NCBI GenBank assembly: GCA_032718475.1
Contig: JAUCBJ010006472.1
Coordinates: forward strand, 1-64,000
Origin: Nemertoderma westbladi
Taxonomy: Eukaryota > Animalia > Xenacoelomorpha
Direction: 5' to 3'
Length of the DNA stretch: 64,000 nt
Of the stretch, positions 1-64,000 are shown piece after piece. Position 1 is the first letter of the stretch. Every line of letters starts with the position of its first letter. The notes below the pieces were generated by a model, which was not told the origin of the DNA, searched no databases, and saw only the letters and a program-made list of their open reading frames with translations. The position numbers were made by a program, and so were the translations under genes.

Positions 1-365
1 CTTATTCTTCATTCCGGAGACTTGAAGTTGTCTTATAAACTGATCAGTAGGTCCAATAATCATAAAAAAATACTTTCTCAATTAAAATTTTGTGCTCTTT
101 CTCGTGGAGACATCCAATTGGCACCAATGGGCACAGAAATTTGCAGACATTGAATACAAACCCCAAACTTCATCGCCTTACCGATATCGCGATATATCGG
201 AGCTAGTATCTTCTATGCCAGATATCTCGAAAACTAAGCAAGATATGGGAAAACGGTTTCCATATTTGGATTCAGCATGAAATTCTGCATCAGATAGGAT
301 ATGTTTCAAAAATTCGTCTTTTTGGTCAGAAAATGCGCTACCCCCCCCCCCCCCCCCCCCCCCCC
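1..365. mobile_element. Terminus of a non-autonomous DNA transposon ending in poly-C + TTAA (Kolobok-like)
   Basis: Ends ...GCGCTA(C)n then TTAA at 366-369, interrupting a LINE RT fragment; similar ...CCC|TTAA termini at 11192, 14283 and 2268. The other end is outside the window. Confidence 0.4.
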
Positions 366-369
366 TTAA

Positions 370-497
370 GTAGTTTTTATCCATCCACTCCAGCACATCC
401 ACGAGGCAACTCTCAGTTACTTTTACAGCGCTGTTTAATTCAAATGGCTTGAAAATCAAATATAATTGGGTATCATCCGCGTAGAAATGACAATGTA
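370..497 (-). pseudogene. LINE reverse transcriptase fragment (L2/CR1 group)
   Basis: Minus-strand translation HCHFYADDTQLYLIFKP...VTESCLVDVLEWMDKNYL includes the catalytic YADD motif in the FYADDTQLY context typical of L2/CR1-group RTs; truncated by the satellite and by the TTAA element. Confidence 0.8.
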
Positions 498-498
498 G

Positions 499-2131
499 CA
501 ATGAGTAACAATGAGCAACAATGAGCAACAAGGAGCAACAACGAGCAACAATGAGCAACAACAAGCAACAATGAGCAACAACGAGCAACAATGAGCAACA
601 ATGAGCAACAACGAGCAACAATGAGCAACAACGAGCAACAATGAGCAACGATGAGTAACAACGAGCAACAATGAGCAACAACGAGCAACAATGGGCAACA
701 ATGAACAACAATGAGCATAACAACGAGCAACAATAAGCAACAAGCAACAACGAGCAACAATGAGCGACAACGAGAAACAATGAGCAACAATGAGTAACAA
801 CGAGAAACAATGGGCAACAACGAGCAACAATGAGTAACAACGAGCAACAATGAGCAACAATGGGCAACAATGAGCATAACAACGAGCAACAATGAGCAAA
901 AACAAGCAATAATAAAGTAGAGCAACGAGTAACAACGAGCAACAATGAGCAATATTAAAGTACAACAACGAGTAACAATGAGCAACAACGAGCAACAACG
1001 AGCAACAATGTCCAACAACGAGCAATAATAAAGTACAACAACGAGTAACAATGAGCAACAACGAGCAACAATGAGCAACAACGGACAACAATGAGCAACA
1101 ACGAGCAACAACGAGCAACAACGAGCAATAATAAAGTACAACAACGAGTAACAATGAGCTACAACGAGCAATCTTAATGTACAACAACGAGCAACAATGA
1201 GCAACAACGAGCAACAATGAGCAACAACAATCAAGAATGAGCACCAACGAGCAATATTAAAGTACAACAACGAGTAACAATGAGCAACAACGAGCAACAA
1301 TGAGCAACAACGAGCAACAATGAGCTGAGTAACAACGAGCAACAATAAACTGAGCTACAACGAGCAACAATGAGCAACAACGAGCAACAACGAGCAACAA
1401 TGAGCCCCAACGAGCAACAACGAGCAACATTAGAGTACAACAACGAGCAACAATGAGCAACAACGAGCAACAATGAGACAACAACGACCAACAATGAGCA
1501 ATAATAAAGTACAACAACGAGTAACAACGAGCAACAATGAGCAATAATAAAGTACAACAACGAGTAACAATGAGCAACAACGAGCAACAATGAGCAACAA
1601 CGAACAACAATGAGCAACAATGAGCAACAATGAGTAACAACGAGCAACAATGAGCAACAACGAGCAACAATGGGCAACAATGAGCAACAATGAGCATAAC
1701 ATCGAGCAACAATGAGGAAAAAACGAGCAATAATAAAGTACAACAACGAGTAACAACGAGCAACAATGAGCAACAATGAGTAACAACGAGCAACAATGAG
1801 CAACAATGAGTAACAACGAGCAACAATGAGCAACAACGAGCAACAATGGGAAACAATGAGCAACAATGAGCATAACAACGAGCAACAATGAGCAAAAACG
1901 AGCAATAATAAAGTACAACAACGAGTAACAACGAGCAACAATGAGCAACAACGAACAACAATGAGCAACAAAGAGCAACAACGAGCAACAATGAGCAATA
2001 ATAAAGTACAACAACGAGTAACAATGAGCAACAACGAACAACAATGAGCAACTAAGAGCAACAACGAGCAACAATGAGCAACAATGAGTAACAATGAGTA
2101 ACAATGAGCAACAACGAGCAACAATGGGCAA
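499..2131. repeat. 10-bp minisatellite (GAGCAACAAT/GAGCAACAAC) with a recurrent longer variant GAGCAATAATAAAGTACAACAAC
   Basis: About 1.6 kb tandem array read directly; the variant unit recurs roughly ten times between about 905 and 2015. Confidence 0.97.
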
Positions 2132-3840
2132 TCTCTGATGATGATATATGGGGGGTATAGGTCAAGGTTAGAAGACTGTAGCTTTATTGGAAAGTGGATT
2201 TTTGTAAATGACCTCCTGTTTTCATGGTAATATGGGACCGATAAATCATGTTGCAAAGTTGGTTCCCCTTAAAAGATGAAAGGTATGGAAATTACCTACA
2301 CCTACACTGTTCGCGCTTTCAGACCTTTAGCAGTTTAACCTGCCAAATTTGGATGTCTTCTAGATTGTAAATCGACTTTAGCCTATGACGAGTATTTGAT
2401 ACACTACATTAGCCGAAGCCAGTCTATGCGCGACCATTCACCCGCTGGATATACCCGGGAGACTGGATTCGGAAGCTCAACCTTATTGCGGTGTAGGCCT
2501 ACTGTATTATTGGACTGATCGTTAATATATAATCTCTGACAAATATTATTCACTTTCGGGAAATATTAACAGTTCCTTTAGGACGTGGCGCTCTAAATAT
2601 GTAAACAGAGTTATGACTTAAACTAGACACAACGGGATGGCTCTGGATTCACGTATATAGCGCATTCTTTAGGAGATGCTTTGTTATCAGTCACATCACA
2701 ATCACAATCATATACACTACTGCACAATGCTGCACACCGATCTGCCGACCTTCACTAATTTTAGTCACATATAAAGAGAACAACAACCGACTCATGTAGT
2801 GCCTATGAAATAGCATTAGATTCACTCCAAAACCACTTTAATGTGAGTCACAACTGTTATATGTAACCGGTCTCTTACCTTCAGTATATCAAGAAGATTG
2901 GGGGTTTTATAATTATTTCTCGATATTCCAAATATAATAATATTCCATCAACTGATATAATCAATAACCGACAGTAAATAGCAGTAAAATGCGGTGTTTG
3001 TAAGATATGAATTTAATTGAGATGTGTTGAGATGTGAGTTGATATGATATGTTAAGTAGAATTGATATGATAACAGATATACGTTTCTATGATTAAGCCT
3101 ACTAATGTTGGGCTAAAGCCTGAAAACTCAGAAAATTCCAAGCCGGTCTTCATGGCATCAGGAAAAAAGGTAAACATTAACCCATAATGCATTGCGCGAT
3201 TTCCCGGAGGTTTCTGTACAAAAAGCAGGAGAATCGCTCTGATTGGTTGACCGAACAAAGAAACAACAGAGAACAAGGAAAAAGCTACACGTGTACAGAT
3301 CAGCTGTTAGCTGTCGTCATAGTAACTACACTGTTTCAAGAGGATTTTAGCTTATTGCGACATAGAATTGCTAGTTATGTCCGCTAAAGTACACATACAG
3401 AAGAAATGGCTTTTTATGTCCACTAAAACACCGGTACAGTAAGGAAACGGCTTTTTATGTCCGTTAAAACACCTACAGAGTACTTTGCGGGGAAAATAAC
3501 CGGCTAATTCCGCAAAAGCTTTTACATACACCTATGCCAATTATGGGAAGTTTGTCCAGAACGTCCACATTAACTTGCTAAGCGACCTGACGACTTACTG
3601 TACACGCCATGTAATGAACAATAATTGCACTACACAACGCGCACGACTACTGATTACTAAACAATCTATCACGGCTAGAGCCCCGGAAGTGGAACAATCT
3701 TCCTATTCTATGTAGTAAGACAAGCAACAACTTTTACATTTGTCAAAAAACATGTACTGTATGCGAGTCCCTGAGCTCAAGTCTCAAATTGTAGTAAACT
3801 ATTAAAATATACCCACGTCCTTATTTATCAACGTACCTCT
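2131..3840 (+). repeat. Local duplication of 14148-14625 (transposon end plus flank), interrupted by a solo LTR
   Basis: 2131-2304 matches 14148-14319 and 3527-3840 matches 14312-14625 at high identity; the 14 kb copy shows the empty site. Confidence 0.9.
2308..3526 (-). mobile_element. BEL/Pao solo LTR (about 1.2 kb)
   Basis: TGT...ACA termini, 5-bp TSD TACAC (2303-2307, 3527-3531). On the minus strand it begins TGTAAAAGCTTTTG and ends AAAGCGCGAACA, like the LTR at 39908-41112, with diverged internal similarity. Confidence 0.85.
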
Positions 3841-5111
3841 TAAGTTCGTCTCTCAAAAGTTAAGATTTAGTTTAGTTTCATTTTTCTAATTTAGATGTAG
3901 ATATTATAAAACAATAAAAATAATAAAAATCTACCCAACATCTAACATATCCGATAGGCCTACCACAATAGGGTTGGTACCTCAAAAAAATTTTCTATAA
4001 ACACGTTTATAAAATGTAAAAAGGTGTGCTGATCACGACTCTGAAAAGCGTTTTTAAATTCATCGAGTTCCGGCTGAGATTGACGGGTTTATACACAAGC
4101 GCGGGAAAATCGTAGTTTAAACGCTCTGATTTACTGTACCACTTACTGTTCCACTTTGTCAAAAACGAACGAACGCAACGAGGCTCAAGAGGAGGACGAG
4201 TATTGTGTTGAAGACTTCTGACTAACGGCAGACAACTCGTTAATGGTGACCATATGCTAAAGGCTTTGCTCACTTCGTGCTGCGCGAAGGCCCCACGAAC
4301 GTGTAGTTATTGGTAGCCCTCCACTACTGTGTGTTTGAGTTTTTCTGCGTGACTTAGTAAGTAACTTATAGTTGAATGTCAGTTTTCTATTAGGTCGGGT
4401 TAATATCAGTCAGGTTAGGTAATTTGGAGAATAGATTCGAGCACAAGTGGCAGAAAATCTGCGCAAAACGACATCTGCCAGTAGATTTGGTTTTCCAAGG
4501 ACGTAAAATGTAAGTAATGTTCTTAATAAATTTAGGTACTATTGGGCTCTTTTGGGTTCTATTGGGTGCTTCTTTTGCGTGTTTTTGGGTTTTTTGGGAG
4601 TTTAATAGGACCTCAGATAAAGCAATAAGTGATTAGGGTGTGACATTATGTAGCAGCTATAATGGCACTTAGCGGTGGACCATTTCTAAGAAAGTTGTGG
4701 GCCTTTTTCTGAGGCGGGTGGGCCAAATGGCCGACCAGTTGAATTCTTAAAATAAATAGTTGTGTTGCCTGTTCGATAGGGGTAGACTAAATAAGGGAAG
4801 ATTCAAGGAAATGTGGCTGAACTGGTTAGAGCTACTGACTGAGGAGAGGCCCTAATATTTACAGTACTGGTAATGGGGCCCAGTGTTTGATAATAATAAT
4901 AAAAATAATATAATAATAATAATATGATGCACTAGTAACATAACATTCATATATTAATCATTTAAAATTATATATATATATAGTCACTGCATCAAAATAA
5001 AATGTCGATACACAGCCCATAAAGGCATATTATTATGAAGAAAAAAACATTTCAGTTGGATGATCAAGGTTAATATTATTACTGGAATTTCATAAATCCA
5101 TGGAAAAACAT

Positions 5112-5773
5112 TCAACGGTTTTCAAGATTTAAAAATATCGGGGGCAATAATTGTCCTCGGGGGGCAATTCTCCGGGGCGCAATTGTCCTAGTTCCCTCCC
5201 CACTGCGGATACATTTGTGGCGCTTTACACGATGTCGTTGGGAGAAACATTTCCCGCATGTATCGCAGCTAAACGGTCGTTCCCCTGTATGTGTCCGCTT
5301 ATGGGACGTTAGTTTGCCGCTCTCTATAAATCCCTTCCCGCACGTGTCGCACACGTACGGACGCTCACCTGTGTGAATTCTTTTGTGGGACCTTAGTTTG
5401 CAGCTCTCTGTAAATCCCTTCCCGCACGTGTCGCACACGTACGGACGCTCACCTGTGTGCGTACGCTTGTGTATCGTTAGGGAACTTAGGTGAGAGAAAT
5501 TTTTGTAGCAGATGCCGCATTGGTAAGGACGCTCGCCGGTGTGGATGCGTTGGTGTCTAATTAGGTGGCTGTTTCTTTCGAATCTCTTACCACAAGTGCC
5601 ACAAGTATCACAGCTGAAGGGCTTATCATTTGAGCGGTTTCGTATCACAATATCCTGAGGTTGAATCCCAGAGGGACCAGGTTGGTCGAAGGAATTATTC
5701 ATACTTCCGGGTGTTACGTCATCGCCGGAAGTGAGCATGTCTGAATCTTCAAGGGATGGTTGTGATTTGTCGC
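5112..5773 (-). CDS. C2H2 zinc-finger protein, exon 2 (four intact fingers plus one degenerate finger)
   Basis: Repeated CxxC...HxxxH with HTGERP linkers; acceptor ttttctatAG| ending at 5774, phase 1, matching the donor at 6429. Confidence 0.85.
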
Positions 5774-6429
5774 CTATAGAAAATAAGGGAGTTAATAATG
5801 GATAATAATTTATCAATTAATTAATTTATCACAATAATTTATATAATATTAATAATGGATAATAATTTATCATGCAATAATAAAATAAAATAATAGTGAT
5901 TTTTTATTAAAATTTTAAAATAATGCAAGTATAGAATATAGATAATTAATTTTTATACATAATTAGTCAATATGAGTAGATTACAATACTGTAGTTTTAA
6001 ATCCATATAATTTCCGATAGATTTATTTTAATTTAGTAATAATTATAAATATATTTTCGATTCGACATTGTAAAATAATCCATGTGAGGTTTATTCATGA
6101 AATCTAATACCGTTACAAACAAATATATCAAGGAATCAGAGGTTGAAATCAAATAGTTGATTTGGGTTTAAAAATTAAAAAATTGTTTATTTTTACATTT
6201 TCTGATATTTTCTATGATTTATTAACTGCAAAACACCCATTCAGCCTAAATAAACCTATTAACATCTAAATATTTTTATTAAAATCAAACCAGACTCATA
6301 CTGTAGGCCCTATCTATTGAGAGTTTAGGAGGCAACTAAACTTAGAACTATCATAACTGTCACTACAAACTGATTAGTTTGTAGGCAATACGGACTAAAG
6401 GTTGTTTAATCTAACATATAGTAACTCAC

Positions 6430-7372
6430 CGATACCGGAAACTGTTGTTGATTTAGTTCTTAACGGGAGGTTGTAGGTGTTGGGAAGGTTTCCTAGAGGC
6501 TGAGTAATGAGGTTTGGCGAGGAACTAGTGGGTGTGGAGAGACCCTGGGTGGTGTGGGGGGTCGATGAGCTAGTTCCTGTTAGGATATCGTGGCGGATTC
6601 CATATGCTACATCTACAGGGGAGAACAACTCCTTCAAGCCATCGCCAACCTCATTTAGATCGGGTTTATATTCAAGTTCGTCTTCCGTCTTAATGCGTAG
6701 GATTACCGGAACATCTGACTGGTCTGCTGATAGAGGTTTGGTAGAATAGTGGTTTGAGTTGGTTGTGGTAACTGCGGGGGTATAGGAGGATATGTTGTTA
6801 TAAGATAATAAAGTTAAACTGGTTGTATTATTGCTCGATTCAGATTCAATGAGGTTTGGTTTGGTGTCTATCGGACACAGTTTGGGATCCATTTGTCTTT
6901 GTTCTCCCGGTAGGTCTGTCTGGTTGAGATGTTGTAACCTCACCACAGGCTGCATAGAGGAGTGTTCGGTAGGCGGCGTGCGTTGATTCGAGTATCGAGA
7001 TTGCGGATGCTTTCCTGTCGCAGGATTGTAATTGTAGTGGTACGTAGGTGTCGACGCCGATGCCGTCAATGGACACTGCGGCATACTGGTCTCGCGGTTA
7101 CCGGTAGTCGGGACAGTGTCCGGCGATTGGATCGTGTTATCCGAGGTGGTGGCGGAGGTGTTACACCCAGAGGAGAGTGAACGTAGCAGCCACTCAGTAA
7201 TATGACCTGCCGTACATTTATTTACGACATAATAGTCTAGAAAACTCGAGTTCGCGTCCAGGTATTCTTCGAGAAACGTACGCACAAACGAATAATTTTC
7301 TGAACAGATGTTCGCGAACATAGATTTGGTAATTAGCAATGCGTTGTCCGACTCACAAGTAAACCTTTCCAT
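6430..7372 (-). CDS. C2H2 zinc-finger protein, exon 1 (compact N-terminal region plus S/T/P-rich linker)
   Basis: Long ORF from ATG 7372; donor G|GTGAGT at 6430/6429, phase 1; joined CDS 1605 nt, 534 aa; contains IKTED motif typical of ZF linkers. Confidence 0.8.
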
Positions 7373-7802
7373 TGTATGATTGTTGTTACTTCAGAGTTCA
7401 GTCTGTCAGGTTGTCCCGGTTCAAGAACCAAAAAATGTTTTAATATAGGCCTAATGCCCAAATGCTAATGCATGTAATGCTGTAATGACTGAATGAGCAA
7501 ATACGTTATCAGTACTAATATTAATTCTACAATTAATAAGGCAGTGATTTTTAATGTCCGTTTATTTGACTTTATTGTCCCCCTTTTTTAACGAATTGTG
7601 CATAATGCTGTAATGACTTTTATTCCAAAATTGTAACATTACTCTGTTACTCAACGCCGTTAGTATTAAGAGCGAGTTGTTATTTAGCACTTTACAACTT
7701 TAGAGGACATTACAGCATTGATTGGCCTGTACATTTAGTAGGCCTATTGAATTTGGTGTTATTGTTTACGTGACGACGTTAACGTTAAGTAATGTCCACT
7801 AA

Positions 7803-8200
7803 AGGCCTGTTTACACGTGGCAACTTTTAGAGCAACTTTCTCGGCAACTAGCAACTTTTTTTAGAGCAACTTAATTTAATCGCTGTTTACACGTGGCAAC
7901 TTTACCAGCAACTGTACCAGCAACTTGGCCGGCAACTTTTAGAGCAACTTGGCTAGTTTGACTGTAAAATAGTGGGTCATTTTATTTACTAGCTAGTTTG
8001 TTAATTAAATCTGATTATCCCGCTTTACTTCGCCAACGCAAATTCAGAAATTCCTTCAAGTTGCCGTAAAAGTTGAGCAACTTTTACGGCAACTTTTTTA
8101 CGTGTTTACACGGAGCAACATGATCGGCAACCTGGCACCTGGGTTGCTCTACAAGTTGCCGAGAAAGTTGCTCTAAAAGTTGCCACGTGTAAACAGGCCT
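7803..8200. mobile_element. PIF/Harbinger (Tourist-like) MITE
   Basis: TIR AGGCCTGTTTACACGTGGCAACTTTTAGAGCAACTTTCTCGGCAACT at both ends; 3-bp TSD TAA (7800-7802, 8201-8203); internal GCAACT repeats. Confidence 0.92.
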
Positions 8201-8578
8201 TAAGGGGACATAACTTTAACGCCGTCATTGGATACCACGTAAACAATACAGCAATAGGTGGAAATTTCCCTGACAGAAAGATAAGCCTACTGCATGACCT
8301 ACCGGTAGCGCGGTAGGCGGGGTATACCTATTAATAACCAGTACGGCCTAGCTATATTATTATAATATAACATATGGCTATCCAAATGCCGCGATAAATA
8401 TAAGCTAACTTATATTCATAACAAAATTTATGTCATTTTTACAATTATTTATACAGCAACTAATATATTTGTGCAGTTTTTATCACTTATAATGTATATG
8501 TACAAACATTTCGTAATGTTAAAATTTTGGAATAAAACGACATAGGGCCTACAGTACATTGTTGCAAAGTACTTTACA

Positions 8579-8660
8579 TTGTTCTGATCCTCGTGGCTTT
8601 ATTTTCACTTACTCACTAATTGCTCTGATCCTCGTGGCTTTATTTTCACTCACTCACTAA
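8579..8660. repeat. 41-bp tandem duplication
   Basis: TTG(T/C)TCTGATCCTCGTGGCTTTATTTTCACT(T/C)ACTCACTAA x2. Confidence 0.9.
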
Positions 8661-9538
8661 TGTTCGTTCGTGTAACAAAGCCACTCGGATCATCACACTG
8701 TAAAGTGCTACTTTACTCACAAGTATGTAAATACATGTACATACATCCCAGTGAAAAATGAGTATGTGCATCTCATGTGTTTCATGTTCGAGATGTGTAA
8801 AACCAACGTCATGAATACAAGTGTATGTTTTATGATTGTGTTTTCTAATGTGGGACAAACTGGTAGTAATCGCAGTAGAAACACATTCGTAACTAAGTGG
8901 TAACCAATGTTAAGCAACACATTGAAATAATTGGTTCCGTTAGGGTTACACATCAGTTATGTATGTTTAACACTAGCATATGTGTGTTGTATTACGTGAT
9001 ACTAATCTGTTGCACATTGGGGAAAATATAAAATGTAAATCATGAGTATTGGCAAATCCTATCCAAAATGGGACACTATTGTCACATCACATAAGAAAAT
9101 AATAAGTATTTTATGCAATCCACAATGGTTTATAATATGTTCCCAATGAGTTTCTCAAATTGGTTTTGCTGTATGAGTAACCAATTCGTAACAAATACTA
9201 ACCTGAGTGATTTTGGCGCTCAGCCAATGAAATGTCAGACAGTGAACAGTGATGGGTATAGCAGTAGCAGAGTACCGGTACTGGAACTTTACATTTCAGC
9301 ATTTGTGCTGTCAGGCTGTAGTCAGGATGTCAGGTAGTGCTGTAGTGCTGTAGCAGTACTGTAGTCTGGTAGTACTGCAGTACTGGAGTACTGAGTACAG
9401 CTACTGGTGCGGTAGTCCTAATGCAGGTCTGGGAAATTAGCCCAATAGGGAAACTTATTTATTTCCCTATAGGGAAATCATCTACCGGTATAAGTTTAGG
9501 GCTATAAGTTTAGACAGATATATGAGGTTACACCGCGT

Positions 9539-11405
9539 ATGATGACGGTAATTGACGATTCGGCACCGCGTACCAAACGACTTCGATTTAGCTCCTATAA
9601 GAGTATTGGGCCGGCAATTCCCTCATCTGATGACGATGAATGTGTTACCGGTAGTGGTAACTTCAAACGACCGCACCCAGTGTTATCACTTTCAAATGCA
9701 GGTTCTCAGCAGCCGCAATCAATGTTTTCGCGGCCTAATCCAGTTCCTCCATTTACACCATTATCTAATAATAGTACTGCGACCAATCGATTGGAATCTG
9801 CTATCGATCCAGAACGTTTCTTAACTTCACCATCACCATCTCTTCCCGTATTTAATATTGCCAGGCCCAATCTGCCATCCGTTACTTCTGAAAATGGACT
9901 TGACTGGAGGGGCAGTCCTTTCTGCGAATGCTGGAATTTCGACACCCACTGTGTCATCGCCAGTATTACCAGCGAATGATGATGTTTATATGCGTCAATT
10001 AAGGAATTCAATATCAGCTGCTCCCAGCAGTACTAGTGATAGGCCTACTTCTCCTACATTGAGTGATTATCGTAGGTTGTCTGGGTCTACATCTCTCAAT
10101 ATTAAGACCATGTCTGATCGACAACTAGCTGAGGCTAATTTCGCTCTAAGTTATAACAACCGAAATGATATTATTAGCCTCGGAATTCAAGTTGGTAGAA
10201 TGAAGGACAATATTCTGATATTAAGAAACATACTACCTGTGGGGGAGCGGAGACTACAGGTAGATCATCAGCACTTCCTGGGCCAGCGAATTCGAAAGAG
10301 GAATTAGCGAGTTTACTATCCAATGGCAATATCGAGAAACACTTATTATCACTTGGGGGACCTAATCTGCGAGCGACAGTTAGTCGCCAAATGCAGCGTC
10401 TCATTACCCGAGAATTTGGGCTGCAATGTTCAATGACAGGAAAAAGTCATGGCTCTTTAGCTGGTCCTGGTGGGGCCAAATATTCCCTACCGGTAGTTAA
10501 ATTGGGTGTATTAAAAGCCCTAATTTCTGTAAATTCAAAATCACCAGGATTCAACGAATATATAATTGAGCAGGCATTAATGAAAGCACACCGCTGCTAT
10601 ATCGACAAACGACGTTTACCTAAAGCCTAAAGGTAAGGACATTAACTTTACTTTAGTAGTTTTTATAAATTGCTTGTTTCATAGTTTGTGTTTTTGCGAT
10701 ATTTTTACACTCGATATTTTTTAATCGCGATATTTTTCAAGTCTTGATATTTACCACAAATACGCAGTTACCATGGTAACTAGATATTTCTGGAACGTCT
10801 TGAAATTTACATAATGTTCCAGCTTGTGGGTTCTTGTTCCAGCTATGATGCAAATAAAGTTTCAGAACATTTTATTGTATAGTTTATGCCCGAATTAACG
10901 ATTCTTGTATCAAAACGTCTGTTTGCAACGGTTGTCATGGAAACTGAAAAATAGAACAATGTAATTTGGATGAAAATTAATTAAATTTTTGCATAGACTT
11001 ATATTACTGTACATATTTATTACATATAGTACTTATCGTTACAAATGTTATCGTTACAAAATTGCCACGGAAACCAGATTTTTCCCAGACATCTGACCTA
11101 CACGACGCGCGTTGATGAGTAATATATGCTTGAAAAATTCCAGGGCAATTTTAAAGGCTAGTGTTACCCCCCCCCCCCCCCCCCCCCCCCCCTTAAAATA
11201 TTTGATTAATTAATTAATACATATATACATTTTATATTTAGCTGATGCTGATGTCATTGTGGAGAGCCCGGGGGATGATATCCGAGATGATGTAACGGTA
11301 CCTGATACTCTTGCAGAGCAACGAGCTGAAGATTCTCAAACCCATGTTGATGGTTTATCTTCCGACCTGGATGTCCTAGATAACTTGCTAGAAGAGGGAT
11401 TATGA
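9539..11405 (+). pseudogene. Disrupted two-exon DUF4806-like transposon accessory gene
   Basis: ORFs 9539-9979, 9858-10307 and about 10241-10630 join through frameshifts near 9900 and 10241. LLSLGGPNLRATVSRQMQRLITREFGLQCSMTGK resembles the DUF4806 core. Donor AAAG|GTAAG at about 10632 follows a 7-bp duplication (CCTAAAG x2); acceptor AG 11240-11241; exon 11242-11405 is open (ADADVIVES...LEEGL*). Confidence 0.6.
10740..11192. mobile_element. Partial TTAA-ended (Kolobok-like) MITE inside the DUF4806-like intron
   Basis: Ends GTGTTA(C)n then TTAA at 11193-11196; contains GTTACCATGGTAAC-type palindromes like the 13311-14283 element. Left boundary approximate. Confidence 0.4.
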
Positions 11406-13016
11406 CTCAGGCGATGAAAGTCATGTCCACAATGTTAAATTGTTATATGATGGTTTAATTATTTTGTTGAATCTGATGTAGAATGTTATCCATTTTATAT
11501 GATGTTATATAGTTGTTTGTACTTGTAGCAGAAGGCCGGTTTGATTTGTGTTATTCGAATTTTGTAGTCTTTTGAACGAATTCATTATTAATAGAGAAAA
11601 AATATTGAAAAAAATGTTCTATGTTTTTTTTCCCATGTAATACGTAATTTTATTCTTAAAGTGGTACTTTTTTGCTGTATTTAATAAAACATAAGAGCGA
11701 TATAGAGTTACAAAATAATTGAACTGCAGTATTTTACTATATTTCTTCCATAGTTAATGCAATTCAAATTACTGAACTCTTCAACTCCTGATGCTGCCTT
11801 ACTTAATGTTAAATAATTGTTCTCGAGTGTTCTCGAATATTTATATTTATTCCGTTTAATGCAAACCTTTTCTACGTCGATGCTGTTTCAACACCACGTA
11901 ATAAAGTTTAAGAAATTCCACCAAAATATTCTAATTATACTTTTTTCGCCGGGAAAAAAATAAAATCAATGCAATCCTATGGGTTTCTTTTTTCCTGCGG
12001 AAGAAATGTACTCCTTTTCTGCCGATTTAGGCCTATATGTAGGCCTATATTCGAGCGAAAAGTAACAATTTAAGAATAAAAGCCTATTTTATTGTTTTAC
12101 AGTTCATTAAATAGTTGTTGTTACTTTCCTATTATTTCTATTTCGGTTCATTTTAAAGTGGTTACGAAGTACAATTATTCTTAAACATTAAATTTTGAAT
12201 ATAATAATGTTTTTGAAAATCAATGTAATTTGTTATATTTCTCTCACTGTCTTTCCTCGACTATAAAATATTTGAGAAAGGGGCACAAAATTCTGCTTTG
12301 GAAACAATATGTAATCCACTAATGAGTTACTTATACGTGTATACACATCAGTTTCAAACATGTCCCATGTTGTAACAAGTGTGGATAGCCTTCGCAAACA
12401 CGCATTTGTTTCGCATCTGTTGAATCTACTGGTTAGCGGATTTGTTTTCCATGTGCAAGTGTGAAAAGCCTTTGCAAGCACGTATGCGTTTCGCATCTGT
12501 CAAAATTATATTGCTTTGGGGATATGTTTGCCATGTACAAAGACACATTTGGAACATGTAAGCCAACCCTGTGTCATTTCATAATGCGCTGCGCATGTGT
12601 GAATTAGTCGTATGACAAATGCGTTCCACATACGTATTTTTCACTGGGATGTAGTTATTGTTGTCAATTTAATGACTTTTTATGTATGTATTTCTTCAAA
12701 CTGTCAGACTGCTGATTTCTGGACTGTCAGACAGTTGATTTCAACATGCCTATATATGCCAAAACATTCAAAATTTGTTGATTTCTGGACTGTCAGACAG
12801 TTTAATTTACAATAATTGTGGCAAAACATTCAAAATTCCATAATTTATAGACTATGATATAGATTTCCATATGCGCCTGTGGTAAAAGACTCTAAATTTA
12901 ATAGTAATAAATAAAATTTAAAACTAAATTTAATAGCCTGTGGTTGTAGTTGTAGTCGATAATCGATTACCATATGACGTAGCAATAAAGCACTCATTTT
13001 ATAGTCAAAAACAATT

Positions 13017-13311
13017 ACCAATTGATGGAAAGGAGCAGGTTGGAGAGGACGGATTTTCTTACCATAACAATAAACAGTCATTTTACCAAATAAAGGAAAG
13101 GAGCAGGTTACAGAGGCGGGCCTTTCTAACCTTAACAATAAACGGTCACTTTACCAAATCAGGGAAAGTAGCAGGTTACAGAGGCGGGATTTTCTAAACC
13201 AAAACAATAAACGATCATTTGACAATTTGAGGAAAAGGAGCAGGTTACATAGGCGGGATTTTCTAACCAAAACAATAAACAGTTACTTTACCAAATGAAA
13301 GAAAGGAGCAG
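13017..13311. repeat. About 60-bp minisatellite, about 5 units
   Basis: Unit AAAGGAGCAGGTTACAGAGGCGGGATTTTCTAACCAAAACAATAAACGGTCACTTTACCAAAT; related units at about 55765-55925 (plus) and 58800-58870 (minus). Confidence 0.9.
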
Positions 13312-14283
13312 AAAAATATAAAACCATTGATTAATAATTGTTCACCATTTGGAAAAATCATCTAACATTATAAATATATTATCCTTGAGACCCTCTTGAT
13401 TTCTAATAGTGGACCAATTTAAATGGACCTGTGGTAGTCCCGTAACCATGGTTACAAGTCACTAAATATATTCTGCCAAATTTAATATACAGTATTCCGA
13501 ACTATCTAAAAAAATTCAATTTTGTATCTAGTGTCTTACATGTTGCCAAGTCCATAGACAATTACTTTCCGACCACTCAAGTTTGTCTCTGTTGCCATGG
13601 TAACCGATAACATTTGGAATGTGGACAAAATATTGAAAAATACATGTTTAGTATACTTCAACTTTAATCATACGGTATGCACTAATCTTAGTTTCTCATT
13701 ACACAGTAGAGGTTTATGACCACTAGAACAGTCAATATAGTTACCATAACAACGGGTATGTTTTATTATTTATGCACTTCCGATTTCTTATTTTTTCATA
13801 TTTTCCTATATTTGCTAATATGCAAATTTGCTATTTGTTATTATTATATGCTATTTTTTAAATGTAAAAATATGTAATGCAGAATATATTTAGTTTCTTG
13901 TAACCATGGTTACAGGACTACCACAGGTCCATTTAAATTGGTCCACTAGGCCTACTGGAAATCAAGAGTGTCTCAGGGATATTATACAGTATTTACTGTA
14001 TTGGTAACACTAATGATTTTTCCAAATGGGGAACAATTATTAATCAATGGTTTTATATTTTTCGGATATTTACTGAAAATCGGCGTTTGAAACTTGTTTT
14101 TGAAACAGTTGCCATGGCAACCGGGTTTTACAAATGACGTTAATGGAATCTCTGATGCTGATATATGGGGGGTAGGTCAAGGTTAGAAGACTGTAGCTTT
14201 ATTGGAAAGTGGATTTTTGTAAATGACCTCCTGTTGTCATGGTAATATGGGACCGATAAATCATGTTGCAAAGTTGGTTCCCC
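13311..14283. mobile_element. Long-TIR foldback MITE with truncated left arm and TTAA terminus (Kolobok-like)
   Basis: 13311-13458 is the inverted copy of 13897-14063; the right arm runs on to ...GTTGGTTCCCC then TTAA at 14284-14287. Confidence 0.7.
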
Positions 14284-16418
14284 TTAAAAAATGAAAGGTT
14301 TGGAAATTACCTACACCTATGCCAATTATGGGAAGTTTGTCCAGAACGTCCACATTAACTTGCTAAGCGACCTGACTACTTACAGTACACGCCATGTAAT
14401 GAATAATAATTGCGCTACACAACGCGCACGACTACTGATTACTAGACAAATCTATCAGGGCTAGAGCCCCGGAAGTGGAACAATCTTCCTATTCTATGTA
14501 GTAAGACAAGCAACAACTTTTACATTTTTCAAAAAACTACTACTGTATGCGAGTCGCTGAGCTCAAGTCTCAAATTGTGGTAAACTATTAAAATATACCC
14601 ACGTCCTTATTTATCAACACACCTCTGAAATTCTTTTTACGGTACTACAGTATTTTCATCATATTTCCTTACGAACTTATGTACTGTATATGCAGTCTAC
14701 ACTACTGCTCTGGTTAGATGGATATGATTGCTAGAGACGGGAGGGGGGTCCCTCTATCTGGCGGTTGGCTATGTTCGTACAGTAGAAATACTGTATAATA
14801 AAATGTCATTAAATCAGGCCAAATGTCGTTAAAATTGCCAACGTTTTATTTTATAAAGCGTGATTTGTGATTCAAATTTACAAAATAAAAAATAAAGCTT
14901 AATATGTACCAATAAAAAAAACTCCCCAATCAGAGATCAAGACTTGTATGATAGCATGATTTTTCAATTATTACAACTAACATCAGATCTGATGTTCTGT
15001 ATTTCCTGTAAAGAAGCATGCACATAATGTTGGAATAGGCTACTGTAGGCCCCTATATTGATATTGATTGCATATTATATGTGGCGGTATTTGAAGAAAG
15101 AGCACTTAAAGTAAAGTAAATGAGACACGTTTAAGTTTTAGCAATTTTTATTGGTTCAAAAGTTGTTTAAATATTATTGTATGGGGGAAATTCAAACTGT
15201 TTTCTGTCATAATCTGTAATTTTGTCAAAGAAAACGTTATACTGTACTGTAATATGTAATATTTATACTGTAACTCGCCATACCTGTGCCTTGGTAGTAC
15301 TGTTGTAGGCCCAGGCCTACTACAGTATACTATAATATTAGGCCATGGACTTTTAGAATATTAATTTATACCTTTAATACTGTATTTAGGTATAAATAGC
15401 GTTCTATAAGTCCATGATTAGGCCTACTTATACTGTACTTACTTCACCTTTAGGTTTGTTGTTGTTAAAGATGGCCTTGAAGGCCAATATGATTGCAGGT
15501 TAGTGTTTTATAATTTTTGAGATAAATGAATATAACAATTTTAATACAATAAAATACATTTTTTTGAATATTTTAAAAAAAAATTAGAAAAAAAATTAAA
15601 ATTAAAAAAAATTTAAGAAAAAATGTTGAAATTATGAAATTTCGAAATTTTTCATTCTTTTTTCAATTTCAAAAAAATTCCACGAAACCCGACTGAAGTA
15701 TCGAGCACAAACTTTTCTTTCAGTCAGATTTTGAAAAAATAATTTCAATTATAAATCTTGTTTTAGATTTAAATAATATGCTTAATTACAACCCACAAAT
15801 AATTAAAATTAGATTTGCCATTGTTCGTATGTAATTAGCACATACAGCTTTTACGCCTCTCGTATTGTTATTTCGACATCACAACATCACTCCTGCCATA
15901 ACGCAATAAAGTACTATTTTATTTTATTAACAATCACGTATACAGTTGCACCCAAAATGCAGCCTGAGTTCCCAAAGAAACTTAATTAAATTTCTAGTAG
16001 CCACCACCATTTCTCGAGGATGCATGCAGACTTTGTCAGCACTACAATGAGTCGGAGTGTCTGCCACACATGGCGCCATTATCTCACTTTCCTAGTTCCC
16101 ATATAAAGCTTTTGGAGCACACATTTTGCTTACAATCCGTGTGCTCGCAAGGACAGTCGGAGTTGTTGCTACAGTAGCCACCTGCGTTGCAATCTCGTTT
16201 TTGTACCTAAAATATAACGAAATGTAAATGTATCTTTACCAGTAATACATATTACATTAATTTCATGAGATTTTTATCAAAATTTAACAGCAATCTTTGT
16301 AATAATGATTGTAGCAGTACGGTGTACTGTAACAATTTTCATGTTCTATTTACCGATTCAGCTTACCAGCTGCTAACTTCAATGAGATCTAGTATTTAGA
16401 TTCCATTGGTACGCATTT

Positions 16419-17675
16419 GACTCGCGGACCATGGAGCATATTTTGACACTTAGAAGGATAATTGAAGAGTTTTCAAAAAAGAAAGACAGGCATCTGGCTG
16501 TTATCTTTGTTGACTTTTTCAAGGCCTTTGATTCAGTCTCTCGCTCACGTATGTTCAGCATACTTTTATTATATGGGATTCCTGATGAAATTATTGCAGC
16601 AATCAGATCAGTATACGATGGTTCGACAACATTTGTGTCTACTGTTGACGGTGACACAGAACCATTTGAAGTGTTATGGGGCGTCCTCCAAGGAGACACA
16701 CTTGCACCATTCTTGTTCATTATTGTTGTTGACTATGTTCTACGCATATCCTTAGATCATCATAATGATGATGGGGTGATGATAACTCCACCTACTGGCT
16801 CCAGAAGTCGAGGAAATTATGCCAAGTACCTAACTGATCTAGACTTTGCTGATGACTTAGGAGTACTCTCAGAATCAATCATTAGAGGGAGCCCAACGGC
16901 TCCTCAGCTCATTAGAACGTGCTGCTTCTAGTGTTGGTCTTTTTATTAACTCCAGAAAGACCAAAATTTTGACAGTTAACTTTGAGAGTCTTCATCAAGT
17001 CTCTGATCGGATGAGCATAAGCTCAAAAGATGGTATGCTTGAGCATGTGGATGACTTCTATTACCTGGGATCATGGATCCGGAAGTCAGGTGAGGACCTT
17101 CGAATACGTAAGGGAAAGGCATGGGCAGCCTTGAATAGGCTCCCCAGGATTTGGAAGTCACCGAGAATTAATCGGAAACTTAAGGCCCGGTTATTTAGAG
17201 CAGCAGTAGTTCCAGTACTCCTCTATGGGAGACCATGCTGGGCTCTAACTGCCGAGGACAACAAATCTCTGGATGGCACATTCACAAGAATGCTACGCCG
17301 GGTTCATTGTGTCAAGTACAATGCACACATCTCCAACCAGACACTATATAACATTGGAGGTGTCTCATTGGTTCCCCCAAGCTTGACACTATAACAAAAT
17401 CGCCTCCGCTTTGCAGGACATTGCTTTCGCCGTGAGGACCAGCCAGTGCATAATCTTGTACTTTGGCAGCCTCATGGAGTGAATAAGCATGGTGGGCAGC
17501 CCATGACTTTCTTGAGACGCATCTTAAAGGACACTGGCCTTGAAGATGCGGATGATCTAGCAATTGTCATGGGTGATAGGGAGTTGTGGCGGTGCAATTT
17601 TGTCGATAAGCCGGCACAGCATTCTTAAAAATGCAGCTGCAATGCAGCATGCCGATCCTAGTAGTAGTAGTAGTA
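16419..17675 (+). mobile_element. 5'-truncated RTE-clade LINE
   Basis: RT motifs FVDFFKAFDSV, GVLQGDTLAPFLF, DLDFADDL, FYYLGS; frameshift and stop present; (TAG)n tail; 11-bp TSD GGTACGCATTT at 16408-16418 and 17676-17686. Confidence 0.93.
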
Positions 17676-17737
17676 GGTACGCATTTATTTTGGGAAAACC
17701 AATTCAGTAAGCGAGCATTTAGTATACAGTATGTAAT

Positions 17738-17850
17738 AGTAAAGTAAAGTAAATTTTCTGACGACTTATTTCCAATGCGGTCCCCGCAGAACTATACTCC
17801 CCAGAGGAAACTTCAGTACTCATTTAGCTACCACTTAAGGATGCAAGACA
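17738..17850 (-). mobile_element. SINE fragment
   Basis: (GTAAA)n tail on the plus strand and GTACTCATTT (reverse complement AAATGAGTAC), resembling the core of the SINE at 20931-21210. Boundaries approximate. Confidence 0.35.
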
Positions 17851-18589
17851 GAGATGCGCCTAGGAGAGTAGATAGCAGCCAATAAGCTACTGTAGGAAGT
17901 GTTACCATTTAGAATTTATGTGCGGCAATCGCAATGCTTGGACTGCGATCAACTTGGGTACCAGTACCAGTTCTTGGAGGGAGCAAGGGATATACAGTAG
18001 TATTACAGAAGCTCAAAAGTTTGTTACACTGAAGCTGACGATGTGGTATCTTAAGATAACTGAATGACTTATAACGAAAAAAACTATTGCATACAAAGTA
18101 CAGTACTGTATAACATCATAAAATCATTATTATATAGTAAACAGTTTATTTTCATTTCATTTCATTTCTTTTTATTTTATTTTATTTTTTTGGAATTTAT
18201 TTTTAGAGTGAAAATATTATTTATAATTGAAATTATTTTTTCAAATGCTATTAGCGATCTATTTTGTGTTTGGCGACTTACCGCTAGGATGTTAGATTGC
18301 CTTTCATTCCATTGCTTTGTTGCGGCTAACGTTGTTGTTATCAATGCCCCGATTATAAGACATGCTGTTAGAGTAAAGCGATTCGTAATCATCATTAAAA
18401 ATACAGATGGAATAGTTCAGTATATACTGTAGGCTTTCAGTAGGTATGGAATATTTGTGCAGCAAAACAGCAGTAAATAATTAAATATTCGTTGACACGG
18501 AAAATGTAAAGTATATTTTGTCTCGATTAATAACTAATGACGAAATAATGAATAACATGGTCAGGTCTTCTGGTGATTGAACCAGAAAA

Positions 18590-20090
18590 CTTTACCACCT
18601 CCACTCAGCGTAAGGGAGGTGCCACCTGTGGCTGCCTATAGACTCCCTTACTAAGGGCATAATCTGGTCTTGTGACAAGGACCCCCTTCGTTCTGGAATA
18701 GGAACGCACTTTGGTCCTGAGTTAAGGACCCATGTACTCGGCTGCAGGGGTTGTATATGGCCTGATCACTGATCAGATAGAAGGAATGCTACCAGTGGCT
18801 TATCAAAAGTAGAGCGCTGTCATTTCCCACTTGAGTGCACTTTACTGCGACATGCACCTGGCGGAAGGGGTGCAAGGCATGGCCTAGCAGATGAGCTGTA
18901 TAGTATAGCCAATATAGCTGTACAGTGAATTACAGTACCATGTGCTTCTATGTGTTCTTGTATGGGTGATGCCCCACATCTGACTCTACTGGGACACACA
19001 CCATGCCCTGGGAATGGCAAACCAGGGTGTGTTATTTGCCGGAGAGCTTACTCGGCAAAAAAGCGCCCCCAGTGATCACAGCGGTCACAATGAGCCAGTG
19101 GAATTACCTGACACAAATTTACTTACAGAAGGGACACAAATGGACAAATAGACACAAACTGCGCGTCAGTTATCTCCTGGTCCTTTACTGGTGACCTTTC
19201 CGACCCAAACCCTGGGTCACCAGGGAAGAGAGATTGCGAAGGGGAGGGGGATTCTGGATTTGGAGGCTACTCCCATGTTCCACCCCGACCTACCGACCGC
19301 TACCAAGCCATTGGTGAACCTGAGGCATGTCACTACTACTGTATCCTCAGTTAATACCTGAACGCTGGAACCCCAATTCGACAAGGTGAGCTAACAATCA
19401 TGACAGAAAAGCCTTAGTGCAGTGGGTGTACAAGAGCATCGAATGCAGACCAACAAACAACCAAAGTAAAGGATGAATCTTCCACATGATCGCCTCAATG
19501 GTTGGAAGGCCCACTTTGAAAAGCTCCTATACTGTACAATTGCATGATAACTTTGATATACTTCGATGTCTGAGTCTGTACTGAAATATATCACCATTTG
19601 GTTACATCTCTTTGGTGGTAACCATAGGGGGTGATGGTAACACCCCCTACTAGCAAAAGAAATAGAGGAAATCTAACAAAGTGCCTTACTGAGCTAGAAT
19701 TTGCTGATAACTTAGGAGTACTGTCAGAATTACTATAGGGAGCCTAAAGACTCCTCTACTCATTAGAGCAGGTTGCTTCTAGTTGGTTGATGTTGGTTTA
19801 CACTCAGAAGATAATAAGAGAAGAACATACGCTGTTATCTACAGTAGTTTAGAAGAGTCTGAACCCAGTACCCAGTGTTGGCCTTTCTGTGAATAGCAAT
19901 AAAACCAAAATGCTGACAGTAAAAATAAACTCAGTACTCAGGCCAGAATAAAATTGATCGTGATAACACTCAATCACTTGATGGACTGGTGACTCAACAA
20001 GTGAATACCTTGGGCTCATGGGGTCGGAGGTCAGCTGAAGGAAGATCTCCGAATTCGCAAAGGAAAGCCGGCGGTCCTGGTATGCCATTC
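18590..20090. mobile_element. Degraded RTE-like LINE pieces
   Basis: 19675-19785 aligns to 16820-16930 (LTELEFADNLGVLS); 19980-20070 resembles YLGS...DLRIRKGK; WKAHFEKLL at about 19503. The 18590-19390 part is GC-richer, UTR-like, and only tentatively assigned. Confidence 0.6.
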
Positions 20091-20800
20091 ACCCGGTGGG
20101 TCCGCAGGTGGGGGGCGCTATGATGCTGGGTACGCCGGCACTGCACCTTAGCACAATCTGATCATAATCATTGTCCTGCCTACATTTAAATAAAAGTTGG
20201 TCTCGAGAAAAAAGCAATCATAATTTTCGAGAAAAGAAGGACATCAAAATGTAGTGGTGCTTTACAGTTTAGGACTATAAGTAGTACTACAGTATATATA
20301 CTGATCTAATGAACTGTAGTTGTTCATTAAAATATAATGGCCGGATGGGTAGAAATTTCAAAGGCAATAAATTCCACTGCAAGTTGTTTCTGAAGGTCAT
20401 TAAGGTATAATTGTGTGGTGGGTAAGGACTTCAAAGAAAATCGCACTGCAGTATAGTTGTTAGTATCAGTGTCTGAAAGCGCAGTAATAAGTAATGAGCA
20501 GATTGCACCAGGATCAGGAAGAAAACCGATCATGTTTATTTATATTCGAACTGGTCTTCATAATATATTGTATAACAGATATTGGAGATACAGTTAGGCC
20601 CTTCTTATACCTTGAAATTAAGTAACTTAGTAACAGCAATAATTAGAACTAAAACAAATTCTAGTGAAAATTCACCAATAAACATAGTTAGTTAACCAAA
20701 AGCTCTTGTTAGTTATTCATTTATTTATAATTTTCAAGCCTCATTCTACCGAAACTAACTCAAAGCAAATGTTATTTATGTACAGTAGCACTGCAACGAG

Positions 20801-21307
20801 CAGGCCCGTAGCCATGGGGCGGAGGGGGGGGGGGGGGGGGGGGGGGGGGTTCGTTGGTTCGAACGAACCCCCTTTTGAGAAAAGTGCCCTTTTACCTTTT
20901 AGAGAAATGTTCTCCTTTTATATTCACCTATAAGCAGCATCTTGGTCTAGCATCCTGGGCTTCCATTAGGAGGCACTGGTTCAATCCCTTGATGGGGCAG
21001 CACTGTTTGGGCCCCGTGCTTTAAATGCTGCAACCAAGCCCAACCCTGGCTTTCACCCTTAACTGGTCGATAAATGGGAACCAAGGCAACCTGGGAAACA
21101 GAGTGGAAGGGTTTACTGTGGAAGATCACCACCCATGGTGGTGATTCCTTGGCTTAACGAGCCTAAAAGATTATATCTAACCACTCCCCCTATTCCTACC
21201 TTATGCTCTGGCTAAACCAATGGATATTTGTCATTATTTTAACAAATTGAAAAAGTGCCCTTTTTTTAAGAAGCGACCGCCCTTTTAAAATCCTGGCTAC
21301 GGCCCTG
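20801..21307. mobile_element. hAT-like MITE
   Basis: TIR CAGGCCCGTAGCCA / TGGCTACGGCCCTG; GGTTCG..CGAACCC subterminal motif; TSD not recognisable. Confidence 0.65.
20931..21210 (+). mobile_element. tRNA-derived SINE nested in the hAT-like MITE
   Basis: A-box-like TGGTCTAGC, B-box GGTTCAATCCC, central CTTTCACCCTT..GGTCGATAAATGGGAACC core. Confidence 0.55.
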
Positions 21308-22001
21308 ACCAAAGCGAAAAAAAAAAATCAAAAGCTTTTTGCGTATGCAAAAAGTTTAATAACAAACTCTACAATAATTTTGGTTGCGCACAAGACAGTA
21401 TATTTTATGTGGCGTTTTGATCCCGGGGTCACTGAAAAATAGCGGTTTTGAAAATTTTAAGTCGAATTTCACCGATTTCAACTCGTCGAATATGCACCAA
21501 CTTTTTTATTTGGGCTATTCAGTCATTTGAGTAACATATTTGAGCCTCAGAATCTTTTCAAATATCGCCTATCTCGCACAGAACGTCGCGTTAGTTGTTA
21601 GTCCGGCAAAAAACGCACTAATTCTTCTAAAAGAGCAAATTATTGGTTGCAGAATAATATTATTCAACTAGAAAAGCTAGTAAGCTGACTATAAGGAGAC
21701 CGTCCATAGTTAGTATTTTTTTGAAAATAAAAAAAATTTTACTTTTGTTTTGTTAACATTATTAGTTATGGTAGCTATGGTATTTTTATGGAGCTTGTGA
21801 ATTATTTACTAGTTAGTAATAGTATGTATTTAAAATGTTTAAAACTGATTTTTTTATATATTGCGTATGTATACACCATGTCCCAGAATATTAGAGCTGT
21901 AATTGTTATATGTTACTGCAGTAACTAATATTTAGGAGCCCGCTCGACAGGCGGGATACTTACTGTAAAAATCTGCGGGATACTTACTGTAAAAATCTCA
22001 G

Positions 22002-22071
22002 GACTGACTCAACACTGACTCAATACTCAACACTGACTGACTGACTGACTGACTGACTGACTGACTGACTG
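22002..22071. repeat. (GACT)n microsatellite
   Basis: Direct reading; preceded by a 23-bp tandem duplication (GCGGGATACTTACTGTAAAAATC). Confidence 0.9.
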
Positions 22072-25000
22072 ATAATTATCTAGGTTCAGGCACTTCCTGC
22101 CTGGCGATTTTGTTGAAATTTTACAAGTAAATTGCTTTGGTGGTTCATAATCGCGTTACAAAATATCAGATCAATTCAATGTGTGGTATTCGATATATTT
22201 CGTTTTTTTGAAATTATTTTGTCGCGAAATTAAAAGCAATGGTAAAGTAACAACTCCTGCCTGAGCTGTCAGCAGCTAGCTGTGTAGAAATGGTTGAGTG
22301 CAGGGCTGCCTGAGATAGAATTCCATCAAGGCAGAATTTCTTGACTACACCCCTCCTGCTGCTGGCTGCTGGTCTGAGTCTACACATCCTTTATCAGCTC
22401 TCAGGGATAGACAGAAAATAGTTGAGTTGTCAATAAACAAAATAAATTATACCACTGCAGTAGGATTATATTATTATTCCACGAATCATTGGGCTGATTA
22501 TTTTGTATAGGATATATGTAGAATGTTCTTAAAAATAATATTCTTATTTTTTTTATTACATAGGATTAGCATCATTTTTTAGCTGAAGCATTAATAGTGC
22601 AAATTAATTTAATTATATTTTAATACCATTACTACATTGGCATAAGATAAGTTTTAACATTTCTTACAAATATTATAAAACTCAATAGTGGTGCGAGCAT
22701 AAAACTCAAATCACGCAAATTTAAAAGAACCGGGTGTGTTGTCATAATATCTATCTCCATAGGTTATTCTGCTTGACTGGGTCTGGGTGCGGCTTTGCTT
22801 TTGGGACGGGGTGCTGATTGAAAGGGGGGTTGAAGGGGGGAACTGTCCCCCCTTTTCACTTTGACTGATTTGCGGTTTTGTTAAATTTCTTGGATATAGT
22901 TGTTGTGATGCTAAAATTTAATTTGTCTTTGATAATGTATTATTTTGTTTCATATTGTTTAGACCTTAAATTTTCATAATATTTAGTTGAGTTTTTGTTT
23001 ATACATTTGCTCTATAATATATTATATAATTTGTATTTATTCAAAAAATTGAATGAAACTGTTATCACTATTATTATCTTACTACTGTAGAACTACTGAC
23101 ACTAATGTGGAACAGCTAGGATATTTGCGCTTTGTTTGTGTTTTAGTTTTAGTAACTATAGCTACGTACCCCTTTCTATTGTTAGTTTTGTTCTATAATG
23201 CAGCATTGGTTGATTGCCTTAGCAGCCGGTGTTGTAATATTCGTATGGAAATGGAGTCTGCATTTATAATATAGGGTGGTTCTATGGTGGGTTCAGGGTC
23301 ATCACTCGCTCGGTGTCCTGGTTGTGCATCATGGGCATTTTTTCATAAATATTCGGTAATCTTAAATCTTGTAAACGTGCTTGATAATGAAATTATTTGC
23401 TTCATATTATATTTTTGTTAGTGGTAGCAAAGTTTAATTTTTTATTATGTGGGACGATCGACAAAGTCAGCTAGCCTCACGCCTTACAGTTTAGACAATT
23501 GTTTAGTTTAGGCCTACTTACTAGGCCTACAGCTGACTGACATAGTTCATTTGTAATAGTCTTGGCTAGGATTCTTCCCCCGGGCTCCTTCCAGCCAGCT
23601 TGCTGGCTTTCTAGTTAATACAGCAGTATTTTTTGTAGGTATTTTTATTGTTTCATAGATGATTTTATTAATTTATATTTTGACTCTTTAGAGACGCCAT
23701 AATTGCGGGCTATCGCAATGTGTTGGTATTTGTGTCATAGACAGTTTGTCTGTTGCCCTATCTATATTAATGTATAGTGCTAAAACTGTACTGTTTAAAT
23801 TTGTTTAGCCCACGTGAACGCCGAATTCCTTTACCAATGCATTTCAATGGTCAACCAGCCATACTTTGCCGCACTGTAAATTGTGTTATACAAAGTAAAG
23901 AATAAAGATAGAGGCAGGAATAAAGATAAATGATTCAAGCGCACTAATTGGCTGTTCCCATAGATGTTTTAGGCATTGTTGGTGCGCAATGCATATGGTC
24001 AGAGCGACCACCCAGTCTGCCAAAATCTATTATGTAATCAAATGGTACCACAAGCCAAGCAAAGCCTGTGACAGTTCTTTCCGACTCTGCACCTGTTTGT
24101 TTGAAGGTCACCGTCCGTACAGTAGGTCGCTACTCGCTAGCTGTGATTGATAGCTTAAACTGGGTGCCGCTTTGCCAGAAGGCGGTACACATCAATCATC
24201 AATTGAATATGAGGCAAACATTTAAAATATGCTCAAATATACGCCAGCGGCAGGGGATATTTTAATATCTCTATTAAGCTAAAACAACACAAGATTGTAG
24301 CCGTTCTATCTTACTTGAAAGTCGAAAGCCTTTCTTAGTTTTTAAGAAGGAATTCTCGCGCTCTCGTCACCATAGTTATCATATTAATTAAACAGTTAAG
24401 GTAGTACGGGTTGACCTGAGGTGACTAATGAAATGAATAACAAAAGTTATTACAAGCTTTCTCCCAACAGGGCTTCTTTAGGTCATTATAATGAAACTGC
24501 GTATACACAGAGAAACTACAGTGCAGTTTCTCTTATATTAATTGTTAATCTGATATTGTATTATGCTATTAAAATAATCAATCTTGTCAAGCATTAATCT
24601 TGTTTCACTAATTATGTTTCATGTATTATTTGAATGAATGTTTTTTCGAAAGACTTTAGGGTGCCGTAAATTTAATTTGTACTTGCGACCGAAAACCCAT
24701 CCCGTAATGACCTCAGGAACCTCAATTTGATAATTTATGGGAATATAGCTTCTATGCAACAACTGGCCAGCACACAAGTATCACTTTGTTGCCCGCATAA
24801 TATTGTTCCCCGAGAATGCCTCTGCCTCTCAGTTAACTTACCACGAGCTGTCAATCAGGAATACCCCAGAGTTTATTTTCTCAAAGAATTAAAAGTGCCG
24901 CAAACTACCTCAAAGTGACATTTCTCAAAGAATTCAAAGTGCCTAAAAGCAGGAAATCACTTTGAGATTCCCATCCGCAACTAAGTGTCTACAAGAATTC

Positions 25001-25813
25001 AAAGCAGCCGTTGGGAGTAATGTAATGACTTTTAGACACTTTTAGAAAAACTTTGAGAAAATCTCAAAGAACAGGATGCACTTTGAGACCGCGACTGTAC
25101 AGTAAAATAAGAATGCGAATTTTCATTCGTTGTAAAGGGCAAAAATTTACTTTTGAACCCAGAAAAAGTTTATTGACAATAAAACAAAAAATAACAAAAA
25201 GGTAATAAAACATTGTTGCGCGGATGTAGCTTACATGTATTTTACACATTTTTGTGTGGTACTGTATTGTTAAAAAATTTACAATAGTTTTTGAGTTATT
25301 AAAAAAAACAAAGTCTCCCCTAAAGTCAAGTGTCCCTCACTCACCACCCTACATACGTGATGACTGTACTTTATTCATCCACCAATTTGACACGGCACAT
25401 TACACTAGAGATTGGCTGGTAAAAATGAAAGTATTCTGAAGTACCTAGACCCATTTAAAACTCACTAGACCTACTGTAGACCCATTTGACCCTATACTTT
25501 TTTTTATCAAAATTTAAATTGTGAGCATTAGGGTTGGCCTAGGTTCTTGATCATTTCGTTGCCGTATTCGTAAACTAGAAGATTTTAATTTTATTTTATT
25601 CGATGTTCTTTCAACACATGTAATAATATTTTTTTAAGAATTTAAATCAATTTTACTTTACTTTTGTTCCGAAAAAAAAAGTAAAATCAATGTAATCCGA
25701 GAGATTACTGTACATTTTTCCCTAGGAAAAAACGTACAGTATAGGCTACAACTCCCTTTCACCCGATTTTAGGGAATGCAGTATATAGGCCTACAGTACG
25801 TATACTTATACAA

Positions 25814-25957
25814 ATAATAATTATTACCCACATTTGGAGTTATTTTCCCGTTTATTTACCCTCGTGTCAATTATATAAACTCGGCTTCGCACCGGATTAT
25901 TAATGACCCTCGGGCAAATAACTCAGAAAAAACTCAAAATGTGAGTAATAATTATTC
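25814..25957. mobile_element. Short imperfect hairpin element (Crypton-like MITE)
   Basis: AATAATTATTACCCACATTT ... AAATGTGAGTAATAATTATT inverted ends with central CTCGGCTTCGC; superfamily is inference. Confidence 0.45.
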
Positions 25958-28128
25958 AATAGGCCTACATACAGTTTTATTTTAAACGCCAATCAATGTC
26001 TACATTACTACAGTACAGTCGTCAATAACCAATTATTGCCATGGGCTATCTCGATACCGCTATTGTCTGGATAGGATGGGAACGATTACCGTATGTCCAG
26101 CCAGCTGTTGTGAAACGACTGCGAATGTAACAACAGCTGCGATATTATAGGCCTCATTGATAGAAAACAATAGAACTACTGAATATTGATAGAAAACAAT
26201 ATAACTACTGAATATACAGTAGAGACTAATCATAACTGATAATACTGAATATAGAGTGTTTCATATATGTCAATATAAGTGTTTCATACTACATACTACA
26301 GTATGTTAGAGTGAACGCGCTGTACTTAAAACATTTTTGGCTCAACAAGTAATTTATTATGAAATCTGACAGTGACTACTACACAGTACATATTACTTAC
26401 TAGGTCGAGCGAGCTCGGGTAGTGGAATAGGATTGGTGCGCGAAAAAATTGTTGGCGCTAGAAACAATTGAATACGGGGTAACAAGGTGCCCTGAATCTA
26501 GTGGCGGCGTGTGATTTATGTAAAAACACGAGGAAACGGTCGAAAATACGGGTTTAAGTAAGCGCCGGAAGCCAATTTTGTAAATGGGCTGTGATTGGAT
26601 GCTACATATTTGACGTCATTACGCAGTGCTCTGATAATTTCTTATCGTGGTTTCTATGGATAGAGATTTTCGATCGATTCAAATACATATTTTTTAAATC
26701 ATTACGCCCCCAAGCGAGGCAACTGGGAAATTTAATCATTATTTCAATAAATTGACCAGTGAATATAAATATGTTAAAATAGAATATAGGAACTACATAC
26801 ATGAATCGATTATTCAACTGAAAATTAATTATCTAATTAATTTATTATAATTAATACTAATTAATCAATCCGAAACGCAATGCTGTCAGTGTGGTCCAAC
26901 TGTCGCAAAGAGGCCCAAAGGGTGTCATAAGTGACACGCGCGGCTCTTTTATTTATTAATACTTCTTTATTTGTATTTAATTTTAATTTATTTATATTTA
27001 ATTATTTGTATTTGTATTTAATTTTAAATTAATTATTTATTTGTACTTTATTTTAAATTAATTAATTGTATTACTTTTACTTTATACATTGATTTATATT
27101 TTTAGAATTATCAATAATTAGTTTTTATCTTACAAATGACATCACTATGACATAATGTCTATATTTAGCTCTATGGTTTATAGATCCCTTGCTGGCAACT
27201 AATTACTCTATTGCATCCCACATACCGCATTTACAGTGAGCCGACCATCAACTACACTCATCGGCGGCCCCCCTCCTTTGTCATCGCCCCCATAACGTGC
27301 CACAGCGGGGGCCCTCTTAATATTCTTTGTGCTGCATCAGGATTGCCTCATTTAAGGAAGCCGCATCCCTATCGATAATCTAATTATGGTATCGCTTATC
27401 ATTTTCAGTATACTGTATAATTAAATAAGGCCCTCTTTTAATACTGTACATAAGTTTATGTATACAGTTTATCTTCAATTTAATTTGTTTTTATTTACAA
27501 CTCGAATTGTTCTACTGTATTATAATTTATGTTTTATAATAACAAGCTATATCCGGTTAATCTGTATTAATTTTCTTTGTACTGAGGTTATCGAGGGCGC
27601 TCTTTCCAATGGTCCTATTCTCAAAACGATCTAACCTACTGTATAATTAATTACTTAAGACTGCGAGGTATGCGTAATTAACAAATCTCGTTTACCAGTT
27701 TTCCTTAAAAACTATGAAGCCATATTGCTTAAGAGTTCTGCGGGGCTAGCTATGAGGCAAGATGTTTGAGAATAATTTAGATATATTATTACTTAATTTT
27801 GACCCCCCAGTCGGTATCTATTACAATATGGGCTACATCTTTTGCAGAATCACAGAGTAGTCTGAAATTCCCCAGTCTGCCGCTAGAGGGCGAATTGTCT
27901 CAAAGTGAAAACCATATAGTAGCTATGAATTGGTTACTAGGCAATAATACTGCATTTTGCAAAGTTAGGCCTATTGCTGACCGAATGAAAACTGCCCGGG
28001 TTCATGCGGGGATCGAACCCATGACATACGGGAGATGTGAATTCAACACAACCACTACACCAAGTGGAACAGTAACCTTCGAATTTGTTCGTTGACGTTC
28101 GAATTTGTAAGACTCTCATTTAAGACCT

Positions 28129-28453
28129 GACACAGACTATGCCTTACTGAGGCACAGACTATGCCTCACTGAGGCACTGAGGCACCGACTATGCCTCACT
28201 GAGGCACAGACTATGCCTCACTGAGGCACAGACTATGCCTCACTGAGGCTAAGACTATGCCTCACTGAGGCATTGAGGTATAAAATATGCCTCACTGAGG
28301 CATTGGGGCATGGACTATGCCTCCTGAGGCATAGTCATTGTCTCACTGAGGCACTGAGGCATAGACTATGCCTCACTGAGGCATAGACTATGCATCACTG
28401 AGGCATAGAATATGACTCATTGAGGCATAGACTATGCCTCACTGAGGCATAGT
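28129..28453 (+). repeat. 22-bp palindromic tandem repeat CAGACTATGCCTCACTGAGGCA, left arm
   Basis: Direct reading; internal palindrome TGCCTCA-C-TGAGGCA; 8-bp CTGAGGCA slippage units. Confidence 0.95.
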
Positions 28454-29036
28454 GCGATGCTGGGGGAATCTGGTTTGCGAGGGATATTTGAATGGTGAGT
28501 ATAACAATCCTTGAGAGTTAGTGTGACGTTATCTCACCATGGATGAGTTTTACCACTGTACTCGCATCTGCTCTCTCATTGGCTGCTCGATGCCTCAGAT
28601 TAAGGGTCTAAGGCTTTCAAGCTGTTTATTTGCTTAGTTTTCTAATTAGAAGGTCGTGAGTTCGAACCCTAGAAGAGCATCATTCTTTTTCCTAGCTCTT
28701 GGCTGACTCTAGTGTACACTAGCTTTGACTCAACCAGCTATAGTGATAGTATGCAACCTTGGGAGTTAATGCGCTGTCTTATGAGTAAAGGCCAAGTGAT
28801 TAGACTTCAGGTTGCCACTATTGGTTCACTCTTCTTAACTTTATAAAATAACTCAACCCTTATTTAAAGTTTTAAAAATTATCACTTAGTCGACTAATTT
28901 TCCAAAGTATTTTATATAAAACATATAATTTCTTGAATAAATAGACCTAATAGAAATAAATATTGTGGGATGTAAATACATTTATAATACTAGTATAATA
29001 ATAAGAAATAAGAAATAAAATAAGATAATAATAATA

Positions 29037-29068
<32 letters not shown>

Positions 29069-29151
29069 GGATAAATAGTTATAATACTAATATAATTGTT
29101 TTGGATAAATAGCCCTAATACTATTATGAAAGGAACTCAAACAAACAAATG

Positions 29152-30210
29152 TCAATAACGTCGCCCTGCGCAGGTATATACTGAACGAGAGATTTTTATC
29201 ATAGTTCTTCGAAAATTAGTAAAAGCTGGTTGATTTACTTTACTTTCATCTTCCTCATTACCCAACTGTTTCTTTATTTTATTCAATTGTACATTAATTT
29301 TCAATAATTTACTTTTATTTCCCAGAACCTGTCTTAATATCTTTTCTCTATTTTCTTCATTTTCTTCCATTTGTTTAATAAATTTTCGCATTTGATTTTT
29401 GTTTCCTAATATTTGTCTCAATATCTCTTCTTTATTTTTATCATTCTCTTCTAAATATTTAATAAATTTCTGTAATTTAATTTTACTTCCTAGAACTTGG
29501 GTCAATGTCGCCTCTTTATTTTCTTCATTTTCCTTTAAATGTTTAATGATTTTCCGCAATTTATTCTTATTTCCAAGTAATTGTCTCAACATTTCCTCAT
29601 TATCATCATTTTCATCCTCTTCTTCACTTTCCTGATCTTCACTTTCTTCACCATCTTTCTGACCTTCACTTTCTTCATCCTCTTCGCCACCTTCACGTTC
29701 TTCATCCTCTTCCCCACCTTCACTTTCTTCACCATCTTTCTGACCTTCACGTTCTTCATCCTCTTCCCCACCTTCACTTTCTTCACCATCTTTCTGACCT
29801 TCACGTTCTTCATCCTCTTCCCCACCTTCACTTTCTTCATCCTCCACCTGTTCTTCACTTTCTTCATCCTCTTCCTGTTCTTCACTTTCTTCATCCTCTT
29901 CCTGATCTTCACTTTCTTCCTGATCTTCACTTTATTCGTTCTCAACTACACTCTCTTCAACTTCATCCTGACCCTCACTATTTTCATTCTCCATCTCATC
30001 GAACTCTTCTTCTCCATCTTTCTCACTCAAATTTTCCTCATTTTCTAGGGGTAACTGTTTTTGTATCCCTTTCAAAATATTCATAACTTTATGAAATTTA
30101 TTTTCCATTGTCTGTTTTATCTTTAATATATCACGCTCATCTCTCTTTTTCTTTTCATCTTCACTAAAAATATCTTCGGATTTTTTAATTTTTTTTGGTA
30201 AAGGATCCAT
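29152..30210 (-). pseudogene. Acidic / 28-aa-repeat coiled-coil ORF of unknown function (about 352 codons, one in-frame stop)
   Basis: ORFs 29932-30306 and 29152-29847 share a frame and are separated by one TAA at 29932-29934 in a GAA-rich tract; ATG at 30210 (MDPLPKKIKK); four repeats of EEILRQILGNKNKLRKFIKQLEENEENK type. Confidence 0.6.
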
Positions 30211-31397
30211 TAGTTTTTCCTTTCTATGTGACGGGATCAAGGATCCCGACCGGATAGATTGTCTATGCGTCACCGTCGTCTTTAGGGGTGCTGGCAGTTT
30301 GGCCAAGGCCGTTGCGGAAAATATGGGAATTCGATGTTATCTCCTGGTGTTGTATAATAATATATGTGATAGCACAATGACTGAATAACTGAGTAGATTG
30401 GCAATAGTATGTGTCTGAATGTTGATGATATTTGGTGACGGTGAGAAAAATGTCACCGGTCTGCACTTAAACTGATGACTGAGTAACTGAACCGGTAATT
30501 AAATGCATTGACAATATATGTAATTACTCCTATGCTACTGTGGCCTTTCATCCAGTGGATGCTCTCCCCCGCCCCCTATTGGCAGATAATCTACTTCACG
30601 CCTCTCACCTCTCTGGGAGTGCTTCCCCCCCCCCCTTGTTGGCCCCTGTTGGTTATTTTCCCTCCCGAGGTGGTTTGACCTCTAACCTCCCTTTGTGTGG
30701 CTTTGGGGTTGTGTTGTCCCCGGTGTTGGATTGTGATACAAGATTAGTTATTGCCAATCTCGTACCTCCAACATATTACTGAAAATATGCCACTTCCCAT
30801 TTATGAGGGTAATGCAGCGGAACTGAATCCGCTTACATTCTATGTGTTTCCATATGACGAGATAGATTGTCTTGTTTCATTTCTTTACTACAAACCAAAC
30901 AACTTTCATGTCTATGCATTATATTATAGCAATGTCAATTGATAGTATTGTATTTTAGCTAAATGATTTTACAAACTTTTAAATAAATAAAACTTTTATG
31001 AAAATAAATAAAACTTTTTAAAATAAAAATTAGAGAATGAATGGGAATGCGGAATTATAGAGGGAGGCTAGAATGGATTATCCAATCAGAGTGCGAGGGT
31101 GAGTTAGGCAGCCAATCAGGACTCGATGGAGGAAAGTTAAGCAGCCCATGAGAGAGAAGATGCGAGTACAGTGGTAAAGCCCATCCATGATGAGATAACG
31201 TCACACTAACTCTCAAGGATAGTTATACTCACCATTCAAATATCCCTCGCAAACCAGATTCCCCCAGCATCTAAAGTATTCCACTTCAATGCAAAATATA
31301 TAGAGCTTTAGTTGGATTTGAACCTGTGCTTTTAAACTCTTTTGTGCTCGTATATTGTAATTTATTGTTCATATAATGCAATATAACTCGGCTATTT

Positions 31398-31785
31398 AGT
31401 CTGTGCCTCAGTGAGGCATAGTCTGTGCCTCAGTGAGGCATAGTCTATGCCTCAGTGAGTCATAGTCTATGCCTCAGTGAGGCATAGTCTATGCCTCAGT
31501 GAGGCATAGTCTATGCCTCAGTGAGGCATAGTCTATGCCTCAGTGCCTCAGTGAGGCATAGTCTGTGCCTCAGTGCCTCAGTGAGGCATAGTCTCTGCCT
31601 CAGTGAGGCATAGTCTGTGCCTCAGTGAGGAATAGTCTGTGCCTCAGTTAAGCATAGTCTGTGCCTCAGTGAGGCATAGTCTATGCCTCAGTGCCTCAGT
31701 GAGGCATAGTCTGCGCCTCAGTGCCTCAGTGAGGCATAGTCTGTGCCTCAGTGCCTCAGTGCCTCAGTGAGGCATAGTCTGTGTC
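31398..31785 (-). repeat. 22-bp palindromic tandem repeat, right arm (inverted)
   Basis: TGCCTCAGTGAGGCATAGTCT(G/A) array, reverse complement of 28129-28453. Confidence 0.95.
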
Positions 31786-32000
31786 AAGTCTTAAAGGAGA
31801 GTCTTACAAATTCGAACGTCAACGAACGAATTCGAAGGTTACTGTTCCACTTGGTGTAGTGGTTGTGTTGAATTCACATCTTCCGTATGTCATGGGTTTG
31901 ATCCCCCCATGAACCAGGGCAGTTTTCGTTCGGTCAGCAATACGCCTAACTTTGCAAAATTCAGTATTATTGCCTAGTAACCAATTCATAGCTACTATAT

Positions 32001-32175
32001 TGACTAATCAGGGGGGCAGGGTGCAGCAGTGAAGACAGCCGTAGTACAGTAGTACGTATGTACTGCTGTATAATCAGGAAGGATGTACCAATATCATAAA
32101 ACATAATATAATAATAATAAGATAAGCTACGCCATCTAGCGGGCATAGGCGTAGGGCTTATGGTGATACTACACA
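32001..32175 (-). mobile_element. Gypsy 3' LTR (about 175 bp)
   Basis: Minus strand: PPT AAAGAGGGG(TA), then TGTGTAGTAT...ATTAGTCA; similarity to the host TIR stops exactly at 32000. Confidence 0.75.
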
Positions 32176-32260
32176 TACCCCTCTTTAGGTGGGGTGGGGT
32201 TGGCGTAGCGCCTCAAAACAAATAGTTTATAGCCTAAACAATTTATTGCGGAGTTACGGG

Positions 32261-33885
32261 TTACTCTAGTTTGTTATACTCGCTGTTCGAGTAACGTAAG
32301 GGCGGTTTTATTATTCTCCCCGACCTAGTCTGGATTGGAGGGGTAACCGGTTGTGGGGCTGGCTGTGGCCTGGCGGCCATTTCAGCCCACGTTGGCTGTG
32401 GTAGGGCCGGTGTCGGAGGTGCCACTGGCTGCCTCGGTGTCTCTGGTTGAGGGGGGTCGCCCTGTGGTGGGGTCGGGGTGGCGCACCCCGTAGTGAAGTG
32501 GCGCTGCCGGAGTAGAACGCGGTTCCGGCGGAGTACGCGGCCACTGGTCTGTCGGACCAGGTAGTCGTGGTTGGGGAGGCCCTCAGCGATGGTTCCCTGG
32601 CCAGTCCAACGTTTGGTTGTCGGGTCCTGGATGAGGACTGGTGTCCCAACCGGCATAGCCTTAAGGCTGCGGGCGTGGTGGTCGTAATTTGCCGCGAGCT
32701 GGTTTTGATTGGTCGCGGATGTGGCGTCGAGCTCTGTGAAGGTCTTTTGCCACTTGGGATCAAACGCGGTGAAGTGGACGGGTAGGGCCTCCCTGACATT
32801 GCGGCCGTATAAAAGTTCCGCCGGGGAGCGGCCGCCGTAACGCGAGGTGTTGCGGAAGGCGAGGATGCCCTTCGCGATCTCGTCGGAGTTGTGGCGCGCC
32901 CCGCGGACCAACTTCTTTAGTGCTTTGACGGCCGCTTCGGCGCGGCCGTTGGTGCGCGGTAGGTAGGGCGTAGAGGGCTCCAGTCGGACACTCCAGTCGG
33001 ACAGGAATGACCGGACGGCGTCGGACACCAGCTGGGGCCCGTTGTCTGGACGGATAACGGTCGGTACCGCAGTGGCCAAGAAGAGGCGGCGGAGGCAGTC
33101 GATTATTACTGGGGAGGTTGAGTTCTGGCCGAGTTTGTAAAGGGTGGGCCAGCCGGTGAATTCGTCGGTCACAACGAGGTAGTTGGTGCCGTCTAGGACA
33201 AATATGTTGGTGTGTACTCTTTGGAACAGGCGGGTGGCGTCCGGGTTCCGTTGGAGTGGCACGATGGTGGGTGCGATGGGAGGGCTGCCTGACAGGGTTG
33301 GCAGCGCTCGACCGTCTGTTTGATGTCGTTGGGTATGGAGGGCCACCAGACGGAGCGACACGCCCTCTCCCGAGTTTTAGTGAGTCCCTGGTGGGCGGCG
33401 TGGAGTAGCCGGAGCGTCTCGGGACGGAGTTCGACGGGGATATAGAGCTGGGGCCCGCGGAAAATGACGCCATCGTGCACCATCAGCTCCGAGCGGAACT
33501 GGAAGTAGGGCCGCAGCTGGTCGTCGGTGACGTTGTGTTTGGACGTCGGCCAGCCGTCCCGGATGGTGGCGAGGAGCGCGCGGTACACAGGGTCGTGCTG
33601 CCCGGCCTCCCGGATCTGGTCGAGCCGCGCGTCCCGAGATTCGACCGACGGGGTGGCGGCGGATGCGGCGACGGCCGCGGAGACGATAAACTCCCGGTCG
33701 GCGTCGTCTTCCGGGGTGAGGAGGATGTCGTCGGAGGTTGGGGAGTTCCTGGGGGCGCGGGAGAAGGCGTCGGCGATTACGTATTTACTGCCGCGTTGGT
33801 GGCGGGCGGTGAAGTTAAAGCGCGACATCAACGTCTTTAACTTCAGCAGCCGATCGTTGCTGACCTGGTCCAACCGGCGGTCGTT
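32261..33885 (-). pseudogene. pol: Ty3/Gypsy pol 3' part (end of RNase H, integrase), frameshifted
   Basis: ADAFSR, HAAHQG...CQPC zinc domain, VTDEFTGWP, DNGPQ, NGRAEAAVK; frameshift near 33265; high GC. Confidence 0.92.
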
Positions 33886-33981
33886 CTAAAGGAGAAAATT
33901 AGTCACCAGGAGCATGAAGAGACTAATAAACAGATACTGAGACTCCTGCAATGCTATGAGGATTCCGAAAAGTATTTCCTG

Positions 33982-35361
33982 TTGTTGAGAAATCCGCAGA
34001 TGCGCTTAAGGGATCGATTCTCTAGCACAATGATAGATGGGTTAATACGTGTTGGAGGAAGACTAACCAATGCACCCTTATCCTTTGACACTAAATTCCC
34101 CATACTCATTAGAAATCTTGAAGTACAAATCAAGATGATTGTAGATGTTCACAGTAAGCTTTATCATGCTGGAAGAGAACGAGTTCTTAGCGAAATTCGA
34201 ACTCGCTATTATTTTGATAAACCCCGTAGGGCTCTGAACCAAGTTCTTAGGAACTGCATACCCTGTAGGAAAGCATTCAGTAGGCCTTTAACACAGCGAG
34301 AGGCAGAATTACCTAGGGAACGAGTAAGCTTCTATGAACCACCTTTTACTAATACTGGTGTAGATTTATTTGGCCCTATTGAAGTATATCGTGCGAGGAC
34401 TATAGTCAAGAGATGGTGTGTCATCTTCGTGTGCATGACTTGCAGAGCCATCCATCTCGATATGGTGAACGATCTATCTACCAACAGTTTCGTCTTAAGT
34501 TTACGACGACAGATCGCTCGCTTCGGTACGAGTAATACCATGAGATCGGACAAGGGAACGAACTTCATTGGTGCCAACAACGAAATACAGGCTTACGTAA
34601 AGGACTGGAACCAAAGACAGGTGGATGACCAGCTAAGGATAACAGCGTCTAGCTGGACCTTCAACGCCGCCGACGCCCCTTGGTGGGGAGGAAGTTGGGA
34701 GAGATTAATTAGAAGTGTTAAGACCGCATTTCACTTTATAGTGCCATGCCGTGCGTATCTCACCGACGAACTTTTGCGGACGTTAATGGAGGAAATAGCT
34801 GCCTATCTCAACGAGAGACCGCTTATGCCAGTCTCATCGAGTCCCGATTCCCTGGAAGCGCTAACACCTGCGCACTTCCTACTAAAGAAACCGGTAGCCA
34901 TGCTCCCACGATCGGAGATTGCCGACGGAGACGAATACTGCCGTCGAACTTGGCAACTTATGCAGTTGCTATCCCGTTGTTTCGCTGACCATTTCGAGAA
35001 ACATTACCTGCCCACACTACAACTTCGAACTAAGTGGTTTGCGCAGCAAGAAAACGTCAGCGCCGGAGATATGGTACTTATTGTAGATCCAGACCTCCCA
35101 CGTAAACGGTGGCAGACAGGTCGTATCATCGAGACCCATATCTCGGAGGATGGTTTAGTACGTTCAGTAGAACTCATCGTTATGCGGCGTAACTTCAAGA
35201 AGCCCGGTATAATCTTTGAGACGCAACAACTCAATCGCCCAGTTGGTCGTTTATGTTTACTGGAAAGAGACAGAGAACTCTCTGGAAACTATGGAAGACA
35301 AGACACTCTTCCCACGACCACCTCCCTAATTCCTCAAACATCTAGGGACTCCCAAACGTGA
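33982..35361 (+). CDS. pol: BEL/Pao pol, integrase region (5'-truncated)
   Basis: GLIRVGGRL, HSKLYHAG...CIPC, PFTNTGVDLFGP, RAIHLD, SDKGTNF, APWWGGSWERLIRSVK, LTPAHFL and RPVGRLCLL are hallmark BEL integrase motifs. Confidence 0.93.
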   Translation: MLRNPQMRLRDRFSSTMIDGLIRVGGRLTNAPLSFDTKFPILIRNLEVQIKMIVDVHSKLYHAGRERVLSEIRTRYYFDKPRRALNQVLRNCIPCRKAFSRPLTQREAELPRERVSFYEPPFTNTGVDLFGPIEVYRARTIVKRWCVIFVCMTCRAIHLDMVNDLSTNSFVLSLRRQIARFGTSNTMRSDKGTNFIGANNEIQAYVKDWNQRQVDDQLRITASSWTFNAADAPWWGGSWERLIRSVKTAFHFIVPCRAYLTDELLRTLMEEIAAYLNERPLMPVSSSPDSLEALTPAHFLLKKPVAMLPRSEIADGDEYCRRTWQLMQLLSRCFADHFEKHYLPTLQLRTKWFAQQENVSAGDMVLIVDPDLPRKRWQTGRIIETHISEDGLVRSVELIVMRRNFKKPGIIFETQQLNRPVGRLCLLERDRELSGNYGRQDTLPTTTSLIPQTSRDSQT

Positions 35362-36480
35362 TACGTCTGGAGTGGGTGTATGACTATGTTATTTATCTAT
35401 TTTATTACATTTTATATGCGAACTTTATTATGTACTTTATTATAATCGTTTTTATTCAATTTTTATTTAGTAGAATGTTATTTTAGGGATTATTTAGTAG
35501 ATTAGTGCAATATATTAGTGTTTATTACGTACATAATTACTTATAATATATATTTAGTGCGACGGCGAGAAATAATTTTTTCTCTTTCCTTACTGTCCGT
35601 ATCATATTATAAATACGTGACTACAGTAAGATGAAATGTCCGTACTTCTTAAAGTACAATAAAGCCACTACTATATTCAAGTAGTAGGTAGGCAGAGTAT
35701 TAGGAATGCAAAGTTCAGATCCTCGTGTCTCGGCTAAACCAAGCTCTGGGTAGACCTTGGAAACGACTTGCCTCTTCACACTGACATTGCTTCGTGCGAT
35801 ATTGCTCTTCTACCTTATAACAAATAATACATATAGTAGCGTGATGTCCCTCTAACAGTAGCGTAAATCGCAAATAAATCTGTTAAACTTTTTGACCATC
35901 TGTAATTCTAGTCGATTAAGATATCGTGGCACCCACCGATATACTTGAAAGACAAATTCTAGAATCAGTGGTTAACGTCCCCAGACAAGTTCTGGAATAA
36001 ATCGGTGCTCATCCTAAATATTAATTTAATATTTATTAAAATCTGTAAAATCCCGATCCTTTAAAATTTCTAGTCAATTAAGATATCGCAGTATTTACCG
36101 ATATTCTTAGAAGGACTATTTTATAGAATTAAGGATCCTAAGTTCCCAGATATGCTCTGGAATAAAATTTATGTCAATTTAACATCAAATAATAAAATTC
36201 ACGGGAATAAATTTAAATTCATATTCAAATGAATTTCATAAATTGTCATTTTTTGCAATTTATAACATTCCCAAAATTCCAGTAATTAATAGATCATGGG
36301 AGCGGAGATTCATATTGAGTGTATTAAAGTGCGAGAATCTCCAACATATAGTCAATAGCCGATAAAATTTATAAAATCATGCATAAAGAGGATATTGACA
36401 ACTAAAGAATTACTATTAAATAACATCCCAGATCTGTATGCATGAGAATTACCCTAATTCTACCGCTAGTTTTCCATAAT

Positions 36481-37817
36481 TTTGGGTTGTTGTCACAGGC
36501 ATGCTGAGTTATATATGGAATTTACAACCTTATATAGGACGGCAGGATAAACGTGAAGTGAACCAGGGCCAGAGGGTTGTTTTGCAGCTAACTGAAGGTT
36601 TGTCTGGGAGAAATATTACTACTGATAATTTCTATACATCGTATAATTTGGGACAGTTACTAAAGAAACGCAATCAAACATTAGTTGGCACAGTCAGAAA
36701 GAATTAGCCCGAATTACCGAAGGAGTTTGTTGATCCCAAGAACCGAGTTCTGTACAGCTCAATATTTGGACATAGAGATGATACAACCATTCTATCATAT
36801 TGTCGAAAAAAACACTACAATAAATATAAAAAAACACTACAATAAATATAAAGGTGGTGTAGATTCGGCTGACAAGTGTTTGTCTACTTATACTGTAAAG
36901 AGGAAGACACGCCGATGGCCAGTGGCTGTATTCAGCAACATGGTAGATATTGCAGCCTATAATGCTTACATTATATGGGTTGTTCCCTGATTGGAAGAAA
37001 GGAAAGCTCTACCGACGACGATTATTTCTAGAACGCCTTGGCCGCGAATTTATTGGGCCATTTATGATGGCCAGATCCACTATGCCACGGTCACAAGCCG
37101 CTATTGATATCATTAACGTCGCCCATGCCCAAGAAGATGAGAGATCTTCCGGAAACTCAAAGTCATACTCTTCCATTTCTGAATACAACCACGACCACAA
37201 GCGGGGTCGTTGCTCATTACATGACCGAGCCAGTGATGTAAAAACTGTACTAGTATGCACGAAATGTAAGAACTTTGCCTGTCAAGCCCACGCAGTTGCT
37301 ATATGTACGAGCTGCATAGGATCTCTGCTGTAATATTCAGCACACTACGAATTATATTGAATAATATTGAATATTATGTTTCAATAGTAGCCAAATTTAA
37401 ATGCTTACTTGAACAATGGGTAAATTGGGCAATGGGGTGGGTGGGTGGGTTGGTAGGGTTTGTCATATTTACATGCCAGATTGAGACAAAATAACAGGGT
37501 ATCCAGTTTGTTTGTAGGCAAATAATATTTAAATTACACTATCATCATTAAAATATCCTTTTGGGTGATCCACAAATTACTTGAAGAATTTTAATAAACT
37601 ATAAAATGCTTTTATTTATGTAGTACAAAATATACTTCACGTGCTGCGCGAAGTTTCCAAGAGTGTTGATATGTTTTAAAAATGTCAATTAATGTAGGAG
37701 TATTCTAATATTTACAAATATTATGGAACTTGTACCTATTTTAATAGTAAAATATACTGGGGTCGCAAACGACCCCAAGGGACACCAATACAAATTAGAA
37801 TAAGGTACGTATGAAGG
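36481..37817 (+). mobile_element. piggyBac 3' fragment with degraded transposase
   Basis: TTDNFYTS, VGTVRKN, YNKYKGGVD, RRWP, NAYI and a C-terminal Cys-rich domain (36501-37333); subterminal GGGGTCG-CAAA-CGACCCC; ends ...ATGAAGG then TTAA at 37818-37821; flanked by a 65-bp direct repeat. Confidence 0.9.
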
Positions 37818-38380
37818 TTAAATAACATCCCAGATCTGTATGCATGAGAATTACCCTAATTCTACCGCTAGTTTTCCATAATGTCACCATGGCAACACTC
37901 ACGCTAGAATTAGAAGCAAGTTAAAGGAACAATAAAAGGCTTGCCCCATTGCGTAGCCTAAGAGGATACATAGCGCACTATTAGTATCCAAAGATACATA
38001 GTAATAACGTGACATTCTGGAAGACACTGACTAACGAACAAATGGCCTGCATGTGTGCAGTAAGTAATGATTGTATGGAATTTGTGCGTTTATAGGTGAA
38101 TGTTACTACTAAAGTGTGTTTACAGTAGCTAATCGCAATTGTAAAGTAGCCCTAACTCTACCGAGATAACCTCAAGTGGATTCAAGCTTTTGGGACGGAC
38201 AGTGGTGGGACTTGTGCCGGTTATCGTTGTCGTGCTGTTGCTACATGTTGGCGTAAACACCGCGACAACGGTATATCGGCGCTGAGAAACCCACTGTCCG
38301 GGGGCAAAGACTAGTAGGCAGCGACGCCCGCTTGCCTAAATATTAACTCATACTGATATTAATAAACTCAGATAGCAGAT

Positions 38381-39881
38381 ATGACGGAATTGATAGAAGA
38401 TGACCTTGGTATTAGAGAGCGATATACTCTACCTTTACAAGCGTTTGTGGATAGCTTGATACGCGGTGAAGCCGATCCGACTATTACGGAGGACGATGGT
38501 CGTTATATCGAACCGCCAATGTCCCAAGAGCAACTTACGCGTGAATTGGACTATCGAAAATTAACCGCTCGCTATACGCATCGTAATGGTACGTATATGG
38601 ACATCCTAACTACCGGCCATCCTATCGATTTACATGATACGGACGATGTATACACCGAAAGGGAAATGGTTCTATTTAAATATCATACCCAGCGGAGTCG
38701 TAACGATAAACCGAGAATAGATCACGAAAATTATATTCGTAACAGGCTGGGAAGACGAACCAATATGCCTAGAATCTGAGGAGATTCAGCCTATCGCGCC
38801 CGGAACAACGACAACGATTACCTCCTAGAATGGTATCAAGGTCCACAGTGTCTCACTGCGTACGATTATCGCCATGCCAACTATGTTTCTCGGCAACATT
38901 GTCGGTTATGCGCATCGAGAGACCATGTTACGCCCATGGACACAAACGTCCGCTGTTCCTATTTCCACGAACAACCGACGATGGAAATTTATTGCGCTTA
39001 TTACAGACTCAATAACTTGCACATTTTTGCGGTTTGCCCTCAATTTATGACTCAATGTCACCATTGTCAACTAAAGGGACGCGCCAGTTTCGATTGCCCT
39101 TTTTAGTCACGATTTGGAAAGCGTAGATGAAATGATCACACTACGTTACATCAGAGCTTGGGAAGCGAACGCTGATTTACATTGTGATTCGCGCCATCGT
39201 TATTATCCTGGACGCGCTTACGAAGGAGTTTATGCGTTCCATCCTTATCTATTCGCTTCTGTCGAACAGAAATCACGCATATCAAGTTATGAACTACTGA
39301 AGCGCGTTGGAGAATGTATTTCAACCAAATATGTGCGCAAATTTCTCAGGAGCATTAATCCGAGTGACATCTATTCTTACAACTTAATAAACTTTATCCG
39401 TCAAGACCCTGCCTATGGAGACTTATTTGTCAACTCACACCCCGAGTTACAGGAAGTATATCGACGGCCTTACGAGTACCGAGCCCGCGAACGCGAGTTG
39501 GAAAGAACCATTAAACCAAGGAAGTTTTTAACTGCCTATGGTCCACCCACGGCCCTCGTTCAGACCACTCGTAAAGGACCCATAAGAGCGGCTGTCTTGA
39601 AACGAGCTCTCAAAGCCGTTAGACCCCTCTCCCCGGACGTTGATGTCAATCAACCCGGTACTTCGACCGGCGGATATACCGACCGTAATCCCATACCTTC
39701 TGATGCAATCATATTGCACCCTTCACCCAGGAGTTATAGCCCTCCTCGTAAAGTGGCTCGCCCCAAAGAGAAAAGGACTCTTGCTAGCTTTAAAAACTGC
39801 ATAAACGCCGTCCGCGCAAGAAAGACTAACTGTTTAGAGTATTTTTATATTTTAGAAACTGTGATTTTGTATATTTTATAG
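38381..39881 (+). pseudogene. BEL accessory ORF with three CCHC-type zinc knuckles (copy 1)
   Basis: One frame from 38381 through a TGA at 38777 to 39105, then a 1-bp insertion into ORF 39114-39881; HCRLCASRDH..C, C..(C/Y)RLNNLHIFAVC, C.HCQLKG(H/R)ASFDC; homologous to 61205-62217. Confidence 0.8.
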
Positions 39882-39907
39882 ACTTAAATCCCATTTTCTG
39901 GGAGCGG

Positions 39908-41112
39908 TGTAAAAGCTTTTGTGGGATAACTGATTCGTTTGCCTTGCTGGCCAGTTCCCCCCGGTCGCTAGAATACTCTAAAAGGGATCTATAGCTAAAA
40001 TAGTGCAAGCTACCAGCTTATTGGCTGATGTGCTGTACGAAGGTATCTGGGTTCTGTTCGATCGGCCAACCAGCTTAGGGAGGTTGCCTCAGCCCTGCTG
40101 TCCGTATCGGCCAATAGAATTTGAGTGGGCGTTGATTTTGACCTATCCCAGAGCTACTGAACTGAATTTCCTATCTGTATGCTCATCCTCTGTGTTGGAC
40201 GGGAGCTTCGGGGAATAAGGGTAGTTGGTATCCTCGTATAGTTATGTAGTCACATGATTCTGTTGTTGTGTTCCCATTTTTCGCCATAACACCGGCCTTT
40301 TGGGAAGAACTCTAGTAAAACTGCTTAAATTATCGAAAGTATAACTGTTATCTAACTCAATCATCTATCTAACTAACTCACTGGTAATCATATTATTCTT
40401 CCGAACTTTACTTATTAATTATATTGTTTGTACTGTTATTTACCGTCAGTTATTAATTGTATCTATTTGTTGATGAATTATTGCCCTTTGGAGAATACGG
40501 ATAAATCACCCAAATTTCCCAATTTTCTTGATACACTACAGGTTAGAGAGACAGGCTATACATAACAATTGCGATTTATATTAATGTGGTGTGTATTGAA
40601 TCTAATGTTATTTAGCAGACCCTACATGAGTCAATTGCTGCTCTCTTTATGTGTGATCAAATTTACTGACAGTCGGCAGAATAGTGTGCATGATTGTGAT
40701 TGGTAACAAAGCATTTCCTAAAGAATGCGCCTTATACTTTAATCATAAGCAGTATCGTTGCGTTTAGTTTAAGTCCTAGTTCTGTTTAAATAGATAGAGC
40801 GCCACGTCCTAAAGGAACTGTTAATATTTCCCGAAAGCCAATAATATCTGTCAGAAATTAATTATTAACGATCTATCGAATAATACAGTAGTTTTACACT
40901 GCAACCTTACAATGCAATAATAAAATTTAAGCATCCGAATTCAGCCTCCCGGGTGTAGATCCATCGGGTGAATGATCGCGCATGGGCTGACTTCGGCTAA
41001 TGTTTTGTTTATTAGCATAAAATATTGTCGTATGCTAAAGGTGTTTTAATTAACTAAAAGACATATAAATTTTGGCAGGTTAAACTGCTAAAGGTCTTCA
41101 AAAGCGCGAACA
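39908..41112 (+). mobile_element. BEL/Pao 3' LTR (1205 bp)
   Basis: TGTAAAAGCTTTTG...AAAGCGCGAACA, preceded by a purine tract; related to the solo LTR at 2308-3526. Confidence 0.85.
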
Positions 41113-42228
41113 AAGGGAGCAGTATACCCTAGGGCTAAATAAGGCTGCAAGTCTATGGTTAGTTGCTTCCAATAATGATGTCATTAGCAGCGGTAAGTAA
41201 TATAAAAACTAATTAATCTAAAAATAGAAACCAATATATAAAGTAAAAGTAATATAATTAATTAAAGTAAAAATAAATACAAATAAATAAATTAAAATTA
41301 AATACAAATAAATAAATTAAAATTCAATACAAATAAATAAGTATTAATAAATAAAAGAGCCACGGTGTCATTTATAACACCCTTTGGGCCACTTTGCGAC
41401 AGTTGCACCACACTGACACCATTGCGTATCGGATTGATTAAACTAGGATAATCAATTAAACCCCAATTATGAGTTGTAAGACACCTATTAGGGTTTAATT
41501 GTACTAATTAATTGATGACACCTGTCAATTAGGGTCTAATTAGCCTAATTAGGAGGTGTCACCCAGACAGTCTGGCGCCAATGACACCCATAGGGTGATA
41601 TTGGGTGTCACCCAGACAGTCTGGCGCCAGTCAGTGGGGTTCAACTGTCGCAAAGCCGCCCAAACATCTACTACTGGCCTACAATCTGGAAATCCTCTGA
41701 TGAAGGCCAAGTTCTTACGAGTCACAGTGGATACTGTACAGTAGGCCTACTTTTATACGGGAGTGAGACCTGGACACTGACAAATTTAATTGAACAACCA
41801 ATTGATGGTTGTTACAGAAAAGACTACTAAAGCCTGAAAAAGACTGAAGTCAACATTGTACAGTATGGCATACCGGTACATTTTGTATTAATATTCGCTA
41901 GAATTAATTAGTGTTATCGCGGATGATGATTTATTTTCGCTGCAATTAAATTATCTGTGATATACAGTAGAAATAAATTTACGCTGTAAACAATTATTTG
42001 GTGAGGTAAACTGATCAATGGCGAATTAATTTGCGATAGAAGCACATTATTTTGTGATAGAAACATGGTACAATACGAACGCAAATCATTCAGTAGGCAC
42101 TGTAATAGACTGGCCCTTCCTAGGCCCATCTAGGTCGTTATATTGATATATTAGCTGGATGGACTGCCTGCAATGTACTATATGCGCATGCGCATGGCTT
42201 ATTATTACAGTCTATTCTAGCCAGTTAG

Positions 42229-42910
42229 TGACTAGGTATGAATCATCAGGGACTACGCCCCTTATGCAGTTACCGTCTGCCGGGCACGTCTTAGGGATTT
42301 CTCTACACCCTGATGAGGTGCATGCAGGCGGCAGAGGCATTCTTTGCGGGTTGCCATAGGGATTATTAATCGGTTCCAAAGAGCACAAGATCACCATCTG
42401 TGGTCAGTTCGTCTTTACATGACCACAGCTGATTAACTAAGGGGTCATTGCGTGAGCTGTCCGGAAATCCTGATTGGACTGCTCGATGAAGAGTGCTATA
42501 GGATTCTTCATTGCGTGCAGTGTGCGCAAGATCCTCTAGCACTGGATCGGGAAGGTGTGTGGAGCCATCAATCGCAGTTTCATCGATAGCTGCTACTGTT
42601 TCCAAGGTAATTGAGCGCACATAGTGAGCAATCTCACCATCCTCCATGCTATCTGTCGGTGTGGGATCATCGACTGGTGCCCGAGATAAAGCATCTGGGA
42701 TGCGATGGGAGCGCCCCTTCTGCCACACTGTAGTGAATGAGTCTTGATTTAAGCCGTTGCAGACGTGGATTTTCCACCGAGTCATCAGGGAATCATCAGG
42801 GACTACGCCCTGACACTGACTTAGGAGTATTCAGTCTACCGGTACTCATCAGCTTATGCAGTTATTATGGCGCTGTGTATTATCTGCTATGCTGCTTTAT
42901 ATGTAACACA
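42229..42910 (-). mobile_element. Gypsy LTR-like sequence with an inserted pol fragment
   Basis: Minus strand TGTGTTACAT...CCTAGTCA resembles the 32001-32175 LTR ends. 42273-42789 encodes GRSHRIPDALSRAP...RLIIP...LHAPHQGVEKSLRRARQTV; 21-bp direct repeat at 42240-42260 and 42790-42810. Confidence 0.7.
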
Positions 42911-42984
42911 TATATGAACTAGATTAGTTCCCCTTATGTTTTTACATGATTGACACTATCTCTTAGTGTTTGTAGTGATCTCCA

Positions 42985-43235
42985 ACAGCACTACAGGCAC
43001 GGCACTGACTGATGGAGAAAGTAAACACGAGGTTTTACCTGATCTATTTTTATGGCAACCAAAACTAGGAAACCGTAGTGGTGGACAACCTGCTATGACA
43101 TATAGACCAACTTCAAATGAATACTTGACACTGGACTTAGGAGAAACGAGATTGCGAGAAATATGGAGATTCGGGAAGCCTGGAAGAATCTAATTTCCAC
43201 CCTCCGAGTTCGTTCCACCTTGTACTGTAGTAGTA
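42985..43235 (+). mobile_element. Degraded RTE 3' end
   Basis: DLFLWQPKLGNRSGGQPAMTY matches NLVLWQPHGVNKHGGQPMTF of the 16.4 kb element; ends in GTAGTAGTAG. Confidence 0.6.
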
Positions 43236-43913
43236 GATACTATTTTAGTTAATGCCATTGATGATAATTATATATGAGAAACTTATTTACTGTTGACAAA
43301 AACTAAACTTGGAGGAAACCTTCAGGCTCCCCTCTCTCAGCTGTCACCTATAAGGCAGTGAGGGCGCCACATTAACTCCCAATGTTGAATACTCCGTAAC
43401 TATCCAACCCTTTCTTTATTCCCCTAGCCGAAGCCAGCTTCCAATTGTGTTGAGTGAGCACTGATGTCTAAAGTGTCTATCATAGGGACACAACAATGCG
43501 ACATTTCTACAGTTTCTTTATGAAATACCTACTTATTTAAGGTGTTACTTGATGTTTACAAATTATTTTTTACAGAATACAATTTGGCAGTAGGCCTACA
43601 TAAACATTTGTAAACTTAAAAAACGTTTACTTAGAACTATATACATTAGTGGCGCAAATTGACCACAAGTAAAAAAATGATTTCCAGCAAAAATTGACCT
43701 CTAGTAAAATAAAGTTTCGTTTATTGTTTTGATTAGAAAACACCGACACAGTAACCTGCTCCTTTCCCTTAATATTTTTAATTAAATTAGATAAAGTTTC
43801 TAAACGTTCTAAACACATATTTTAATGTACTACATGTGGTCATTTTTTTGAGCGTAGATTTCTTAGAACCAAAACCTAGCATCTACTGCAGGCCTACGCA
43901 GAACAAACTACTG

Positions 43914-43928
43914 TATTATATAAATAAA
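43914..43928 (+). promoter_or_regulatory. Possible TATA box
   Basis: TATTATATAAATAAA about 40 bp upstream of ATG 43960; the AT-rich context makes this weak. Confidence 0.3.
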
Positions 43929-43959
43929 CAGGTAAATAAACGATAATAATTATCCCAAT

Positions 43960-44214
43960 ATGGTATCTCAACATATTATTGTACTATTTCTTCTGGTTTG
44001 TGTGGCCAGCTCAGTGTATTCCGCATCTCAGGCTGAACTAGAGGCGGAGCGCGATGCGTGCAACCAAGGGGGACTCTGCGGTGAACACGCCGTAAAGTGC
44101 GAGATATGTCCCGCTGGATGGCAAGGGAGTGCGACATGTAACACAATCTACTGTGTGTGTGAGGATGGGTACCACGATACCATCAAAGAGACTGGCACCC
44201 ATCGCTGCGGTCAG
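43960..44214 (+). CDS. Small secreted Cys-rich EGF-like peptide, exon 1
   Basis: Hydrophobic signal peptide MVSQHIIVLFLLVCVASSVYS; 8 Cys in the mature part with C-x-C-x2-G-Y; donor CAG|GTAGGT at 44214/44215. Confidence 0.75.
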
Positions 44215-45029
44215 GTAGGTTGAAGCACCACTGTAGGCCCTACAGTATGTTAACTGTAATTTCCCCTCTTTTCTTGCAATTTTGTAAGTCGAAAAATATA
44301 TTCTGTGACAAAGATGACAAAGATTTTCAAAAAGGCCTACTGTGCCGGTCGGCATTACCCAGTATCTCAAATTTTGCACAAAATCAAGTGTTTTATGTCA
44401 ATCTTACTCACGACAAGAGTAAATAGGATTTTGAAATTTCAAAAACCGTGTATTACCATTTTTTGTTTCATTCCATAACCCAGTTATCTGATCTAGTTAC
44501 TGTATATAGAAAATATATATAAAAATTACGTACAGTAGGCGTTATACTGTACATAATAAACCCAGTATCTCACTGTTGTGTTTCACTGAAACATTTGCTG
44601 TCTATAAGCCTAAACTCATTTTATAGATGTCTGCAGTTTCGGAATTCCCTTTTTTTACTCATTTCAGGGGAAGTAGGCCTAATTAAATTCTGGTAAATAA
44701 ATTCTGATTTTTGATTGGTTGGCTAAATTAACCAATGGCTTCCCTTGGTTCTGACAAATTGTTGTTTGATTCCATTGCTTTGATCATCAATCGCAGAACT
44801 TCCTAAGTCTTTTGCGTTTTTCTCAAAATGAAAATTGATGGAGATACTGGGTTTTTCAATGATGGGCCGCGGTGTCAGTACTGCTGAGCTGACAGTACAA
44901 CTGGCACAGCCATCCTAAAAACATCAGCGGCCAAATCGTATATAATTACATCTAAAGTATACTGAATGCAGTTCAATATACTGTATTATCTTTTGTTATC
45001 TTTACCCTTTATTTTATATTTATTACCAG

Positions 45030-45047
45030 GATGTCTCACCAAAGTAA
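45030..45047 (+). CDS. Putative exon 2 of the EGF-like peptide (DVSPK*)
   Basis: Long pyrimidine-rich tract ending CCAG at 45029; phase 0 join gives a 90-aa precursor. Confidence 0.4.
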   Translation, partial: DVSPK

Positions 45048-46940
45048 CCGTGTAATACTCTACACTACACCGTGTAATACTTCTCTACATTATAAAGCCG
45101 GGAATTGGTATCAGTCTGTGATGAAATGTGCTTTCCTTCCATCCACAAAATATATATTAACTAATATGTTTTAATTAATAACAGTACCGTGTGGTGTATG
45201 TACATTACACGTACAGTATATTATGGTGTTGAGGTAGATATTATAATGGTATGTGGCTGCAAGGTGGTACATACTTACAGTTTGTATTGCTTTATTTATA
45301 TGTTACGAAATGTTAATGCTTAACTTTATTAAAACTATGACATAAAATATGATATGGTTTTAGCCAACGGCTTTTTGAGTGGTGTAATAATGCAGAGATG
45401 CCGAATGTTTTATCATATGCTTATGATCAGTATTTTCAGACTGAGTTAAATTTACAACCTTATCACGTCAGTCATACAAATAAAATAAATGTTCGGATAC
45501 CCCAACACGTTTGAAAAATTACCTTTCTCGAATTATTATCAAAATTTTTCAAAGATTTTACAAATAGTAAACTCATACCGTCAGCGTGTGAGAAAAAATG
45601 TGGGAAGCACAGCACCTACTAAAAGTTTAGTTATGGGGGTTTTCCTGGGGTGGTGATTCAATTATCAATGTCAGATTTAACGCAGTACTGGGTGTATGTA
45701 TGTCTTTCTGTAAGTTTGTCTGTCTGTCTACGGGCGTCTGACAATATATATGGCCGCAGACTACATAACCCAAATTTTCGTATGATGATTTTTTTCTGTG
45801 ATTTAATTTTCGATTTCAGTTTTCTTGTTTGAAGGAAGGTAGATCTTCTGCCTGTCTGACTGTCCGTATAGTATGTAAATTCAATTTAGCCCCAATATCT
45901 ACAAACTGAATATAGTTCTTTATACAGAACAGGTGAAAACACTAGGATCAAGGCGTGCTATATAGATTACGCCTTGAGTTGACAAGGATACAGTAGAATA
46001 CAACATGGATAGGCGTACACCTCAGTGATTAAAACCAGCAATATTCATTAAACTGTAAGAAGTTAATTAAATTCGAAATTAAAATTTTTAAATTAAATTT
46101 TATTGGACAAAATTTCACGCCCTCTAAAATAAATTATCTAAAATTAATAACTTTTAATTATGCTGTATCCGGTTGAGAAACACCCACCAAGTGGGCTGTT
46201 TAAACGTCTTACGGATGGTTAATGTTAACAACTTGGAATTCAATAAGTCATTTTGGGATGAGATTAATGGGAATATAATGTGTCTCCATGACATTAATCG
46301 GTGGTCAGTCTGACCGGTCAGTCAGTCGGTCGGTTTTTAGTATTTCTGGTGAGTCCGTTTATTTTCTACATTGATTACATTTTTTTTGGGGTGGGGGGGG
46401 GGGGGGGGTGTGGGGTGCGGGGGCGTTGCTATTAAAATAAAATAAAGAGTTTGAACAGTGCATAATAACATGTTTAGGGTTTGAAACAATAAAAATTGGT
46501 GACAATTTGGACATCGATTTGGCTTACTTGTAGTGACTCTCACCTCGGTAGTTAATTTACATGAGATTATTTGCCCTGCATTGGGACACTAGTCGCAAAT
46601 TACAGTTTCCCAAAAATTATTGATTGTGGAATCTCCAATCATAAAACCCAAAATCATAACGATGAAAAAATATAAGACCAAGGTAAACATCATGGGGAAC
46701 TTATATTAAACAGCTGAACTACAATAACGAAAACTGAAACCATATTTACAGTAAATTAGCATCGAATTACTAAATAAAGTCTTTATTGTATTATCTAATA
46801 GGTAGGCCAACGGGTATGGATTGGATATGGAATGCATAATAGTTTTTCTAAAAAAACTAAATTCAACTACTGAAATACAAACAGTCTAGTAATTAGAGAA
46901 GATCAACTGCAATTGATTAATAAATAATTAATTAATATCT

Positions 46941-49127
46941 CTATGGACTGTCAATTAATTCATCTAAATCCACCGTGTCTGATTCGATAATAATACCATT
47001 TCGCAAACGGGATGACCGATATACGTCGGAGCAGTTAGTCGGCAATGGGGCCTCGACAACAGCAGTCCGACGGTCTGGGGAAGTCCGACCATCTCGAGCC
47101 GTCCGACTTCCACACTCTGCGGCGCCGACGGCCGTCCGACCGTTACTATCCGATATATCGAGCAGGCTAACCGAACTGCGACCTTCCGCCGAGCCGCTGC
47201 ACGCGGTGAAGGCATCGCTGCCCGGGATACCCAGTTGGTTAATCAACATGTTGAGGTTGTCCTGAAGGCTCTGCGAGTCTAGAGTACGCATGGGGGTGGT
47301 GACGGGCTCGGGTCTGCTCACAAGAACGTATTCAACCCCTCCGCTACCGTCCATAAGCATCGCCATATCCTCGTTCACACGCACGGCTTGTTGTCCGCAA
47401 ACATTTACTGCATCCATATTCGCTAGGTGACCACTCCTCGCTAGATCACCTTGGGACGTCGTTACTCTGTTACTACTCGCGTATGATTGGACGGCTGTAA
47501 GACTCAAAGACGGTTGACTGACCCGAACATCCTTATCCACCGATTGGTTACCCGCTTTACCAGCGAGGTTCTTACCTTTTTGCCTAACTCCCGAATCGTT
47601 TACCCTTTCTGACGAATGAACCTCCTCCAAACGATCCAATTCCAACAAATGGTTGACGCCACGCCGTCTGTGTTTACTCTCGTGGCGATTGCGAACTATA
47701 ACAGTGCGAAACCTGTCGCCGCAAATGCGACACGCGAAATTGTCCGTAGAAGAGTGCTGATGCATGTGCACCTTGAGGGAACTCATGTTGGCCAGACTTT
47801 TGTTGCATATTTGACACTCGACCAGCTTGAGTTTCTGGGACGCGTGCGTGCGGAGATGGGTAGTGAGCGTCGACTTGACGCGAAACATCCGCCCGCAGCG
47901 CTCGCACCTGTACGGCTTGGATCCCGTGTGCACGAGGAGATGACGCTGCAAGTCGGACGGTTTATCGAAGGATTTCCCACAAACCGTGCAAGTGTGTTTC
48001 TTTTTATGCGAGAAATGGAAGTGATGACTATAAATGACCTCCTGTTGGGCGGCCACGTTGTTTACGACCTGCGTTAGGGGGTCGCTGGCCGCGTATTGGC
48101 CGACAGTTGAACCTATCGGCGCCGTTACGTCCACTACAATAGAACCCAACTGCGGCCGATCTTTACTACTGTTATGGGGTTTATTCACCCGCGTTTTAGG
48201 GCAGGAAACATCTGTAGAGTTACGAGTCCTGAATTCTAACGACTTTGCACTTTTCCCTCGGTCGTACAAACATTTAAACGTATGTCTCTTATAAGAAGAT
48301 TCCGAAATAAACGACTTGAAGCAGATCTTACAGGAGTAGGAAGCGACTTGTTTCTCGCGTTTACGTACGTTCGGACTCCGGTGTTTCTGTGTGCGGATGT
48401 GTTCCAGCAGTAGGGCTCGCGTCTCGAACACGTTGCTGCACAGATGGCAGGCGTGCGGCCGATCTGCGGCGGCGGATTTACGGGACATCCGGCGGGTCTG
48501 GCGTTGCGCCGGTCGGCGGGTGTTGGGGCCGCCGGCTGAGGCGCGGGTTCGCTGCTGGGTGGGAGGCGGGGAGGGGGGAGGGGGTCGTTGGAGGGGGCTG
48601 GGCCCCCTGCCTGGAGGGGGCTCCGTGGGGGGCTCGATGTATAACTGCTCGGATTGCGGGGGGAACAAGCTGTCCGGGTATTGGATTGGGTTACTTTCGG
48701 GAAGTGGCGTTCGTTGCGGCGAATTAAACAACGCCACGGGGTTCACAACGCCGCCTATTTGGTGAGTCCAGTCGTTGAGGCAACTGAAACTCATATCGCC
48801 GGTCGCTAGGTTGCCGCGATCGAACGCCGGCTGCAGGTCGAGCGCTCGCACCAACGCAGACATGTGTGTGTCGCTTAGCAACGAGGTGTCCCAGTTGTGT
48901 AGGTTGAGTCCGTCCACGAGCGCGGAGGAATCCTGTTGCTCATCGAATCCCGTTCCGGAACAGTTGTAGTCCAACATCGAGGGACTCACGTGCAACTCCG
49001 GGAGGTCGGTGCCTGGAGTCCCCGCTAAGGGCGTCAGGGAGGCGAGGGTTGGTTGAGACTGCGGGAACATTGCGGGAGTTGCTTGCTGCACCATAGCTGG
49101 ATTGTCTGGTTGGTTCCGGAACGCACC
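46941..49127 (-). CDS. ZNF236: ZNF236-like C2H2 protein, exon 2
   Basis: Acceptor ttttaacAG| ending at 49128, in frame with ORF 46941-49094; fingers FDKPSDLQRH and FRVKSTLTTH match the ZNF236 finger pattern as recalled. Confidence 0.8.
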   Translation of the reverse strand, partial: GAFRNQPDNPAMVQQATPAMFPQSQPTLASLTPLAGTPGTDLPELHVSPSMLDYNCSGTGFDEQQDSSALVDGLNLHNWDTSLLSDTHMSALVRALDLQPAFDRGNLATGDMSFSCLNDWTHQIGGVVNPVALFNSPQRTPLPESNPIQYPDSLFPPQSEQLYIEPPTEPPPGRGPSPLQRPPPPSPPPTQQRTRASAGGPNTRRPAQRQTRRMSRKSAAADRPHACHLCSNVFETRALLLEHIRTQKHRSPNVRKREKQVASYSCKICFKSFISESSYKRHTFKCLYDRGKSAKSLEFRTRNSTDVSCPKTRVNKPHNSSKDRPQLGSIVVDVTAPIGSTVGQYAASDPLTQVVNNVAAQQEVIYSHHFHFSHKKKHTCTVCGKSFDKPSDLQRHLLVHTGSKPYRCERCGRMFRVKSTLTTHLRTHASQKLKLVECQICNKSLANMSSLKVHMHQHSSTDNFACRICGDRFRTVIVRNRHESKHRRRGVNHLLELDRLEEVHSSERVNDSGVRQKGKNLAGKAGNQSVDKDVRVSQPSLSLTAVQSYASSNRVTTSQGDLARSGHLANMDAVNVCGQQAVRVNEDMAMLMDGSGGVEYVLVSRPEPVTTPMRTLDSQSLQDNLNMLINQLGIPGSDAFTACSGSAEGRSSVSLLDISDSNGRTAVGAAECGSRTARDGRTSPDRRTAVVEAPLPTNCSDVYRSSRLRNGIIIESDTVDLDELIDSP

Positions 49128-50032
49128 CTGTTAAAAATAAAAAAATAAAAACAAATGTTTCAATCAATATTATTAATCAATAGGCCTCAAGAAAAAGTGA
49201 ATTGTATCTGATTAAAAGTGCGGTAAATTAGCAGCTGTCTAGTGAAAGTTAGTGGAACCAGTTATTAATACAGGTAGCCTTGGCCGCTTGGGTGAAACGG
49301 CTACTGTCCTATGATACAGTTCTAAAGTAATATTTAAAGAATCTAAAAAAACAACGGTAAAATTCTTGTAACTCTGGATTTGAACAGAGGGACAGGAACA
49401 TTTCGTTTACGACAGGAACACATGTTGTTTTCATTTGTTTTCGGGCTTTTTATTTTATAGGTTCTATTTCTAATTATCAGTATCAGCGGATGTTGACTGT
49501 TGTTATCAAATCAGTTTAATTAAAATAATAAGTTAAAAATAATTTCATTCCAACGCAAATTAATTAATAATAGCGCACAAATATTTACGGATATTATATA
49601 AAATATATTTAATGAAAACTATTTTTCCACCTTTGCCCGTATCGGCCTACTTTACATGAAAACTAAAAGACTTCATCATCTTGTTGACACTAAGTTATTT
49701 GTTATTTAGTTAGACCAGCTATTTAGAATTGTATTCTGCTTTATTCGTAACATATTTAAAACTTTTTATTGATGTTAGTCTTAGTATTATTCACAGCTCT
49801 ATAGTTTTTTATGTAATTACTAGACTACTTCGTCTACTATACAGTTGTACTACTTGATGGTTAGGCCCTAAATATTTTTTTCAATCGGCTTTCAGATATT
49901 TATAACGTATCTTTATATTTATAACTCTCTAACTTATTATAAAGGAAAAAATGTATAAATTTAGTTCACTATTCTCGAGGTATAATATATTGAATTTACC
50001 GATAGCCATCATAATAGTGAAATAACTATATA

Positions 50033-50939
50033 CAACATGTCCCAGAATATAGTGTCGTAATTCAGTGACACGCCCCCCCCCCCCCCCCCAAATTTTTCTA
50101 CAAATCTTAATGAGATTGTATGAAATTTGAAACAGAGATAGTTTCACCTACCTCCTCCTTGCTGGGTGAGCCAGAATTTTAATTTTTGCTTTCATTCTTT
50201 AGCTACAAGTGTTTGAAAAAGGTGTCTCCGGTGATATTGCACCAGTTACACCGCAGTTATTCTTTAAACATTTAGTGATTTGTTGGTACTAGTGGAAAGC
50301 TGACCGTGCAAAGATTCCAAATATGTAAAAATATTTGAATTTGGTTGGGAAATAGCTGAGATATGGGCATTCGAATGTTGCATGTATTAGCTTCCACTGC
50401 AGGCCATTTATTCTATTAAATAAATACACAATGTTCTAGAACATTTTGATTATGTGGGAATATCTATAAACTAGTATTATCATGTAGGCATTGCATTGTT
50501 GCCAAGCTACTTATGAGATAAACAAAATGTTCTAGAACATTGTGTATTTATTAATTGAAGAAATGGCCTGCAGCGGAAGCAAATACATGCAAATTTCGAA
50601 TGCCAATAACTCAGCTATTTCCCAACCAAATTCAAATATTTTTACATATTTGGAATCCTTGCACGGTCAGCTTTCCACTAGTACCAACAAATCACTAAAT
50701 GTTTGAAGAATAACTGCGGTGAAACTTGTGCACGACGGAGACACTTTTTTTAAACGCTTGTAGCTAAAGAATGAAAGCGAAAATAAAAATTCTGGCTCAC
50801 CCAGTCAGTGGTCGGGAGGTGAAACTATCTCTGATTCAAATTTCATGCAATCTCATTAAGATTTGTAGAAAAATTTGGGGGGGGGGGGGGGGGGGGGGGC
50901 GTGTACCTGAATAACGACACTATATTCCAGGACATGGTG
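50033..50939. mobile_element. Tc1/mariner-like foldback MITE in the ZNF236-like intron
   Basis: TA TSD (50031-50032, 50940-50941); TIR CA(A/C)CATGTCC...; about 415-bp inverted arms (50033-50447 vs about 50523-50939). TIR stub also at about 21872-21891. Confidence 0.9.
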
Positions 50940-51269
50940 TATTTAAGTGGTGGCAATAAAGTAGGCTTTTTTCGTCGAGCGATTTTATTTGGCGAGCGTA
51001 GCGAGACAAATAAGAAAGCAAAACAAAAAATGTTACTTTTTACCACCACTTACGTCGTATTATTTCTGGTAAGTCTTCTCTCACTTTTATCTGGGCCTAT
51101 TTCAGCATAAATATCGTCCTTCGAAGCTTCTTTCATGGTGAAATACGGGCATTACTATACCCAGGGTACCCATAGTTTGACCAATTTTTTTCATATAAAA
51201 AGGCTTTTTTCATTAGATTTTTTTCTAGAACAAATATTGACCTTCTGACAGTAGGATGGTATTTTTTTC

Positions 51270-51500
51270 CAAAAAATGTTTTAGAATAAAAAATGTGTTC
51301 TAGAACATAAATATTTATCAAAATTGATAATTAACACTTCTTCAATAACATTTATAAAAAAGTAGAAAAAAATAGCTAAAAGTAAAAATATAAAATGTGT
51401 TCTAGAACAAAAAAAAGTGTTCTAGAACAAAAATATTTATCAAAATTGATTGCTAACACGTGTTCTAACATTTATATAAAAACTTAAGCAAAAACTAGCT
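51270..51500. repeat. About 120-bp tandem duplication rich in GTGTTCTAGAACA
   Basis: GTGTTCTAGAACA(T/A)AAATATTTATCAAAATTGAT occurs twice. Confidence 0.7.
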
Positions 51501-51765
51501 AGTAGCTAGTATTAGAAATTATCTATTTAAATGCAATAATTAATGTCATTGAAACATTACTTTTTTTGTTAACAAAAAAAGTGTTATTTTTATGTCAAAC
51601 TACAACGTCTTTGACAAAAAAGTGACTTACAGTTACAGCAAATAAAAAATGTTCTACGTTTCTTCCAATGCATTTAAAAACAGCAAATACCAGAAACCTT
51701 ACAATAGGAAAAATTTGTGATCGATTAACAAAATTAGTATCCTTCCCTCCACGTATATAACTCAC

Positions 51766-54700
51766 CGCTGTTTGGCCCCACGAGACTGTGGATGAATTGT
51801 GTCGCGTCGTGAAGGATTGTGTAGCCTGGTAGGTTGGATTCTGTAGCTGGGGATCGGATCTCTGAGTCCCAAGATCGGTAAGGTGTTGAAACAACGCAGG
51901 GTTGATCTGGGAGTGTTCTGATCCCGCAATGAGCCCATCGGGGAGCTGCACCGGCATGTGGGACGCACCGTTGGCGTGATGCACCGACAAGGCGCGGCTT
52001 TGTGGTGGGTTGTCCGATCTCAGCGCGTTGAGGTGCGTCGCCATATGATTCATACACGAGTCCAAACAAGCGAACCTTCGGAAACAATACGGACACAGAT
52101 AGGGTTTATTGTCGTCGTGAATAACGCGTGTATGCCGATCCAGACTGCCTTTAGTGGTAAAACTCACGGAACAAATGGAACACCGGAAGTTTTTTAGACC
52201 GGCGTGAGTACCAATATGGGCTTTGAGTGAGTGGCTTCTGGTAAATCGCTTCTCGCAGTGGAGGCAGGTGTAAGGCCGGTTGCTATTATTGTGGAAGCGA
52301 CTGTGTTGCTTCAAATGAATCAATTTACGGAACGATTTATTGCAGATGTGGCAAGGGTAGTCCAACCTAGGCGGCGGTTCAACCTGCTTCACTTGTCCGC
52401 TTTCCGCTATAAATAAGGGTGCCGACATCGGGTGTATGAGAGGCGGCTGCCCCTCCTGGGCTTCGGATCGCAACAGTTCCCTCGATGACAGGTAGTGGCG
52501 GCTGCGGAAGTGGGCGTCACGGTGGGCGACTGTGCGGAAGGTACGCTCGCACAATGTGCAGGAGTACGGACGGGAACCCGTATGTATGCGCATGTGGACC
52601 TTGAGAGAGGCTGAGGAAGCGAACCCTTTCTGGCAAACCGCGCAAACTTCGTCTTTAACACCGTAATGCATTTTAAAATGTACCTTCAAAGCGCTCTTAC
52701 ACGAGTATTGTTTGTTGCAGTAGTTGCAACGATACGGCTTTTCATTCGTGTGTGTACGAGTATGCCGCACTATATCGCATACCTTTTTAAAAGCTCTATG
52801 ACAATATTGACATCGGTAACCATCCTTCGTTTTGCACAGTGATGGAAGATTGCTCCCGCAATCGTTGGGCTGATTGTCACTCATTTTACGCAGGACGTGA
52901 TTCCTGAGAGACATTCTCACACTAATAGTGTTTGCTCCTGAACCTTCAGACACAACCTTATCGGCATTACTTGTCGTGCGTACCATATGTGAGTTTGAAG
53001 TTATATCGTCACATTGTTTGGGCCTATCTGTTTCCTTAGTTACAGTGTGTATATTTCCATAGTTACCCAGTAACTCGGATACCGCCTTGTGGAATTGATT
53101 CTGAAGACGTGTCGTGCTCCCAACCCAACTCTCTACTGGTTTGGGTTTATTAATTGGACGCCCACGGGATGAAACAGATGGCTGACAATGATCAACAGCT
53201 TCCAAGTCCGACAACTTCTTTCGCAATATTTGACTTTTCATCGCATCGCGCAGAACTTCGTCGCATTCTGGATGCATTCTAGAGTAATGCAACTTAAGTG
53301 TTCTGGTTTTGTCGTAACTACACGAGCAATAGTTGCACTGAAAGCGTTGCGTAACATCGGATTCATTTGACGGCTGTAACTCTTGATGTGCATTCCTGAG
53401 GTGAACTTTAAGATTCCCCCTATGGGAGAATGTCGCACTGCAGTGAGGACAAGCAACTGGTCTCAGGGATTTCTCCGTGTGAACACTGGCCATGTGACGA
53501 GTCAGAGTTTCTTTTTGGTTGAAGGACTTATCGCATTTGTCGCAGGGAAAGGGTTTATCGCCAGTGTGAATCCGGTAATGTCTGCGTAGTTGAGCCGGTC
53601 TTGCGAAGGATTTAAAGCACTGTTTACAGCTTTTATCATTGTTTCTGTAACGATAAATCTTGATCCGAACTTTATCTGAATCTGCCAGGGTTTCACCAGT
53701 TTCACATTCAGACAAAGCAATAGATTTCGGTAAACCATTGACGTTGATTGCAGGTTGAGAATTTCTTCCCGAATTCGTTGTCGTATCTCCATTAGCGTCC
53801 GCTACAATACCGCTACATTCAGTAACATTAACAACACTCGCTCTCGAAGCAGATGGCGAATTACTGTCGCCAACATTAGGAGCTGACAAGGGTGTTTGCG
53901 TTTTGCTAAACTTCAATATACTATGAGTGGGTATATTTATTGTGTACTGTTCGTCATGACAATCGTTAATATGTTTTAATATTTGGTTCATTGATTGAAA
54001 TCCAACATCACCACAAATGTTACATATCAATTCTTCATCTCGCATGTGCATTACAATATGAGATATTAATCCAGCCCTTCTTCGAAAAACACGCTTACAC
54101 TGAGAGCAAATTAGGGGTTGTGATGAATCTGAATGGATAATTTTGTGTAATTCCAAATTCTTCATAAAATTAAATTCCATGTCACAATCTTCACATTTAT
54201 AAGGGCGAGCCAACAAATGTTCTTGAATATGTAAATCGAATTTCGAATATACCTTGAATATTGACGGACAATAATCGCATTTGAACGGAGGTTTTTTTGA
54301 AATAGTTCTGATATTCGGTGGCGATTCGATTGGGGTTTTAGAAACATCTGAATCAAGTAAATCGGTGTTATCAATAACATTAGATTCACACAAATTAACA
54401 TTAAAATGTTGAAATATCTCATTTGGAGGAGCGGCCATCGATAAATTACGGTTAGTAACATCCTGAAATGTGGCAACACTAGAAACCAAAGGCCATGAGT
54501 TAGTTCCTGTGAAGTATAAGGGTATACCCTGGCTTGCCACAATCGATGGAGCACCAACACTTAGCTGTGATTCAACGGTTACAGGTAATATTCTACCTGC
54601 TACATTATATACGGATAATTCACCAGTAGTTGCGTCTCTGATTTGAATAAGATTAGTTGGGATTGACGTAGTGTAATTATTAGTATTACTGGTAGAATGT

Positions 54701-55053
54701 GTCGCCATAATTTGGGGATTTTGGGAACAAACATTTTGGCTGTCTGATATGTTTCGAGACATCAATAAATTGGCATTTGAAAGTGTTCCATAACGCAGAC
54801 CTAATTCATTCACTACTTCCACATTAGAAACGCTAATTTCCTCAGTATTGACATATCTTTCAAGGGCATTTATATCAGGTAGATTATCCAAATCATTTGG
54901 ATCTGCAGCTATATCAAGTTGTTTATCACCGTATGTAGTTGGTATCGTAGTATTACGAGCTGTCCCGCCTGTGAGAATGTTAAAATCGTGAATCCAATCG
55001 CAGTCAGACGAAAGTTGACTAATGGAAGAGATTCTATGATCAGTTGCATCCAT
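51766..55053 (-). CDS. ZNF236: ZNF236-like C2H2 protein, exon 1
   Basis: 1096 codons with 16 CxxC fingers; clusters FARPAQLRRH..FNQK..FSHRGNLKVH and FKKVCDIVRH..KSALKVH..SSASLKVHMRIHTGSRP..FRTVAHR parallel ZNF236 clusters as recalled; donor GCG|GTGAGT, phase 0; total about 1824 aa. Confidence 0.85.
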
Positions 55054-57510
55054 ATTGTATTATATTAACATAACATATTACATACTAACATAGGCCTATT
55101 GTTTTACCCGCTGTCTGATATTCTTACAATCAATTTTCTACAGTACTTTTGTTATAATTCCTGTATCCTGTTTCTGTACATACCCCATATGCCATACCCA
55201 TACCGGTACGGAAATTTGTTCCACACTGACAGACTGGCTGACTGATAGCAGGATAGTGATATAAGTACCGGTACCATAAAACAGCAACGGGGTGATACAT
55301 TTTTTTAGCTTTCTGCCTTTAAATTTAACTGTCTGACTGTGAATAAAGTTTGAAGTTTTTATCCTACAGTACAGAGTTGGACATGGACAATCCAAAGTTG
55401 GGTGAAGTTGGAAGTCCGATTTTGGCGAATAGCACTCGCGCTCGCAAAAATAAAAAATGGTAAACCGGTAATTACTTTGGCAGTTTGGGGACCGTTGTGC
55501 CTTGTGCGTTGAATGAATGATGAAACACTTTTACCAGTTTACATATAGGCCTAGTTACATACTGACTCTGACATATAAGCTAATTTTTATAACTTTTACA
55601 TACCGATAAAAAAAAATTTTTACATTTAAATTAAAATTTTTTTTTATAGGCCTAAACATATTTATTCATAAATAAGTCAGTAAGTCTGTAAGTAGGCCTA
55701 CCGGTAGCGGTAGGCAGGTAGGCGGTAGGCCTACCCCAACACAACACACGTCATAAACTCAGAAACTAATTGAGGGAAAGGGGCAGTTTACAGACTGACA
55801 GAGGCAGCTTTTCTAACCAAAACAATAAACGGTCACTTTCTGACTGTACCAATTAAAGAATTGAGGGAAACGATCAGGTTACAGAGGCTGAGAGCGAGAG
55901 GCGGGCTTTTCTAACCAAACCAATAAGTATAATTACTTCTGTACTTGGGGACAGCCAGACCGTTGTATACTACTAGGATCGGCATGCTGCATTGCAGCTG
56001 CAATTTTAACCCTGCCCCGGTATGGTAAAAAATTATCCTTCACCGGTAACATGGGGTATTTTTATACCCCAAATTGATAAGACATTTTAAGTAACATTAA
56101 ACAGAAAAACACTTGCAATCCCCCTCCCAGAATTTGCCAAATGGTGAAAAAATAAGTTGTGAATTTTTTTTTGAATTTGGTTGAAGTCTACCCAACGCTC
56201 AATGCCACAAAAGTTATCCCACTACAATCGCGATCATCGTTAACGTCGCGATGGGGCGTTTTGCAACAAGATACTATCATAGCGAAGCATTAGCCTGTTA
56301 GCTGTAAGAGTGTTTCTCATTTTAGGTTTTTTAGTGGTGTTATGGGTCAAGAACACCCTGAAATATACCATTGCAGTTCCAATAAGCATAAAATGAGTCA
56401 AATTCTCAAATACCACCACTAAAAGTCAACAAAGTGATATATATATACAGATATATCACCTCGCAATAGCACAAGATCTTGAATTGTAATATGAAATATA
56501 CACCATGACTGCAAAAGTATTGATGATTTGGTCATAAAATGTGATTATTGTCCAACTAAATTATACATTGCAGTTTCAATGAACCCAAAATGAGACCCAA
56601 AAGGCCAGAACACCTCTAAGAAAGCCTACACAATAAGAATTATTCACATATACTTCGCAATCTATCGCATCGCGATTAGGCCGAAGTCTTGGCTTGTGAA
56701 ATACAGGCCATACACTATACAGTAGCTTCATAATACTGATAATTTGGTCTTAAAAGACAAAGTTAAAACATGCCTATAGCTGTCTAGTACAACTAAATCG
56801 ACCATAACCATAACCATAACCAACGAGCACCATAACGTTATGGGGTATTTTTATACCCCATCTTACCTAACTACTGAACTAAGTTGTTTTCAAATTAAGG
56901 GCCTATAACATTTTTCCTAAACAAAATTTTATGGGTTTGACCCACACAATCGTTAGATTACAAGTTTTTCGGACAGTCGGAAGATACTATGAAGTTGGAC
57001 ATACATCAGTCGGTGAGAAGTCAAAAATTGGACTTCAAGTCCAATTTTAGATTTCAAGTCCAATTTTGGACTCCAAAGTCCAATATTGGACTTTAGTACT
57101 ACTCCAAGTGTACCCATGCAGCCATACTATAGGCCTATATCGGTATTTAAATCAAAACTGCATCCCGCATCCGCATCAGTACATATAGGCCTATATTACA
57201 TAATTACAATGCAACATTATTTTAATGATCAAATTAATTATTATATATAAGTATTATACTGTTATAAGCAGGGATCGCACAAGTACAGTCAGACATCAGT
57301 AGCTACTTTTTGCGGTAGTGGTATGGCTTTGCGGTAGCCTTACTGCCTTAGCGGTGTATACCGCAACCGCGGTAGCGGTAGTTGAGTTATAGCTGTATAG
57401 TTCATTCATACCCATACCTGTGGTATTTTCGTATGGAAAAATAAGACTACTGTAAACTGTAACCTATTATGTTATTGAGTTAATGTTTATTGACTATAAT
57501 TGTTTTGATT

Positions 57511-58763
57511 AGGTTCAGTGTCAAGTACAATGTACACATCTCTGCATCTCCAACCAGACACTAGGGCTCGATCGGAGCTCCGGCCTCCGGCTCCGGCTCC
57601 GGCCATTTTGGCACCTCCGGCTCCTGCTCCGGCTCCGGTAAAAATATTGCCGGAGTTAATTTTTTAATAAAGTATTATATTTCGTGCATATTCTAATCTG
57701 AACAATTATTTAACACTATAAGTACTGTCTGACTGTAGTACCAGAGTACAGCTTCAATATCAAGGTATAATCTGATAATACTGCAGTAGGCCTATTTACT
57801 TAAAGTCAATGACTGACTGACTGTACTGCAGTACTGGTACTGTCCAGCTGGCTGACTAGCAGACTATTACAGATAGGCCCTACCTGCCTACTGTAAAAAA
57901 TTGTAAATGCTATGATTGTACACTGTCAGACAGTCAGACTGTACCACTGCAGCCATTTACTGCTGTCATGCCAGCATACTGTACTGCAGTACTGGTACAC
58001 GTACGGTAGGCTACCTACAGTACACACCTCTACTGCTCTACCACAGTTAGACAGTTAGTGAGTTAGGTACTGTAGGTAATTTTTAGACGTCAGCGTCAGG
58101 CCGTCGCCGTCAGCGTCAGGCCGTCTGTCCGTGATAAATTAATTACTTAAATTTTAAATTAAAATTCGTAAATCTATAAATTATGAAATTAATTAGACCT
58201 ACAGTAGGATTGATTATGAGCGATTGGCGAACGATAACCATACTTTATTTTTTTAAAAATAAATAATTAAATTTTTTAAATTTTGAAAAACTCCGGCTCC
58301 TGCTCCGGCTCCGGCCAAATTGTCCAACTCCGGCTCCTGCTCCGGCTCCGGCCAAATCCCAACTCCGATCGAGCCCTACCAGACACTATATAACATTGGA
58401 TTTGGAGGTGTCTCATTCAGTCATTGGTTGTTGGTTCCCCCAAGCTTGACACTAGAACAAAGCCGCCTCCGCTTTGCAGGACCTTGCTTTAAGCCGTGAG
58501 GACCAGCCAGTGCACCTCATGAAGTGAATAAGCATGGTTGACAGCCCATGACTTTCTTGAGACGCATATTTCTTACTGTCTTAACATAAGGGACACTGGC
58601 CTTGAAGATGCGGATGATCTAGCAAATGTCATGGGTGATAAGGCTGTAAGGGTGTAAGGGAGTTGTGGAGGCGCATTTTTGTCAACAAGCCGGCACAACA
58701 TTATTGGGCCTATACAGATATATAATGCAGCTGCAATGCAGCATGCCGATTGTAGTAGTAGTA
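57511..58763 (+). mobile_element. RTE 3' fragment interrupted by a hAT MITE
   Basis: Matches 17301-17670 on both sides of the hAT insertion; GTAGTAGTAGTA tail. Confidence 0.85.
57562..58378. mobile_element. hAT (Ac-like) MITE
   Basis: TIR TAGGGCTCGATCGGAG; 8-bp TSD CCAGACAC (57554-57561, 58379-58386); (CTCCGG)n subterminal repeats; empty site at about 17337-17344. Confidence 0.95.
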
Positions 58764-59378
58764 TATGGTGATGTGATAGGGCTCCTTCAATTGGTAATGT
58801 CAAAAGTGGCCGATTATTGTTTTAGTTAAAAAAAGCCTGCCTCTGTAACCTGTTCCTTTCCCTCAATTGGTTTATGATTATGACGTGTGTTACTTCTTAC
58901 TTCTGTACTTATTATGTGGAGATCCCAACACGTTAATCAGTTACTAATCCCCTTTCATTATCCAGCCGTTTTAAAATACCCTTCCTCTGTTGTATGGAAA
59001 AATTAGAAGAGATGGTGGTAGCAGGTAGCATCAACTTGTACTGTAGTATTTCTTTCTGATAGGGCTCCCATAGGCTTAGACGAAATCGCAGCTTGTACTG
59101 TAGTTAGCCTTAGCAGCAGCTGCAGTTGGCAAACCTGGCACTGGCATTGCTACCAGTTTCCACCAAATATAATTTGTAATTAAATATTTGTTGGAGCATA
59201 ATCTAATCTAGTCCTAAAGACTCTAAAGTCCTGGGTACATAAGGCTGTAAGCAGGTAAGGTTAGACATAACATGAATGTAAATTGTAAACTAAACAATAT
59301 GCTAAAAGCAGAAAAGTAAAGTACAAAGTACCTAGAATGCTAGAATGTACCATTATATTCTAAATAGGCCTACAGCAG

Positions 59379-59434
59379 GGGTAAATCTTTTCGACCTACG
59401 CGTAGGCCTACGCGTAGGTCGAAAAGATTTACCC
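59379..59434. mobile_element. 56-bp perfect palindrome with 9-bp TSD (MULE-like mini-element)
   Basis: GGGTAAATCTTTTCGACCTACGCGTAGG|CCTACGCGTAGGTCGAAAAGATTTACCC flanked by CTACAGCAG at 59370-59378 and 59435-59443. Confidence 0.7.
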
Positions 59435-60789
59435 CTACAGCAGTACAGTACACTGAAGATACATACAGAGCTGCAAAGGTAACTTTCCATAACTTAATAG
59501 CTGTCTGGCTGTCTCTCATCTGTCATGCTTCAAGTACCTTTAAGTTTGATTCTCAATGTCACGTCCAAAATTGGACTTAAAGTCTAATATTGGACTTTTG
59601 TAAAAATTCAAAGCCTTATAAAAAAAGTTCCCCCTGGTGAATTTCAGGTCCCCCTGTTCAAAACTCTTATTTTTTGATATATTTTCGATTAAAAAAAAAA
59701 AATCCCGCCTGATCCAATTACCCAAGGCCCTGGAACAATTGGCTGATTTGAAGTCCAATATTGGACTCACAGAAGTCCAATTTTGGACTTGAACTGGAGT
59801 TGAAGTCCAATTTTGGACTCAAGTCCAATTTTTGACTTCTCACCGACAGTACATAATATGAGAGATTGTCGAAAAATATCAAAAGTAATCCCATTGCTGC
59901 CTTGGGGTATTATTTTACGCCACGTTACCGAGGGAGGGTTAAGAATGCTGAGACCCTGCCGTTGTATGAAACACTTGTATTTGTATATATCAGTACTGCA
60001 GTATACAGGTATATTTTATATCCGGAACCGGAACCGCTTATTTTATGAAACACTTTTTAAAATTTTTCTATAAATATTTTTTTTCATAAATAAATAGGGA
60101 GGGGGGGGGGGGGGGGGGGGCTACTGGCGTAACAGACAATTTTCACTCCCCATCTCAGCATCTGCCCATGCAAAATCACTCCCTGCATGGTCTGCCGGTT
60201 AAAATTCCCTTGTGAATTTTAGCCCCCTCCAAGCAAGCCTGACGCCTCCAGTGAAAACTCCTGCATTTATAAATCTTCACTCTCTGACTCTGCCTGTCTG
60301 CGCAACGCAAATCCATCCCCGGTTAAAGTTCGCTAGTGTATTTTCACTCCCGTTATATTTTTTGTATCTTCTACAGTATTCGACTTTATTTACGTAATGC
60401 AGGTAATGATTATTCAAGAACACGAAATCATTTACTGATTTACTACATTTTTTTATTTACTACATTACACAATTTAATTTACTACATTTATTTACATTGA
60501 GTAAGGAACCATCAGGCAGTCAGGAATTGAAGAGTGCAGTAATTAGAATATTGCAGTAACTTGTATAGGTCTCTAAAGTCTAAATCAGACAGCAGTAAAC
60601 TGCGTACTGCATAGTACAAATACTACCGGTACTAAAAGAAATAAATAGTACCTGTAAAATACAATTTCAAACCATTTCAATTTATTTTGTAACTCCATCT
60701 CCTGATCTCGTCGCTCCAATTTTATTAAATAATTGATCAACAACAAAAAAAGTACCAATTTAAGACAGTAAGAATAAAATTACGGTACG

Positions 60790-60931
60790 TTACATGGAAA
60801 AAAACGGGTAGAACATTTTTTCAATATTCTCTCGACCCTTTATTAATCTTGGCAGCTTGGTGACGCTCGGTAAATAAAACCACGAAAATTCCTCGAGAAT
60901 AGTGAAAAAAGTTCTACTTTTCCCATGTAAT
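60790..60931. mobile_element. Short imperfect hairpin element (Crypton-like), related to about 11590-11680
   Basis: TTACATGGAAAA..TAGAACATTTTTTCA ... TGAAAAAAGTTCTA..TTTCCCATGTAA inverted ends. Confidence 0.45.
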
Positions 60932-61154
60932 AAAAAAATTATTCCATTCTGTAATATTGGTAATTTGCATACCGGTAGTGGACTGTCACTCTGTCAGCAG
61001 TGTCAGGCCTCAGGAATATTGCTGTATTGTAATACAATAACACTTATAAAGGATTACGAAACAACAGAACAATGTTAGATGGACCTACAAAAATCGTAGT
61101 TCTTACAGTGACAGTATTACTGTAGCCGATTTTAACTAAAATAATAAAATAATT

Positions 61155-61206
61155 GTCGTGACTAAAATAATAAAGTCGCGACTAAAATAATAAAGTCGCG
61201 ACTAAA
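61155..61206. repeat. 20-bp tandem repeat GTCGCGACTAAAATAATAAA at the BEL breakpoint
   Basis: About 2.6 units directly abutting the truncated end of BEL copy 2. Confidence 0.85.
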
Positions 61207-62217
61207 GCGAATAGATAAGGATGGAACGCATAAACTCCTTCGTAAGCGCGTCCAGGATAATAACGATGGCGCGAATCACAATGTAAATCAGTGTTCGCTT
61301 CCCAAGCTCTGATGTAACGTAGTGTGATCATTTCATCTACGCTTTCCAAATCGTGATTAAAAGGGCAATCGAAACTGGCGTGTCCCTTTAGTTGACAATG
61401 GGGACATTGAGTCATAAATTGAGGGCAAACCGCAAAAATGTGCAAGTTATTGAGTCTGCAATATGCACAATAAATTTCCATCGCCGGTTGTTCGTGGAAA
61501 TAGGAACAGCGGACGTTTGTGTCCTTCAGTTTGTTGGTTGGGTCTAGGGCATTCGTCACAATAACACCAAAGACGTACGTCCTGTAGAGGAAACGCGTGT
61601 GATCGTTCTCCAGTTTTGCAATATTCTTCCATTTGTTCAAAACTATCCGGGATAACAGGTAGTGGACGATCGGCGGTAAGATACATCATAGTGAAATAGA
61701 GCCGTTTGAGTTCTACCATAGGGTCATGATGTATACCTTGAGGATATCGAGTCTCTAGGTTCTGCTGACTGGCGATGTTGAGATAGGTTTCTCTCAAAAA
61801 TTCCAGGTAGTCGTTGAAGTCGATGCGTTTATCCGGTTCTTCAACGTTTTCTCTTTCCAGTCTGTTACGAATAGAATTTTCGTGTTCTATTCTCGGTTTA
61901 TCGTTACGACTCCGCTGGGTATGATATTTAAATAGAACCATTTCCCTTTCATCGTCCGTATCATGTAAATCGGTAGGATGGCTGGTAGTTAAGAAGTCCA
62001 TATACGTACCATTACGATTCGTATAGCGAGCGGTGAATTTTCGATAATCCAATTCACGCGCAAGTTGCTCTTGGGACATCGGCGGTTCGATATAACGACC
62101 ATCGTCCTTCGTAATGGTTGGATCGGCTTCACCGCGTATTAAGCTATCCACAAATGCTTGTAAAGGTAGAGTATATCGCTCCCTAATACCAAGATCATCT
62201 TCTATCAACTCCGTCAT
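61205..62217 (-). pseudogene. BEL accessory CCHC ORF (copy 2; internal deletion, 3' truncated)
   Basis: MTELIEDD... open to about 61525, then a deletion junction shifts into DTNVRCSYFHEQPAMEIYCAYCRLNNLHIFAVCPQFMTQCPHCQLKGHASFDCPF. Confidence 0.8.
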
Positions 62218-63986
62218 ATCTGCTATCTGAGTTTATTAATATCAAAATGAGTTTATGTTTAGGCGAGCGGGCGTCGCTGCCTACCTCTCTTTGCCCCCGG
62301 ACAGTGGGATTCTCAGCGCCGATGTACCGTCGTCGCGGTGTTTACACCAACATGTAGCAACAGCACGACAACGATAACCGGCACAAGTCACTCCACTGTC
62401 CATCCCAAAGGCTTGGATCCACTTTAGGTTCTTTCTATAGGAGATTTGGGCTACTTTTACAATTGCGACTAGCTACTGTAAACATACTTTAGCAGTAACA
62501 TTCACCTATAAACGCACAAATTCCACACAACTGTCACCAATTGTACACATACAGGCCATTTGTCCGTTAGTCAGTGCCTTCCAGAATGTCACTTTATTAC
62601 TGTGTATCCTTGGATACTAACAGTGTGCTATGTATTCTCTATGCTATGCAATGGGACAAGCTTTCTATTGTTCTTTTAACTTGCTTCTAATTCTAGCGTG
62701 GGTGTTGCTATGGTGACATTATGGAAAGCTAGCGGTAGAATTAGGGTAATTCCAATGCATACAGATCTGGAATGCTATTTAATAGTAATTCTTTAATTGT
62801 CAATATCCTCTTTATGTATGATTTTATTAATTTTATCGGCTATTGACTATATATTTTGGAGATTCTCGCACTCTAATACACTCAATAGGATGAATCTCCG
62901 CTCCCATGATCTATTAATTAATGGAATTTTGGGAATGTTATAATTTGCACAAATGACAATTTATGAAATTCATTTAAGATATGAATTTAAATTTATTCCC
63001 GTGAATTTTATTATTTGATGGTAAAATTGACACAATTTTATTCCAGAGCATGTCTGGGGACCTAGGATCCTTAATTCTGTAAAATTGTCTTTTAAGAATA
63101 TCGGTAAGTGCTACGATATCTTAATTGACTAGAAATTTTAAAGGATCTGAATTTTACAGATTTTAATAAATATTAAATTAATATTTAAGATGGGCACCGA
63201 TTTATTCCAGAACTTGTCTGGGGACGTTAACCACTGATTCTAGAATTTGTCTTTCAAGTATATCGGTGGGTGCCGCGATATCTTAATCGACTAGAATTAC
63301 AGATGGTCAAAAGGTTTAACAGATTTATTTGCATTTTACGCTACTGTTATAGGGACATCACGCTACTATATGTATTATTTAATATAAAGTAGAAGAGCAA
63401 TATCGCACGAAGCAATGTCAGTGTGAAGAGGCAAGTCGTTTCCAAGGTCTACCCAGAGCTTGGTTTAGCCGAGACACGAGGATCTGAACTTTGCATTCCT
63501 AATACTCTGCCTACCAATAATACTTAAATATAGTAGGAGCTTTATTGTACTTTAATAAGTACGGACATTTCATCTTACTGTAGTCACGTATTTATAATAT
63601 GATACGGACAGTAAGGAAAGAGAAAAAATAATTATTTCTCGCCGTCGCACTAAATATATTATAAGTAATTACGTACGTAATAAACACTAATATATTGCAC
63701 TAATCTACTAAATAATCACTAAAATAACATTCTACTAAATAAAATTAAAGGAAACGATTATAATAAAATTACATAATAATACATACATAAATATAAAATA
63801 AAAACAAATATAAAATGATATAGTCACACGCCCACTCCATATGTTATTACGTTATGGAGTCCCTAGATATTTGTCGGATTAGGGAAGTGGTCGTAGGAAG
63901 AGTATCTTGCCTTCCATAGTTTCCGGACAGTTTTCGGTCTCTTTCCAGTAAACATAAACGACTAGCTGGGCGATTGAGTTGTTGTG
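61205..63986 (-). mobile_element. BEL/Pao element copy 2 (end of pol, spacer, accessory ORF)
   Basis: Reverse complement of about 35222-39258 without the piggyBac insertion. Confidence 0.93.
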
Positions 63987-64000
63987 TTACTTTCTCCGCT

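Follow-up and report, generated by a model that had tools for sequence, protein, structure and literature searches.

A constrained zinc-knuckle gene linked to pol in an abundant BEL/Pao retrotransposon family, with a candidate RNA hairpin before its start codon

BEL/Pao elements are described as gag-pol elements, and only a few of them have an env gene. The nematode element Cer7 is said to have a further ORF 3′ of env. In lentiviruses, Rev acts on the unspliced RNA, and the RRE stays in the unspliced RNA. To my knowledge, it is an open question for nearly all LTR families how an intron-containing retrotransposon RNA exits the nucleus or escapes surveillance. In the literature searched, CERV is the sole case in which the export has been worked out. 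CERV is encoded by a non-env 3′ ORF of Cer1, a Ty3/gypsy element of C. elegans; it has a spliced mRNA and a Cys-rich loop, and it is needed for the export of the genomic RNA (PMC10309623). Plant and rotifer LTR elements can also carry extra 3′ ORFs (PMC7264820, PMC5408684), and the rotifer ORF3s come from spliced messages (PMC5408684). In the available parts of these two sources, the host elements are of the gypsy type and the products are TM, coiled-coil, GDSL, or DEDDy proteins, with no multi-knuckle protein and no BEL/Pao element among them. As for the few env-bearing BEL/Pao elements, roo has an F-type env and a mosquito BEL element has a Chuviridae-like glycoprotein (PMC3118150, PMC13524379).

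The window, that is, the whole stretch of 64,000 nucleotides analysed here, was compared with itself. It was found that the window has two inverted copies of one element: copy 1 from 33884 to about 40427 on the plus strand and copy 2 from 63987 to 61199 on the minus strand. In both copies, pol is followed by an extra ORF, hereafter called ORF-X. Like the sense 3′ accessory ORFs (aORF-3S) of plant and rotifer elements, ORF-X is a family-wide extra gene behind pol, with a conserved frame on the strand of pol; such genes are typically separate spliced units. The env-bearing BEL/Pao elements belong to the same superfamily, and env occupies the same slot as ORF-X if the 3′ LTR sits where it is proposed below. 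However, neither the signal peptide nor the transmembrane anchor of an env-like glycoprotein was found in ORF-X, and no similarity to a fusogen (F or gB) was found in Pfam, the PDB, or the protein libraries. CERV differs in belonging to a gypsy element rather than a BEL/Pao element, in having a C4-type loop rather than three or four CCHC knuckles, and in sharing 5′ exons with gag; moreover, its function has been shown in Cer1, whereas that of ORF-X is a proposal. The literature searched, outside of which lay Repbase, Dfam, GyDB, subscription journals, and supplements, revealed no zinc-knuckle accessory gene in any BEL/Pao element. Thus, with no earlier case found, ORF-X is apparently new for BEL/Pao, while extra 3′ ORFs of LTR elements as such are already known, which limits the surprise. 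An abundant family having a constrained orphan knuckle protein and an adjoining candidate target hairpin makes the question of export and surveillance directly testable.

The pol gene of copy 1 (33884-35361, plus strand; stop codon 35359-35361) is a 5′-truncated BEL/Pao pol with an integrase zinc finger, an integrase core, and DUF5641. Its Pfam matches are Integrase_H2C2 and DUF5641, indicating a BEL-type integrase. The 120 relatives listed are Pao-type polyproteins with 33-44% identity, nearly all having PF05380 and PF18701. These relatives bear the Peptidase_A17/Pao RT and DUF1759 domains, which places the element in BEL/Pao (Belpaoviridae). Both copies are 5′-truncated; another LTR element cuts into copy 1 from the 5′ end, and copy 2 extends past the window edge. 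The integrase (rve) of a second LTR element (32261-33885, minus strand; G+C 0.59) adjoins the truncated pol at about 33884, and the matches of X4 and X5 contigs to copy 1 also start at 33884. Here, X1 to X5 denote the five sequencing runs whose contigs were compared, out of six runs from four studies that contain the stretch; they may include the source of the window itself. None of the runs listed is recorded as RNA, which carries no information on expression. The last 46 pol codons of copy 2 (63847-63987, minus strand) differ from copy 1 by 10 synonymous and 7 non-synonymous changes (dN/dS 0.21).

Copy 2 has an uninterrupted spacer of 1.6 kb (62218-63846, minus strand) behind pol. In copy 1, the non-coding spacer A (35362-36480, plus strand; 5.7% divergence between the copies) is followed by a nested, 5′-truncated piggyBac transposase fragment (36481-37817, plus strand; Pfam DDE_Tnp_1_7), which is missing from copy 2 and has a depth of 101-201 in X1 and X3. 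A direct repeat of 65 nt flanks the piggyBac piece (36416-36480 equals 37818-37882). Across 36416-37882, the fragment lacks a left end, and the perfect 65-nt repeat opens with TTAA without being a plain TTAA duplication; this is an aberrant insertion or repair event. Spacer A also has an internal duplication (35906-36001 and 36068-36166; 75% identity) with moderate folding (z about -2 to -3), which is present in both copies.

The sequence-only reading had located an ORF starting with MTELIEDD in both copies, about 1.6 kb behind the pol stop codon. Both points were confirmed. The start codon lies at 38381 in copy 1 (plus strand) and at 62217 in copy 2 (minus strand), and the distance is 1119 plus 498 nt in copy 1 when the piggyBac piece and the 65-nt duplication are left out. 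On the other hand, 38381-39881 (plus strand) cannot be read as the single ORF it had been taken for: the frame of copy 1 has an in-frame stop codon at 38777, a deletion or shift at about 38755-38800, a shift at about 39100, and a probable shift at about 39796. Copy 2 of the gene (61199-62217, minus strand) is truncated at 61199 and consists of the N-terminal part, a segment of 109 codons (61851-61525), and knuckles 2 and 3. The 109-codon segment, which ends in C-x2-C-x9-H, exists only in copy 2 and has been lost in copy 1. A deletion junction at 61524 in copy 2 has a short shared word (microhomology) on either side. Thus, ORF-X is real, yet it is broken in both window copies by different deletions, shifts, and stops.

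All three CCHC spacings that had been reported exist, but they are split between the copies. Knuckle 1 (C-x2-C-x4-H-x9-C) is present only in copy 1 at 38900-38956. Knuckles 2 and 3 (C-x2-C-x5-H-x4-C and C-x2-C-x4-H-x4-C) are complete only in copy 2 at 61469-61365; those of copy 1 at 38993-39097 lack one ligand each. A CYCDEC motif had also been pointed out. Its first Cys is private to copy 2, since base 61565 is read otherwise by nearly all contigs (545,961 of 548,223 of the X2 depth differs from copy 2). What is left of the motif is the C-x2-C-x9-H that runs into the deletion, and this may be the start of a fourth knuckle. The deletion at 61524 is special to copy 2, because contigs of four runs leave copy 2 there and continue with letters matching the knuckle 1 region of copy 1. 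Furthermore, an X5 contig leaves copy 2 at 61511 into letters of neither copy, and therefore a part of the gene is missing from both copies. A length of more than 600 residues is reasonable for the whole protein. At 61852, too, X4 and X5 contigs part from copy 2.

The basic, Pro-rich tail that had been described was found as such (22 K+R and 14 P in 105 residues). In another frame of copy 1, a basic motif resembling a nuclear localisation signal, KRRPRKKD, is followed by a stop codon (39803-39829, plus strand). This is likely the true C-terminus of ORF-X in the family, because 49 X1 contigs and 4 X4 contigs leave copy 1 at 39796 and because 1-nt indels relative to copy 1 are common in the contigs at 39869 and 39885. 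The T run near 39100 was considered as the site of a programmed -1 shift, and this was rejected: the conserved frame is not reached in that way, and copy 2 is open there.

Is ORF-X under selection? The first 59 codons had been counted as having 9 synonymous and 2 non-synonymous differences between the copies, and exactly these numbers were obtained (dN/dS 0.06). However, these codons are the most favourable stretch. Among the 168 further codons that the copies share, 4 changes are synonymous and 13 non-synonymous, and the pairwise comparison looks neutral beyond the first 59 codons. All 227 shared codons together have 13 synonymous and 15 non-synonymous changes, giving a dN/dS of 0.32 (p 0.0045), while off-frame controls range from 0.37 to 4.9 and none is significant. 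A value near 1, which had been named in advance as one result that would speak against the gene, was thus not observed. The patchy pairwise signal fits recombined lineages together with decay after insertion. In the contigs, 36 of the 40 best supported variants of the copy 2 ORF-X (out of 165) are synonymous, against an expectation of 0.33 for transitions (p about 1e-13). By segment, the synonymous share of these 40 is 24 of 27 for the middle part, 9 of 9 for the knuckles, and 3 of 4 for the N-terminal part. In the pol control, 19 of the 22 variants listed are synonymous. In the copy 1 ORF, eight of the nine listed variants could be classed (one lies in an uncertain frame), and 3 are synonymous and 5 non-synonymous; four of these five are changes due to the decay of copy 1 itself, since at least 94% of the depth reads otherwise there. 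Purifying selection is therefore supported by the pairwise counts and more strongly by the family-wide ones, and ORF-X is constrained along its length.

ORF-X was found in the contigs of all five runs compared. In X1 and X3, the summed depths of pol, spacer, and ORF-X are from a few hundred thousand to 1.3 million, although depth is not equal to copy number. In X1, the depth bins of pol (0.47-0.93 million) and ORF-X (0.27-1.10 million) are at parity, and X3 is similar. The family is very abundant, since only such a repeat yields these depths, and the abundance of ORF-X is close to that of pol. In X4, the depth of ORF-X is 5 to 20 times that of pol and highest near the 3′ end (38013-40055), and over the 109-codon middle segment (61525-61851) it is about a quarter of the depth on either side. 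A mislabelled run with a subgenomic RNA could produce this pattern, as could a shorter, non-autonomous form.

I performed homology searches with ORF-X. A phmmer search of the N-terminal half of copy 2 against 1.84 billion representatives gave only two hits (E 8e-6 and 6.5e-5), both long repetitive proteins. They were dismissed; the one inspected is a bacterial-type repeat protein. Word-index searches with the copy 1 sequence read through with X and with the knuckle region had no match in protein libraries covering lengths of 274-874 and 91-293. No relative was found in the scans of contig collections, where a phage protein (L001) shares an 8-residue search pattern with ORF-X by chance, nor was a homolog found in the 81 BEL loci described below. 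Pfam, NCBIfam, and the PDB gave nothing significant. The top match in the atlas is a zf-CCHC cluster at 0.85, and all matches are below 0.9. Two single-sequence AlphaFold models have pLDDT values of 35.5 and 35.6, too low to be informative. In the PDB, the knuckles of ORF-X matched Air2 and MoMLV NCp10 with an E value of about 0.8, which is not significant. Like ORF-X, the Air1/Air2-ZCCHC7 proteins and the retroviral nucleocapsids have tandem C-x2-C-x4/5-H-x4-C knuckles with a short linker, but the likeness is limited to the knuckles, and the remaining protein is without a relative. Searches of the protein libraries and the PDB found no relative of ORF-X, named or unnamed, CERV and Rev included. 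Thus, ORF-X is an orphan zinc-knuckle protein that likely binds RNA, as judged from its motifs.

It was also assessed whether ORF-X is a gag or env gene. ORF-X has no Pfam match to DUF1759, the BEL gag domain, and its best BLASTP hit among 120 BEL polyproteins has an E value of 0.051. The linker between the knuckles is 6 residues long; of 78 full-length BEL polyproteins, 73 matched the knuckle pair, and every one of these has a linker of 20 residues. No protease lies behind the knuckles, where the ORF ends. The missing DUF1759, the different linker, and the missing protease indicate that ORF-X is not a BEL gag. Likewise, it is not an env, because it has no hydrophobic segment; the best 19-residue Kyte-Doolittle mean is 0.97, in agreement with what had been noted before. 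A match to gag, env, or a described ORF had been named as evidence against the gene, and none was found in the libraries searched. The view of ORF-X as a conserved, multi-CCHC accessory gene of a BEL/Pao family, different from env and from gag, is therefore supported.

The spacer in front of ORF-X has a long imperfect hairpin of about 120 nt with 50 predicted pairs, which ends 70 nt before the ATG (38188-38309, plus strand, in copy 1; about 62289-62410 in copy 2). In a folding scan, the sense strands of the two copies gave -62.9 and -64.6 kcal/mol (z -5.7 and -5.9), and none of 200 shuffles was as stable. The antisense strands gave -46.0 and -42.3 kcal/mol (z -4.6 and -2.4), indicating a sense bias. 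Eight differences exist between the copies in the hairpin; with the structure derived from both copies, four fall on paired columns and all of these preserve the pairs, while the other four are unpaired. No two-sided covariation was found between the two copies, and Rfam has no match. By GC-corrected energy, the hairpin ranks 8th of 2130 windows, most of the higher ones lying in tandem or inverted repeats. As other windows also reach z values of -4 to -6, the hairpin is strong but not unique. From this modelling, it is a candidate cis-acting element.

A block of 26 nt identical in both copies (38355-38380, plus strand) lies directly before the ATG and has candidate AG acceptors at 38371, 38375, and 38378, with no clear pyrimidine tract. 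The spacer region 37844-38330 has Cys-rich and hydrophobic frames and several N-x-T words, with stop codons common to both copies. One bin of 100 nt there has 8 of 12 changes at third positions, not a significant count given the number of bins tested. A small ORF in this region, on either strand, was weighed and rejected as unproven, considering the common stop codons and an inconsistent frame bias. A second, weaker hairpin is found around a TATAAA at 35542-35661 (z -1.9 and -2.8); the copies differ by only 3 substitutions over the 200-nt block that contains it.

Where is the 3′ LTR? Behind ORF-X, a purine-rich word and a TGT at 39909 may open a putative 3′ LTR (39898-40427, plus strand), and another repeat begins at 40428. 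No second LTR copy partnering the site at 39898-39911 was found in the window. Compared with 8 verified LTR starts of relatives, the 39909 site is at chance level (44% of 2625 TGT sites are as good). Behind 40055, all four runs compared lose about 7- to 20-fold in depth, which would fit LTR interiors that vary among subfamilies. The relatives used here are 80 of the 565 confirmed BEL loci in one part of a metagenome collection, plus one viral contig. In 48 of the 61 relatives with a complete integrase end, a polypurine tract with TGT is located between -8 and 522 nt relative to the pol stop codon, according to a motif learned from the same loci; lying so near the stop codon, it leaves no room for an ORF-X-like gene.

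This raises another explanation, in which the true LTR lies right after pol (35377 to about 35686, followed by a primer site) and ORF-X is the first or only gene behind that LTR. ORF-X would then be the upstream ORF of a tandem element, or belong to a non-autonomous partner (LTR, leader, ORF-X, LTR) fused to the BEL element, or it may be a divergent gag-like protein. An LTR-like layout is indeed present: a purine-rich word and a TGT at 35377 sit 16-19 nt behind the pol stop codon, within the range of the relatives, and are followed by TATAAA at 35608 and AATAAA at 35658, neither of which occurs in the region behind ORF-X. The copy 2 site after pol scores 7.0 (the lowest leave-one-out score of a true site is 8.2), against less than 2.9 for the site after ORF-X. 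After AATAAA comes a word resembling an initiator-Met primer site (about 35686-35698), which has one extra base relative to the site given in PMC1797187 and is complete only in copy 2. The X4 bins, at 4,643-32,937 for ORF-X and 238-1,463 for pol, are a weak hint in the same direction. However, no ACA end precedes the primer-like word, although ACA closes the 5′ LTRs of those relatives in which the end is clear; the word occurs in none of the 81 relative loci; and no depth peak exists over 35377-35686. The lack in ORF-X of DUF1759, of a capsid match, and of a protease after the knuckles also speaks against a gag-like protein. Both of the independently diverged copies show pol and then ORF-X, which would require a tandem or fused unit in each case. 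I consider a true LTR after pol unlikely; the layout there may be either such an LTR or the relic of one that works as an internal promoter. Since two of two independently diverged copies link pol to ORF-X, the sequence arrangement suggests that ORF-X is probably in the 3′ accessory position of the element.

Among 78 full-length relatives, 73 have knuckles in the BEL gag. Some relatives also have long knuckle ORFs behind pol, but 8 of the 13 frames proved to be the gag of circularly assembled contigs. The remaining 5 frames (in L012, L052, and L070) match neither gag nor ORF-X. L070 has a Cys-rich ORF of 389 codons (9633-10802) with a weak PHD match, which begins at the 3′ LTR end and extends outside a complete BEL element. 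In the IMG/VR contig L082 (1-4810), a BEL integrase end is joined to phage genes for DNA polymerase B, RecA/UvsX, and DnaB; this contig is probably chimeric.

What may ORF-X do in the accessory position? The best, though tentative, answer is that it may be a regulator similar to Rev and CERV, binding the unspliced RNA of its own element. The ORF-X message would likely be spliced or subgenomic, with a splice into one of the AGs before the ATG. Such splicing would leave the hairpin only in the unspliced RNA, like the RRE. The knuckle protein with its basic tail would bind the hairpin and export or protect the unspliced RNA of the element, so that ORF-X likely acts in the nucleus. I infer each of these steps, namely splicing, hairpin retention, binding, and export. 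The scheme draws on the linkage of pol and ORF-X in both copies, their similar depth in X1 and X3, the excess of synonymous variants, the knuckle-type features, the sense-biased hairpin followed by AG candidates in an invariant block, the candidate basic motif, and the precedents of CERV and the rotifer ORF3s. Against it stand the LTR-like layout directly after pol and the chance score of the putative 3′ LTR, the hairpin that is not unique and has neither two-sided covariation nor an Rfam match, the AG sites without a clear pyrimidine tract, the neutral pairwise signal past 59 codons with 5 of 8 copy 1 variants non-synonymous, and the difference between the C4-type loop of CERV and the CCHC knuckles of ORF-X. 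A broader claim would be that a BEL/Pao lineage has evolved its own Rev/RRE-type switch, made of a spliced multi-knuckle regulator and a hairpin, as a third lineage of LTR elements and with an orphan protein family. I regard this as doubtful.

The same anatomy was weighed against other roles. ORF-X might counter RNA surveillance or silencing, for instance by acting as a decoy of the Air1/2-ZCCHC7 proteins in TRAMP/exosome targeting or by suppressing small-RNA silencing; this would allow the family its very high copy number. Knuckles 2 and 3 align with the Air2 knuckles with the same spacings, and the family is very abundant, but the alignment (E 0.82) covers 39 residues without significance, and Pfam gives no Air2-knuckle match at E 10. 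Rotifer LTR elements bear RNA-processing DEDDy ORF3s (PMC5408684), whereas no nuclease domain was found in ORF-X. Since this role also leaves the hairpin and the AG block unexplained, I consider it rather unlikely; the Rev/CERV-like role fits the anatomy better than anti-silencing does. The retroviral type of the knuckles and the basic Pro-rich tail would suit a second nucleocapsid-like chaperone, which is packaged in the cytoplasm with the genomic RNA and aids dimerisation, packaging, or reverse transcription, with the hairpin as the packaging signal. However, knuckles are already supplied by the BEL gag, the larger part of ORF-X, outside the knuckles, is conserved as well, and the C-terminal motif resembles a nuclear signal, making this role quite improbable. 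A resemblance to Nanos had been suggested from the loose string C-x2-C-x-NN...CP...CP-x-C...H...CP, which would make ORF-X a translational repressor of host germline mRNAs. Nanos proteins have the spacing C-x2-C-x12-H-x10-C-x7-C-x2-C-x7-H-x4-C. This spacing (x12, x10, x7, x7) is missing from ORF-X, and neither zf-nanos in Pfam nor a Nanos structure in the PDB was matched at E 10. The resemblance was therefore discarded, and a Nanos-like role is highly improbable.

The window, which most likely comes from an invertebrate animal, is also rich in repeats beside host C2H2 zinc-finger exons. At 46941-55059 (minus strand), long host exons encode many C2H2 zinc fingers (729 and 1154 codons), which I take to be ZNF236-like. 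A fragment of a non-LTR reverse transcriptase, presumably RTE-like, lies frameshifted at 16386-17394 (plus strand). A structure resembling a foldback element has long inverted arms at 27914-28587 and 31140-32000, which contain 22-nt tandem units and surround 27-nt and 84-nt arrays.
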